DNA from: Mobula hypostoma
Lineage: Eukaryota
NCBI RefSeq assembly: GCF_963921235.1
Contig: NC_086107.1
Coordinates: forward strand, 115,136,001 to 115,200,000
DNA length: 64,000 nt
Direction: 5' to 3'
Both the position numbers and the translations under genes were made by a program. The notes beneath the pieces are model-generated. The model was given only the letters and a program-made list of their open reading frames with translations. It was not told where the DNA came from and ran no database searches. Shown piece by piece: positions 1 to 64,000 of the stretch. The number at the start of each line of letters is the position of its first letter. Position 1 is the first letter of the stretch.

Positions 1-13
1 ACCCAATCCTCAG

Positions 14-90
14 GTTCGCCGGGCGTCCATGTCCGTGGGCTGGGTCTGTCAGTGTCCACCGCCCTCAGCGCCAGCGAACCACAGCTACTG
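14..90 (+). CDS. integrin alpha exon ([25 protein letters not shown])
   Basis: cag| ... |gtaggt; resembles the CD11 LGLSL...PQLL propeller segment. Confidence 0.8.
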
Positions 91-3000
91 GTAGGTGCGG
101 TCAGGCAACCACTCCCTCCTCACGGACCCTCCCTTTGCGCCCTACCTCACCCTTGCAGAACCTCCCTCCTCACTGCTCATCCCTTCCCCTCGTTCCTCGT
201 CGCCCATCCCTCCTCCCCCTCCCTGCTCACCGCCATGCCCACCAGCTTTTCATCGCGGCTCCTCCCTCCTCGCGAACAACCCTTCGTCTCAACCCCACCC
301 ACGACGTCGGCACTCTCTCTCACTTCGTCCTCGCTGCCCACCCTTTCACTCCCCATGTTGCCACATACTGACCATCCTCCCTCTATCTTTCCCGGGACAA
401 GGTATGTTCACCCGCCCTGTCCTACACATGCGGAGAGAATACCTACGTGAATGGAATCTGCTACCAGTTCGACGGGACCCTGGAAAACCCCCAAAACCGG
501 ACCCCTGCATTTGAAGGTAGCCTTAGCAACAAGGTCGGGGAAGTAGGAGGTTACAGAGAAAGGGAATGGTGGAAGGGAGGAAGGGGTGACGGGAATGGGG
601 AGGGAAGGGATTATGAAGTCGGGGAGAGTGAACGGAGTCATGACCGGCGTATGAGAGGGAACGGTCACATTGACGGAGAGGGGTGTAGAGGGAAAGGGGT
701 CACAGAGAAAGAAGAAGTGTAGGGACGGATAGGACTCACAAAGAAATGGGGAGTGTAGGGGAGGGAGGGGGTCTCGGAGACGGGGGTGGGGTGTGGCGAT
801 GTAAGGGACATTGGGATTTGCAGAACACCGGCCTCCTTACCACTATATTTGACATATAGGCTGCCCTGCCGTGAAGTTAGACGTGGCCTTTCTGATCGAC
901 GGCTCTGCAAGCATCGAGGACTCTGACTTCGAGATCATGAAAGGTTTTATCCTGAAGGTCATGAAAAAATTGAAAGGGAAGGAGGCACAGGTGGGTCTGA
1001 CTTTCACCTCCAGAGCCCTGTGTCACTGACCGTGTCCTCGTTAAATTCAATGCAAATTCTTCCCACCGTTGCCCAGTGATCCCGCTCCCCCAGAGCCCTG
1101 TATCCCCACTGACGTTAACCCAGCTCCCTCACGCCGTCCCTCTTCCCCAGCACGGTGTCGCTAACTGTATCCCCACCGACGTAAGTGCAGCACACTCACA
1201 CCGTCCCCGAGTCACACCTCTGTACAGCGCCCTGTGGCACTCAGATCCACTCCTACCCGCAGTATGCCCTCGTACAATTCTCGGAGAACGTGCGGACTGA
1301 GTTCAGCTTCACGGAGTTTCGCCAGAGCACAGATCAGGAAAGACTTGTCCGACCCATCGAGCGGATGAATTCCCTCACCTATACACCGAGCGGGATCAAA
1401 TACGTGGCGTAAGTTTAACTCCGGGGTTGTGTGGGAAGGAAGGGGTAGTACGTAGGGTAAAAGTTGGGGCGGGGGGTCTTCGAAGACCAAAAGTGGTATA
1501 ATGTAGGGTGCCAAGAGGGGTATAATGTAGGGTGCGGTTAAAAAGAGGGGTATAATGTAGGGTGCGGTTAAAAAGAGGGGTATAATGTAGGGTGCGGTTA
1601 CAAAGAGGTGGATGGACGGAGGGGAGGAACGGTCTCAGAAACCTGGGCCGTGTAGAGGATTGAGGGGAGTCACTGGGACAGGGAGTGGTGTAGGGGAGGG
1701 ATGGGGTTTACTGAGATGGGGGGGTGTAGTAGTGGAGGGACGGAGTTTCTCACACGCAGTCGGGAATGTTTCTGATTCCTGTGTCCCACTCTGTCAGGGA
1801 AAAGATCTTTCAAGAAGCGGCCGGCGCCAGGCCCGAGGCAAAAAGAATGATGATTGTAATCACAGACGGTGAATCCAATGACCTGGACGTTAATTTCGCC
1901 GCGGCCATACAAGCGGCAGAGTCCAAGAAAATTGTTCGATACGCAATTGGGGTGAGTCACCGCGCGTTGAACAAACCACCTTCTCCCAAGTAACACCCCT
2001 CCCCCACCCCACGGATCGGACATCGGACACACTGTGCTCTCCTCACACCAGGCACACAACACAGGCAATGAGCATTGGACACACCATCCTCTCCCCCAAC
2101 GCCACCTCTCCCCGGGACTGGGTTTCAGCCACACGGCCGTCTCTCCCCGCCGCCGCGCCTCTCTGTCTCTGGAACCGGGCGTCGGGCACTCAGCCTCCTT
2201 GCTGTACTCCTCAGGTTGGTAACGTTTTCGACAGTCCTACCGCAAAGAAGGAGCTGAAGACCATAGCGTCACTTCCATCCGCAGATTTTGTCTTCAAAGT
2301 GAATAGCTACGCGGCTCTTGAGGAGATCGAGGAATCTCTGAAAGAGAAGATTTTTGCGATTGAAGGTTTGAGATGTTTCTCTGATAGTTTCTTCTCCCGG
2401 GCCTCCTTTCCCATCCCCGTCTTCCCCTCCCTCTGTCCCTCTCTGCCTACCCAACTATATCTGTCCCCTCTCCCCCACGTCGCCATCTCTTCCCTCTCCC
2501 TCTGACTTTATCTCCCCTCACTTCCCCCTCTCCATCTCCCCATCTCACCATTCCACCCTCTTTTCCCACGACTTCCTCTTCCCCTTCTCCCTCTGTCTCT
2601 CTCCCCCACTTCACCCCATCTCCCCATTCTCTCTCTGCCTCCTCTCTGTCACCCACCTCCGCCACGATCTCCCTTCCCCATCTTTCCGCCTTCCTCCATT
2701 TCTTCTCTCTCCCTCTGTCTCCATCTACCCCCTCTTTCCCTCTCTCTCCATCTCTGATCCTTCTCCTAGTTAGCATAGTTTGGCCGGGGAATGGAAACCG
2801 AGTGAGAGGCCAGAGAATAGTGCAGTTGATATACAGAACAGATGGAGCCTGGGGGGGAGATGAGGAAGGGCAGGCAGTGGAAACGGTATAAATGAAGTCA
2901 GTGGGATGGGTTGAAATATGTCTATTTTAATACGAGAAGTATCTGAAACAGTGGTGATGAACCTAGAGCGTTGGTCAGTACATGGCACTACCATATTGCG

Positions 3001-6000
3001 GCCATGAAAAGAACTTGGCTTCCCAAGGATAGGGATGGTTACTGGAGATTCCAGGATTTAGGTGTTTCAGGAAGGATATGGAGGGATATAAAAGAAGTGA
3101 GTAGTGTCATTGCTAATCAGGTATAGAAACATAGAAACATAGAAAAGAGGTGCAGGAGTAGGCCATTCGGCCCTTCGAGCCTGCACCGCCGTTCAGTATG
3201 ATCATGGCTGATCATCCAACTCAGAACCCTGTACCAGCCTTCCTTCCATACCCCCGATCCCTTTAGCCACAAGGGCCATATCCAACTCACTCTTAAATAT
3301 AGCCAATGAACTAGCCTCAACTGTTTCCTGTGGCAGAGAATTCCACAGATTCACCACTCTCTGTGTGAAGAAGTTTTTCCTCATCTCGGTCCTAAAAGAC
3401 TTCCCCTTTATCCTTAAACTGTGACCCTTCTTTCTGGAATTCCCCAACTTCGAGAATAATCTTCCTGCATCTAGCCTGTCCAATCCCTTTAGGATTTTAT
3501 ATGTTTCAATGAGATCCCCCCTCAATCTTCTAAATTCCAACGAGTATAAGCCTAGTCGATCCAGTCTTTCATCATATGAAAGTCCTGCCATCCCAGGAAT
3601 CAATCTGGTGAACCTTCTTTGTACTCCCTCTATGGCAAGGATGTCTTTCCTCAGATTAGGGGACCAAAACTGCACACAATATTCCAGGTGTGGTCTCACC
3701 AAGGCCTTGTACAACTGCAGTAGTACTTCCCTGCTCCTGTACTCGAATGCTCTTGCTATGAATGCCAGCATACCATTCGCCTTTTTCACCGCCTGTTGTA
3801 CCTGCATGCCCACTTTCAATGACTGGTGTATAATGACACCCAGGTCTCGTTGCACCTCCCCTTTTCCTAATCGGCCACCATTCAGATAATAATCAGTTTT
3901 CCTGTTTTTGCCACAGCTGCATAGAGTCACAGCTGCAGCGACAGAGACCTCGCGGAAGAATCGACCACTGAGTCAACGTGGGTGGAAGTCAGAAACAGGA
4001 ATAGAGCAATCACTCGATTGGGAGCATTCGATAGACCCACCCCCAGTAGCAACAGGGTCATTGCGGTGCAAATCGGCGGGGGGGGGGGCAGATTTTGGAA
4101 GAGTGCAAAAATAATAGGGTTGTTGTCATGGACGACTGCAACTTAACTAATGTTGATTGGCACCTCCTTAACGCAAAGGGTTTACATGGGACAGAATTTG
4201 TTAGGTGTGCCCAGGAAGGTTTCCTGATAAAATATGCAGACAGGCGATGAGAAGAAATGTCATTCTAGATATGGTACTAAGCAATAAACATGGTCAGTGG
4301 ATAGATCTTTAGGTGGGCGGTCATTTCGGAGACAATGACCACAACTCCTAGACCTTTACTATAACCTTAGGCAGGAACAGGAGCAGACGGTATGGGAAAA
4401 TATTTAATTGGGGACGGGCGAATTATGATGCAATTAGGCTGGAATTCGAGAGAGTAACTTAGGAACAGATGTACTCAAGGAAAATGCAGAACTGAAATGT
4501 GAATGCTATTTAGGGGGCACTTGCCGTTGTCTCTAGCTGGGCTTGCCCCCTTAAGGAAGGGAAAGTACGGTAGGGTGAAGGGACCGTGGTTAACAAGAGA
4601 CATAGAAACATAGAAAACCTACAGCACAATACAGGCCCTTCAGCTCACAATGCTGTGCCGAACATGTACTTACTTTAGAAATTACCTATGGTTACCCATA
4701 GCCCTCTGTTTTTCTAAGCTCCATGTACCTATCCAGGAGTCTATTGAAAGACCCTATCGTATCCGCCTCCGCCACCATCACCGGCAGCCCATTACACGCA
4801 CTCACCACTCTCTACGTAAAATACTTACCGCTGACATCTCCTCTGTACCTACTTCCAAGCACCTCGTACTAGCCATTTCATTCCTTGGAAAAAGCCTCTG
4901 ACCATCCACACGATCAATGCCTCTCATCAGTTTATACACATGGAACATTAGTCAAGAGGAAGGAGAATACATAGAACAGAGCGACTTAGGATGCGTTTCT
5001 GGAAGCAAGGATCAGACAGGGCTCTGGTGAGTTACAAGGTAGCCAGGAAGGAGCTGTAGAATGGAGAGGAGAGCTGGTAGGGGACCTGAGAAGGTCTTGG
5101 CAAGTAGGATTAAGAACCCCCGCCCCCCAAGACGTTCTACACGCGTGAAGAACAGGAAGATGACTAGAGTGAGGGTAGGACTGATCTGCGAAAGAAGAGG
5201 ATTAAGTCGAGGGAGGTAGGTGAGGTCTTTAATGAATATTTTGTTTCAGTATTCACCAGCGAGAAGGATTTTGCCGAATGTCAAGGCAGCTTTAATACAG
5301 GCGAATGAACGAGAACGTGTCGACATTAAGAAAGATGAGCTGGAACTTCTGAAAAACATTTGGATCGATAAGGCTTTGGGGCCAGACGGGATATACCCCG
5401 GGTTAATCCGGGAAGCGAGGAAAGAGACTGCCTTTGGCAATAACCATTGTCATAATAGTAGTAGCAGAAGATTGGAGGGTAGCAAATATTATTCTTTTGT
5501 TGAAGAAGGATAATAGGGATAATTCTGGGAAGTACAGACCAGTGAGTCTTACATCAGCGGATGATTCTTAGGGATAGTCGGCTTTGTGAGGGGCAGATCA
5601 TGTCTCAAGAGATTGATTGAATATTTTGAGGGTGTGCCAAAAGTCATGAGTGTGGAGTACAGTATATGTCATGGTCCGGTCGTGAGTCCGCATTCCACTT
5701 CATGGTCCGGTCCGTGGACTCAGGACTCCGGGTCTTCCAGCTGTCCCTTGTTTGAGTTAATCATAGGCACCTGATTTCCATCTTTGGGCTTGCAATATAA
5801 GCAGCCTTGGGATTGAGTGTGGGCTGCTGGTTTGTCTTGTCAGTCCCCCTTGGAGCAACCCCTTGAAGGCTAGTGAAACCATTGGTGATCTCTAGGCCTG
5901 GTTGGAGGACTACTGCCTCATGGAGCCCTGTTGCCACTCGTTGGAGTGATCTTTGCGGTAGGGATCCGGCTGTTTCCATAGCCAGCTGACGTTGCTGGCT

Positions 6001-9000
6001 GAACTGAGACTTGGAGCTACCCTGGAGCAGAGATGGAACTGTCTGTTGTTCTTTGGTGTTTGTCTCTTCTTGCCCTCGCCTCCGTGGGGTAAGTCAGGCC
6101 GTTTGGCCATTGCCCCGCGGGGGGTCATGTCTTGTCTTGTCCTCGCTTCTGTGGGATAAGTCAGGCCGTTTGGCCGTTGCCCTGCGGGGGGATCGGTCTT
6201 GTCTTGTCCTCGCCTCCGTGGGGTAAGGCAGGCCGTTCTGCCATTGCCCTGCGTCGGGTCTTGTCTTGTCCTCGCCTCCGTGGGGTAAGTCAGGCTGTTT
6301 TGCCGTTACCTGACGGAGAGACCTGTCCCACCTTGGTGTGGAGTTGAAGTTGAGTTCCGGCTTGTCTTAGAATAAGTCCCGGTTGTATGTCTGTTCTGTC
6401 CTGTCTCATGTTAGTGTCGTGTTAAAGATGAATCCCGGCTTGTCGAAGGATATGTTGATTTCCGGTTCCCAGTCTGTCTCTGAGCTCCAAGAACCCTAGC
6501 CTCGACGATCCCGCAACCAAGTTCCAAGAACCCTAGCCTCGACGATCCCGCAGCCAAGCTCGCAGCCTGCAAGCCTAGCTCAAGACCCAAGCCACGTCCT
6601 GTCCTGAAGCCATGTCATGTCCTTGCCTGGTTCCCGAGTCCGAGCCCGAGGTAAGATCCAGGTTCTGGGTCCTTGTCCAGTCTCGGGCTCGGAGTCCAAG
6701 CCTTGTCTCCTAGTCCATGGTTCCTAGTCCTGGTCCCAGTTTCCCGAGCCCAAGTCTGCATTCTTGTCCTTGCTACTTGCCTGAATCCTGTCACGTCCCT
6801 ACTCTAGTCAAGTCCTGTTCCTTGTACTTCCGTGTCTATGTCTCGCATTTGGGTCCGTTCCCAGCACCTCACTGTGACAGTATATGGCTTTTAGTAAGGC
6901 TTTTGATAAGCTTTCTCACGGTACGTTCATTCAAAAAGTGGGGAGTTATGGGATTCATGGAGATGGAGAGTATTCTGCCTGTTGGTCAGTGACTAGTGGT
7001 GTTCTAGGACCTCTACTCTTTTTTTTATTTTTATACATGACTTGGATGAAGAAATTTGAGGGTGGGGCTGCAGATGACACAAGGGGTGTTCGTGTTGGGG
7101 ATAGTATACAAGGTTGACAAGAGGGCGTTGATGAAATGCAGAACTGGTCTGCGAAATCACAGGAGCGCGGCTCGGGAGATTGTAAGTGACCCACTTTGAA
7201 AGGTGGAATTAGAAGGCAGAGTATAGGATTAATGGTAGGATTCTTAGCAGCATGAAGGAACAGAGTTCGTGTGGTCCACGTCTAGATGCCGGTTAAGAAG
7301 GCGTTGTCCTTCATTAGTCAGGGGGTTGAACATTGAACACAGGACATAGAAACCTACAGCACATTACAGGCCCTTCGATCCACAATCTTGTGCCGACCAT
7401 GAAATCTACTCCAGAAACTCCCTAGAATTTCCCGACTGCATAGCCTTCTATTTTTCTGAGCTCCATGTACCTATCTAAGTCTGATTTTTTAAAAAACCCA
7501 TTGTATCCACCCTATTGTATCTTGAGTTCAAGACCCGTGAGGTAATATTGCTGGTCTATAAAATCCTAGTTATACCACGCGGAGCATTTTGTTCAGTTCT
7601 GGTCGCCTCGTTTTAGGAAAGATGTATAAACTTTAGGGGGGGGGGAGCGCAGAGAAGACTTACCAGTGTATTGTCCGGATTAGAGAGAATGGGTTGAGGG
7701 AACTAGGGTTTTTCACCTGGGTGCGAAAAATGAGAGTCGACTTGATAGAGGTGTATAAGATGGCAAGAATCACATCAGGAGTGGGCAACCAGCGACTCTT
7801 CTCCAGCGGAGAAACGGTTAAGACGAAAAGGCGCACAATTTTAAGGAGTTTGGAGGAAAATATGGGTGGGGAAGGTCAGGGGTAGATTTGTGTTTTAAAC
7901 AGTTGTGGGTGATTGGAATACGCTTCCAGGGGTGGTGGTAAGGATATTCAACAGACTCTCAGAGGCACACGGATGAAAGTAAAGTGGAGAGCGGAGTGGA
8001 AGAGAAAGCTTTAATTGATTTTAGATTAGCTTAAAATGTTGGCAGCAAAACATCGTCGGCTGAAGGTGTTGCAACTGTGTTGTAATGTTCTTTGTTCTTC
8101 TCTCTACGTCACCCCGTCATGAATGTGGGAGATCTCACTGAAATCTACCGAATATTGAACGGCCTCTGTAGAGTGAATGTGGAGAGGATGTAGTCTCTGG
8201 TGGGGGAGTCTAAGATCACAGGACACAGCCTCAGAATAGAGGGATGCCCACTAAGAACAGAGATGAGGGGGAATTTCTCTAGCCAGAGAGTGGTGAATAC
8301 TGTACGTGGAGTTCAGTGTCTTGGAAGCCAAGTCATTGATATAACAAGGCAGAGGTTGATAGATTCGTGATTGGTCAGGGCATGAAGTCAGGGGACTGCG
8401 GCTGAGAAGGAAATGAATCAGCAATGACGAAATGGCGGAGCTGACTCGATTGGCCAAAATGGCCCAATTCTGCTCCTATATCTTACGGTCTTATGGCCTC
8501 TATCTTTCCATTTCCCACCTGCTTCTGTCTATCATTCACAACCATTTCTGCGCCATCTCCATCTCATTCCTGTCTCCAGACCCCTCTTCCCCCCCCCCTC
8601 ACCTTCCCTCACCCCCACGTCTCTACCTCCTTCCTTTCCTCCTGAGAACTGATATTCCTTACTGGCGCTAGGACTTCGAACCCCATCCTCTCCCCTACAA
8701 CACTCCCCATCTCTGTGAGCCCCATTCTCTTCCCTGCACCTCTCCTCATCTCGGTAAACCCCATTCGTTCCTTTACACCCCTCCCCATCTTCCTGAACCT
8801 CCTTCTCTCTCTAACATCACTCCCCACCTCCAGGAACTCCAATAACCAGTACAACACTACCCCGTCTCAACGATCTCCTTCCCTCCACTACATTCCTCCC
8901 CATTAATTCCCCCACCCGCTGCTACACCCCTCCCCGTTTACGTGATTCCCTTCGTCCCCTACACCCCACTTTTCTACTTTACCGTTCTCCCTTCCCTCAC

Positions 9001-12000
9001 CCCTTCTCCCCTCTTCTCTGCCCTACATCCCTGACCCTTTCTAACCGGTAGAACCCTCGCCGTCTCCGCGCACCCTTGTACTCCCCTAGACCCCACCCTG
9101 CCTCCTTGACTGTCCCTTTCTCCCCTGCGCTCCTCCGTGACCCCGTCCTCCTCATCTGATTGATCACCTCCCTCACCTACTTCTCCTTAAACCCTCTATC
9201 CCTCCTCACCCCTACTCTGCACCCCACTCTGTCTCTGCAGTCTCTCCTTTCCCTATCTCTGGTTCACTGACTGTTGTCTCTGTGACCCCAGGGAGTGGGA
9301 GTTCTTCGAAGAGAAATTCCTTCAGACATGAACTGGCGCAGACTGGATTTAGCTCATACTTTACAACGGTACGGTCCCATAGGGTACGCGGACGATGGGA
9401 GGGAACCGGGAGGTGCGGGGTCCGGACGTGTGAACAGGAATGGGAAGGATGGGAAGGGGCGGTGAACGGCAGGAGTGAACGGGGGTGGGGTAGTGTTCGG
9501 GCGGTGTACACCTTGTACACTCCCGTCCCGAAGAGGCTGAAGGAGCTTTACCCCGAACTCTTGTTGTGCATTCTGTGGTCAGGACGCCATTTTCCTGGGC
9601 GCGGTGGGGTCCAACGATTGGTCCGGGGCGATCCTGGAGATCCGCAACGGGATGGAGAACTTCCTCAATTCAACGAAGATGACGAATGCGTACCTTGGTG
9701 AGGGAGGGGGAGCCGCGGAGAAGAATTCCGAGGGCTAAGGGCGGAGGGGACGGAGGGAGAGAGGGAGGAGTTCGATGAGGGAGCGAGGAGGGATAGAAGC
9801 GGGGTGGCAGGGAGGGAGGCAGGGTGCGGTGAGGAGAGGGGGAGAGAAGAAAAGGCGGCAAGAATCGGCATGGGGGGGAGAGTGTTCAGGATGGAGGGGT
9901 GCGAAGAGGGAGGGATGAAGGGCGGCAGGGAAGGAAGAACGCTCTACCGTCCTTTTCTTTGTAACTCTCTCCTGTTGGACTGATGGCCACAAACCTCTGC
10001 CTTCTCCCCTAGGCTACTCCGTCACGGGGATGCGTCGAAGGGGTGAGAACCTGATAGTGGTGGGAGCCCCACGTTACAAACACAGGGGAGGCGTCCTCAT
10101 CTTGGGGAAGAGAAATAACAGAACGGCATGGGACGAACGCCAACTCATCCCGGGAGAGCAGGTGAGAGAGATACGGGGTGGGGGGTTGGAAGGGGCGCGG
10201 AAGGACGGTGTGTCCAACGTCTGCTCCTGGAGAGGGCAGTATTTACCTCTGTGCTTCACTCTGACTGCAGATCGGATCGTATTTCGGGGCGGTGGTCTGC
10301 TCCGTCGACCTGGACGGAGACGGAGAGACGGATCTGTTACTAATTGGCGCCCCACTATATCACAGCTCCGGTGTCGGGGGAGTGGTGAGAGTGTGTAACC
10401 TCACCCAGCAGGTATCTTCCAGGGCGCGGGCGGGCAGCGGGGTGGGGGGGGGGACGAGTATGTGGAGACAGAGACGGGTGGAGCACAGAGGAGGATAGAG
10501 GTGGGGAGTGGTGATTGGGGACAGGGTATAAATAAAGCAGAAAGGGACGGGGAAGTGTGGGGAGATAGGGGGAGAGAGAACAGGGTGGAGATAGTGACGG
10601 GGGAGAAGTGGCGAGCGACCTGGGAGATGAGGGGGATTAGGGGCGGATGGAGAGAGATGGGAAAAATACAGACGGGGGGGAGGGAGGGTATGCGGACGGG
10701 GTGAGATGGAGATGCGGGGAGGGAAGGGGGAAAGTATGGTATGACGAGTTGTGGATTGTGTCGGCACCGTCCCAGGACACAAGCCGTGTAAGAGTCCCCC
10801 CTCGCTGGGGTAAGGAGGGAAGAGAGAAGGGAAAGGAAGTAGAGAATGAGGCAGAGTTGTATTGAAAAGAACGGTGACAAACTCTCTCTTCACTTCTTTC
10901 CTCCATCTCTCTCCTATCTCTTCCTCTTCCTCTCTCCCTCTTCTCCTCTTCCCCTCACCCTCATCTTACCGTCTGTGAACCTCTGTCCTGCCCTCCCTTT
11001 ATCTTGTCTTCCCTCACCTCGTGCTCTCCCCACCCACCTCCTCTCTCCACACAACTCCCTTTCTCACCCCTCTTCCTACCCTCTCCACCCTCCCAGGATG
11101 TCGTCTACTGCAACGACTCTCTGCAAGGTGAACGGGGGGATGGACTGGCGCGTTTCGGGGCCTCCATCGCGGTCCTGCGGGACCTGAACGGGGACGGTTT
11201 GGCAGACGTTGCCGTGGGGGCCCCGCTGGAGAACGACCATGGCGGCAGCGTCTACATCTACCAGGGCGTCTCCGGTGGGCTGGAGGAGGGCTACAGTCAG
11301 GTGCGGGATGACCCGTCTCCTTCCCTCTATCCCTTTATCCTTCCACCCATCAATCCATCTCACTCTTCCATCCCTCGACCGCACTTCCCATCTGTCTCTC
11401 CCTCCATCCATCCATCCATCCACCCTTTCTTCCTCTCTGCCTGTCTCTCCCCCCTCTGATCTCTCATTTTCACTGCCGTGTCCTCTCTCCCCAGCATTCC
11501 CCCCCCCCACTCCGTCACTCCATCTGTCCATCCTCTCTCCATCTTTCCCTCCCTCCATTGCTCCTTCCTTCCTTCTCTCCACCTCTGCACCCTCCCTCCC
11601 TCCACTGATCCTATAGTCTGTTCCCCCCTCCACCATTTCGCCCTGTCTCTTTCCTTTCAACCAACATTCCATCCATCAATTCACCTGACCGCTCTCTCTT
11701 TCTGTGCCAACGGTCCTCTCTCTATTTCCCTTCTCTGCCCTCTCCATCTCTCATGCAATCTTTCCTTCCCTCAATCTCTGTCCCTCCCTTCCACTTTCCC
11801 TCCCTCCATCTCTCCGTCTGCCCCTCTATCCCTTCACCGAGTTCTATATTCCTTAATCTCTGCATCTTATCCTCTCTCTGACCTTCCATAGTCCCCTCCA
11901 TCTCTCCGGTCCTCCCTCCCTCTTTCTATCCTTCTACAAATCATTCCATCCATCTGTCTCTGCCGACCCTTGGTTTCGCCGTCCCTGCAGCGCTCCCTCT

Positions 12001-12991
12001 CTGGGGATTGTTGTGGAAGAGAGGGACCGAAGGGCACAGGTACATGGTTCCCCGAAAGCGGCAGCACAGGAGACATGGTGGTGAAAAAGGCGTTAGGCAC
12101 ATTGGCCCACATCATTCAGGACACGGAGTACAGGGTTTGGGACATTATTGTACAAGATGTTGGCTAGGATGTACTTGGAATTTGATATGACCAGGGACGC
12201 AGGGGAAGATGCGGTGACAGCGTAGGGGAGAGAGGGGGTCTAGAACCGGGTAGGGGTGTAAGGGTCAGAGGGATTTAGGAGATTAGCGATGTGTAAGACT
12301 GGATGATTTGAAGAGATCCAGTAATCGATTTAGGTCGCCCTGCTGCAGGAAAGATTCCGTGGAGCTGGCAAGAGTGCAGAAGAGTTTCACGAGGATGTTG
12401 CCGGGACTCGAGGGACCGAGTTGTGGAGAGAGGGTGCGCAGGTTGGGACTTTATTCCCTGGAGCGTAGGGGACTAAGGGGAGTGACTTTGCAGAAGTGTA
12501 TAAAACCATGAGGGGCAGACACAGGGTGACCGTGTACAGTCTTTTCCCCGGGGTTTGGAATCGAGAACCAGAGCCCAAGGTTTAATGTGAGAGATGAGCG
12601 ATTTAACCAGGACAAGGACATGAGGAGCAACACGCTCACCCAGAGGGTGGTTCGTATATTAAACGAGCTGCCAGAGGACGTGAATGAGTCAGCTGCATTA
12701 ACAACATTTAAAGGGCACTGGACAACGACACAGACTGGGAAACGACTTTAGACGGGTGTGGGCCAAACGTGGGCAAAAGCGACGATCTGAAATTGTAATG
12801 TTGGCTGGCAAGGAACGGATGGACCAATGAACCTGATCACTCCGTCCCTCACTCACCTCTTCCCCTTCCCTTCTTCCCTCTGATTTCCCTCCTCCTCTTC
12901 CCTCTCCCTATGTCTCTTCCTCTCTGCCTCCCTCCCTCGCTCTCTACCACTCTCGGATCCCTGTCGCTCAATTATAACACCCCCCCCCCCT

Positions 12992-13032
<41 letters not shown>

Positions 13033-16000
13033 AACCTGTGCCTTCCTCGCCTCCCCCCCAACCTGACATAGCGGATCGAGGGCAGGAAGGTGGCCCCAGG
13101 ACTGCAGTATTTTGGCGGTTCTATCATCGGAGATACGGACCTGGACGGAGATGGGATGACGGATCTGGTGGTGGGGGCTCGTGGAGGGATTGTCGTCCTA
13201 AGGTACCTCCTACAAAATGGAGGGATGGGGTGGAGGGGAGTGGATGCGATAGAAGTAGACGGAGGGCGGAAGTAGGGGCAGGGACGGAGGGAGGGCGTCG
13301 GCGTTGCAAAGAGCGGGGCGGATGGAGGAGGTGGGAGGGACGTCCTGAGGCACGTTTGGGCTTGTGAAGAGGTGAAAAACGGAGATGGACAGGTTGAGGG
13401 AAGAATGAACGGAATGACAGCGGGGACTGGGAGAGCAGCATGGGATGACTTGGCCGGTCTGTTTTCCCACTTGTTCATTTCACTCCTCCTTCCTTATCTC
13501 GGCCCCTTCCCCCACTCATCCTCCCCCTGCCATCCCTCTGCCCTCCCCATTCAACTTACCTACCCCCTCTCCTCTCTTCATCTCCCCTCACTCCCTTTCC
13601 GCCTCACCCTCTCCACTTCCCACCTTCCACACCACCCCTCCCTCCATTTCCCCAGGAGTCTTCCGGTTATGGAACTGCGTCCGGAATTACGTTTCCTGCC
13701 GGCGCAGATCCCGTGGCCAGAACCAGACTGTGGGATGGGGAGGCATGAGAGAACGCCTAGCCTCACCGGCTACCTCTGCTTCCTGCTGAGCTCCAGCTCC
13801 CGCCCACCCCCAGGTGAGTCCCATGTCGCGACCGGTCAGAGATCAGGGATCCGGTCAGGATTCAGGATGGAGATAATTTCAGGGAGGTGCATGTCAGGGG
13901 TCACCTCGGGTCATGTAATCAGTGATCGGGTCAGGGGTTAGATCGGGGACATGTGAGGGGTCATGTTTGGTCAAGCTTCAAGGGTTGGGACAGGTGTCGG
14001 TTCAGCAGGTCAGTAATCGGTCCAAGAGTCAGAATAGGGGTCAGGGTTTTGGTCAGCAGTTGGGAAGTTTGTCAGCTCGGGAGAGATAGGTCAGTGATCG
14101 GGTCAGGACTCGAATCAATGGTCAGGGGTTCGGGTCATGTCGGGGGACAGGTCAGCAATCGTGTGCGGGGTCCGATCTGGGGTCTGTCTCTGTCCTGCCC
14201 CTATGACCCGTTTCTGCTCTCCCCACCTGCCCAGGTCCACTGAACGTCACCTTGGAGTTCACGGCAGAGCTCGATCCCGAGAGGCAGCAGAACCGGCTGT
14301 GGTTCTCGAGCTCCGTGAAGAAAGTCGTGCAGCAGCTGACTCTCACCCAAAGGAACAAGTGCATCCCGCTAAACATCTCCATGCAGGTAACACGGACCCT
14401 CCCCAGCACTTGTCCCGTTGCGCTGCACTGAGCCCAATGCAGGGCTCCCCTACTGTTACACGGCACCGGGAGCCCCATTCAGAATTCTCCCACAGGTCAC
14501 ACAGGGAGTCCCGTTCGGAATAATCATCTACCGGGAGGACACAGAGAACACTGCTCCGGGTTCTCCTCGGGTTCGATTGAACAGGGGGTCCCGTGAAGGG
14601 GTCTCTCCAATTATTCGAAACTGGAATCCCCTATCAGAGTTTTCAGCTCCCGCTGGACCACCTCAGGAGGACTATAAGGGATTCCACCCCACCCCAGGTA
14701 GACCGCTCATGATTCGCCTCGCATTAGACCGTTTTATCAACGTCCTTCGGATTCCGCCTCCCTGTACCCACTTCCCCGCATTGCGCTGCACTGGGCGCGC
14801 ATACGGGGCCTCCTCTTGTTAGACTGCATCAAGAGTCCTGTTCAGGGTTGTCGTCCCTAGACCGCATCGGGTGCCCTGTGCATGATTCTCTTCCCGTAAC
14901 TCCGCGCTGAGAGAACTGTGCAGGATTATTCTTCCGTTAGGCCGCACCAGATTCGTAGTTACCCTCTTGTTCCAGCACACCGGGTCACCGTTTGCGGCCC
15001 CCTCCTCGCGAGCCATGTCAGAGTTCTCCTGCAATACCACGCTGGAATTGCCGTTTGGAATTCCCCTGTCATTGGAAGATACTGAGCACTTCTGAAGGCT
15101 CTGCTCTCATTAGAATGCATTTGGGTTCCCGTTCACGGTTGCTCTACCGTTAGGACAGCCTGGGAGATCTGTGAATGGAACTCCCTTCCTCCCTTTTTGT
15201 CCCTCACTCCTGTGCTTCCTCTGCAGGACTGCATCGAAGATTTCCTCAACCCTGTGAAGTTCCTGCTGGCATACTGCATACAGGAAGATGATGGGGCTGG
15301 GCCGCCCGGCATCCAGCCGGCCTTCAGGCACAAGTGCGTCCGGGGACTTTCTTGGATGGTAGGTCTTATCTGGCGTGGGCTGCTATAGAGCACTGAAGGT
15401 TCTGGGGTGCGGTGGTGAAGAAGGCGTTTAGAATGCTGACTTTCTTCGGTTATGAGACTGCGTACAAGAGTTGGGACGTTGTATTGTACAGGACGCTGGT
15501 GAGGCCGCACTTGGAGTACTGTGCTCAGTATTGGTCGCCCTGCTCTAGGGAAGATGCAATTAAGGTGGACAGAATGCAAAGGAAATTTACGAGGATGTCG
15601 GCGGCACTCGGGGAATTGAGTTTCAGAGAGGCTGGGCAGGTTGGGACTTCAGTTATCGGAGTGTGGGAGACCGATGGGCAACCTTACAAAGGCGTCTAAG
15701 CCCATAAGGGGAACAGATAGAGTGAATGTGCATAGACCTTTTCCCTTGGGTTGGGGAATCAAGAACTAAAGGACACGGTTAATATCAGAGAGGGGAGATT
15801 TAGCAGAAGCCTCATAGGAACCTTTTTGGTCAAAAGCTTTAAATTCCTCGGGGGTCAATATCACAAATGACCTGACTTGGTCCAACCAAGCAGAGTTCAC
15901 TGCCAAGAAGGCCCACCAGCACCTTTACTTCCTGAGAAAGCTAAAGAAATTTGGCCCGTCCCCTAAAACCCTCACTAATTTTTATAGATGCACCGTAGAA

Positions 16001-19000
16001 AGCATTCTTCTAGGGTGCATCACAACCTGGTACGGAAGTTGTCCTGTCCAAGACCGGAAGAAGCTGCAGAAGATCGTGAACACGGCGCAGCACATCACAC
16101 AAACCAATCTTCCGTCCTTGGACTCCCTTTACACCGCACGCTGTCGGAGTAGTGCTGCCAGGATAATCAAGGACACGACCCACCCAGCCAACACACTTTT
16201 CATCCCTCTTCCCTCCGGGAGAAGGTTCAGGAGCTTGAAGACTCGTACGGCCAGATTTGGGAACAGCTTCTTTCCAACTGTGATAAGACTGCTGAGTGGA
16301 TCCTGACCCGGATCTGGGCCGTACCCTCCAAATATCTGGACCTGCCTCTCGGTTTTTTGTTTTTTTTTGTTTTTTTTTGCACTGTCTTGCTTTCCCTTTT
16401 CTAGTTTCTATTTATGATTTATAATTTATTTTTTCCTATAGTTACTCCAGGGAGCGCGATGCGCAGAATCAAATATCGCTGTGAGGATTAGTATCAATTG
16501 TTCGGCCACAATAAAGTACTAAAGTATTAAAGTAAAGTAAAAGTTTATAGAACGAGCTGCCGGAGAAAGTGGTTAAATCAGATTTAATAAGAACACTTTA
16601 AAAACACTCGGACTGGGACGTGGATAGGGAAAGTTTAGAGAGATATTGGCTAAACGCGGGCAACTAGAACTAGTTTAGATGGGAATCTGGGTCGATAACG
16701 TCCATTTGGACCGAAGGGCCTGTTGTCATGCTATGCAAATCTGTGAATCAATGAAAAGGAATAAATTCCGTGACAGATCTGTCTCCCAGATAGATGTGAC
16801 TGGTCTGGAGTCAGAAGGTATGGGGCAAGCAACACACAGAATGCTGGGGGAACTGAGCAGACCAGGCAGAATCTATGGACGTTTCGGCCCGAGACTGGGT
16901 TCTGAAGAAGGGCCTCAGCCTGAAGCGTCGACTGCTCTTTTCCATGGATGCTGCCTGACTTGCTGAGTTCCTCCAGAATTTTGTGTGTACTGCTTTGATT
17001 TCTGGCATCTGCAGATTTTCTCTTGTTTGAGGTATGAGACAGGAACGAAGGAGACATCGGGAGCTAGGTGGGAGATGGGAGCGGGGAAGTCGGGGACTGA
17101 TTCATCTCTCCCTCCGGAATTCTGTCCCAGAAAATAAGGCGTTCTCCGTCTAAACTCACAGATCCCATTCAACAACACCTGCAGAGGCGCGGACGGGTGC
17201 GTCACTGATTTACGGCTGGCTGCTGTCTTACCAAGGTAGGTGCATGCAACACTCCCAGAGGAGAGCGGACGGTGAGTCGATGCCCGGTGTCGGGGGTGGG
17301 GGGTGGTGAGGAGAGGACTGTGTCCTAAACCCGATCCCAAATGGGAGGGTGTAGGAGGAACATGCGGCCGATGCCTGATCCTAGAGGGTAGGGTGCGGGG
17401 GTGGGAGTGGTGGATGAGAGGGCAGCGTGTCCGACGCCCAATTCCCGAACGGGGCGGGGGACAGAACAGTGTATACCATGCCGGCTTCCACGGGGTGGAA
17501 TGGGGGAAAACGACGTTGTGCTCGACGCCCGGTCCTGGACGGGAAAGAGGGATACAGGACGGTGCCCGACACCTGGTAAATTAATACACACAGAAATGCT
17601 GGAGGAACTCAACAGCTAGGCAGCATCAATAAAAAAGAGTAAACTGTCGACAGACATCCTAAAGTGTCTCGGGCCCTGTCTTCCTTTGTTTACTATTTTC
17701 CATGGAGGCTTCCTGGCCTCTGAGTCCCTCCAGTATTTCGTGTGTATTGCTTTGATTTCCAGCATCTGCAGATTTTCTGTTGTTTTCCACCTGGCTAACT
17801 AATTCGTTATCTTCTATAGTTCGGGAGTTTTACTGATAAAACCGGGATATCTGCTCGAGGTGACGATCCTGTTGCAGAATAAAGCTGAACTCGCCCGCCT
17901 CCCTGTTCTGCATTTCGAACATCCAGCGGGAATTTCGTTCCGCAAAGTTAAAGTCGAGAAGGTAGCATCGACACAATACCAATGCCGCAGCTCTGTGCTC
18001 CCTCCTCGCCGTCACTTCGCCACCCTCCCTCCTCGCCGCCCCTCCGTCCTGTGCTTCACTCATAACTAACGATAATTCAATGTCTCCCCCAGTTAAACAG
18101 AACAGTTCCACACTCCTGCAGTGTCAAAGGCACCGTCCACAACAGATGTAACATCAGCCATCCTGTCCTCAGAGAGCAAACAGAGGTGAGCTGAACATTC
18201 CAGACCATCGACAGAGGGACGGAGAGACACCGGTCAGTGTACAGATCTCCCCCTGAGAGAGGGACTGAGAGACACCAGTCAGTGTACAGATCTCCCCTGA
18301 GAGAGAGGGACTGAGAGACACCGGTCAGTGTACAGATCTCCCCTGAGAGAGGGACTGAGAGACACCAGTCAGTGTAAAGATCTCCCCCTGAGAAAGAGGG
18401 ACTGAGAGACACCGGTCAGTGTACAGATCTCCCCTGAGAGTGAGGGACTGAGAGACACCGGTCAGTGTAAAGATCTCCCCCTGAGAGAGAGGGACGGAGA
18501 GACACCGGTCAGTGTACAGATCTCCCCCTGAGAGAGGGACTGAGAGACACCAGTCAGTGTACACATCCCCCCCCTGAGAGTGAGGGACTGAGAGACACCG
18601 GTCAGTTTACAGATCTCCCCTGAGAGAGGGACTGAGAGACACCGGTCAGTGTACAGATCTCCCCCTGAGAGAGAGGGACTGAGAGACACCGGTCAGTGTA
18701 CAGATCTGTCCCTGAGAGAGAGGGACTGAGAGACACCGGTCAGTGTACAGATCTGTCCCTGAGAGAGAGGGACTGAGAGACACCGGTCAGTGTACAGATC
18801 TGTCCCTGAGAGAGAGGGACTGAGAGACACCAGTCAGTGTACACATCCCCCCCTGAGAGTGAGGGACTGAGAGACACCGGTCAGTTTACAGATCTCCCCC
18901 TGAGAGAGAGGGACTGAGAGACACCAGTCAATGTACAGATCTCCCCCTGAGAGAGAGGGACTGAGAGACACCGGTCAGTGTACAGATCTCCCCCTGAGAG

Positions 19001-22000
19001 AGAGGGACTGAGCGACACCGGTCAGTGTACAGATCTCCCCCTGAGAGAGAGGGACTGAGCGACACCGGTCAGTGTACAGATCTCCCCCTGAGAGAGAGGG
19101 ACTGAGAGACACCAGTCAATGTACAGATCTCCCCCTGAGAGAGAGGGACTGAGCGACACCGGTCAGTGTACAGATCTCCCCCTGAGAGAGAGGGACTGAG
19201 CGACACCGGTCAGTGTACAGATCTCCCCCTGAGAGAGAGGGACTGAGAGACACCAGTCAATGTACAGATCTCCCCCTGAGAGAGAGGGACTGAGCGACAC
19301 CGGTCAGTGTACAGATCTCCCCCTGAGAGAGAGGGACTGAGCGACACCGGTCAGTGTACAGATCTCCCCCTGAGAGAGAGGGACTGAGCGACACCGGTCA
19401 GTGTACAGATCTCCCCCTGAGAGAGAGGGACTGAGCGACACCGGTCAGTGTACAATACACTCTGATTCTCTCTTACGCTCTAGGTTTCACTGTTTTTGAC
19501 GTTTGATGTAGCAGACACTGGGAATTTGAGTGATTCTTTTCTGATGAATTTGAATCTCTCCAGGTAAGGATGCTGCTTTGCTCTTGTCTATCCCACCCTA
19601 CATGAACTCACCGGTCCTCCTCCGCAGCTCTCCCCACTTCCATTTTCCCCTTCTGTCTTCCTTCCCTCAGTACCCTCACGCCCTCTCCTCTCTGTAACAC
19701 CCTTCTCTTTAAAGGTTCTCTCCCTCTCTCATGTTCTCCTCTCCCCTCCCTCTGCAATCACCTTATCCCCTCTGGGTCTCTTTCTCCCTTCCTCTTTCAC
19801 CATCTCTCTGCTAGCCCTTTCCTCGCTCCTTGTCTCACCAGATCCCTTCCCACTACGTCACTCCCTCTTTTACTCTTTCATCATCTCACTTCTCCCGTTT
19901 ATCCTCTCTTAATCCTCTCAACCTCTCTATCTCCCTCTCCCCCCAGATTTGACCCCCAATCGCCTTCCCCTCCCTGTCCCTCTCTTACTTTCTCTCTCCC
20001 TCACTCCGTCTCCCCTCTCTCCGTCCTTCATCTCTCTCCGCCTCTCTTCCCCACTCTCGCTCCTTTCCCCTCTCCCTCCCACACCTCTTCTTCATTTTCC
20101 CCTTTCCCTCCCTTTCCCCTCTCCTGCATCTGCTTCCTCCGTCCTCCACCCTCTCTTGCGCATCTCTCTCGCCCTTTTCTTCTCCGAACAACGAGCTTTC
20201 TCGCTCCCTGCCCTCCCTCACCACCCTTCTTTCTTTCGATGCCTCCCCTCCCCACACCACAGCGACAATGAAGCACCGGAGACGCTGGAGGACAACCGAC
20301 TGAGCCTGAACATCAGTGTCCATCACCTGGTGAAGCTCGCCATCCGCAGGTAACGATCCTGGGAACTGATCCAGCATCACCCCTCCCTCCCCCCACCACC
20401 ATCGTAACACCCCTCCCTTCCGTCACCCACATCCTCCCGCTTCTCCGCCGTTTCCCACTCACAACATCCGACTCAATCACCGTCCTCACCTCTTGCTCTG
20501 TCGTCCCCTCACCGCCATACTTCACTCACCCTTCGTCTCCCCCCCCACACCTCCCGCAGCGATCTCCATTTCACAGCGTGACCTGCAGAAGAATACATCT
20601 TCCCCTTTCCTTTCTCCCCACCCTCTCTGTGCCCCGTCATCCCCTCTCACCCGCCGCCTTCCCGCAAACTGGAGTTATGATGTTCTGACTGTGTTGTGTC
20701 CCCAGCGTGCATTCCCCCGGATATCTCAACTTCACTCTGGGACGGATCTCTACGTATGAACTTATTCACAAATACCAGGTAACCCACGCCCCCCACGGTT
20801 CCCATCCGCCGCGTCCACGTCGCCACCCTCTCCGTGTATTTACTTCTCTCTTGTCTTTCTCCCTTCCCCAAATCCCACTGTAATACCTGTCACCCCCACA
20901 CTGCTCCTCTCAGCCTCTTTCCCTCCCCTCTCTTTCTATCCCCTGCTTCCCCAGTCTCCTCCTTCCACTCCTCCGCTCCTTCTCTCCCCATCTCTCTCCC
21001 TCTTCACTCTCCCTTCTTCCCTTCTCTTCCTTTCTTTCTCTTCTCTCTTCCCCTTCACTCCCTCCTCTCTCTCCCACGCCCTCTCATTTCTCCCTCTCCT
21101 CTCTCTTCCCCCACTCTCCCTCTCCCACTTTCTTCCCTCTCTCTTCCCCTCAACTTTTCACGTCTCTCCGTCTCTCCCTCTTCCCCTCCTCCCCTCCTCC
21201 CCCTCCCGCCCTCTCCACCTCTCTCTGACCCTCTGCGGTTCCTACCCCGCAGCTGATGAACTCGGCCCGACGGTCTTTGCCCGTCTCCGTCTCCTTTTGC
21301 GTTGGATACAGGTCGGACATCTTCACCTGGGCCGTTAAGAATATCACGTTGGAGCAGGTGAGGGGGCGTGAGAGGGGCAGCGAGGTGCGAGGAGCGGGGC
21401 GAGATGCGCGAAGGAGGGAAGGGTGGGGCGAGGAGAGGAGAGAAAGGGACGAGAAAGAGGAAGGTGAGGAAGGCGGAGGGAGTGGTAGCGAGGTGGGGAA
21501 AGGGTCCGAGGAATAAAGAGAGTGTGCGAGGAGGGGATGAAAGGGGCGTGAGGCGGAGAGAGAGGGCCGCAACAAGGGAGGGGGAGGCCGCAAGGAGGGA
21601 GGGAGAGGGACGTGTAGGAAGGGAGCACTGTGATTCCACTGCACCCTTGAGGTAACGGGTCAGACCTCGAGTAACACCCACTCCCCACTCCACATGCTAC
21701 CAGGTCAGAGGTCATGACTTTCTCCCGCTCTCTCCTCCCCAGGAAAATTTGGCGAATCTCGTCAACTGCCTACCTCCGGTTGCGGTCAAAGGTGGAGAGT
21801 CGGGGGCCAACTCCTCGGTTACCGAGGGCAAGCAGGTATGGTCAGGGGTGACCCGCTACTGGGCTGGTTTTTGAGCGCCAGAAGTCACTGAGGCGGTGGT
21901 GGTGTGGGATGGAGGGTGGGAGGTGTGGGAAATACCGGTCCCGAGTGTCCATCTGCCAGGGGACAGGACACCTGGGGTGTGACAGAACGGAGACAGCTCC

Positions 22001-25000
22001 TTCCTTCTGACCCCTACCTTCTGGTCCATATCCTGTATCATTAGCTCGCGTTCGGCTATTACTAGCCACGTCGTCACTGGCCACAGGAGTAGTATAGGAG
22101 TAGATGTGGAGGGTGGTAAATGGTATTCCATTGTTCAAGAAAGAGAGAAGGGATAGCCCTGAGTTGTAGACCCACTGAATCTTACGACAGTGGACGGCAA
22201 ATTATTGGAAGCAGATTCTTAGAAACAGGTTTTACGAGCATTTAGAGAAATCTGATCTTTGAGATAGTCAGTGCGGTAGAACAAAGCGATCTAGGAATAC
22301 AGGACCATAATTTATTGAAAGTGGCATCACGGGTAGATAGGTGTAAAGAAAGCCTTTGGCTTTCATAAATCGAAGTATTGGTACAGGAGATGGGATGTTG
22401 TGTTGAAGTTGTTAATGACGTTGCTGAGGCCTGATTTGGACTTTTGCGTGCAGTTTTGGTCACCTCCCTACGGAAAAGATGTAAGTAAGTTTGAAGGCTT
22501 GCAGAGAACATTTACAAATGTGTTGCCAGGTCTGGAGGACCCGAGCTATTTGGAAAGATTGATTGTTAGGACTTTATTCCTAGGAACGTACAAATCCAAC
22601 TCTGAGGGGCAATTTGATGGAGGTATATAAAATAATGAAGAGTGTAGATAGGGTAAGTGCAAGCAGGCTTTCTTTCCCACTGAGGTTGGATGGAACTACA
22701 ACTGGAGGTCAGGATTTAAGCGTGAAAAGTGAAAAGTTTAAGGGGAACATGAGGAGAAACCTCTTCACTCAGAGGGCTGTGAGAGTGTGTAGCGAGCTGC
22801 CAGCGCAAGTGGAGCATGCGAGCTCGATATCAACGTGTAAGAGAATTTTGAGTAGTATGTGGATGGTAGGGCTATGGGGGGATATAATCCAGGGAGTAGG
22901 CAGCTTAAATGGCTTGCGCGGACTAGATGGGCCGAAGAACCTTTTTCTGTGCTGCCTCTATGATCTGTGAAGGTAGTGCTTTGGATGTGGTATATGTGCT
23001 TTTTAGTACGGCGTTTGGTAAGTTCCCCGTGCTGGGCTCATTCCCAAAGCCATTAGAGATGCAATCCAGAGAAAGAAAGCTGGCTGCGTGGATTCAGAAA
23101 TTCCTTGCCCTCAGAAGGCAGAGGTGGTAGTGGATGAAGTGAATTCTGCCCGGAAGTCGGCGGCCAGTGGTATTCCACAGGGATCTGTTCTGGGAGTCCT
23201 GCACTACGTGAGTTGATTGAGGAAGTGGAAATGTAGAGGGACTGTCAGGTGTAAGTCGTTACACAGAATGGTGGGTGCGTTGAACTCACTGTCGGGGACG
23301 GTACTCGATATATACGTTAGGGATATTTAAGAAACTCTTGGATAGGCACACGTTATTGGCCGAATGGCCTGTGCTGTGTTGTAATTTCCTTTGTTTTATG
23401 TACATGCCTGAACTGCTTCCTCTGGCAGCTCCTTCCACATGGGCCTCCAACTGGGTGAAAATGTTGCCCCTCAGGTCCCTATGGTGCGGCACGTGGCCAA
23501 ATGGTTAGGGCTTTGGGCTCTCGATCTGAAGGTCGTGCGTTCGAGTCTCGGCCAAGGCAGCGTGTTGTGTCTTTGAGCAAGGCACTTAACCACACTCGGC
23601 TCCAGTCCACCCAGCTGAAAATGGGTACCGGCAAATGCTGGGGGTTAACCTCGCGATAGACTGGCGTCTTATCCGGTGAGTGGGGCGGGGGGAGTCTCGT
23701 ACTCTCAGTCGCTTCACGCCACGGAAACCGGCATAAGCACCGGCCTGATGGGCCACAAAGGCTCGGGACAGACATTGACTTTGACAGGTCCCTATTAAGT
23801 CACTCTCCTTTCACCTCAAACCTGTGTCCCTTTGGTTCTAAGTACCCCAACCCTGGGGGAAAAGACGGTGCGCATTCACTCCAGAGCGAAAAGTCCCAAC
23901 ATGTCCAACCTCGCTCTGGAGCCCAGTCCTTCAAATCCCGGCAACTTTCCAAGTCCAAGAGCGATCCCGAGTAGCAGTCAGTGTCCCTGACTGACGAAGA
24001 TCAATGTGCCCAAATGCCTTCTTCACCGCCCTGTTAACGCTCTGTACCTGGTTTACCGAAAGATGCCAGTTTCAGGTATCCATATCTGTACCCCCTAGGC
24101 CCGCTGTTCTCTAACATTCCCCAGGGTCCTATCGGTCTCTGTGAAAGCCCTCCCGTGGTTTGTCATCCCGGAATGCAATACCTCGCGTGCATCTAAATGA
24201 AATTCCACTTTCCATTGTTCAGCCCAATAACCCACGGAGAGTTGGTGATGACGAGGGTGTCCCTGGGCTGTGGGTGGGATTCGATGGGTGCAGGGAGAGA
24301 CCACGATGGAAGTGTTTCTGTTGACTGCGGGAGAATATTTGGTGGGTGGCGAGAGTCGGTAATGGGGAAAAGTGTCTGTGTACCGCTGGTGGTTGCAGAA
24401 TTGACGATGGGGAAAATGTCCGTGGGATGTGGGCGCGGGATTCCATAGTTGGGGGAATGGGCGGGAATTCGGTGAGTGGGGGAGAATCAGTGATGTGGAG
24501 AGTGGCCATGGGCTGTGAGGGGACTCGGTGGGTGGGCGGGGGAGAGTCGATGCTGGTCGAGGGAGACCGCGGTCTACAGAAAGAGATTTGGTGGGTTGGG
24601 AAGGGAGAATCAAGGTCGGGGAAGAGTGTCCCTGGACCGTGGGTGGGGATGCGGCAGACTGGGGCAGAGTCAGCGATAATGGCTGTGAGCTGTTGGAGAG
24701 TATTCATTGGATGGGTGAAGGATCGGTGACGGGGGAAAAGGATGGGGTACTTTCTACCTCCAGCCAACCTGCACTCCTTCTCCCCAAAGGGCAGTGACCA
24801 AGTGGAGTATCAGGTGATTAACTGTACTGTCGATCAGCTCAGCGAGCAGGCGGAGCCGATCCTCGTTCTCAGAGGGGAACTCCGCATCGATGGTCGGAAC
24901 AAGGTAACGCGGGAGAGGGGTGGGGAGGGTGGCGACTACTACAGGGATCAACGAGGGTTTAGTTCCTGAGCGAGTGGTAATTCCCGGTATCTTCAACCCG

Positions 25001-28000
25001 CCCATCTCCCCTCACAAACCTATACCTCTCCCATCACAGCCCTGACCTTAAGCGGTGAACTGGATACTGTACACGGCGGCTGCACTGTGTATGGATTACA
25101 CCCACCCACCCTCCCCACCCCCAAGGAAGCGGAGAGCGGGAGTGTCCTATGGGTAACATGGCGGGTGCGGAGAGGTCCAACACACCCCTGGCCTGTAGCG
25201 GTTGGGCTGAGTGAGTCCTGTTTCCAGAGGGGGAGGCAAGGACACACCCTGTCCAGAAATCATCCTCCAACTCCTGTTTCACTTCCAGGACAGCAATAGG
25301 AAGTATGAGCTGCGAACTTCGGGAATCCTGGACTTCGACAGACAGAAGTACTACCAAGGCGAGAAGGGAGAGACCCTGCTCCGAGCGCACGTGGGTACAA
25401 TACCAGGGCGGGATCAGTTGTCGGCACCCACCCCCTCCCAATCTCGGTGATCCCACTACCTTCACCTATATCCCCTCCCAATTTCCGTGCCTCTCTCCTC
25501 TCCCTACACACCTCCCTGTAACAGTGACCCGTTCCTTCTCCAACACTCCTCCTCGGCTCCGGTAACATCCATGTCTGCTACACGCATCCCGGTCTCCCAG
25601 CCCTCTCCATCCTCTACATTAATCTCTCCACCACACCCCTCTCCGACTCTGTGATCCCTTTCCTCCCATTCACCCCTTCCGATATCCGTGAGCCAACACC
25701 TCCACCGTCCCTACACCCTCTCCGACTCCGTGACCCGCTCTCTCCCTATCCCCCTATGACCTGTGAAGACTCCGGGCTCACTGATATCATATTCATATCG
25801 CCTGTCCTTTCAGATTGTGACCTACTTTGAATCTTCCGACGAAGTGAAATTTTTGCCGTACGCCATCGGAGGGGCGGTTGGAGGATTCGTAATGCTCCTC
25901 TTGCTTGGGATCATTTTCTACAAGGTCTTTCAGCCGCAATTCTGCTGTGAATTTCACCTGCTCTCGCAGGGTCACCACTCTGCCCAGCGCCCTGTGTCAC
26001 CGACTGTATTCCTACGGACGTTAATCCAGCTCCCTTACACCATTCGTCAGTGATTCCTCTACCCAGCGGCCTGTATCACTGACTATATTCCCAATGACAT
26101 GAACCCAGCTTCCGCACATCGTCCTACAGTGATCCCAATTCCCAGCGCCATGTCGCTGACTGTATCCCCACTGTCGTTAATCCATCTCCCACACACTATC
26201 CCTCAGACCCCTCTCCCCCAGAGCCATTTCGCTAATTTTAGCTAGACGCATTGATATTAAACTTGGTTTAATATTAGAAACTTGGTTCAGAAAAAGAGAG
26301 GGATCTTCAATAAATACAAGCAGCTTGGAGTTAATGAGGTACTTGAGGAATATAAAGAATATAAAAAAGATTCCTAAGAAAGAAATTGGAAAAGCTGAAA
26401 GAAGATACGAGGCTGCTTTGGCAAGTAAGGTGAAAATAAATCCAAAGGGTTTCTACAGTTATGTTAGTGGCAAAAGGATGGTGAGGGATAAAATTGGTCC
26501 CTTGGAGAATCAAAGTGGACGGCTGTGTGCGACGCCAAAAGAGATGGGGGAGGTTTTGAACAATTTCTTTTCTTCGGTATTCACTAAGGAGAACGATATT
26601 GAATTGTGTAAGGTAAAGGAAACATGTAGGGCAGCTATGGAAAGTATGATAATTATAGAAGAGGAAGTACTGGCACTTTTATATTCCTTAAAAGTGGATA
26701 AGTCTCTGGGTCCGGACAGGATATTCCCTAGGACCTTGAGGGAAGTTAGTGTAGAAATAGCAGGGGCTCTGACAAATATTTCAACTGTTTCATACTAAGA
26801 GACAGAATCTACAAGCATTTGGATAGACAGGGACTTATTAGGGAGAGTCAACATGGCTTTGTGCGTGGTAGGTCATGTTTGACCAATCTGTTGGAGTTTT
26901 TCGAGGAGGTTACCAGGAAAGTGGATGAAGGGAAGGCAGTGGATATTGTCTACATGGACCTCAGTAAGGCTTTTGACTAGGTCCCGCATGGGAGGTTAGT
27001 TAGGAAAATTCAGTCGCTAGGTATACATGGAGAGGTGGTAAATTGGATTAGACATTGGCTGAATGGAAGAAGCCAAAGAGTGGTAGTAGAGAATTGCTTC
27101 TCTGAGTGGAGGCCTGTGACTAGTAGTGTGTCACAGGGATCAGTGCTGGGTCCATTGTTATTTGTCATCTATATCAATGATCTGGATGATAACGTGGTTA
27201 ATTTGATCAGCAAATTTGCTGATGATACAAAGATTGGAGGTGTAGTAGACAGTGAGGAAGATTTTCAGAGCCTGCAGAGGGTCTTGGACCAGCTGGGAAA
27301 ATGGGCTGAAAAATGGCAGATGGAGTTTAATACAGACAAGTGTGAGGTACTGCACGTTGGAAGGACAAACCAAGGTAGAACATATAGGGTTAATGGTAAG
27401 GCACTGAGGAGTGCAGTGGAACAGAGGGAACTGGGAATACAGATACAAAATTCCCTAAAAGTAGCATCACAGGTAGATAGGGTTGTAAAGAGAGCTTTTG
27501 GTACATTGGCCTTTATTAATCAGAGTATTGAGTATAAGAGCTGGAATGTTATGGTGAGGTTGTATAAGGCATTGGTGAGGTTGAATCTGGAGTATTGTGT
27601 TCAGTTTTGGTCACCAAATTACAGGAATGATATTAATGAGGTTGGAAGATTGCAAAGAAGGTTTACAAGGATGTTGCCGGGACTTGAGAAACTCAGTTAC
27701 AGAGAAAGGTTGAATAAGTTAGGACTTTATTCCCTGGAGACTAGAAGAATGAGGGGAGATTTGATAGAGGTATATAAAATTATGATGGGTATAGATAGAG
27801 TGAATGCAAGCAGGCTTTTTCCACTGAGGCAAGGGGAGAAAAAAGCCAGAGGACATGGGTTAAGGGTGAGGCGGGGGGGGGGGAGAGTTTAAAGGGAACA
27901 TTAGTGGGGGCTTCTTCACACAGAGTGGTGGGAGTATGGAATGAGCTGCCAGACGAGGTGGTAAATGCGGGTTCTTTTTTAAGATTTAAGAATAAATTGG

Positions 28001-29864
28001 ACAGATACATGGATGGGAGGTGTATGGAGGGATATGGTCCGTGTGCAGGTCAGTGGGACTAGGCAGAAAATGGTTCGGCACAGCCAAGAAGGGCCAAAAG
28101 GCCTGTTTCTGTGCTGTAGTTTCTGTGGTTTTCTATGTCATTAGAAACGGGGATAGTGCCTGAGGATTGGCCTATTGCTCATGTGGTTCCATTGTTTAAA
28201 AAGGGTTCTAAAAGTAAACCTGGCAATTATCGGCCTGTTAGTTTGATGTCAGTGGTGGGTAAATTGATGGAAAGTATTCTTAGAGATGATATATAATTAT
28301 CTGGATAGACAGTCTGATTAGGAACAGTCGACATGGGTTTGTGCATGGAAGGTCATGTTTGACAAATCTTACTGAATTTTTTGATAAGGTTACTAAGAAA
28401 GTTAACGAGGGTGAAACGGTGGATGTTGTCTATATGGACTTCAGTAAGGCCTTTGACAAGGTTCCACACGGAAGGTTAGTTGGGAAGGTTCAATCGTTAG
28501 GTATTAATATTGAAGTAGTAAAATGAATTCAGCAGTGGCTGGATGGGAGACGCCAGAGAGTAGTGGTAGATAACTGTGTGTCAGATTGGAGGATGGTGTC
28601 TAGAGGTGTGCCTCAGGGATCTGTACTGGGTCCAATGTTGTTTGTCATATATATTAATGATCTGGATGATGGGGTGGTAAATTGGATTAGTAAGTATGCA
28701 GATGATATTAAGATAGGTGGTGTTGTGGATGATGAGGTAGGTTTTCAAAACTTGCAGAGAGATGTAGGACAGGTAGAAGAGTGGGCTAAAAGCTGGCAGG
28801 TGGAGTTTAATGCAGAAAAATGCGAGGTGCTACATTTTGGTGGGACTAATCAAAATAGGACATACATGGTAAATGGTAGGGCATTGAAGAATGCAGTAGA
28901 ACAGAGGGATCTAGGAATAATGGCGAATAGTTCCCTGAAGATGGAATCTCATGTGGATAGGGTGGTGAAGAAAGCTTTTGGTTTGCTGGCCTTTATTAAT
29001 CAGAACATTGAGTATAGGAGTTGGGATGTAATGTTCAATTTTTATAAGGCATTGGTAAGGCCAAATCTGGAGTATTGTGTACAGTTCTGGTCACCGAATT
29101 ATAGGAAAGATGTCAATAAAATTGAGAGTACAGAGGAGGTTTACTAAAATGTTGCCTGGGTTTCATCTCCTAAGTTACAGAAAAAGGTTGAACAAGTTAG
29201 GTCTTTATTCTTTGGAGCGTAGAAGGTTGAGGGGGAACTTGATAGAGGTGTTTAAAATTATGAGGGGGATAGATAGAGTTGACGTGGTTAGACTTTTTCC
29301 ATCGAGAGTGGGGAAGATTGAAACAAGATGACATGAGTTGAGAGTTAAAGGGCAAAAGTTTAGGGGTAACATGAGGGGGAACTTCTTTACTCAGAGAGTG
29401 GTAGCTGTGTGGAACGAGCTTCCAGCAGAAGTGGTTGAGGCAGGTTCGATGTTGTCGTTTAAAGTTAAATTGGATAGATATATGGACAGGAAAGGAATGG
29501 AGGGTTATGGGCTGGGTGCAGGTCGGTGGGACTAGGATAGGGTAAGAGTTCGGCACGGACTAGAAGGGCCGAGATGGCCTGTTTCTGTGCTGTAATTGCT
29601 GTATGGTTATATAAATCAGTTCCCTCACGCCCGTCCTTCTCCACAGCGCCGTAACGCTGACTGCATCTCCCTGATGTTAATCCATCTCTCTCACTAACCC
29701 CCCACCCCCACCGCACCACACTGAAGTTAATGCAGCTGTTCATTTTCCTTCGTTAGGTTGGATTTTTTAAACGCGAGTACAGGGACATCGTGAAAGAGAG
29801 AAGTCAGAATGTTGAGTGTGAAGAGCCCTTGAACCAACCGGCCCCTTCGCCGACCGACACATGA
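14..29864 (+). CDS. Integrin alpha chain with I (vWA) domain, CD11 family (alpha-M/alpha-X-like); 5'-incomplete, 27 coding exons in window
   Basis: Exons: 14-90, 402-516, 860-990, 1263-1408, 1798-1951, 2215-2365, 9292-9368, 9583-9697, 10013-10161, 10271-10411, 11097-11300, 13072-13202, 13656-13813, 14235-14386, 15227-15358, 17162-17235, 17820-17961, 18093-18185, 19484-19563, 20263-20349, 20706-20778, 21253-21357, 21743-21835, 24790-24903, 25289-25390, 25814-25924, 29757-29864. All AG/GT bounded, frame-consistent (3215 nt). Motifs: [11 protein letters not shown] (MIDAS), [48 protein letters not shown], a TM segment, KVGFFKR. The exact paralog cannot be assigned without a phylogeny. Confidence 0.93.
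402..516 (+). CDS. integrin alpha exon ([23 protein letters not shown]...PAFE)
   Basis: aag| ... |gtagcc; conserved Cys pattern preceding the I domain. Confidence 0.88.
860..990 (+). CDS. integrin I-domain exon with MIDAS DxSxS ([30 protein letters not shown])
   Basis: tag| ... |gtgggt. Confidence 0.93.
1263..1408 (+). CDS. integrin I-domain exon ([16 protein letters not shown]...[11 protein letters not shown])
   Basis: cag| ... |gtaagt. Confidence 0.93.
1493..1608. repeat. 31-nt tandem repeat, about 4 copies
   Basis: gggtataatgtagggtgcggttaaaaagagg. Confidence 0.85.
1798..1951 (+). CDS. integrin I-domain exon ([26 protein letters not shown]...RYAIG)
   Basis: cag| ... |gtgagt. Confidence 0.93.
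2215..2365 (+). CDS. integrin I-domain C-terminal exon (VGNVF...LKEKIFAIE)
   Basis: cag| ... |gtttga. Confidence 0.92.
3123..3914 (-). mobile_element. 5'-truncated CR1 LINE (young RT C-terminus plus 3' tail)
   Basis: ORF 3202-3930(-): [19 protein letters not shown]...[13 protein letters not shown]...[14 protein letters not shown]; tail (ATAGAAAC)n on +. Confidence 0.92.
4601..4938 (-). mobile_element. CR1 3'-end fragment
   Basis: catagaaacatagaaaacctacagcacaatacaggccctt tail; inserted in the host CR1. Confidence 0.7.
5667..6879. mobile_element. Solo LTR-like element (1213 bp) with 5-bp TSD
   Basis: Ends TGTCA...TGACA, flanked by GTATA (5662-5666 and 6880-6884). Removing it rejoins the CR1 motif V-Y-M-x-F-S-K-A-F-D-K. 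Internal ~58-nt tandem repeats at 6060-6310. Confidence 0.8.
7330..7521 (-). mobile_element. CR1 3'-end fragment
   Basis: catagaaacctacagcacattacaggcccttcg; same family as 4601-4938. Confidence 0.65.
8128..8497 (+). mobile_element. CR1 3' fragment
   Basis: GDLTEIY...GHSLRI...MRGNF..QRVVN-like remnants and a cttatgg tail. Confidence 0.7.
9292..9368 (+). CDS. integrin exon ([25 protein letters not shown])
   Basis: cag| ... |gtacgg; SFxxExxQxGFS motif. Confidence 0.88.
9583..9697 (+). CDS. integrin exon ([15 protein letters not shown]...NAYL)
   Basis: cag| ... |gtgagg. Confidence 0.9.
10013..10161 (+). CDS. integrin FG-GAP exon (YSVT...[11 protein letters not shown]...GEQ)
   Basis: tag| ... 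|gtgaga. Confidence 0.92.
10271..10411 (+). CDS. integrin FG-GAP exon (IGSYFG...[16 protein letters not shown])
   Basis: cag| ... |gtatct; Ca-binding hairpin. Confidence 0.92.
11097..11300 (+). CDS. integrin FG-GAP exon (ARFGASI...[17 protein letters not shown]...YSQ)
   Basis: cag| ... |gtgcgg. Confidence 0.93.
12030..12832 (+). mobile_element. Degraded CR1 3' fragment
   Basis: [38 protein letters not shown]. Confidence 0.75.
12993..13030. repeat. (CA)n microsatellite
   Basis: Visible directly. Confidence 0.9.
13072..13202 (+). CDS. integrin FG-GAP exon (RIEG...LQYFG...[14 protein letters not shown])
   Basis: tag| ... |gtacct. Confidence 0.92.
13656..13813 (+). CDS. integrin thigh exon ([19 protein letters not shown]...)
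   Basis: cag| ... |gtgagt. Confidence 0.85.
14235..14386 (+). CDS. integrin thigh exon ([23 protein letters not shown]...)
   Basis: cag| ... |gtaaca. Confidence 0.87.
15227..15358 (+). CDS. integrin thigh exon ([12 protein letters not shown]...)
   Basis: cag| ... |gtaggt. Confidence 0.87.
15410..16735 (+). mobile_element. Degraded CR1 3' fragment interrupted by a Rex1/Babar insertion
   Basis: VVKKAF...[19 protein letters not shown]; resumes at about 16546 (gaacgagctgcc). Confidence 0.75.
15828..16543 (+). mobile_element. Rex1/Babar-clade non-LTR retrotransposon, 5'-truncated
   Basis: [17 protein letters not shown]...[15 protein letters not shown]...[17 protein letters not shown]...[18 protein letters not shown]...FFPTVIRLL; tail aataaagtact(aaagt)n. 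Confidence 0.85.
16831..17028. mobile_element. Palindromic Penelope-derived terminal-repeat element
   Basis: acacacagaatgctgggggaactgagcag ... tgctgagttcctccagaattttgtgtgt inverted arms; homologous to the end of the element at 44692. Confidence 0.7.
17162..17235 (+). CDS. integrin genu exon ([19 protein letters not shown])
   Basis: cag| ... |gtaggt; PFxxxC...C..DL motif. Confidence 0.87.
17583..17785. mobile_element. Second palindromic Penelope-derived element
   Basis: atacacacagaaatgctggaggaactc ... tgagtccctccagtatttcgtgtgtatt; same tail (tttgatttccagcatctgcaga). Confidence 0.68.
17820..17961 (+). CDS. integrin calf-1 exon (SGVLLIKPG...LQNKAE...[10 protein letters not shown])
   Basis: tag| ... 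|gtagca. Confidence 0.85.
18093..18185 (+). CDS. integrin calf-1 exon (LNRTVPHSC...[13 protein letters not shown])
   Basis: cag| ... |gtgagc; CxISHP motif. Confidence 0.85.
18211..19454. repeat. ~47-nt minisatellite, about 26-27 copies, filling an integrin intron
   Basis: ccggtcagtgtacagatctccccctgagagagagggactgagagaca. Confidence 0.95.
19484..19563 (+). CDS. integrin calf-1 exon (VSLFLTFDV...)
   Basis: tag| ... |gtaagg. Confidence 0.85.
20263..20349 (+). CDS. integrin exon ([19 protein letters not shown]...)
   Basis: cag| ... |gtaacg. Confidence 0.85.
20706..20778 (+). CDS. integrin calf-2 exon ([10 protein letters not shown]...IHKYQ)
   Basis: cag| ... |gtaacc. Confidence 0.85.
21253..21357 (+). 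CDS. integrin calf-2 exon ([15 protein letters not shown]...)
   Basis: cag| ... |gtgagg. Confidence 0.85.
21743..21835 (+). CDS. integrin calf-2 exon ([12 protein letters not shown]...)
   Basis: cag| ... |gtatgg; poorly conserved region, phase fits. Confidence 0.72.
22115..23390 (+). mobile_element. Degraded or nested CR1 fragments
   Basis: [47 protein letters not shown] remnants. Confidence 0.75.
23400..24260 (-). mobile_element. Degraded CR1 fragment (host of a SINE)
   Basis: [27 protein letters not shown]. Confidence 0.7.
23483..23784 (+). mobile_element. Full-length tRNA-derived SINE with 11-bp TSD (MetaSINE-like)
   Basis: A box TGGCCAAATGG, B box GTTCGAGTC, TSD CAGGTCCCTAT (23472-23482 and 23785-23795), short repeat tail (ttgact/ttga). 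Confidence 0.85.
24790..24903 (+). CDS. integrin calf-2 exon (…QVINCTV…LRGEL…)
   Basis: aag| ... |gtaacg; acceptor position slightly uncertain. Confidence 0.78.
25289..25390 (+). CDS. integrin calf-2 exon ([21 protein letters not shown]...)
   Basis: cag| ... |gtgggt. Confidence 0.83.
25814..25924 (+). CDS. integrin transmembrane exon ([24 protein letters not shown])
   Basis: cag| ... |gtcttt (weak donor). Confidence 0.9.
26235..29610 (+). mobile_element. CR1 LINE (RT region to 3' end) with a second CR1 nested at about 26793-28135
   Basis: ORFs 26325-26798, 28341-28526, 28563-29147: [33 protein letters not shown]; stops and frameshifts present. Confidence 0.92.
26793..28135 (+). mobile_element. 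Nested 5'-truncated CR1 LINE
   Basis: ORF 27035-27892 ([21 protein letters not shown]); own 3' tail (gtttctgtggttttctat), after which the host resumes. Confidence 0.88.
29757..29864 (+). CDS. integrin cytoplasmic-tail exon ([35 protein letters not shown])
   Basis: tag| acceptor, GFFKR motif, TGA at 29862-29864. Confidence 0.92.
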   Translation, partial: VGFFKREYRDIVKERSQNVECEEPLNQPAPSPTDT

Positions 29865-30094
29865 ATTGCCATTTACTTTCCAACTCTCTCAATTCCTTCC
29901 CGCTGAAGCCTTTCGGATTCGGACCCCTGCGTCGCTGAGACTACCATGATCAGTTTCCGCAGGTCAGCTTGGCAATGGAGCAACTATCTCAATCGGAGAG
30001 AACTGGATGGGCAGGAGGAGTCCTGGTTCCTTCCCAAAATGCTTACTCTACCACTTGGCCGGTACGCGCGAACTCTGCAGTTTCTGATGTTGGT

Positions 30095-30245
30095 TTCCGA
30101 GATGGGACCTGGTTCAATTCGGTCGCAGTTCTGTCAGGCGTCTCTGTACGTCTTCCCCGTGAAATGGCGGGGGGTTCCTCCGGGTGCTCCTACAATCCAA
30201 AGACGTGACACATGGGCTAATTGGCCTCTGTAAATTGTGTCTCCC
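30095..30245 (+). mobile_element. Degraded V-SINE/HE1-like SINE in the putative integrin 3' UTR
   Basis: ggttcaattc B-box remnant; gtacgtcttccccgtg...ggttcctccgggtgctcc...tccaaagacgt...taattggc...gtaaattg resembles the V-domain consensus as I recall it. Confidence 0.55.
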
Positions 30246-30384
30246 ACCCCCGTGATTAAGTTGCTGTTAATCGGGCTTGTCGGGGTTTGCTGGGAAGAGA
30301 TGGAAAGGCCTACTTTGCCCTGTATTACTGAATGAATAATTGAATAAATGGATTATTGCCAGTGCTGAGTTCACCGTCACGTCT

Positions 30385-30720
30385 GCACAAACACAAAGAA
30401 AATTTTTCTTGCTGCAGCGTCACAGCACACAGCATCAGATTCACAACATTCACGACAAACAACAATAAATTAAACATTATTTTACAAGAAAACACATCTA
30501 GAACAAAAAATAAAGCCACTTGTAGTGCGGGGTTGTCACGGTGTTTTGGACTGAGGAAGTGACTGGAGTTATAGCGGTCGTTTCAAGAGCCGAATGGTTG
30601 AAGGGAAGTCGCTGTTCCTGAACTTGGTGGTGTGGGACGTCAGGTTTCTGTATCTGCTGCCCGAGGGGGGCTGCGAGAAAATGGTGTGGCCCTGACAGTG
30701 CGGGAACGTTGATGCTTTTG
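30385..30720 (-). mobile_element. Probable Rex1/Babar-type 3' fragment
   Basis: ttgaagggaagtcgctgttcctgaacttggtggtgtgggacgtcaggtttctgtatctgctgcc; the reverse strand encodes a GSRYR...TTKFRNSDFPSTIRLL-like C-terminus. Confidence 0.6.
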
Positions 30721-31139
30721 AACTCAATACGCCTTCTTAACCACCCGAGAGCACATCCGACTTGGTTCGATAGATGAACACTCGGGGATTTGAAAACTAG
30801 TGTGGGGGTGGCTGCGTTGCCTCGTGCGCCGATTCGAAGCCAACCCCAAGTTTCCCGTCACGGTCTCCTCTCTCCGAAGGGAATAGCTGCTTCGAATCAG
30901 TTCTGATCTGCGGGGTTGGAGCTCCTTTGACGAGTCAGACCCGTTTCCCTGGCCCAGTCAGCACCTCCGCACGCTGTCTTCCGGCTCCCAGCTGTACCAA
31001 TGGCGAAAAAGGCCCTCTGCTCCGTCAGTTTAGGGTCTTCTGTGGAGCAGATGCTGTTGACTGATGCTACAGTAAGTAGACTACGGACAGCTGCGCGCAC
31101 AGCAAGTAGTCACGGCGGCCTCCTTCGCAGGCAGAGCCC

Positions 31140-31650
31140 TTAAATAGACTCTAATACACCAGGGATCAATTAGACGCTGTTTCTACGGTGGAGGCTAGGT
31201 AGGTTGTACAATGGAGATTCATTAGAGTCTGTAATATAATCCTGTTAAGTAGACTGCCTCGGGGTTAAATTGACTTTTTAGTACAAAAGGCATGAGTAGA
31301 TTCTGCAGGTAGCAGGGGTTAAATTGGACTCTGTATTGCAATGGGTTTAAGTCTACTCTGTGTTCCAGTGGAGTTAAGCAGACTCTGAGGAAGCAGGGAA
31401 AAAGTAGACTCTGTAGTACAATGGGGTTAAGTAGACTCTGGAATACAATGGGGTTAAGTAGATTCTGTAGATATCAGGGGTTAAGTAAGACTCTGTAGAC
31501 AACTAGAATTAAGAAGATTCTCCAGACAGAAGGGTTTAAATACATTCTAGATCAATGTGCTTAAGTGGACTCTGCAGGCAGCAGGGGTTAAATTGATTGT
31601 ATGGTACTTTAAGGGTTAAGTAGTCTCAGGGATTAAATATACTCCGATGC
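31140..31650. repeat. Degenerate ~30-nt tandem repeat
   Basis: gggttaagtagactctgtagtacaatg variants. Confidence 0.75.
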
Positions 31651-32057
31651 TGAGATATCCAGGCGAAACAGCCCGGAGATCTGCAGGGAGAGATTGGGCG
31701 AGAGGTTGGGGTAGGGAAAGGGACAGCCGGAGGGTGGGGCAGTGATTATGGGGTGTGGTGGAGTGGGGGCGGGTGGGTTTAGCCCAAAAGTCACTCCCAA
31801 TGACCACGTCTCTTCCTAGGTTTTGTGCAAATCCTTCATGATCCCTCCTCACACTCGCCCCAACACATCCTTCCCTCAATTCCACCCTCCTCACTTTTTT
31901 CCCATTTCTTCCCTACCAATTGAACGGAAGCATATCCTGGTTGTGAAATAAACTTCATTAAAAGGTTATTATGGGTCGGGGTGGGCTTGTGGAGGGTGAA
32001 GGGGAGAAGGCATGTCTCTGGTAGGTAGGGGTCAGGGGTAAAGAAGAAACCCCGCGC

Positions 32058-32153
32058 TCACTTCATCAGGCGATTCTGAACTCGGTAGGAGAGGTGGGGC
32101 TCCGACATCAGATCCTCCCACACTGACTTTAGGTGGTGGATAAATTCCTCGAC
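32058..32153 (-). CDS. CCDC42: CCDC42 exon 7 (VEEFIHHLKSVWEDLM...RLMK*)
   Basis: cag| acceptor, TGA stop. Confidence 0.82.
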   Translation of the reverse strand, partial: VEEFIHHLKSVWEDLMSEPHLSYRVQNRLMK

Positions 32154-35100
32154 CTGGGGAAAGCAGACGGGAAAGAAAGGGGCGGGGGAGAGAGGGGAGA
32201 GTGTGGGAGAGAGGAATGGGGGGAGAAAGAAGGGGAGTGGAAAAGAGGAGACGAGGGGAAGAGAGGAGAGGGAGATTGGAACCCAGGAGATGGGCGAGAG
32301 AGGAGGAATGATCAGGTGAAGTCACACGACACGATTTCCCTCTCCCACCTCTTTCCTAACCCAACACCCCTCCTCCTCTTTCTCCCACATCCTCCCTCCT
32401 CCCTACTCCCCTTCTACTCCTTTCTTCTTTCCTCCCTCACCGCCTCTCCTCCAACTCATCTTGGCCCTCCCCATCTACTCTCCCAGTGTCCCCTTCCCCC
32501 TCCACACCTTTCCCCTCTCTACCCCTCGCTTCCTTTCTTCTGACATTTTTTCATCACACCGCCCCTGCCCCCCACCTCCCCGCTGATGCAGCCACTTTCT
32601 GGAGCTGCTGGAGGGTGTCGTTGGTGGGGGTGTATCCCTTAGCGAGGCCATCTCCTCTCTCCCATTACCCCTCTCCCCTCCGTTCTTCTCTTCCATTCCC
32701 ACTCCCCACAGTCGTTCCCACCTACTCCACCTTCCTTCTCCTCTGCTACCCCTATCTTCCTTCTCCCTCTACACGCGCCCGCCTCCAACCATTTCCCTCC
32801 CCCCTTTGCCTCCCCACCTCCCTGCTCTTCCCTTCCACGCATATCCCGTCTTCTCCAGGCCAGAGATTGTCGGGGGGGGGGGCAGTAAATGAGCTTCTGG
32901 CAGGCAGACTGCCCTCTCTTGCACCTCTCTTTCCTCGTTTTCCCCTCCCCTCCTCACTCCTTCCTCCATTCTCTACCCCTTCTCGTCTTCCATCACTCCC
33001 CCTCTCTTCCATTACTTCTCCCCCCTCCTATCCTGTCTATCCTTCTCTCCTTTCCCTCTGCTCCCACATCTCTTCTATTGCTCCTCCACCCTGTCTCCCC
33101 ACCACGATGACTTCTGCAGAAGCCGGAGTTTGTCGGTGGGGAGTGAGAATGAGTGAGCATCCCGCAGGGAGCCTCCTCCTCACCAATCCCTCCTCCCACT
33201 CATCTGCACTCCTCATCCCCTGCTTTCATCTTCCCTCGCCTCCACCTCTCCCTCCCTTTCCTCACTCTCTCCTTCCCCTCTGCTCTTCCATTTCCTCTCC
33301 TCTCCATACCCCCTTCTCTCCCTCGACTTCACTCATCTCTCTCATCTTCCTCTGTCGTCCGTCCTTCCTTCCTCTGTCTTTCCCCCCCGCCCTTCTCTCC
33401 CTCCTCTGCACCCCACCCTACCTTCGCCGTGCCCCCACCTTCTGGAGTTGCAAGAGAGTGTCGGTGGAGGGGAGTGAGGGAGTCTCCCCCAGTGATCCGG
33501 CCACCAACTGGTACAGGTTCAGCGTCGCCATCTTCACCGTGCCCAGTACTAGCGTCTGCCTCGCCGCGGTGTTCTGAATGTGTGTCCAGGCCGCATCCTA
33601 GGGTCAGGGTTCAGCGAAATATCACTACAGGCTCGGGTCAGAAGTCAGTGGGAGGTCACGGTGGTTCGGGTTCAGCAAGAGGTCACAGGCCGGAGCGGGG
33701 CACAAGGAGACTGGGGCAGTAGGAGAGGTCACGCATGGTCACGGCGCAGGAAGAAGTCAGGGAGAGATCATTGGGGATGTTGGTCAGAGAAAGACCACGT
33801 GGTCGGTCCGAGCACAGGGAGAAGTCACAGAGTGTCAGGGTTCATGGAGAGGTTGGGGGTGAGGGCAGTCAGGGTCAGGCAGAGGTCAAGAGGTCGGAGC
33901 ACATTGAAGGGCACGGAGCGTCACGGAGCAGGGAAAGGTTACGGGGTGCGGTAAGAGTAATAGGTCATCGGGGGTCAGTGTTGGAGGTCAGGGTTAGAGG
34001 TGAGTGCCGGGGTCAGGAGGCCGCGTCAATGCAAGCTCAGCGGTGACGTCAGGGGTGATGGTTCAGAGTGGCAGCGCGGGGGCGAGGTCTCAGCGGTCAA
34101 ACGTGAAGCGCTACAGGTCGGGGATCAGGGTGAGGGTACAGAGCTCAGCAGTCGAGAGTCGCGATAAGGTGACAGCGACTGGGGCTGAGGTCAGGTGTGA
34201 AGAGTTTGTGGTAAGATGTCAGAGGTTGAGGGGTCAGGATTTGTGGATCAGGGTGGTGTTTCGGAGTTGGTGGTGAGGGGTTGCAGATGAGTTGTCAGGA
34301 GTGAGAGGTCACGTCGGGGTGAGGGATCGGCACGGGCGGATCGGGGGTCAAGGTCAGGTATCAGGATGCGGTCTCCGATAATCATCCACCGGAGGTTGTG
34401 GCCGCGGGCGAAGGTCAATGGTCGGGGGTCGGGGTGAGAGTGAGATGTAGGGAACTCACCCAGCGGAGGCTGAGGCTCCGCGCCGCCTCAAGTTGGGCCT
34501 GCAGGTCGGCCAGCCGGTTGCTGAGCTGCAGTCGCTCGTCGCTCGTCTCCTCCAGGTAGCGGTTTAGCCTCGCCTTGCGGCGCTCACGCTCCTCGTGGCC
34601 TTCCTGCACCAGCCGCAGCAGCGCCTCGCGGGTGGAGACCAGCGCCCTGTACCGGACCGGCACCTCGGACAGCTCCCGGAACTGGCAGGCGGGGAGATGG
34701 AGATCAGGGATGAGGGGAAGAGATTAGGGAAAGGAGATTGAGGGGCCAGAGATCCGGCGGTAAAGGGTCAGTCGGTGAGTGGACGAGTGGATAGAGGTCT
34801 TGGGGTGAGGGGATAAAGACCAGGTGAGAGAGGTTGTGGGAATAGACTAGAGGGGCTGAGGTCAGGGGTGAAAGCCTGAAGGAGACAAAGGCCAGAGGGC
34901 AAGAGGTTGAAGCAATAGATGTCAAGAGTGAAAAGTGGAGGGGAAAGGAGGTTGAGGGGACGGAGGTCAGAGGCTGAGAGATCAAGGGGATAAAAGTCAG
35001 GGATTAAGAGGCTGGGGGAAAGTTTGAGGGAAGAAGGAACTCAGGTGGTCGAACCTGAGAGGTTGAGGGGTGAGAGGTTAGGGTAGGCGAGGTCGAGTTC

Positions 35101-38100
35101 ATAGAGATAGCGAGTGAGAAGCCGAGGGCACGGTCGACGCGAAAGGACAAGGAGATTGTGGTGAGAGACTAAAGGTAATATAAGAAGGTGAGAGGTTGAG
35201 GGTATAAAAGTTAGGGGGGAGAGGTTGACGGTAAGGAGCCGAACGTTAGACGTCAAGGAATGAGAGGCCGAGAGGATAGAAGTCACGGATAAGATGTCAG
35301 CGGTGAGAGGTCAGCGACGCTTACGGCCAGGGGCAGCACGAGAGTTCAGGGTTGCAGGCGAGGAGTCGGGTCAGTTCTGGGGTGAGAGGTCGGGGAGTGA
35401 GAGGTCGAGGTTGAGAGGCTGGGGAGGACGAGTAGTCAGAGCTGAGGGGTTGGTGAAAGGGTAGGTATGAGGAGTTAGAGTGAGAGGTTAGGTAGTGAGG
35501 GGTCGGAGGTCATGCCGTACCATGCCGCCGGGGCGCAACAAGAGCTGAACGAATTCGGGGAAGCGGGCATTGGCAGCGAGCGAGCGACGGAGCATGTCCC
35601 GGTATGCACGCAGCTCCCTGAGTCGGGCCCGCAGCTGCTCGGTCTCGATCCGCCGCTGCACTCGCAGGCGACCCTCCGTCTCCGCCCGCCACAGGGCCCG
35701 AGCACGCTTCCGCTCGTTCTCCTGGGGTGGAGCATCAGAAAGGGATGAAGCGGAGAGACAGCGGTCAAGGAGTCAGCAAGAAGTTTCAAATATTCAGGGA
35801 GCGGGATCAGGAATCCGATTGAGGGCAGGTCGGGATTCAGAGGAGGGGACCAAAAGTCAGAAGGAAAGAGGTCGGGGGGTGGGTCAGGGGTTTAGAGAAG
35901 GGGTCATGAGTCCAGAGAGTTCAAATAGTAAAGGAGAGGAATCGGTGGTCGGAGGGAGGAGTCAGGATAAGAGGAAAACGTCAGGGGTTAAAGATAAGAT
36001 AGGAAGGTCAGAGGTCAGACAGGTCGGAGTTCAGAGTGGATTAGAGAGAGTGGTCAGAAGTCAGAGAGCGGTTTCGGGGATCGGGGGGGTCAATTGGTCA
36101 AAGAGAGGGGTCAGGGTCCAGACGAAGGGATTGGTGGGTCAGAGGGAAGTGTCACAGGGCAGGGTCAGGGGTGATTAGAAGAGAGGTCGAAATGATGCAG
36201 GGCAGAGGGGGAGAGAAAAGGGGTTGTGGGACGGTTTATTGTGATAACGGGAGGGGTCGGAGGGGGAGATGAGTCGGGATCAGTATTGTACCTCCTCTCT
36301 GTTATCACAGAGTTCATCCCACCTTATCGTTCACTCCCTCTTTCGCTTTCTCCCTCCCTCCGCCCGACCATTTCCCCTCTCCCTTTTCCCCTCTCCCCCT
36401 CTCTCCCCGCACCCATCCCCTCTCCATTCTCCCCATCCCACAGCTGCCCTTTCCCTTTTCATCCTCCATCTCTCTCTTCCTCACCACATCTCCATACTCA
36501 CTCTCCCCTATCTCCCTTCTCCTCCTTCAACCTCCTCTTCCCTCTCTCCCTCTCTCCCTCTGCATTGCTCGAGCCCCGTCCCCCATCCACTACCTGAACG
36601 AAGTTGTCGAATTTGAGAATCTGCTCCTTCATCTGGTCACAACGCTTGGTAAAGTTCTGCTTCCACAGACGCATTCTTTCCATCTTAACGTTGAATTCCT
36701 GGCGGGGCAATCACGCAGATAGTCAATATTTCACTTTGTGTCCGACCCTGGGAGTGTGTGATGGGACGGTGTGGAGGGAGTTTCACTCTGTGTCTGACCC
36801 CGGGGGTGTGTGATGGGACGGTGTGGAGGGAGATTCACTCTGTGTCTGACCCCGGGAGTGTGCGATGGGACGCTGTGGAGGGACCTTCACTCTGTGTCTG
36901 ACCCCGGGAGTGTGTGATGGGACGGTGTGGAGGGAGTTTCACTCTGTGTCTGACCCCGGGAGTGTGTGATGGGACGGTGTGGAGGGAGATTCACTCTGTA
37001 TCTGACCCCGTGAGTGTGTGATGGGACGGTGTGGAGGGACCTTCACTCTGTGTCTGACCCCGGGAGTGTGTGATGGGACGGTGTGGAGGGAGACTCTGTC
37101 TTTTACCTGTCTCTGGGAGTCGAGGGCTTGGTTTATATCCATCCCGAGCCTCCTCTTGGCGAGCAGTTGAGTGGAAAGGGACAGTGAGTCATCGTGTGGA
37201 AAGTCCCTAGGTCAACACATTCCTCACTTAGTGTGTCAGACACTCCGGGGGGATCGATGGTTGATTGAAGGGGAGGGAGCGGCCACAGAACCGAAGAGGG
37301 CGGTTCACGGAGACCTGGACTGGTGTAGGGTGCGAGGGGTTCGGAAAGAGAACGATATCAGGGATGAGGGGGTCACGGTGACGGTGAGTGGTGAAGGGGA
37401 GGGAAGGGATTACGGAGACAGGGGCTGTAGACATGGGAAGGGATGCAGAGTATGAGGGGTGCAGGGGAGGGAGGTGAAACTGAGACGGAGAAGGTAGGGT
37501 GGAATAGTGACGGTGGAGGGAGTAACTGGGGAGAGCTGGAGGGAGAAAGGGGTGGGGAGGAGGGAAATCCGGTGCGTAAAGTGTTGCGAGGATGTGCGGT
37601 TGATGGAGAGGGGGAGAAGGCCAGCCGGTGTCCACTGAGATGAGGAGAGGGGAGGAGGGACGGGGAGGGGTAAGTGAGGGGAGGAGAGGGGTGGAGGGAC
37701 GGGGAGGGGTAAGTGAGAAGGGGAGGAGAGGGGTGGAGGGACGAGGAGTGGTAAGAGAGAAGGGGAGGAGAGGGTGGAGGGACGGGGAGGGGTGAGTGAG
37801 AAGGGGAGGAGAGAGGTGGAGGGACGGGGAGGGGTAAGTGAGAAGGGGAGGAGAGGGTGGAGGGAAGGGGAGGGGTAAGTGAGAAGGGGAGGAGAGGGGT
37901 GGAGGGACGGGGAGGGGTAAGTGAGAAGGGGAGGAGAGGGTGGAGGGAAGGGGAGGGGTAAGTGAGAAGGGGAGGAGAGGGGTGGAGGGACGGGGAGGGG
38001 TAAGTGAGAAGGGGAGGAGAGGGGTGGAGGGACGGGGACGGGTAAGTGAGAAGGGGAGGAGAGGGGTGGAGGGACAGGGGGGTGAGTGAGAAGGGGAGGA

Positions 38101-39850
38101 GGGACGCGGAGGGGTAACTGAGAAGGGGAGGAGAGGTGTGGAGGGACGGGGAGTGGTAAGTGAGAAGGGGAGGAGAGAGGTGGAGGGACGGGGAGGGGTA
38201 AGTGAGAAGGGGAGGAGAGGGGTGGAGGGCAGGGGAGGGGTAAGTGAGAAGGGGAGGAGAGGGGTGGAGGGAAGGGGAGGGGTAAGAGAGAAGGGGAGGA
38301 GAGGGTGGAGGGAAGGGAGGGGTAAGTGAGAAGGGGCGGAGAGGGGTGGAGGGAAGGGGAGGGGTAAGAGAGAAGGGGAGGAGAGGGTGGAGGGAAGGGA
38401 GGGGTAAGTGAGAAGGGGAGGAGAGGGGTGGAGGGACAGGGGGTGAGTGAGAAGGGGAGGTGGGACGCGGAGGGGTAAGTGAGAAAGGGAGGAGAGGGGT
38501 GGAGGGACGGGGAGGGGTGAGTGAGAAGGGGTGGAGAGGGTGGAGGGAAGGGAGGGGTAAGTGAGAAGGGGAGGAGAGGGTGGAGGGAAGGGAGGGGTAA
38601 GTGAGAAGGGGAGGAGAGGGGTGGAGGGACGGGGAGGGGTAAGTGAGAAGGGGAGGAGAGGGGTGGAGGGACGGGGACGGGTAAGTGAGAAGGGGAGGAG
38701 AGGGGTGGAGGGTCGGGGAGGGGTAAGTGAGAAGGGGAGGAGAGGGGTGGAGGGTCGGGGAGGGGTAAGTGAGAAGGGGAGGAGAGGGGTGGAGGGACGG
38801 GGAGGGGTGAGTGAGAAGGGGAGGAGAGAGGTGGAGGGACGGGGAGGGGTAAGAGAGAAGGGGAGGAGAGGGTGGAGGGAAGGGAGGGGTAAGTGAGAAG
38901 GGGAGGAGAGGGTGGAGGGAAGGGAGGGGTAAGTGAGAAGGGGAGGAGAGGGGTGGAGGGACGGGGAGGGGTAAGTGAGAAGGGGAGGAGAGGGGTGGAG
39001 GGACGGGGAGGGGTAAGTGAGAAGGGGAGGAGAGGGGTGGAGGGACGGGGAGGGGTAAGTGAGAAGGGGAGGAGAGGGGTGGAGGGTCGGGGAGGGGTAA
39101 GTGAGAAGGGGAGGAGAGGGGTGGAGGGTCGGGGAGGGGTAAGTGAGAAGGGAAGGAGAGGGGTGGAGGGTCGGGGAGGGGTAAGTGAGAAGGGGAGGAG
39201 AGGTGTGGAGGGACGGAGAGGGGTAAGTGAGAAGGGGAGGAGAGAGGTGGAGGGACGGGGAGGGGTAAGTGAGAAGGGGAGGAGAGGGGTGGAGGGACGG
39301 GGAGGGGTAAGTGAGAAGGGGAGGAGGAGAGAGACGGGAGAGCGAGGTATGATACCGAGGGAAAGAGAAAGAGATGAGGAGGGGAAGAGTCGGACGGGAA
39401 GGGGATATTGATGGGAGGAAGAGAAAGGGTGGAGGAGGAGAGAGGCGGAGAAGGGTGGAGTGAAGGCGAGGGGCAGAGAGACGGACGGAGGGAAAGGGGG
39501 AAAAGGCAGAGGGATGAGAGACGGGAATGTGGGGAGAAAGGTATTGAGACGAAGTGGGTGGGAGTGATGGGTGCAAAGACAGAGACAGGAAAGGTTGGGA
39601 GAGGCACCGGAGCTGAGAGACGGGGAGAGATGAAAAGGGGGTGGAGAGAGGCAAACGGGAGGGCGAGGGGGAAGCAGGCTATGGGAGACAGATAGGGCCG
39701 AGTGAAGGGAGAGGGGCAGAGAGGAGGGCTGTGGAGCGAGACGGGGGGTTTGAGAGATGGGGAGAGGGTGGTGTCGGGGATCATTTACTGTAACAGTTCC
39801 TCCCGGTACTGGGACCGGAAATGTTCGGACAGTCGGCGTCTGGTGTCCAT
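32058..39850 (-). CDS. CCDC42: Coiled-coil domain-containing protein 42 (CCDC42/CFAP73 family), complete 7-exon gene, 314 aa
   Basis: Exons (- strand): 39850-39789, 37206-37107, 36698-36594, 35721-35521, 34681-34460, 33597-33439, 32153-32058; total 945 nt. Translation includes LSEHFRSQYREELLQ, ENERKRARAL, RYRALVSTRE...KARLNRYLEE and WTHIQNTAARQTLVLGTVKMATLNLYQ, which match CCDC42 family motifs from memory. The paralog CFAP73 is not fully excluded. Confidence 0.85.
33439..33597 (-). CDS. CCDC42: CCDC42 exon 6 (DAAWTHIQNTAA...DTLLQLQK)
   Basis: tag| ... |gtgggg. Confidence 0.9.
34460..34681 (-). CDS. CCDC42: CCDC42 exon 5 (FRELSEVPVRYRALVST...LRW)
   Basis: cag| ... |gtgagt. Confidence 0.9.
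35521..35721 (-). CDS. CCDC42: CCDC42 exon 4 (ENERKRARALWRAETE...)
   Basis: cag| ... |gtacgg. Confidence 0.85.
36594..36698 (-). CDS. CCDC42: CCDC42 exon 3 (EFNVKMERM...KFDNFVQ)
   Basis: cag| ... |gtagtg. Confidence 0.87.
36730..37100. repeat. 52-nt satellite, about 7 copies, filling CCDC42 intron 2
   Basis: Same unit as 51085-64000. Confidence 0.95.
37107..37206 (-). CDS. CCDC42: CCDC42 exon 2 (DFPHDDSLSLSTQLLAKRR...DSQRQ)
   Basis: tag| ... |gtaaaa. Confidence 0.8.
37640..39330. repeat. ~42-nt polypurine minisatellite, about 40 copies, CCDC42 intron 1
   Basis: ggggaggagaggggtggagggacggggaggggtaagtgagaa. Confidence 0.95.
39789..39850 (-). CDS. CCDC42: CCDC42 exon 1 (MDTRRRLSEHFRSQYREELL)
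   Basis: ATG (aaaATGG context) ... |gtaaat. Confidence 0.8.
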
Positions 39851-40283
39851 TTTTTGCGTCCAGAGAGTCGATCGGTATGTCCGCCTCTCCCACCGGAACA
39901 CCGACCCCGAATCGAAAGATGCGACCCGCTCCGTCGCCTCGGCAACCGGAACGCCGATCCGCGCTCCCAGCCCGCACCCGCGACCCCGCTCCCCCTGACT
40001 CAATCCCTCACATCTCTCACCGTCCCTTCCCTCACACCCTCCTGCCCTCAGACTCCCTCTTTCAATCCTGTTCATACTCACCCCCCTCCTCTCACTAACA
40101 CCCTTCTCATCTCCCCCGGCCATCCCTCCCCATCACCTCACCTTTACCCGCACACTCGTCTCCCTCCCTCACACACTGGGAGCCAATCACCCCTCCGCCT
40201 ACATACAACACAAGGACATAAACACGTGGGAGCGAACAGTTCACGGAAAAGCCACTGGGACATGGAGAGCATATGTATCTCTG

Positions 40284-40369
40284 ACACACACACACACACA
40301 CATACACTCACACACACACTCACACACACACTCTCACACACACACACACACACACTACACACACACACT

Positions 40370-40400
<31 letters not shown>

Positions 40401-40721
40401 ACACTCACACACACACACTCATATACACACACACTCATATACACACACTCACACACACACACACACACTCATATACACACACACACACACACTCATATAC
40501 ACACACTCACACACACACACACACACTCATATACACACTCATATACACACACACACACTCACATACACACACACACACACTCACACACACTCACACACTC
40601 ATATACACACACACACACACACACACTCACACACACACTCACACACTCATACACACACACACACACACTCACACACACACACACACACTCACACACACAC
40701 ACACTCACACACACACACACT

Positions 40722-40764
<43 letters not shown>

Positions 40765-40903
40765 ACACACACACTCACACACACACACACACACTCACAC
40801 ACACACACTCATATACACACACTCACACACACACACACTCACACACACACACACACACTCACATACACACACACACACTCATATACACACACACACACAC
40901 ACA

Positions 40904-40950
<47 letters not shown>

Positions 40951-41147
40951 ACACACTCACACACACACACACACTCACACACACACACTCATATACACAC
41001 ACTCACACACACACACACTCACACACACACACTCATATACACACACTCACACACACTCACACACACACACACTCATATACACACACACACACTCATACAC
41101 ACACACACACACACACTCACACACTCATATACACACACACACACACA

Positions 41148-41204
<57 letters not shown>

Positions 41205-41308
41205 ACACACACACACACACACTCACACACACACACACACACACTCACACACACTCACACACTCACACACACACACACACACACTCACACACACACTCAC
41301 ACACACAC
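40284..41308. repeat. ~1-kb imperfect (CA)n microsatellite
   Basis: CA repeats interrupted by CT and TA. Confidence 0.95.
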
Positions 41309-41367
41309 TGCAAAACAGCCCATCTGATCCCAAGCAGACTAAAAGCACAGAGGAGGTAGTACTAGTT

Positions 41368-41373
41368 TTTATT
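41368..41373 (-). promoter_or_regulatory. Probable MTO1 polyadenylation signal AATAAA
   Basis: tttatt on +, about 36 nt past the stop codon; the GT-rich tract (on -) follows downstream. Confidence 0.6.
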
Positions 41374-41409
41374 TTGTGGTACATCAATGATAAGCTGTTA
41401 TATGGTACG

Positions 41410-41523
41410 TCAAAAGGAACAAGCATCTTTTCTGGGTGCGGCGTTTGAAGCCAATCTGACAAAGCGAAGCAGATTAACGATAGCTGCAGGAGTCATCCCC
41501 GGCAGTCGCGATGCAGCACCGAT
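41410..41523 (-). CDS. MTO1: MTO1 last coding exon ([22 protein letters not shown]...ACSF*)
   Basis: tag| acceptor, TGA stop. Confidence 0.93.
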   Translation of the reverse strand: MGAASRLPGMTPAAIVNLLRFVRLASNAAPRKDACSF

Positions 41524-44500
41524 CTAACGGAGAGAAAGACGGTCAATAATAGTGAGCAGGGGAGAGGGGTCACTGAGGGATGGTGTGAGGGAGCTGGATT
41601 AACGTCAGTGACAGTGCAGGGGAGAGGGGTCAGTGAGGGACAGTGTGGGGGAGCTGGATTAATGTCAGTGGGAATACAGCAGTGACAGGGTGCAGGGGGA
41701 GAGGGGTCACTGAGGGATGGTGTGAGGGAGCTGGATTAACGTCAGTGACAGTGCAGGGGAGAGGGGTCAGTGAGGGACAGTGTGGGGGAGCTGGATTAAT
41801 GTCAGTGGGAATACAGCAGTGACAGGGTGCAGGGGGAGAGGGGTCACTGAGGGATGGTGTGGGGGAGCTGGATTAACGTCAATGGGGATACAGTCAGTGA
41901 CAGTGCAGGGGGAGAGGGGTCAGTGAGGGACAGTGTGGGGGAGCTGGATTAACGTCAGTGGCGATACAGCAATGACAGGGTGCAGGGGGAGAGGGGTCAC
42001 TGAGGGATGGTGTGGGGGAGCTGGATTAACGTCAATGGGGATACAGTCAGTGACAGTGCAGGGGGAGAGGGGTCAGTGAGGGACAGTGTGGGGGAGCTGG
42101 ATTAACGTCAGTGGCGATACAGCAATGACAGGGTGCAGGGGGAGAGGGGTCACTGAGGGATGGTGTGGGGGAGCTGGATTAACGTCAGTGACAATGCAGG
42201 GGGAGAGGGGTCACTGAGGGACAGTGTGGGGGAGCTGGATTAACGTCAGTGGCGATACAGCAGTGACAGGGTGCAGGGGGAGAGGGGTCACTGAGGGACA
42301 GTGTGGGGGAGCTGGATTAACGTCAGTGGGGATACAGTCAGTGACAGTGCAGGGGGAGAGGGGTCACTGAGGGATGGTGTGGGGGAGCTGGATTAACGTC
42401 AATGGGGATACAGTCAGTGACAGTGCAGGGGGAGAGGGGTCACTGAGGGATGGTGTGGGGGAGCTGGATTAACATCAATGGGGATACAGTCAGTGACACA
42501 TGATACTGGGAGACAGAGGTCACAGGGACGATGTGACAGGTCCCAAGAATAAATTACCCACCGTCTGGGGCCGGGTGAACTCGAGGAGCTCTCGCACCTC
42601 CTGGGACAAAGACACCTTCACGCTGTGGTAGTCAAGATCCTCAGGAAGCCTCATTTCCTCGTCTCTCCTCACCTCCTCCATCTCCTGTTGCTGTAGCAGC
42701 AGCAGGCCCTGATAAACAGCTGCGGGGAGGAAGAGGGCGTGAATGAGGGAGAACAGGAGGGAGGATGGAGTGAGGGAGAATAGGAGGGAGGGAGGATGGA
42801 GTAAAAGGGAGGGGAGGGAGGATGGAGTGAAGAGGGGGAGGGGAGGGAGGGAGGATGGAGTGAGGGAGTATAGGAGGGAGGGAGGGAGGATGGAGTGAAG
42901 GGGAAGGGAGGAGTGAAGGGGTAGAGTGGTGGGTAGGGCAGAGTGGGAGCAGATTGAGAGGGAAAGGGAAGGGGTAGGAAGAGAGGGATTTGTGTCTCCC
43001 CATTCACTCACCCTCAATCTTGAATCTGTCAGCGAGTTGCCCCTCGGTAGGAAGGGAACCAAGAGAGTGTGGGAGGGCGTCCACCAGGGTCCTCAGCTCC
43101 ACCCCTGGCTGGCGTAGCATTTCCAAAGCACTGAGGGAGGGGGCAGTGAGAGGTCAGGTGACAGGTCCGGGGTCAGACACCTCCCCTCACACATCCCATC
43201 CTCTTCCTACTCACTCTCCCACCTTGCCTTCCCTCTCCCTCAATCCCCCTCTTTCCTACCACATATGCCCCTCTCCCCATCTACCACCTGCCCCCTCCAT
43301 CAATACACACCTCACTTCTCCATCCCGTCTCATCACTCTGTCTCCGTTCCCTCCACCTCCCCCATCCCACGCAGTCTCTTCATGCTCACACATTGCCTCC
43401 CCATCACTACATCCTCAGCTTCCTTCTCTGCCCACACCCTCTCTCCACCTCCCCCTGCACCCAGCTGCCTCTCGGTTCCCCCTTCCTTCACCATTCCTTC
43501 CCCACCCTCCCGGCCCCATTTATTTTCCACATCCCATGACTCTCATCTCTTTCCTAACTCCCATCTACACATCTCACCCCTCCCAACCCACATTCTCTAC
43601 CCTTCCCCCAATCTCAGCTACACCTCCTCCCCAACAGGGGCCCCACATTCACTGATCCCACTACGCTGAGCAGGTGTGTGGCTGCACAGTAACCGAAATG
43701 CTTACGCGCACATACCCTTTGCTACCGCAAAGCTGGAATTTTGTTAGCTGCTGTTAATATAATTTTGGCATCTAGGTTAATATAATTGTCAAATACCCTG
43801 AAATTAATGTGTTAATGAATATAAATTTTCTAGACATCACTGAGGTCCCAAGAATAAATTACCCACCGTCGAGTAACTCCCGCACCTCCTGGGACCTAGA
43901 CACCTTCACGCTGCGGTAGTCAGGATCCTCAGGAACATACCACAACTTTTACTCTGAAATGTTTTGAGTTTCAACCTATTTACATTGTCAGTGTTTCAAG
44001 TTACAACACTGTTGGAAATTGCAACAATAAACACAGAATGGAAGTCGGTAGCTCATTGTTAATGAACTGCTGGCCTGCTGAACGCCAATGCCATCTAGGT
44101 CAAACATTTTGCTTTTGCCATTGCGCCTGCCAGTTGTTTTGACTGCCTAACATCGTTTACTTGAGTTGTGAGCTGTGGTTTGTGTTTGTCTGATATGCAT
44201 ATTACAAAAGAAAATTTAAGTGTAAAAAGATCTGGCTCAGAGTAATAGTTGGTCTGTGCAGCTGTAAATAAATTAGAGGGAACGTTGTCTGCATCCCACT
44301 GACCTGGGCCGGTCACTGCGCTCTGGGCTGACCTTTGTCTCCGGCAGGAGGCGTAGCCATTGGGTGCCTGAGTAACAGACGGACTTGAGGGTAGCCAATC
44401 CGTGCTCGAGGGCCTGACTGACACGCAGAGCCTCCTGCTGCCGCTTCCGGGACACACAGCCCGCCTCCGCGTAACCTGACACAACAGAATAGGTCAGAGG

Positions 44501-47500
44501 AGGCAGAGCCAGTGACTGCAAGCAGGAGTCAGAGAGGGAGCCGCGGACCCGCTGCACGTACCTCGGAAGGAGTGGAGTCAGAGGGGCGGAGTGGGAGGCA
44601 GGGTCAGAGATGGGTGGGATATACAGGGGGCGCAGATCTGGGGGGGGGTGTGCAGAGGGGCAGAGCCAGAGAGAGGTTTGGTATACAGGGGAACACTCAC
44701 AATGCGCTGGAGGAACTCAGCAGGTCAGTCAGCATCAGTTGAAAAGATTAGTCGACGTTTCGGGCCGAAACCCTTCATCAGGACTGAAGGAAGAACTTTG
44801 GGGAGGGTTTGAAGAATGCTGGTAGTTGAAAAAAACAGTAATTTTTAAGATAAAGGGGTGGGGGAGGGGAAGCAGGGAGGTGATTGGTGGGAGAACAACG
44901 TGCAGTAGTAGAAGGTGGCGGAACTATGAGGGAGGTGATGTGAAATAGGGATAGAGGAAGGGAAGGGGAGAGAATTACCGGAAGTTGGAGAATTCTATGT
45001 TCATACCAAGGGGCTGGAGACTACTTAGACGGTATATGAGGTGTTGCTCCTCCAACCTGAGTTTAGCCTCATCATGGCAGTAGAGGAGGCCATGTATGGA
45101 CATATCTGAATGGGAGTGGGAAGCAGAGTTGAAGTGGGTGGCTACCGGGAGATCCTGTCTGTTGTGGCGGACAGAGTGGAGGTGCAGGTATACAGGGGGC
45201 AGAGCCAGGGAGGGGCCGGATATAGAGGGGCAGAGTCAGGAGGGGTAGGGTATACAGAGGGGCAGAGCCAGCGAGGGGCCGGATAAAGAGAGGGGCAGAG
45301 TCGGGAGGGGTGGGGTACACAGAGGGGCAGAGCCAATGAGGGGCTGGATATAGAGGGGCAGAGTTAGAAAGGGGCTGGATATAGAGATGGGCAGAGCCAG
45401 TATGGGGTGACACACAGACTGCTGTGCGTGCGTTGGAAGGTTTGGAGTCGAAGGCGTTGGCCAAAGATGGTTTGGAATCATTAAAGGGGTGGAGCCAGTG
45501 ACAGAGGGAATGAATCAGGGAACCTCAGTGAACAGACTATGACAAGGAAAGGGTTGCCCACTCACTCCCAATAGACCCTTCGCTAACCCTCCCACTCCCC
45601 AATCCACACCCTCCTACCTCTCTCCCCCCCAACACCCTCCACTCTTCCCTTCCCTCTCCCCATGCCATCACGATTTCCTCTCCCTCGTTCTCCTCCCTTT
45701 TTGTACATTCCTCCCATCTTCGACCATACCCATTCCCCTTCATCCTCTTACCCTCTCCCCAATTCACACCGTCTACCCCTCCATCCTCCCACTCCCTCCG
45801 TCATCCCTTGCCCTACCCTCCGCTCCTCCTTTCCCTTGGTACATCCCTACCCCTGGCGGTCAGCCTCTGGTCCGCGTTGTCTGGCCGCAGCCCGAGCCGG
45901 AACTCCACCCGCCCACTGAACATGCGGTAGGGTTCATTGGTGCCCAGCGTGGTCAGGTCGTCGATCAGCACCCCAACGTACCCCTCGGTCCGTCCCACTA
46001 CGAACGGGCTAGACCCCCGCCCACGGAGGGCGGCGTTAATGCCTGCGATCAGCCCCTGGAGTTTGGGGGAGATGTGGGGACAGAGAGTGGGAAGGAATGG
46101 GGGGGAGAGAGGAAGACAGGAGCAGGTGGAAGGAGGGGTAGAGAGGAGGTGGGGAAAGGTGGGAGATGGAGAGAGCTGTGAACTGGTGCACTAATAAATT
46201 CTGCATCCACATTCCCACCGCTAACACCAGCATTTCCCGCCTCACCGCCAGGTTCCCCCCTCCCATCCACGTGAAGTGGTGGGTGCTGTGGTCTGGAACA
46301 CAGACCAATCCCACAGATGGTGAGCGGTGGGGTTTGGTGAGGGTGGACCACCACAGGTAAAGAACACAGTCCGATCCCACTGTCAGTAATGGGGAGGGGA
46401 GAAGCGGCCCCGGGGGGGCCATGCAAAGTTTCCCCGAGCAGGACACAGTCGGTGACGAGGAGGGAAGACTCTCCAAAGAGCGGCAGAGTAGGAAAACGTG
46501 GGGATAAAAGGGAAGGGGGAGTGCGCACTGTCCTTGGAGAGGCACAGCCCGATCCCGCCACCTGTGAGGGAGTCGGGGAAGGGAGGGAGGGTCCGCCAAG
46601 GGTAACTGAGGGTTCAGGGACAGATGGAACCCCCGGGGGTGGGGAGGGAGTTGTCAGATTACCTGAGCAGCTGCCTCCTCGTAGCCAGTGGTCCCATTAA
46701 TCTGTCCCGCCAGGAAGAGACCCTGAACCGCCTGGGTCTCCAACCAGGGGGTCAACTGTCGGGGGTCCACATAGTCATACTGTACCCCGTACCCTGTGGG
46801 CAGACAGAGAAGGGGGCAGTGTGAGGGGGGGAAGAGAAGAGAGTGGGGAGGGGGAGGGGAAAGAGATGGGGAGGAGAAGGAAGGGGGGAGGATGGAGGGA
46901 GAGGGGAGAATGGGGTTTGACGGGGATGGCGAGGAAGGGGAAGAGGGGAGGGGGAAGGTGAAGAGGGGGAGGGGAGGGGAAAGGAGGGAGGGGTGGGGAA
47001 AGGAAGGAGTGGGAAGGGCAGGGGGAAGGAGTGGGAAGGGGAAAGGAAGGAGGGGGAGGGGGAAGGGGAGGGGAGGGGGAAAGAGGGGGAGAGGAGAATG
47101 GGGTTTGAAAGGGTTTGCAAGGGGGTGCGGGAGAAGGATTGATGGCAGGTTGGGAGATGGGGGTTGAGAGGGGGATTAAAGAGAGGGCAGGGAATAGAGG
47201 GAAGAAGGGAAAAGTAAAACTTCCACTCCTTATAAACCAATGAGCTCTACCCCCACCTCCTCACCCCTCCATCTTCTCTTCTGTCACCTAATCTTTTCCT
47301 TCACCACTGTCACCTCCTCTTCCCTTCCCCTCGCCACACCTCCCAATTCTCTTCACTGTCCTCTTCCCCCCTCCCCTCCCTTCCCACTCTCCCTCAAACT
47401 TCTTCTTTCTTTCCCTGCCATCTCCACAACTTTCATCATCCCAATCCTTACCTATCCTCAAGTCCTTCCCCCTCCCTCCCTCCTCACTTCTCCTCCTTTG

Positions 47501-50500
47501 TTTTCTCTCCCCACTTGCTCTCCTATTCTCCCACTTCCTTCCTCCCACCCACCTCCCCTGTCTTTCCTGTCCCTCCCCTCTTCTGCCCTCCTAACCCTCT
47601 GTCTCATCCCCTCTCCCCACCAGTCGGTCACCCTGTTCCTTACTCACCAGGCTGCAGGATTTCGGCCGTCTCCAGGCCGGGAATGGAGTTGACCAGCTGC
47701 TGCTGCAGGACAGGGGGGAGGGTGGTGGACAGACCCTGGGGGTACAGGACGTCCGAGCACAGACCTTCAGGCTCCAGCCACACCTGGTGGCAGCGGCCGG
47801 AGAAACGGAGCACCTTGGCCTCCAGGGAGGGGCAGTACCTGGGGTGGGGGTGAGCTGAGAGTTACGAACGGAGAGAGGGTTGGGGAGGGGGGGAACAGAG
47901 GAAGTGGGGTGAGGGAAGATGGGGGATACAGGAAGGAAGAGTAGGGGGTGAAAGACTGGGAAGTCGAAGTGAGCAGGGAGGGTGAGGCGGATTCCGCAAA
48001 CACACACACAGTCAGAGTCACACAGACACACAAACACTCACAAACACACACACAGTCACATAGACACACACAGAGACACACACACACACAGACACACAGA
48101 GTCACAGTCACACAGACACACAAACACTCACAAACACACACACAGTCACACAGACACACACAGAGACACACACACACAGACACACAGAGTCACAGTCACA
48201 CAGACACACAAACACTCACAAACACACACAGTCACACAGACACACACAGAGACACACACACACAGACACACAGTCACAGTCACACAGACACACAAACACT
48301 CACAAACACACACACAGTCACATAGACACACACAGAGACACACACACACAAACATTGTCAGAGTCAGTCACACAGACACACAAACACAGAGTCACAGTCA
48401 CAGAGACACAGAAACACTCACAAACACACACACAGTCACATAGACACACACAGAGACACACACACACAGACACACCAACACAGAGTCACAGTCACAAAGA
48501 CACCCACAAACACACACAGTCAGAGTCACACAGACACACTCTGACACACAAACACTTGCAAACGCACACAGACAGAGGGGGGTGGTAGAGAAAGTGTGAA
48601 GGGGGAGTTGCCGCTTTGGGGGAGCGGGAGAGAGAGGCCGCGTGGTGAAGACAAGAAGGGGGTGTGTGGCGAAGAGGCGGGTGGGGGGCAGGGATCTGCT
48701 CTGATTACCGAGGTCCGCGGGTGGTCTCCTGGACGTGAGGGTTGAGGTGCAGATTCTCTCTGACGAGGCGCTCAGCCTCAGGACCCGTGTGGGTGAGGTA
48801 ACAGGGTAGCTGCTCATCTGGCTGGAGAAAATGTTGGGGGGGGGGAGAGAGTTATTGAGTACTGTACTCCTCTCTGACCATCCCTCTTCAATCCTCCACC
48901 CTCTCTCACTCTGCCTCTCCCCTCCTCATCCCCCATCTGCTCCCCCATCTCCCACCTTGCCTTCACACCTGCACATCCTCTCTCCCTCCTCACCCTCACA
49001 CACTCCGCCTGTCTCTCCTCATCCCACCCACTCCCATCTTTCCGTCCACATTTCCCCAACCAGGTACCCCTCTCTCTTCACCATTACTACTCTCCCCATC
49101 ATCGCACCTTCTCTCCCATCCCCTCACTCTCCCTCCATCCTCAGCCCCCTCCCTCCTTGCATCCAATCCTATCCCTCCCTCGTATCCCATCCTTGTCTTC
49201 CCTCTCCATTCCCCCTCCCCCCTCCATTCCACCTCTCCCACCCCATCTCCGTTTCACCTCTCCTTCCCTCCCTCTGTTCCACCTCTCCCTCCCCCCTCTC
49301 CATGTCCCTCTTCCTCTCAGTTCTTTTCCCCCATCGCCCACCTGAATGGTCACGCTGGTGTTGAGGAAGCTGAAGGGGATGGGTCGGCTGTCCCCCCTGT
49401 GGGTCTCCAACACCCCAAGATTTACTGTGTCCCGCTGTATCCGAGGGGGCGTCCCTGTCAGGCGTAAACATCCGGTCAGTCGACTCAGGCATGGTTGGGT
49501 GAGAGGAAGAAATGGCAGGGTGGGAAACAGAGAGAGGGGGGGCAGCGAGTGAGGGGAGGAGGGTGGGAGAAGGGGTGAGGGGGTGAAGGGTGGGGGGAAG
49601 GGTAGGGGTGAGGTGGGAAGTTCACATTGAAAACACGCCTCGTTGTATAGACCCTGGGAGGTGCAGTAGGGTTGGGGCATGGCAGGTACAGGCCAAGTCA
49701 AGGCAGCAGGCTCCGGCCTCAGAGCAAGGAATGAGACGAAGTGTGGCTGCTTTAAGCACCGAGCCAAATTGAAAGGTCAGGCGTTGGGGCCAGAGGCAAA
49801 GGATAGGCTGGTGTCAGCTCGCTGCTGCACAAGATTTACTCGTCTTTGCACTGAACTGAGGCAGCGGCTCCTGCACCGGCTACTGCGATGAACCGGTTGG
49901 TGGCTGTGGATTCATTTTCGTCAGCTTTCGTTCTGAGTGTGACTGGGTGTCAGATGGGCTCTACACGGTTTCTTTGTTTTGCAGCGGTGGGTACGGTGAT
50001 GAATTTCGATGTTGTATATAGTATAGATACTTTGAAAATAAATGTACTTTGGGCAAACAGATAAATACAGGGAGAACAAGCCCAGATACACATGCAGGTA
50101 CACACTCTCTCAGCGAGAGACACACACACACCTGAGCAGATGTACCCGCTCACACACTGCGACACGTACACACACACAGATGGGGTCAGACACATGTACA
50201 AACGCCGCGCCGGGCTCCCTACCCGTCTTCAGCCGGCCCAGACGGAAGCCGAGCTGTTTCAGCGTCTGAGCCAAACCAATCGACGGCCTGTCCCCCAGCC
50301 GGCCAGCCGGGCGCCGCTCCTGACCCAGGAAGATCTCCGCCCGCAAGAAGGTGCCAGTGGCCAGAGCAACGCACGGAGACAGGACGGATGACCCATCCGC
50401 TGCAGGAGAGAGCAGAGACTGAGAGCGGTGGGAGGGGAGCAGGGGAAGGAAGGGAGGATGGTAGGGAGAGGTGAGTATGGAGGGAGGGAGGGGAGATGGG

Positions 50501-51051
50501 GTGAAGGAGGTCAGGATGGAGGGAGGGGAAGGAGGTGAGGGAGGAGGGGGAGGGTAGTAAGGATGGAGGGAAAGAAGGAAGGGAGGATGGAGGAAGGTAG
50601 GTGAGGATAGCGAGGGTGAGATTGACATGACGGGGAGAGGTGAGGGTGGAGGGGGAGGGAGGAGAGAGGGAAGTGAGGATGGGGGAAGGCAGGTGACGAT
50701 GCATGGGTAGGAAACAGAACTTTTGACTCCTACTCCCTCACAAACTCAAGTACCTCTTTCCACCTCTTCCTCTTTCCCTCCCTCCTCACAACACCCCAAC
50801 CTTGCTTCTTCCCTCCTTCTTTTCCTACATTTCCACCTCTGGTACCTTCCCTCCACCCTCTGCCTATCCACTCAGACCTTTTTCAACCAACCCCTCCTCT
50901 CATTCCCTCTCGCCCTCGTCTCTCCAAACTCACCGAGCCGAACTCCTCGTACTCGCCACTTTCCTGGTCTCGTAGCGTCGGGTTCTGAGATCAGCAGATC
51001 CTCGATGGAGCCCTCTCTTACCTGCAGCCCCGGAATACTGGCCAATTCCTC
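41410..51051 (-). CDS. MTO1: Mitochondrial tRNA modification protein MTO1 (GidA/MnmG family); 5'-incomplete, last 11 coding exons
   Basis: Exons (- strand): 51051-50934, 50399-50223, 49454-49342, 48821-48709, 47838-47648, 46793-46663, 46055-45851, 44475-44304, 43130-43012, 42719-42562, 41523-41410; 1611 nt in frame. GidA motifs: [73 protein letters not shown]. Confidence 0.96.
41556..42498. repeat. 58-75-nt minisatellite filling the last MTO1 intron
   Basis: ggggagaggggtcactgagggatggtgtgggggagctggattaacgtca...gtgacagtgca. Confidence 0.92.
42562..42719 (-). CDS. MTO1: MTO1 exon (VYQG...LPEDLDY...SLSQEVRE...RPQT)
   Basis: cag| ... |gtgggt. Confidence 0.92.
43012..43130 (-). CDS. MTO1: MTO1 exon ([10 protein letters not shown]...DRFKIE)
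   Basis: cag| ... |gtgagt. Confidence 0.9.
43650..44287. mobile_element. Probable old non-autonomous hAT-type DNA transposon
   Basis: AT-rich island with degenerate TIRs: cactgatcccactac versus the reverse complement of ttagagggaacgttg (10/15 match). Possible decayed 8-bp TSD cccacatt/tctgcatc. Confidence 0.5.
43843..43935 (-). pseudogene. Duplicated fragment of an MTO1 exon (42562-42719) 3' half plus its donor site
   Basis: aggtcccaagaataaattacccaccgtc...cgcacctcctgggac...gacaccttcacgctg.ggtagtca.gatcctcaggaa matches 42538-42647 with one internal deletion. Confidence 0.85.
44304..44475 (-). CDS. MTO1: MTO1 exon (YAEAGCVS...)
   Basis: cag| ... |gtcagt. Confidence 0.9.
44692..45186 (-). mobile_element. 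Penelope-like element 3' fragment (GIY-YIG endonuclease C-terminus plus terminal repeat)
   Basis: 45184-44975(-) translates [69 protein letters not shown]; flanking direct repeat GGTATACAGGGG (44680-44691, 45187-45198). Confidence 0.82.
44750..44785 (-). ncRNA. Minimal type I hammerhead ribozyme motif (Penelope-associated)
   Basis: Minus strand: AGUC-CUGAUGA-A-GGGU(UUCG)GCCC-GAAA-C-GUC-GACU; stem I AGUC/GACU, stem II with UUCG loop, palindromic ACGU helix III, GUC cleavage triplet. Confidence 0.7.
45851..46055 (-). CDS. MTO1: MTO1 exon (GLIAGINAA...[10 protein letters not shown])
   Basis: cag| ... |gtaggg. Confidence 0.95.
46663..46793 (-). CDS. MTO1: MTO1 exon (YGVQYDY...[16 protein letters not shown])
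   Basis: cag| ... |gtaatc. Confidence 0.95.
47648..47838 (-). CDS. MTO1: MTO1 exon ([12 protein letters not shown]...HQVWLEPEG...ILQP)
   Basis: cag| ... |gtgagt. Confidence 0.94.
47997..48572. repeat. CA-rich compound minisatellite
   Basis: cacagtcacacagacacacaaacactcacaaacacacacac repeats. Confidence 0.88.
48709..48821 (-). CDS. MTO1: MTO1 exon ([12 protein letters not shown]...RGPR)
   Basis: cag| ... |gtaatc. Confidence 0.93.
49342..49454 (-). CDS. MTO1: MTO1 exon (TPPRI...PIPFSFLN)
   Basis: cag| ... |gtgggc. Confidence 0.92.
49640..50051 (+). mobile_element. Probable non-autonomous retroposon with a LINE-like 3' tail
   Basis: Ends gatgaatttcgatgttgtatatagtatagatactttgaaaataaatgtactttg; family assignment uncertain. 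Confidence 0.45.
50223..50399 (-). CDS. MTO1: MTO1 exon (DGSSV...TGTFLR...GRLKT)
   Basis: cag| ... |gtaggg. Confidence 0.93.
50934..51051 (-). CDS. MTO1: MTO1 exon ([20 protein letters not shown]...GVRL)
   Basis: cag| ... |gtgagt. Confidence 0.9.
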
Positions 51052-51084
51052 CTGAGAATGATGGAGAGAAAATGGAGCGGGGAG

Positions 51085-54000
51085 AACTTCACTCTGTGTC
51101 TGACCCCGGGAGTGTGTGATGGGACGGTGTGGAGGCAGATTCACTCTGTGTCTGACCCCGGAAGTGTGTGATGGGACGGTGTGGAGGGAGCATCACTCTG
51201 TGCCTGATCCCGGGAGTGTGCGATGGGACGGTGTGGAGGGAACTTCACTCTGTGTCTGATCCCGGGAGTGTGTGTTGGGTCGGTGTGGAGGGAGTTTCAC
51301 TCTGTGTCTGACTCCTGGAGTGTGTGATGGGATGGTGTGGCGGGGGAACTTCATTCTATGTCTGACCCCGGGAGAGTGCGATGGGACGGTGTGGAGGGTA
51401 CTTCACTCTGTGTCTGACCCCTGGAGTGTGTGATCGGACAGTGCGGAGGGAGATTCACTCTGTGTCTGACCCCGGGAGTGTGTGATGGGACGGAGCGGAG
51501 GGAGATTCACTGTGTGTCTGACCCCGGGAGTGTGTGATGGGACAGTGCGGAGGGAGATTCACTCTGTGTCTGACCCCGGAAGTGTGTGATGGGATGGTGT
51601 GGCGGGGGAACATCATTCTATGTCTGACCCCGGGAGTGTGTGATGGGACGCTGTGGAGGGAGCTTCACTCTGTGTCTGACCCCGGGAGTGTGTGATGGGA
51701 CGGTGTGGAGGGAGCTTCACTCTGTGTCTGACCCCGGGAGTGTGTGATAGGACGGTGTGGAGGGAGTTTCACTCTGTGTCTGACCCTGGGAGTGTGTGAT
51801 GGGACGGTGTGGAGGGAGTTTCACTCTGTGTCTGACCCCGGGAGTGTGTGATGGGACGGTGTGGAAGGAGATTCACTCTGTGTCTGACCCCGGGAGTGTG
51901 TGATGGGACGGTGTGGAGGCAAGATTCACTCTGTGTCTGACCCCGGAAGTGTGTGATGGGACGGTGTGGAGGGAGCATCACTCTGTGCCTGATCCCGGGA
52001 GTGTGCGATGGGACGGTGTGGAGGGAACTTCACTCTGTGTCTGATCCCGGGAGTGTGTGTTGGGTCGGTGCGGAGGGAGTTTCACTCTGTGTCTGACTCC
52101 TGGAGTGTGTGATGGGATGGTGTGGCGGGGGAACTTCATTCTATGTCTGACCCCGGGAGAGTGCGATGGGACGGTGTGGATGGTACTTCACTCTGTGTCT
52201 GACCCCTGGAGTGTGTGATGGGACAGTGCGGAGGGAGATTCACTCTGTGTGTGACCCCGGGAGTGTGTGATGGGACGGAGCGGAGGGAGATTCACTGTGG
52301 GTCTGACCCCGGGAGTGTGTGATGGGACAGTGTGGAGGGAGATTCACTCTGCGTCTGACACCGAGAGTGTGTGATGGGACGGTGTGGAGGGAGCTTTACT
52401 CTGTGTCTGATCCCGGGAGTGTGTGATGGGACGGTGTGGAGGGAGCTTCATTCTGTGTCTGATCCCGGGAGTGTGTGATGGGACGGTATGGAGGGAGTTT
52501 CACTCTGTGCCTGACCCCTGGAGTGTGTGATGGGATGGTGTGGCAGGGGAACATCATTCTATGTCTGACCCCGGGAGAGTGCGATGGGACGGTGTGGAGG
52601 GTACTTCACTCTGTGTCTGACCACTGGAGTGTGTGTTGGGACAGTGCGGAGGGAGATTCACTCTGTGTCTGACCCCGGGAGTGTGTGATGGGACAGTGTG
52701 GAGGGAGATTCACTCTGTGTCTGACACCGAGAGTGTGTGATGGGACGGTGTGGAGGGAGCTTCACTCTGTGTCTGATCCCGGGAGTGTGTGATGGGACGG
52801 TATGGAGGGAGTTTCACTCTGTGTCTGACCCCTGGAGTGTGTGATGGGATGGTGTGGCGGGGGAACTTCACTCTATGTCTGATCCCGGGAGAGTGCGATA
52901 GAACGGTGTGGAGGGAGCATCACTCTGTGTCTGACCCCGGGAGTGTGTGATGCGACGGTGTGGAGGGAGATTCACTCTGTGTCTGACCCCGGGAGTGTGT
53001 GATGGGACGGCGTGTAGGGAGATTCACTCTGTGCCTGACCCCTGGAGTGTGTGATGGGACGGTGTGGAGGGAGCTTCACTCTGTGTCTGATCCCGGGAGT
53101 GTGTGATGGGACGTTGTGGAGGGTGTTTCACTCTGTGTCTGACCCCGGGAGTGTGTGATGGGACAGAGTGGAGGGAATTTCACTCTGTTTCTGACTCCAG
53201 GAGTGCGTGATGGGACGGCGTGCAGGGAGATTCACTCTGCGCCTGACCCCGGGAGTGTGTGATGGGACGGTGTGGAGGGAGCTTCACTCTGTGTCTGACC
53301 CCGGGAGTGTGTGATGGGACGGTATGGAGGGAGGTTCACTCTATGTCTGACCCCAGGAGAGAGTGATGGGACGGTGTGGATGGAACTTCACTGTGTGTCT
53401 GAGCCCGGGAGTGTGTAATGGCGCGGTGTGGATGGAATTACACTATGTGTCTGATACCGGGAGTGTGTGACGGGACTGTGTGGAGGGAGATTCACTGTGT
53501 GTCTGACCCCTGGAGTGTGTGATGGGACGGTGGGGAGGGAGAGTCACTGTGTGTCTGACCCCGGGAGTGTGTGACGGGACGGTGTGGAGGGAGTTTAACC
53601 CTGCGTCTGACCCCTGGAGTGTGTGATGGGACGGTGCGGAGGGAGATTCACTCTGCATCTGACCCCGGGAGTGTGTGATGGGACGGTGTGGAGGGAGCTT
53701 CACTCTGTGTCTGACCCCGGGAGTGTGTGATGGGACGGTATGGAGGGAGGTTCACTCTATGTCTGACCCCAGGAGAGTGTGATGGGACGGTGTGGAGGGA
53801 GCTTCACTCTGTGTCTGACCCCGGGAGTGTGTGATGGGACGGTGTGCAGGGAACTTCACTCTGTGTCTGACCCCGGGAGTGCGTGATGGGACGGTGTGGA
53901 GGGAGATTCACTCGTGTATGACCCCGGGAGTGTGTGATGGGACAGTGTGGAGGGAGCATCACTCTGTGTCTGACCCCGGGAGTGTGTGATGCGACGGTGT

Positions 54001-57000
54001 GGAGGGAGATTCACTCTGTGTCTGACCCCGGGAGTGTGTGATGGGACGGCGTGTAGGGAGATTCACTCCGTGCCTGACCCCGGCAGTGTTGATGGGACGG
54101 CGTGGAGGGAGTTTCACTCTGCGTTTGACCCCTGGAGAGTGTGATGGTACGGCGTGGAGGGAGACTCTGTGTCTGACCCCTGGAGTGTGTGATGGGACCG
54201 TGTGGAGGGAATTTCACTCTGTGTCTGATCCCGGGAGTGTGGGATGGGACGGTGTGGAGGGAGATTCACTCTGTGTCTGACCCCAAGAGTGTGTTATGGG
54301 ACGGTATGGAGGGAGATTCACTCTGTGTCTGACCCAGGGAGTGTGTGATGGGACGGTGTGGAGGGAGCATCACTCTGTGTCTGACACCGAGAGTGTGTGA
54401 TGGGACGGTCTGGAGGGAGTTTCACTCTGTGTCTGACCCCTGGAGTGTGTGATGCGACGGTGTGGAGGGAGATTCACTCTGTGTCTGACCCCTGGAGTGT
54501 GTGATGGGACGGTGTGGAAGGAGTTTCACTCTGTGTCTGACCCCGGGAGTGTGTGATGGGACGGTGTGGAGGGAGCTTCACTCTGTGCCTGACCCCGGGA
54601 GTGTGTGATGGGACGGTGTGGAGAGAGCTTCACTCTGCATCTGACCCCAGGAGTGTGTGATGGGACGGTGTGGAGGGAGCTTCACTCTGTGTCTGACACC
54701 AGAAGTGTGTGATGGGACGGTGTGGATGGAGCATCATTCTGTGTCTGATCCTGGGAGTGTGTGATCGGACGGTATGGAGGGAGTTTCACTCTGTGTCTGA
54801 CCCCTGGAGTGTGTGATGGGATGGTGTGGAGGGGGCACTTCATTCTATGCCTGACCCCAGGAGTGTGTGATGGGACAGTGTGGAAGGAACTTCACTCTGT
54901 GTCTGACCCTGGGAGTGTGTGATGGGACGGTGTGGAGGGAGCTTCACTCTGTGTCTGACCCCGGGAGTGTGTGATGGGACGGTGTGGAAGGAACTTCACT
55001 CTGTGTCTGACCCTGGGAGTGTGTGATGGGACGGTGTGGAGGGAGCTTCACTCTGTGTCTGATATCGGGAGTGTGTGATGGGACGGTGTGGAGGGAGCTT
55101 CACTCTGTATCTGATCCTGGGAGTGTGTGATGGGACGGTATGGAGGGAGTTTCACTCTGTGTCTGACCCCTGGAGTGTGTGATGGTATGGTATGGAGGGA
55201 GATTCACTCTGTGTCTGACCCCTGGAGTGTGTGATGGGATGGTGTGGCGGGGGAACTTCATTCTATGTCTGACCCCGGGACTGTGTGATGGGACGGTGTG
55301 GAGGGAGATTCACTCTGTGTCTGACCCCTGGAGTGTGTGATGGGATGGTGTGGCGGGGGAACTTCATTCTATGTCTGACCCCGGGACAGTGCGATGGGAC
55401 GGTGTGGAGGGAGCTTTACTCTGTGTCTGATCCCGGGATTGTGTGATGGGACGGTGCGGAGGGAGATTCACTCTGTGTCTGACCCCGGGAGTGTGTGATG
55501 GGACGGTGCGGAGGGAGATTCACTCTGTGTCTGACCCCGGGAGTGTGTGACGGGACGGTGTGGAGGGAGTTTCACCCTGCGTCTGACCCCTGGAGTGTGT
55601 GATGGGACGTTGTGGAGGGAGTTTCACTCTGTGTCTGACCCCAGGAGAGTGTGATGGGACGGTGTGGAGGGAACTTCACTCTGTGTCTGATCCCGGGAGT
55701 GTGTGATGGGACAGAATGGAGGGAACTTCACTCTGTGTCTGACCCCTGGAGCGTGTGATGGTACGGCGTGGAGGGAGATTCACTCTGTGTCTGACCCCGG
55801 GAGTGTGTGATGGGACGGTGTGGAGGGAACTTCACTCTGGGTCTGATCCCGGGAGTGTGTGATGGGACGGTATGGAGGGAGTTTCACTCTGTGTCTGACC
55901 CCTGGAGTGTGTGATGAGACGGTGTGGAGGGAGCTTCACTCTGCGTCTGACCCCAGGAGTGTGTGATAGGACGATGTGGAGGGAGTTTCACTCTGTGTCT
56001 GACCCCTGGAGTGTGTGATGAGAGGTGTGGAGGGAGCTTCACTCTGTGTCTGTTCCCCGGAGTGTGTGATGGGACGGTATGGAGGGAGTTTCACTCTGTG
56101 TCTGACCCCTGGAGTGTGTGATGAGACGGTGTGGAGGGAGCTTCACTCTGCGTCTGACCCCAGGAGTGTGTGATAGGACGATGTGGAGGGAGTTTCACTC
56201 TGTGTCTGACCCCTGGAGTGTGTGATGAGAGGTGTGGAGGGAGCTTCACTCTCTGTCTGTTCCCCGGAGTGTGTGATGGGACGGTGTGGATGGAACTTCA
56301 CTGTGTGTCTGACTCCGGCAGTGTGTGATGGGACGGTGTGGAGGGATCTTCACTCTGTGTCTGATCCCGGGAGTGTGTGATGGGACGGTGTGGAGAGTGT
56401 TTCACTCTGTGTCTGACCCCTGGAGTGTGTGATGGGACGGTGGGGAGGGAGATTCACTCTGTGTCTGACCCCGGGAGTGTGTGATGGGACGGTATGGAGG
56501 GTGTTTCACTCTGTGTCTGACCCCTGGAGTGTGTGATGGGACGGTGCGGAGGGAGTTTCACTCTGCGTCTGACCCCGGGAGTGTGTGATGGGACGGTGTG
56601 GAGGGAACTTCACTCTGTGTCTGACCCCGGGTGTGTGTGATGGGACGGTGTGGAGGGAAGTTCTCTCTGTGTCTGACGCCGGGAGTGTGTGATGGGACGG
56701 TGTGGAGGGAATTTCACTCTGTGTCTGATCCCGGGAGTGTGGGATGGGACGGTGTGGAGGGAGATTCACTCTGTGTCTGACCCCAAGAGTGTGTAATGGG
56801 ACGGTGTGGAGGGAGATTCACTCTGTGTCTGATATCGGGAGTGTGTGATGGGACGGTGTGGAGGGAGCATCACTCTGTGTCTGACACCGAGAGTGTGTGT
56901 GATGGGACGGTGTGGAGGGAGATTCACTCTGTGTCTGACCCCGGGAGTGTGTGATGGGACGGTATGGAGGGTGTTTCACTCCGTGTCTGACACCTGGAGT

Positions 57001-60000
57001 GTGTGATGGGATGGTGCGGAGGGAGATTCACTCTGTGTCTGACCCCGGGAGTGTGTGATGGGACGGTGTGGAGGGAGATTCACTCGTGTATGACCCCGGG
57101 AGTGTGTGATGGGACGGTGTGGAGGGAAGTTCTCTCTGTGTCTGACGCCGGGAGTGTGTGATGGGACGGTGTGGATGGAATTTCACTCTGTGTCTGATCC
57201 CGGGAGTGTGGGATGGGACGGTGTGGAGGGAGATTCACACTGTGTCTGACCCCAAGAGTGTGTGATGGGACGGTGTGGAGGGAGATTCACTCTGTGTCTG
57301 ACATCGGGAGTGTGTGATGGGACGGTGTGGAGGGAGCATCACTCTGTGTCTGACACCGAGAGTGTGTGCGATGGGACGGTGTGGAGGGAGATTCACTCTG
57401 TGTCTGACCCCGGGAGTGTGTGATGGGACGGTATGGAGGGTGTTTCACTCTGTGTCTGACCCCTGGAGTGTGTGATGGGACGGTGTGGAGGGAGTTTCAC
57501 CCTGCGTCTGACCCCGGGAGTGTGTGATGGGACGTTGTGGAGGGTGTTTCACTCTGTGTCTGACCCCAGGAGAGTGTGATGGGACGGTGTGGAGGGAACT
57601 TCACTCTGTGTCTGACCCCGGGAGTGTGTGATGGGACGGTGTGGAAGGAGTTTCACTCTGTGCCTGACCCCGGGACGATGTGATGGGACGGTGTGGAGGG
57701 AGCTTCACTCTGTGCCTGACCCCGGGAGTGTGTGATGGGACGGTGTGGAGAGAGCTTCACTCTGCGTCTGACCCCAGGAGTGTGTGATGGGACGGTATGG
57801 AGGGAGTTTCACTCTGTGTCTGACCCCTGGAGTGTGTGATGGGATGGTGTGGCGGGGGAACTTCATTCTATTTCTGATCCCGGGAGAGTGCGATAGAACG
57901 GTGTGGAGGGAGCAGCACTCTGTGTCTGACCCCGGGAGTATGTGATGCGACGGTGTGGAGGGAGATTCACGCTGTGTCTGACCCCGGGAGTGTGTGATGG
58001 GACGGCGTGTAGGGAGATTCACTCTGTGCCTGACCCCGGGAGTGTGTGATGGGACGGTATGGAGGGAGTTTCACTCTGTGTATGACCCCTGGAGTGTGTG
58101 ATGGGATGGTGTGGAGGGGGCACTTCATTCTATGTCTGACCCCGGGACTGTGTGATGGGACGGTGTGGAGGGAGATTCACTCTGTGTCTGACCCCTGGAG
58201 TGTGTGATGGGATGGTGTGGCGGGGGAACTTCATTCTATGTCTGACCCCGGGACAGTGCGATGGGACGGTGTGGAGGGAGCTTTACTCTGTGTCTGATCC
58301 CGGGATTGTGTGATGGGACGGTGCGGAGGGAGATTCACTCTGTGTCTGACCCCGGGAGTGTGTGATGGGACGGTGCGGAGGGAGATTCACTCTGTGTCTG
58401 ACCCCGGGAGTGTGTGACGGGACGGTGTGGAGGGAGTTTCACCCTGCGTCTGACCCCTGGAGTGTGTGATGGGACGTTGTGGAGGGAGTTTCACTCTCTG
58501 TCTGACCCCAGGAGAGTGTGATGGGACGGTGTGGAGGGAACTTCACTCTGTGTCTGATCCCGGGAGTGTGTGATGGGACGGTGTGGAGGGAGATTCACTC
58601 GTGTATGACCCAGGGTGTGTGTGATGGGACGGTGTGGAGGGAAGTTCACTCTGTGTCTGACCCCGGGAGTGTGTGATGGGACAGAATGGAGGGAACTTCA
58701 CTCTGTGTCTGACCCCTGGAGCGTGTGATGGTACGGCGTGGAGGGAGATTCACTCTGTGTCTGACCCCGGGAGTGTGTGATGGGACGGTGTGGAGGGAAC
58801 TTCACTCTGTGTCTGATCCGGGAGTGTGTGATGGGACGGTATGGAGGGAGTTTCACTCTGTGTCTGACCCCTGGAGTGTGTGATGAGACGGTGTGGAGGG
58901 AGTTTCGCTCTGTGCCTGACCCCGGGAGTGTCTGATCCGACGGTGTGGAGGGAGCTTCACTCTGCGTCTGACCCCAGGAGTGTGTGATGGGACGGTGTGG
59001 AGGGAGCATCACTCTGTGTCTGACACCGAGAGTGTGTGCGATGGGACGGCGTGTAGGGAGATTCACTCTGTGCCTGACCCCTGGAGTGTGTGATGGGACG
59101 GTGTGGAGGGAGCTTCACTCTGTGTCTGATCCCGGGAGTGTGTGATGGGACGGGATGGAGGGAGGTTCACTCTGTGTCTGACCCCGGGAGTGTGTGATGG
59201 GACGGTGTGGAGGGAGTTTCACCCTGCGTCTGACCCCGGGAGTGTGTGATGGGACGTTGTGGAGGGTGTTTCACTCTGTGTCTGACCCCGGGAGTGTGTG
59301 ATGGGACAGAGTGGAGGGAATTTCACTCTGTTTCTGACTCCAGGAGTGCGTGATGGGACGGCGTGCAGGGAGATTCACTCTGCGCCTGACCCCGGGAGTG
59401 TGTGATGGGACGGTGTGGAGGGAGCTTCACTCTGTGTCTGACCCCGGGAGTGTGTGATGGGACGGTATGGAGGGAGGTTCACTCTATGTCTGACCCCAGG
59501 AGAGTGTGATGGGACGGTGTGGATGGAACTTCACTGTGTGTCTGAGCCCGGGAGTGTGTGATGGGACGGTGTGGAGGGAACTTCACTCTGTGTCTGATAC
59601 CGGGAGTGTGTGATGGGACGGTGTGGAGGGAGATTCACTGTGTGTCTGACCCCTGGAGTGTGTGATGGGACGGTGGGGAGGGAGAGTCACTGTGTGTCTG
59701 ACCCCGGGAGTGTGTGACGGGACGGTGTGGAGGGAGTTTAACACTGCGTCTGACCCCTGGAGTGTGTGATGGGACGGTGCGGAGGGAGATTCACTCTGCA
59801 TCTGACCCCGGGAGTGTGTGATGGGACGGTGTGGAGGGAGCTTCACTCTGTGTCTGACCCCGGGAGTGTGTGATGGGACGGTATGGAGGGAGGTTCACTC
59901 TATGTCTGACCCCAGGAGAGTGTGATGGGACGGTGTGGAGGGAGCTTCACTCTGTGTCTGACCCCGGGAGTGTGTGATGGGACGGTGTGCAGGGAACTTC

Positions 60001-63000
60001 ACTCTGTGTCTGACCCCGGGAGTGCGTGATGGGACGGTGTGGAGGGAGATTCACTCGTGTATGACCCCGGGAGTGTGTGATGGGACAGTGTGGAGGGAGC
60101 ATCACTCTGTGTCTGACCCCGGGAGTGTGTGATGCGACGGTGTGGAGGGAGATTCACTCTGTGTCTGACCCCGGGAGTGTGTGACGGGACGGCGTGTAGG
60201 GAGATTCACTCTGTGCCTGACCCCGGCAGTGTTGATGGGACGGCGTGGAGGGAGTTTCACTCTGCGTTTGACCCCTGGAGAGTGTGATGGTACGGCGTGG
60301 AGGGAGACTCTGTGTCTGACCCCTGGAGTGTGTGATGGGACCGTGTGGAGGGAATTTCACTCTGTGTCTGATCCCGGGAGTGTGGGATGGGACGGTGTGG
60401 AGGGAGATTCACTCTGTGTCTGACCCCAAGAGTGTGTTATGGGACGGTATGGAGGGAGATTCACTCTGTGTCTGACCCAGGGAGTGTGTGATGGGACGGT
60501 GTGGAGGGAGCATCACTCTGTGTCTGACACCGAGAGTGTGTGATGGGACGGTCTGGAGGGAGTTTCACTCTGTGTCTGACCCCTGGAGTGTGTGATGCGA
60601 CGGTGTGGAGGGAGATTCACTCTGTGTCTGACCCCTGGAGTGTGTGATGGGACGGTGCGGAGGGAGCTTCACTCTGTGCCTGACCCCGGGAGTGTGTGAT
60701 GGGACAGTGTGGAGGGAGCATCACTCTGTGTCTGACCCCGGGAGTGTGTGATGCGACGGTGTGGAGGGAGCTTCACTCTGTGTCTGACACCAGAAGTGTG
60801 TGATGGGACGGTGTGGATGGAGCATCACTCTGTGTCTGATCCTGGGAGTGTGTGATCGGACGGTATGGAGGGAGTTTCACTCTGTGTCTGACCCCTGGAG
60901 TGTGTGATGGGATGGTGTGGAGGGGGCACTTCATTCTATGCCTGACCCCAGGAGTGTGTGATGGGACGGTGTGGAAGGAACTTCACTCTGTGTCTGACCC
61001 TGGGAGTGTGTGATGGGACGGTGTGGAGCGAGCTTCACTCTGTGTCTGACCCCAGGAGCGTGTGATGGGACGGTGTGGAAGGAACTTCACTCTGTGTCTG
61101 ACCCTGGGAGTGTGTGATGGGACGGTGTGGAGGGAGCTTCACTCTGTGTCTGATACCGGGAGTGTGTGATGGGACGGTGTGGAGGGAGCTTCACTCTGTA
61201 TCTGATCCTGGGAGTGTGTGATGGGACGGTATGGAGGGAGTTTCACTCTGTGTATGACCCCTGGAGTGTGTGATGGGATGGTATGGAGGGAGATTCACTC
61301 TGTGTCTGACCCCTGGAGTGTGTGATGGGATGGTGTGGCGGGGGAACTTCATTCTATGTCTGACCCCGGGACTGTGTGATGGGACGGTGTGGAGGGAGAT
61401 TCACTCTGTGTCTGACCCCTGGAGTGTGTGATGGGATGGTGTGGCGGGGGAACTTCATTCTATGTCTGACCCCGGGACAGTGCGATGGGACGGTGTGGAG
61501 GGAGTTTTACTCTGTGTCTGATCCCGGGATTGTGTGATGGGACGGTGCGGAGGGAGATTCACTCTGTGTCTGACCCCGGGAGTGTGTGATGGGACGGTGC
61601 GGAGGGAGATTCACTCTGTGTCTGACCCCGGGAGTGTGTGACGGGACGGTGTGGAGGGAGTTTCACCCTGCGTCTGACCCCTGGAGTGTGTGATGGGACG
61701 TTGTGGAGGGAGTTTCACTCTCTGTCTGACCCCAGGAGAGTGTGATGGGACGGTGTGGAGGGAACTTCACTCTGTGTCTGATCCCGGGAGTGTGTGATGG
61801 GACGGTGTGGAGGGAGATTCACTCGTGTATGACCCCGGGTGTGTGTGATGGGACGGTGTGGAGGGAAGTTCACTCTGTGTCTGACCCCGGGAGTGTGTGA
61901 TGGGACAGAATGGAGGGAACTTCACTCTGTGTCTGACCCCTGGAGCGTGTGATGGTACGGCGTGGAGGGAGATTCACTCTGTGTCTGACCCCGGGAGTGT
62001 GTGATGGGACGGTGTGGAGGGAACTTCACTCTGGGTCTGATCCCGGGAGTGTGTGATGGGACGGTATGGAGGGAGTTTCACTCTGTGTCTGACCCCTGGA
62101 GTGTGTGATGAGACGGTGTGGAGGGAGCTTCACTCTGCGTCTGACCCCAGGAGTGTGTGATAGGACGATGTGGAGGGAGTTTCAGTCTGTGTCTGACCCC
62201 TGGAGTGTGTGATGAGAGGTGTGGAGGGAGCTTCACTCTGTGTCTGTTCCCCGGAGTGTGTGATGGGACGGTGTGGATGGAACTTCACTGTGTGTCTGAC
62301 TCCGGCAGTGTGTGATGGGACGGTGTGGAGGGATCTTCACTCTGTGTCTGATCCCGGGAGTGTGTGATGGGACGGTGTGGAGAGTGTTTCACTCTGTGTC
62401 TGACCCCTGGAGTGTGTGATGGGACGGTGGGGAGGGAGATTCACTCTGTGTCTGACCCCGGGAGTGTGTGATGGGACGGTATGGAGGGTGTTTCACTCTG
62501 TGTCTGACCCCTGGAGTGTGTGATGGGACGGTGCGGAGGGAGTTTCACTCTGCGTCTGACCCCGGGAGTCTGTGATGGGACGGTGTGGAGGGAACTTCAC
62601 TCTGTGTCTGACCCCGGGTGTGTGTGATGGGACGGTGTGGAGGGAAGTTCTCTCTGTGTCTGACGCCGGGAGTGTGTGATGGGACGGTGTGGAGGGAATT
62701 TCACTCTGTGTCTGATCCCGGGAGTGTGGGATGGGACGGTGTGGAGGGAGATTCACTCTGTGTCTGACCCCAAGAGTGTGTAATGGGACGGTGTGGAGGG
62801 AGATTCACTCTGTGTCTGATATCGGGAGTGTGTGATGGGACGGTGTGGAGGGAGCATCACTCTGTGTCTGACACCGAGAGTGTGTGTGATGGGACGGTGT
62901 GGAGGGAGATTCACTCTGTGTCTGACCCCGGGAGTGTGTGATGGGACGGTATGGAGGGTGTTTCACTTCGTGTCTGACACCTGGAGTGTGTGATGGGACG

Positions 63001-64000
63001 GTGCGGAGGGAGATTCACTCTGTGTCTGACCCCGGGAGTGTGTGATGGGACGGTGTGGAGGGAGATTCACTCGTGTATGACCCCGGGAGTGTGTGATGGG
63101 ACGGTGTGGAGGGAAGTTCTCTCTGTGTCTGACGCCGGGAGTGTGTGATGGGACGGTGTGGATGGAATTTCACTCTGTGTCTGATCCCGGGAGTGTGGGA
63201 TGGGACGGTGTGGAGGGAGATTCACTCTGTGTCTGACCCCAAGAGTGTGTAATGGGACGGTGTGGAGGGAGATTCACTCTGTGTCTGACATCGGGAGTGT
63301 GTGATGGGACGGTGTGGAGGGAGCATCACTCTGTGTCTGACACCGAGAGTGTGTGCGATGGGACGGTGTGGAGGGAGATTCACTCTGTGTCTGACCCCGG
63401 GAGTGTGTGATGGGACGGTATGGAGGGTGTTTCACTCTGTGTCTGACCCCTGGAGTGTGTGATGGGACGGTGCGGAGGGAGATTCACTCTGCATCTGACC
63501 CCGGGAGTGTGTGATGGGACGGTGTGGAGGGAGTTTCACCCTGCGTCTGACCCCGGGAGTGTGTGATGGGACGTTGTGGAGGGTGTTTCACTCTGTGTCT
63601 GACCCCAGGAGAGTGTGATGGGACGGTGTGGAGGGAACTTCACTCTGTGTCTGACCCCGGGAGTGTGTGATGGGACGGTATGGAGGGAGTTTCACTCTGT
63701 GTCTGACCCCTGGAGTGTGTGATGGGATGGTGTGGCGGGGGAACTTCATTCTATGTCTGATCCCGGGAGAGTGCGATAGAACGGTGTGGAGGGAGCAGCA
63801 CTCTGTGTCTGACCCCGGGAGTATGTGATGCGACGGTGTGGAGGGAGATTCACTCTGTGTCTGACCCCGGGAGTGTGTGATGGGACGGCGTGTAGGGAGA
63901 TTCACTCTGTGCCTGATCCCGGGAGTGTGTGATGGGACGGTATGGAGGGAGTTTCACTCTGTGTATGACCCCTGGAGTGTGTGATGGGATGGTGTGGAGG
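51085..64000. repeat. 52-nt satellite array (about 248 copies in window, open-ended) within an MTO1 5' intron
   Basis: cactctgtgtctgaccccgggagtgtgtgatgggacggtgtggagggagatt; period 52 measured between 51091 and 51143. Confidence 0.97.

What the first reader, a model, noticed from the sequence alone, without database searches (positions are those of the whole stretch)
44692..45186. Intact-looking hammerhead ribozyme carried by a Penelope fragment, sense-oriented inside an MTO1 intron
Seen: the minus strand at 44785-44750 reads AGUC CUGAUGA A GGGU-UUCG-GCCC GAAA C GUC GACU. This holds both conserved hammerhead boxes, a closing stem I (AGUC/GACU), a UUCG-capped stem II and a loop-less palindromic helix III (ACGU). 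It lies just downstream of a GIY-YIG C-terminal coding remnant, on the MTO1 pre-mRNA strand, about 275 nt upstream of the acceptor of exon 44475-44304. Established: Penelope-like elements carry minimal hammerheads that are thought to cleave as dimers, and an extra A after CUGAUGA occurs in some natural hammerheads. Inference: the motif could nick the intron of a housekeeping gene co-transcriptionally, or pair in trans with the many genomic copies of this repeat. It may equally be inert as a monomer.
Basis: partly seen in the sequence, partly recalled or inferred. Interest (0 to 1): 0.7.

Follow-up and report, generated by a model that had tools for sequence, protein, structure and literature searches.

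The report
Penelope retrotransposon hammerhead in MTO1 intron
This is a standard loop-less hammerhead ribozyme motif riding on a truncated Penelope-like retrotransposon copy that landed in an intron of the MTO1/GidA gene; it is one of about 89,000 such motifs in this genome and is most likely inert where it sits.

Summary
The minus strand 44785-44750 reads AGUC-CUGAUGA-A-GGGU-UUCG-GCCC-GAAA-C-GUC-GACU. It lies in the 3' UTR of a 495-bp, 5'-truncated Penelope-like element (PLE) copy flanked by a 12-bp target-site duplication. The copy is in sense orientation in a 1,375-nt intron of a GidA/MTO1-family gene, which spliced contigs in 4 of 4 runs confirm.

The motif meets every sequence feature published for metazoan PLE 'min-HHRs'. 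These are both core boxes, an unpaired base between positions 9 and 10.1, a G10.1-C11.1 pair, a palindromic loop-less helix III and a 4-bp helix I.

It is not special. The bare core pattern occurs 89,374 times in this 3.48-Gb genome (reversed-pattern control 89), about once per 39 kb. The family majority reads CUGACGA, so the window's 'canonical' U7 is a CpG decay at a free position.

No second hammerhead lies in the host transcription unit, so no cis dimer can form. Energy models disfavour the active fold. Published work found no monomer cleavage. Rfam's hammerhead models find nothing, but they also miss 20 of 20 sister loci, so that negative is uninformative.

Verdict: passive cargo of a known kind; low interest.

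The parts
44692..45186 (-). 5'-truncated copy (about 495 bp) of a young, high-copy Penelope-like retrotransposon family: the end of the ORF plus the whole 3' UTR
   Evidence: 2,841 first-look candidates, 40 scored, 95-97% identity; homology to 29 other loci runs 45185 to about 44690; 26 of 29 other loci extend 53 to 1,112 bp further 5', which is variable 5' truncation.
45187..45198 (-). Target-site duplication, 5' copy (CCCCTGTATACC)
   Evidence: the exact 12-mer occurs only twice in the 64 kb, abutting both ends of the element. One-mismatch relatives lie 62 bp further out on each side, which is the period of the tandem repeat that was hit.
44680..44691 (-). Target-site duplication, 3' copy (CCCCTGTATACC)
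44975..45157 (-). C-terminal ORF remnant (60 codons plus TAA), the end of the element's RT-endonuclease ORF
   Evidence: P0002; 58 of 60 identical to residues 422-481 of the 481-residue open stretch of locus L007 (P0004). P0004 residues 384-452 hit GIY-YIG PF01541, E 0.0024, 18.6 bits, below the 22.6-bit cut-off; the nearest atlas cluster (score 0.98) carries RVT_1 on 48% and GIY-YIG on 47% of members.
44750..44785 (-). Minimal type-I hammerhead motif (min-HHR): helix I 44785-44782 with 44753-44750; core CUGAUGA 44781-44775; unpaired A 44774; helix II GGGU/GCCC 44773-44770 with 44765-44762; UUCG loop 44769-44766; GAAA 44761-44758; loop-less palindromic helix III ACGU 44758-44755; C17 at 44754
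   Evidence: The feature list comes from PMC4209133.
44753..44754 (-). Predicted scissile bond (after GUC, between 44754 and 44753)
   Evidence: Position inferred from the hammerhead consensus. No cleavage data exist: the runs available are contigs, which cannot show RNA ends.
44692..44733 (-). Second conserved block and the element's 3' terminus (GAUGCUG...CCUGCUGAGUUCC...CAGC...UGUGAGUGUU), shared across diverged families
   Evidence: identity to the window copy over 30 positionally sampled copies is 0.66 for the block and 0.76 for the end, against 0.50 for the spacer and 0.21 further upstream. The role as RT entry region is inferred from PMC11167929.
44476..45850 (-). Host intron (1,375 nt) of the GidA/MTO1-family gene that contains the element
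   Evidence: table 5: the joint 44473/45849 (cut +2), ends CT..AC on the + strand, is seen in X1, X2, X4 and X19.
44304..44475 (-). Downstream host exon
   Evidence: spliced contigs join it to 46054-45849 and to 43130-43012. The same contigs carry the GIDA exon 46794-46662 and the SAM_GIDA_C exon 42719-42562.
45851..46054 (-). Upstream host exon
   Evidence: tables 5 and 8.

Best explanation
The motif is the ordinary loop-less minimal hammerhead (min-HHR) that Penelope-like retrotransposons carry near their 3' end. A PLE of a young, very abundant family was reverse-transcribed from its 3' end into a 62-bp tandem repeat inside an MTO1/GidA intron. Copying stopped early, leaving 495 bp (the ORF tail plus the 3' UTR) flanked by a 12-bp target-site duplication. 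Because the hammerhead lies only about 95 nt from the element's 3' end, almost every copy inherits it, however truncated. In the parent element the motif is thought to process tandem or read-through PLE transcripts, working as a dimer and/or with help from the element's own protein (inferred from the literature). In this lone copy it is passive cargo. Helix III (ACGU) cannot close within one molecule, no partner lies in the same pre-mRNA, and the intron is removed normally. Shown here: the anatomy, the family membership, the insertion structure, the host context and the genome-wide abundance. Inferred: catalytic inertness at this locus and the role in the parent element.
For: Anatomy.

Family context:
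- There are 2,841 first-look candidates at about 96% identity.
- 5' truncation is variable: 26 of 29 other loci extend 53 to 1,112 bp further.
- 16 of 30 aligned copies carry an optional tail of about 35 nt, and the window copy lacks it.
- Close inverted pairs are always head-to-head: 6 of 6 among the matches and 8 of 8 within 1 kb among the 100 rows listed.
- The target-site duplication is 12 bp.

Abundance: the core pattern has 89,374 matches against 89 for the reversed control.

Conservation island between families: free hammerhead positions are 0.85-0.94 identical to the window copy. The spacer scores 0.50, the downstream block 0.66, the terminal 13 nt 0.76 and the upstream 33 nt 0.21. Many contigs match only 44750-44786 and run on unlike on both sides (table 7).

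No selection after insertion: non-CpG divergence from the majority is 9 of 780 cells inside the motif and 122 of 7,650 in the rest of the UTR. At CpG sites it is 28 of 300 and 33 of 240.

No cis partner: in 71 kb covering the transcription unit, the only other relative has 8 of 36 mismatches, lies on the opposite strand and is outside the gene. Thirty shuffles gave 0 hits.

Energetics:
- The 36-mer's minimum-energy fold is an inactive rod at -10.1 kcal/mol.
- The helix I + II shape scores -7.9, with a Boltzmann weight of 0.014.
- The double hammerhead scores -14.7. Two free monomers score -20.2 and a non-catalytic duplex -28.2.
- Helix I and II pair probabilities are 0.010-0.016 in the 139-nt and 391-nt contexts.

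Splicing: the intron is correctly spliced in 4 of 4 runs.

Literature:
- A single min-HHR showed no detectable cleavage, and dimers showed low activity (PMC4209133, parts 1-2 read).
- The PAc hammerhead cleaves only with the PLE protein, is not needed for insertion in vitro, and no RNA-seq reads end at its site (PMC11167929, passages).
Against: No experiment or raw-read data bear on cleavage at this locus. All runs offered were assembled contigs and only guessed to be RNA, and contigs cannot show RNA ends. In the PAc system a single-hammerhead RNA was cleaved once the PLE protein was added. This family is young, and one copy keeps a 481-codon open stretch, so helper protein might exist in some cells. 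The window copy also keeps the whole conserved 3' module that such a protein would bind. The bin containing the motif has very high summed contig depth (3.7k to 97k, against 20 to 490 on exons), so partner RNAs may be plentiful, although summed contig depth is a poor measure. Nearest-neighbour energies ignore tertiary contacts, co-transcriptional folding and chaperones. There are no compensatory base changes in this genome to prove RNA-level selection, because the helices are nearly identical between families. The protein-level PLE assignment rests on a sub-threshold Pfam hit and an atlas lead.
Confidence: 0.87

Rival explanations
1. The copy is catalytically active in the host pre-mRNA. It cuts the MTO1 intron co-transcriptionally, either through trans dimers with other transcribed copies or with help from PLE protein bound to its intact 3' module.
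For: All core and helix features are intact. The PAc hammerhead is protein-assisted and was cleaved as a single-motif RNA in vitro. The family is young. The genome holds about 89,000 potential partners, and summed contig depth over the motif is high.
Against: The double-hammerhead fold is 5.5 kcal/mol worse than two free monomers and 13.5 worse than a non-catalytic duplex. Helix I and II probabilities in context are about 1%. Published monomers showed no detectable cleavage and dimers only low activity. No reads ended at the PAc site in vivo. The intron is spliced normally in 4 of 4 runs. The motif density of one per 39 kb on either strand implies thousands of sense intronic copies, which would be hard to tolerate if each one cut.
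Confidence: 0.06
2. At the family level the motif is conserved for a reason other than self-cleavage, for instance as a protein-binding or template-recognition element, or as a selfish passenger of PLEs. On this view it is hammerhead-shaped but not a working ribozyme in vivo, here or in the parent element.
For: It is the best-conserved part of the 3' module across families, yet shows no compensatory changes. Catalytic mutants did not affect PAc insertion in vitro. Naiad and Chlamys PLEs thrive without hammerheads, and the authors raise the idea that HHRs 'simply parasitize PLEs' (PMC8557442, passages). The predicted ground state is an inactive rod.
Against: The exact catalytic core is what is preserved, and C3/G8 mutations abolish and then rescue PAc cleavage. 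PLEs of fungi and plants carry fully active canonical hammerheads.
Confidence: 0.05
3. The insertion has been co-opted by the host as a regulator of MTO1 splicing or expression.
For: It is in sense orientation and 278 nt from the acceptor.
Against: The copy differs from the family majority at only 14 of 471 non-CpG sites, so it is recent. Divergence inside the motif equals that of the flanks across copies. Splicing is normal. The position is expected by chance at this motif density.
Confidence: 0.015
4. It is a chance resemblance to a hammerhead.
For: No Rfam hammerhead hit, even at E <= 10. The 36-mer's folding energy is unremarkable (z = -1.07 against 500 shuffles).
Against: The pattern has 89,374 matches against 89 for the control. 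It is inherited from a repeat family. All published min-HHR features are present. Rfam misses 20 of 20 sister loci as well.
Confidence: 0.005

Closest known systems
Metazoan PLE minimal hammerheads (min-HHR) of Cervera & De la Pena 2014, found in Xena, Poseidon and Neptune elements of fishes, the coelacanth, Xenopus and reptiles
   Same: Type-I motif with both core boxes, an unpaired base between positions 9 and 10.1, a G10.1-C11.1 pair, a loop-less palindromic helix III and a short helix I. It sits in the PLE terminal repeat or 3' region and occurs mostly as single dispersed motifs from truncated copies.
   Different: Helix II here is 4 bp with a UUCG loop, whereas 7-8 bp were described for Schistosoma. 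The copy number is far higher than the roughly 4,000 (coelacanth) and 9,000 (Xenopus) quoted there: 89,374 exact core matches, though the descriptors differ.
PAc (Poseidon of Anolis carolinensis) hammerhead, PMC11167929
   Same: A PLE hammerhead without a stable helix III. The element also has a 30-40 bp 'tail' signature and an internal RT entry region near its 3' end.
   Different: In PAc the motif overlaps the ORF start within the pLTR. Here it lies 189 nt after the stop codon and about 58 nt before the 3' terminus. Protein assistance has been shown for PAc only.
Ultraconserved intronic hammerheads of amniotes (Rfam HH9 and HH10); the reference title was seen, the details are recalled
   Same: A hammerhead on the sense strand of an intron of a protein-coding gene.
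   Different: Those are recalled as canonical monomers with a stable helix III, conserved across species and recognised by Rfam models. This one is a young repeat copy with a loop-less helix III and no Rfam hit.
Non-LTR retrozymes and tandem hammerhead satellites (newt satellite 2, Schistosoma SINE-like elements), bioRxiv 10.64898/2026.07.22.740005
   Same: Type-I hammerheads related to PLE pLTRs. Monomeric derivatives are scattered through genomes, and 42-44% of them overlap introns in Xenopus.
   Different: Retrozymes are head-to-tail tandem repeats that allow dimer formation. This locus has a single motif in 71 kb.

Membership tests
Metazoan PLE min-HHR | Catalytic boxes CUGANGA and GAAA, with a non-G base at position 17 | tested here: met
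   CUGAUGA at 44781-44775, GAAA at 44761-44758, GUC with C17 at 44754.
Metazoan PLE min-HHR | [quoted passage not shown] | tested here: met
   A at 44774. 29 of 30 family copies keep an A there (column 12). The feature is named in PMC4209133.
Metazoan PLE min-HHR | G10.1-C11.1 pair closing helix II | tested here: met
   G44773 pairs with C44762. The genome's dominant family has G-U here instead (GCCT).
Metazoan PLE min-HHR | No loop 3; palindromic positions 15.2-16.2, so that helix III forms only between two copies | tested here: met
   ACGU at 44758-44755 with no intervening loop.
Metazoan PLE min-HHR | Short helix I (4-5 bp) with open ends | tested here: met
   AGUC/GACU, 4 bp. The dominant family has UAGUC/GACUG, 5 bp including one G-U pair.
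Metazoan PLE min-HHR | Located in the terminal repeat or 3' region of a PLE | tested here: met
   It lies in the 3' UTR, 189 nt after the ORF stop and about 58 nt before the element's end.
Metazoan PLE min-HHR | Self-cleavage as a dimer | not testable with these tools
   This needs in vitro transcription. The energy model does not favour the double hammerhead (-14.7 against -20.2 for two monomers).
Metazoan PLE min-HHR | Covariation or compensatory changes in helices among families | tested here: inconclusive
   The helices are nearly invariant between the families sampled. Only loop changes and a one-sided C-to-U (G-U) change were seen.
Rfam hammerhead families (Hammerhead_1, Hammerhead_3, HH9, HH10, Hammerhead_II) | Covariance-model hit at or near the gathering score | tested here: not met
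   There were 0 hits at gathering in the window and none at E <= 10 in 44600-44950. There were also 0 hammerhead hits in 20 of 20 other natural loci with intact cores, so these models do not see this class.
Penelope-like element | Single ORF with a reverse transcriptase followed by a GIY-YIG endonuclease | tested here: inconclusive
   GIY-YIG PF01541 scores 18.6 bits, below the 22.6-bit cut-off, on P0004, and no RVT hit appears at E <= 1. The atlas's nearest cluster (0.98) has RVT_1 on 48% and GIY-YIG on 47% of members. The window remnant alone gets 0 Pfam families.
Penelope-like element | Inverted 5'-truncated copy adjacent to the 5' end (head-to-head pairs) | tested here: met
   Seen in the family, not at this locus: 6 of 6 close opposite-strand pairs and 8 of 8 within 1 kb among the 100 rows are in minus/plus order. 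An old example lies in the window at 16840-17030.
Penelope-like element | 30-40 bp 'tail' present at one end of some insertions | tested here: met
   16 of 30 aligned copies carry about 35 extra bases after ...GTGAGTGTT, and the window copy lacks them. The feature is described in PMC8557442.
Penelope-like element | Variable 5' truncation and target-site duplication (target-primed reverse transcription) | tested here: met
Non-LTR retrozyme | Head-to-tail tandem repeats, each with a hammerhead | tested here: not met
   There is one motif in 71 kb on the gene's strand.
MTO1 / MnmG (GidA) gene (the host) | GIDA (PF01134) and SAM_GIDA_C (PF13932) domains encoded by collinear exons on one strand | tested here: met
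   Five over-cut-off GIDA exon matches and one over-cut-off SAM_GIDA_C match lie on the minus strand of contig C45 around the window, and no other locus is over the cut-off. Spliced contigs join these exons. PF21680 gave no match. The name MTO1 for the eukaryotic orthologue is established knowledge and comes from no call.

The most novel reading that the evidence does not exclude
The window copy keeps the entire conserved 3' module (hammerhead plus downstream block) in sense orientation inside a pre-mRNA, and the family is young. In cells that express the element's RT-endonuclease, the protein could bind this module and assist hammerhead cleavage, as shown in vitro for the Anolis PAc element. 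That would sever the MTO1 intron. With tens of thousands of similar intronic copies, bursts of PLE expression would then nick host pre-mRNAs across the transcriptome.
Probability: 0.05. Interest if true: 0.6.

Novelty: new member of a known kind. Interest (0 to 1): 0.15.

Why it matters
As it stands this is an ordinary repeat-borne motif, and the value of the check is in filing it correctly. It is a genuine PLE min-HHR, but one of about 89,000 in the genome, so its position in a housekeeping intron carries no special meaning. Two practical lessons follow. Rfam's hammerhead models are blind to this loop-less class, so a missing hit must not be read as refutation. The 'canonical' CUGAUGA here is a CpG decay of the family's CUGACGA. 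The scale of the motif in this genome, about one per 39 kb, makes the organism a good system for a still-open question: whether PLE hammerheads ever cleave in vivo, and whether sense intronic copies are selected against.

Tried and rejected
1. Rfam search as a test. There were 0 hits at gathering in the whole window and no hammerhead family at E <= 10 in 44600-44950. I rejected this as evidence against the motif because 20 of 20 other natural loci with intact cores also get no hammerhead hit.

2. Pfam on the two short translations (P0002, P0003): 0 families. PDB sequence search with P0003 gave only a chance hit at E 0.54, and with P0004 nothing relevant. PF21680 in the genome gave 0 matches. 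The exon was confirmed instead by spliced contigs.

3. RNA evidence for cleavage. No RNA holder is listed; all 22 runs are kept as contigs and only guessed to be RNA. Table 6 lists no places where molecules begin or end, which contigs cannot show anyway.

4. 5' transduction. I asked whether the host pre-mRNA had been copied from the element's internal RT entry site, carrying upstream intron or exon sequence elsewhere. Searching the genome with 45401-46060 found only the locus itself at 100%, plus 14 weak matches at 67-85% identity over sub-stretches of query positions 225-504. Rejected.

5. A conserved 'off-switch' hairpin. The upstream CCUUCA pairs with UGAAGG of the core in the 139-nt fold and is also present in the dominant family. 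It is absent from three other family types in the sample (L041, L051, L059). Not pursued.

6. A fuzzy-regex scan for decayed partner motifs timed out. I replaced it with a Hamming-distance scan.

7. The primary paper on dimer cleavage (Lunse et al., PMC5785218) is not held. I saw only its reference entry and a review's summary.

8. Earlier notes of this scan around the locus: nothing to show.
Full report
**1. The observation.**
The pattern CTGATGAN{4,30}GAAACGTC occurs once in the window, against 0.01 expected from 100 shuffles. A simple min-HHR descriptor of my own finds only this site in 64 kb on both strands. That descriptor requires CTGANGA, a gap of 6-30 nt, GAAA, and a helix II of at least 3 bp with an optional 5' bulge.

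**2. What carries the motif.**
The stretch 45185 to about 44690 (minus strand) is one copy of a very abundant repeat. A search of the window's own 3.48-Gb genome gave 2,841 first-look candidates. Forty were scored, and most were 95-97% identical over the whole query.
- **5' end.** Comparing the other loci with each other, 26 of 29 extend 53 to 1,112 bp further 5' than the window copy. The 5' end at 45185/6 is therefore a random truncation, as expected for target-primed reverse transcription.
- **3' end.** There are two classes. In the 30-copy alignment, 16 copies carry about 35 extra bases after ...GTGAGTGTT. The window copy and 13 others stop there. This matches the optional 30-40 bp 'tail' described for Penelope-like elements (PMC8557442, passages). 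That tail has been tied to internal initiation of reverse transcription (PMC11167929, passages).
- **Target-site duplication.** The exact 12-mer CCCCTGTATACC occurs only twice in the window, directly abutting both ends of the element (45198-45187 and 44691-44680). One-mismatch relatives lie 62 bp further out on each side. Removing the element plus one 12-mer restores the period of the 31/65-bp tandem repeat it landed in. This is a genuine 12-bp target-site duplication.
- **Inverted pairs.** Close inverted pairs of family copies are always head-to-head. This holds for 6 of 6 pairs and for 8 of 8 opposite-strand pairs within 1 kb among the 100 rows listed. It is another published PLE hallmark.

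**3. The coding remnant.**
The minus strand 45157-44975 translates to 60 residues followed by a stop codon.
- On its own the remnant matches no Pfam family.
- It is 58 of 60 identical to the last 60 residues of a 481-codon open stretch in a longer natural copy.
- Residues 384-452 of that protein hit GIY-YIG (PF01541) at E 0.0024 and 18.6 bits, below the 22.6-bit cut-off.
- The nearest protein-atlas cluster (score 0.98, 211 of 256 features shared) carries RVT_1 on 48% and GIY-YIG on 47% of its members. This is a lead only.

The PLE assignment rests mainly on the structural hallmarks in section 2.

**4. The host gene.**
- Pfam GIDA (PF01134) finds five over-cut-off exon-sized matches on the minus strand of this contig. 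Four matches lie inside the window, at about 50397-50212, 49458-49348 (this one below the cut-off), 47843-47643 and 46797-46663. Two more lie just beyond the window's end.
- SAM_GIDA_C (PF13932) matches at about 42678-42553 (44.5 bits) and 41529-41467. No other locus in the genome is over the cut-off.
- Laying four runs (contigs; three coded organisms) on 42400-46900 gave spliced contigs joining 46794-46662 | 46054-45849 | 44473-44304 | 43130-43012 | 42719-42562, with GT..AG ends on the minus strand. The joint across 44476-45850 is seen in 4 of 4 runs.

The element therefore lies in sense orientation in a 1,375-nt intron. That MTO1 is the eukaryotic name for this family is established knowledge and comes from no call.

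**5. Is it a hammerhead of a known kind?**
I read parts 1-2 of 4 of Cervera & De la Pena 2014 (PMC4209133). They list the features of metazoan PLE 'min-HHRs':
- the two catalytic boxes;
- a G10.1-C11.1 pair;
- palindromic positions 15.2-16.2 with no loop 3;
- a short helix I.

All of these are present here.

Rfam finds no hammerhead family at gathering in the window or at E <= 10 around the site. It also finds none in 20 of 20 other natural loci with intact cores. The negative says nothing about this class.

**6. How special is it?**
- **Abundance.** The bare pattern CTGANGAN{12,14}GAAACGTC has 44,569 forward and 44,805 reverse matches in the genome, against 51 and 38 for the reversed-pattern control. 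That is about one per 39 kb, so a 64-kb window is expected to hold one or two.
- **Derived U7.** In the window's own family, 25 of 30 aligned copies read CTGACGA and 5 (including the window) read CTGATGA. Contigs show both states at 44777 (table 3). The canonical-looking U7 is a CpG decay at a position that may be any base.
- **No selection after insertion.** Within the family, the motif decays like its surroundings. Non-CpG divergence from the column majority is 9 of 780 cells inside the motif and 122 of 7,650 in the rest of the UTR. At CpG sites it is 28 of 300 and 33 of 240.
- **Age.** The window copy differs from the majority at 14 of 471 non-CpG and 3 of 26 CpG-site positions.

**7. Conservation between families.**
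I compared the window copy with 30 positionally sampled copies, mostly from other families. That sample was chosen by the 14 fixed core bases, so I count only the positions the pattern left free.

| Segment | Identity to the window copy |
|---|---|
| Upstream 33 nt | 0.21 |
| Next 12 nt upstream | 0.41 |
| Helix I, 5' strand | 0.87 |
| Bulge + helix II + loop | 0.85 |
| Helix I, 3' strand | 0.94 |
| Spacer | 0.50 |
| Downstream block | 0.66 |
| Terminal 13 nt | 0.76 |

Independently, many contigs match only 44750/1 to 44785/6 and run on unlike on both sides (table 7). The hammerhead is therefore a conservation island in the active lineages. There are no compensatory double changes, only loop differences and a one-sided C11.1-to-U change. 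RNA-structure selection is not proven in this genome.

**8. Can this copy cut?**
- **Geometry.** Helix III (ACGU) cannot close within one molecule.
- **No partner in cis.** I scanned 71 kb, the window plus 7 kb fetched to cover the 5' exons. The only other relative has 8 of 36 mismatches. It lies on the opposite strand at 16898-16933, outside the gene. Thirty shuffles gave 0 hits.
- **Monomer energetics.** The 36-mer's minimum-energy fold (-10.1 kcal/mol) pairs G5-G8 with C15.2-C17 in an inactive rod. The helix I + II shape scores -7.9 and has a Boltzmann weight of 0.014.
- **Dimer energetics.** The double-hammerhead dimer scores -14.7. Two free monomers score -20.2, and a non-catalytic extended duplex scores -28.2.
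- **Context.** In 139-nt and 391-nt contexts, helix I and II pair probabilities are 0.010-0.016.
- **Published behaviour.** A single min-HHR showed no detectable cleavage, and dimers or trimers showed low activity. The Anolis PAc hammerhead cleaves only when the PLE protein is present and is dispensable for insertion in vitro, and no RNA-seq reads end at its site. A review summarises the dimer experiments of Lunse et al., whose own paper I could not open.
- **Intronic copies elsewhere.** In Xenopus, 42-44% of retrozyme-homologous copies overlap introns, a modest depletion (preprint, abstract and section 11 part 1).

I recall, from no call, that hammerheads engineered into introns did not block splicing (the exon-tethering experiments). 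Even rare cleavage might therefore be harmless.

**9. Caveats.**
- Nothing here measures cleavage. The only runs available are contigs guessed to be RNA.
- Energy models ignore tertiary contacts and proteins.
- The family is young and the copy retains the whole 3' module, so protein-assisted cleavage in PLE-expressing cells is not excluded. That is the novel case, which I put at about 5%.
- A test of one bolder idea was negative: that host sequence upstream of the module had been retro-copied elsewhere.

**10. Verdict.**
The functional inference is not supported. This is a new instance, and probably a new family, of a well-described kind: the PLE min-HHR. It sits where chance would put it and is most likely inert.

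Noticed in passing
whole genome G000: The core pattern CTGANGAN{12,14}GAAACGTC has 89,374 exact matches (reversed-pattern control 89), about one per 39 kb. This is roughly ten times the min-HHR counts quoted for the coelacanth and Xenopus in PMC4209133, though the descriptors differ. The commonest variant has helix II GGGU/GCCU, with a G-U pair at 10.1-11.1.
   Followed up: partly
window 16840-17030: An older head-to-head inverted pair of extremely truncated PLE 3' ends. The left copy is truncated inside the hammerhead. The right copy has a decayed motif (8 of 36 mismatches, GAAG in place of GAAA) and carries the tail.
   Followed up: partly
window 51088-64000 and 36729-37092: A 52-bp satellite of at least 248 copies (12.9 kb, running off the window's end) lies inside an intron of the same MTO1-family gene. 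Seven copies of the same unit lie downstream of the gene.
   Followed up: no
window 37642-39326, 40284-41308, 41606-42498, 18213-19454: Further large arrays are present: a 42-bp G-rich repeat (41 copies), (AC)n of 512 copies, a 76/153-bp repeat reaching the last exons of the gene, and a 47-bp repeat (27 copies).
   Followed up: no
G000:C1:2252449-2252751 and C1:2455945-2456465: Two same-strand pairs of intact hammerhead cores lie 275 and 493 nt apart. They might be short head-to-tail (retrozyme-like) arrangements.
   Followed up: no
L031:1464-1537, L034:1505-1596, L035:1434-1525, L037:1461-1542: Head-to-head inverted PLE ends form long perfect hairpins. On both strands these score as sub-threshold miRNA-precursor matches (42-52 bits, against gathering scores of 74-97).
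   Followed up: no
window 44790-44771: In the 139-nt context the upstream CCUUCA pairs with UGAAGG of the core and bulge, and GUUUCG pairs with CGAAAC. These two hairpins exclude the hammerhead fold. The CCUUC element is also present in the genome's dominant family but not in three other family types (L041, L051, L059).
   Followed up: partly
window 45159-45585: One contig of run X2 (427 nt, depth 7.19, no differences) runs unspliced across the element's 5' junction into the intron. It is either intron-retaining RNA or DNA carried in that run (table 8).
   Followed up: no
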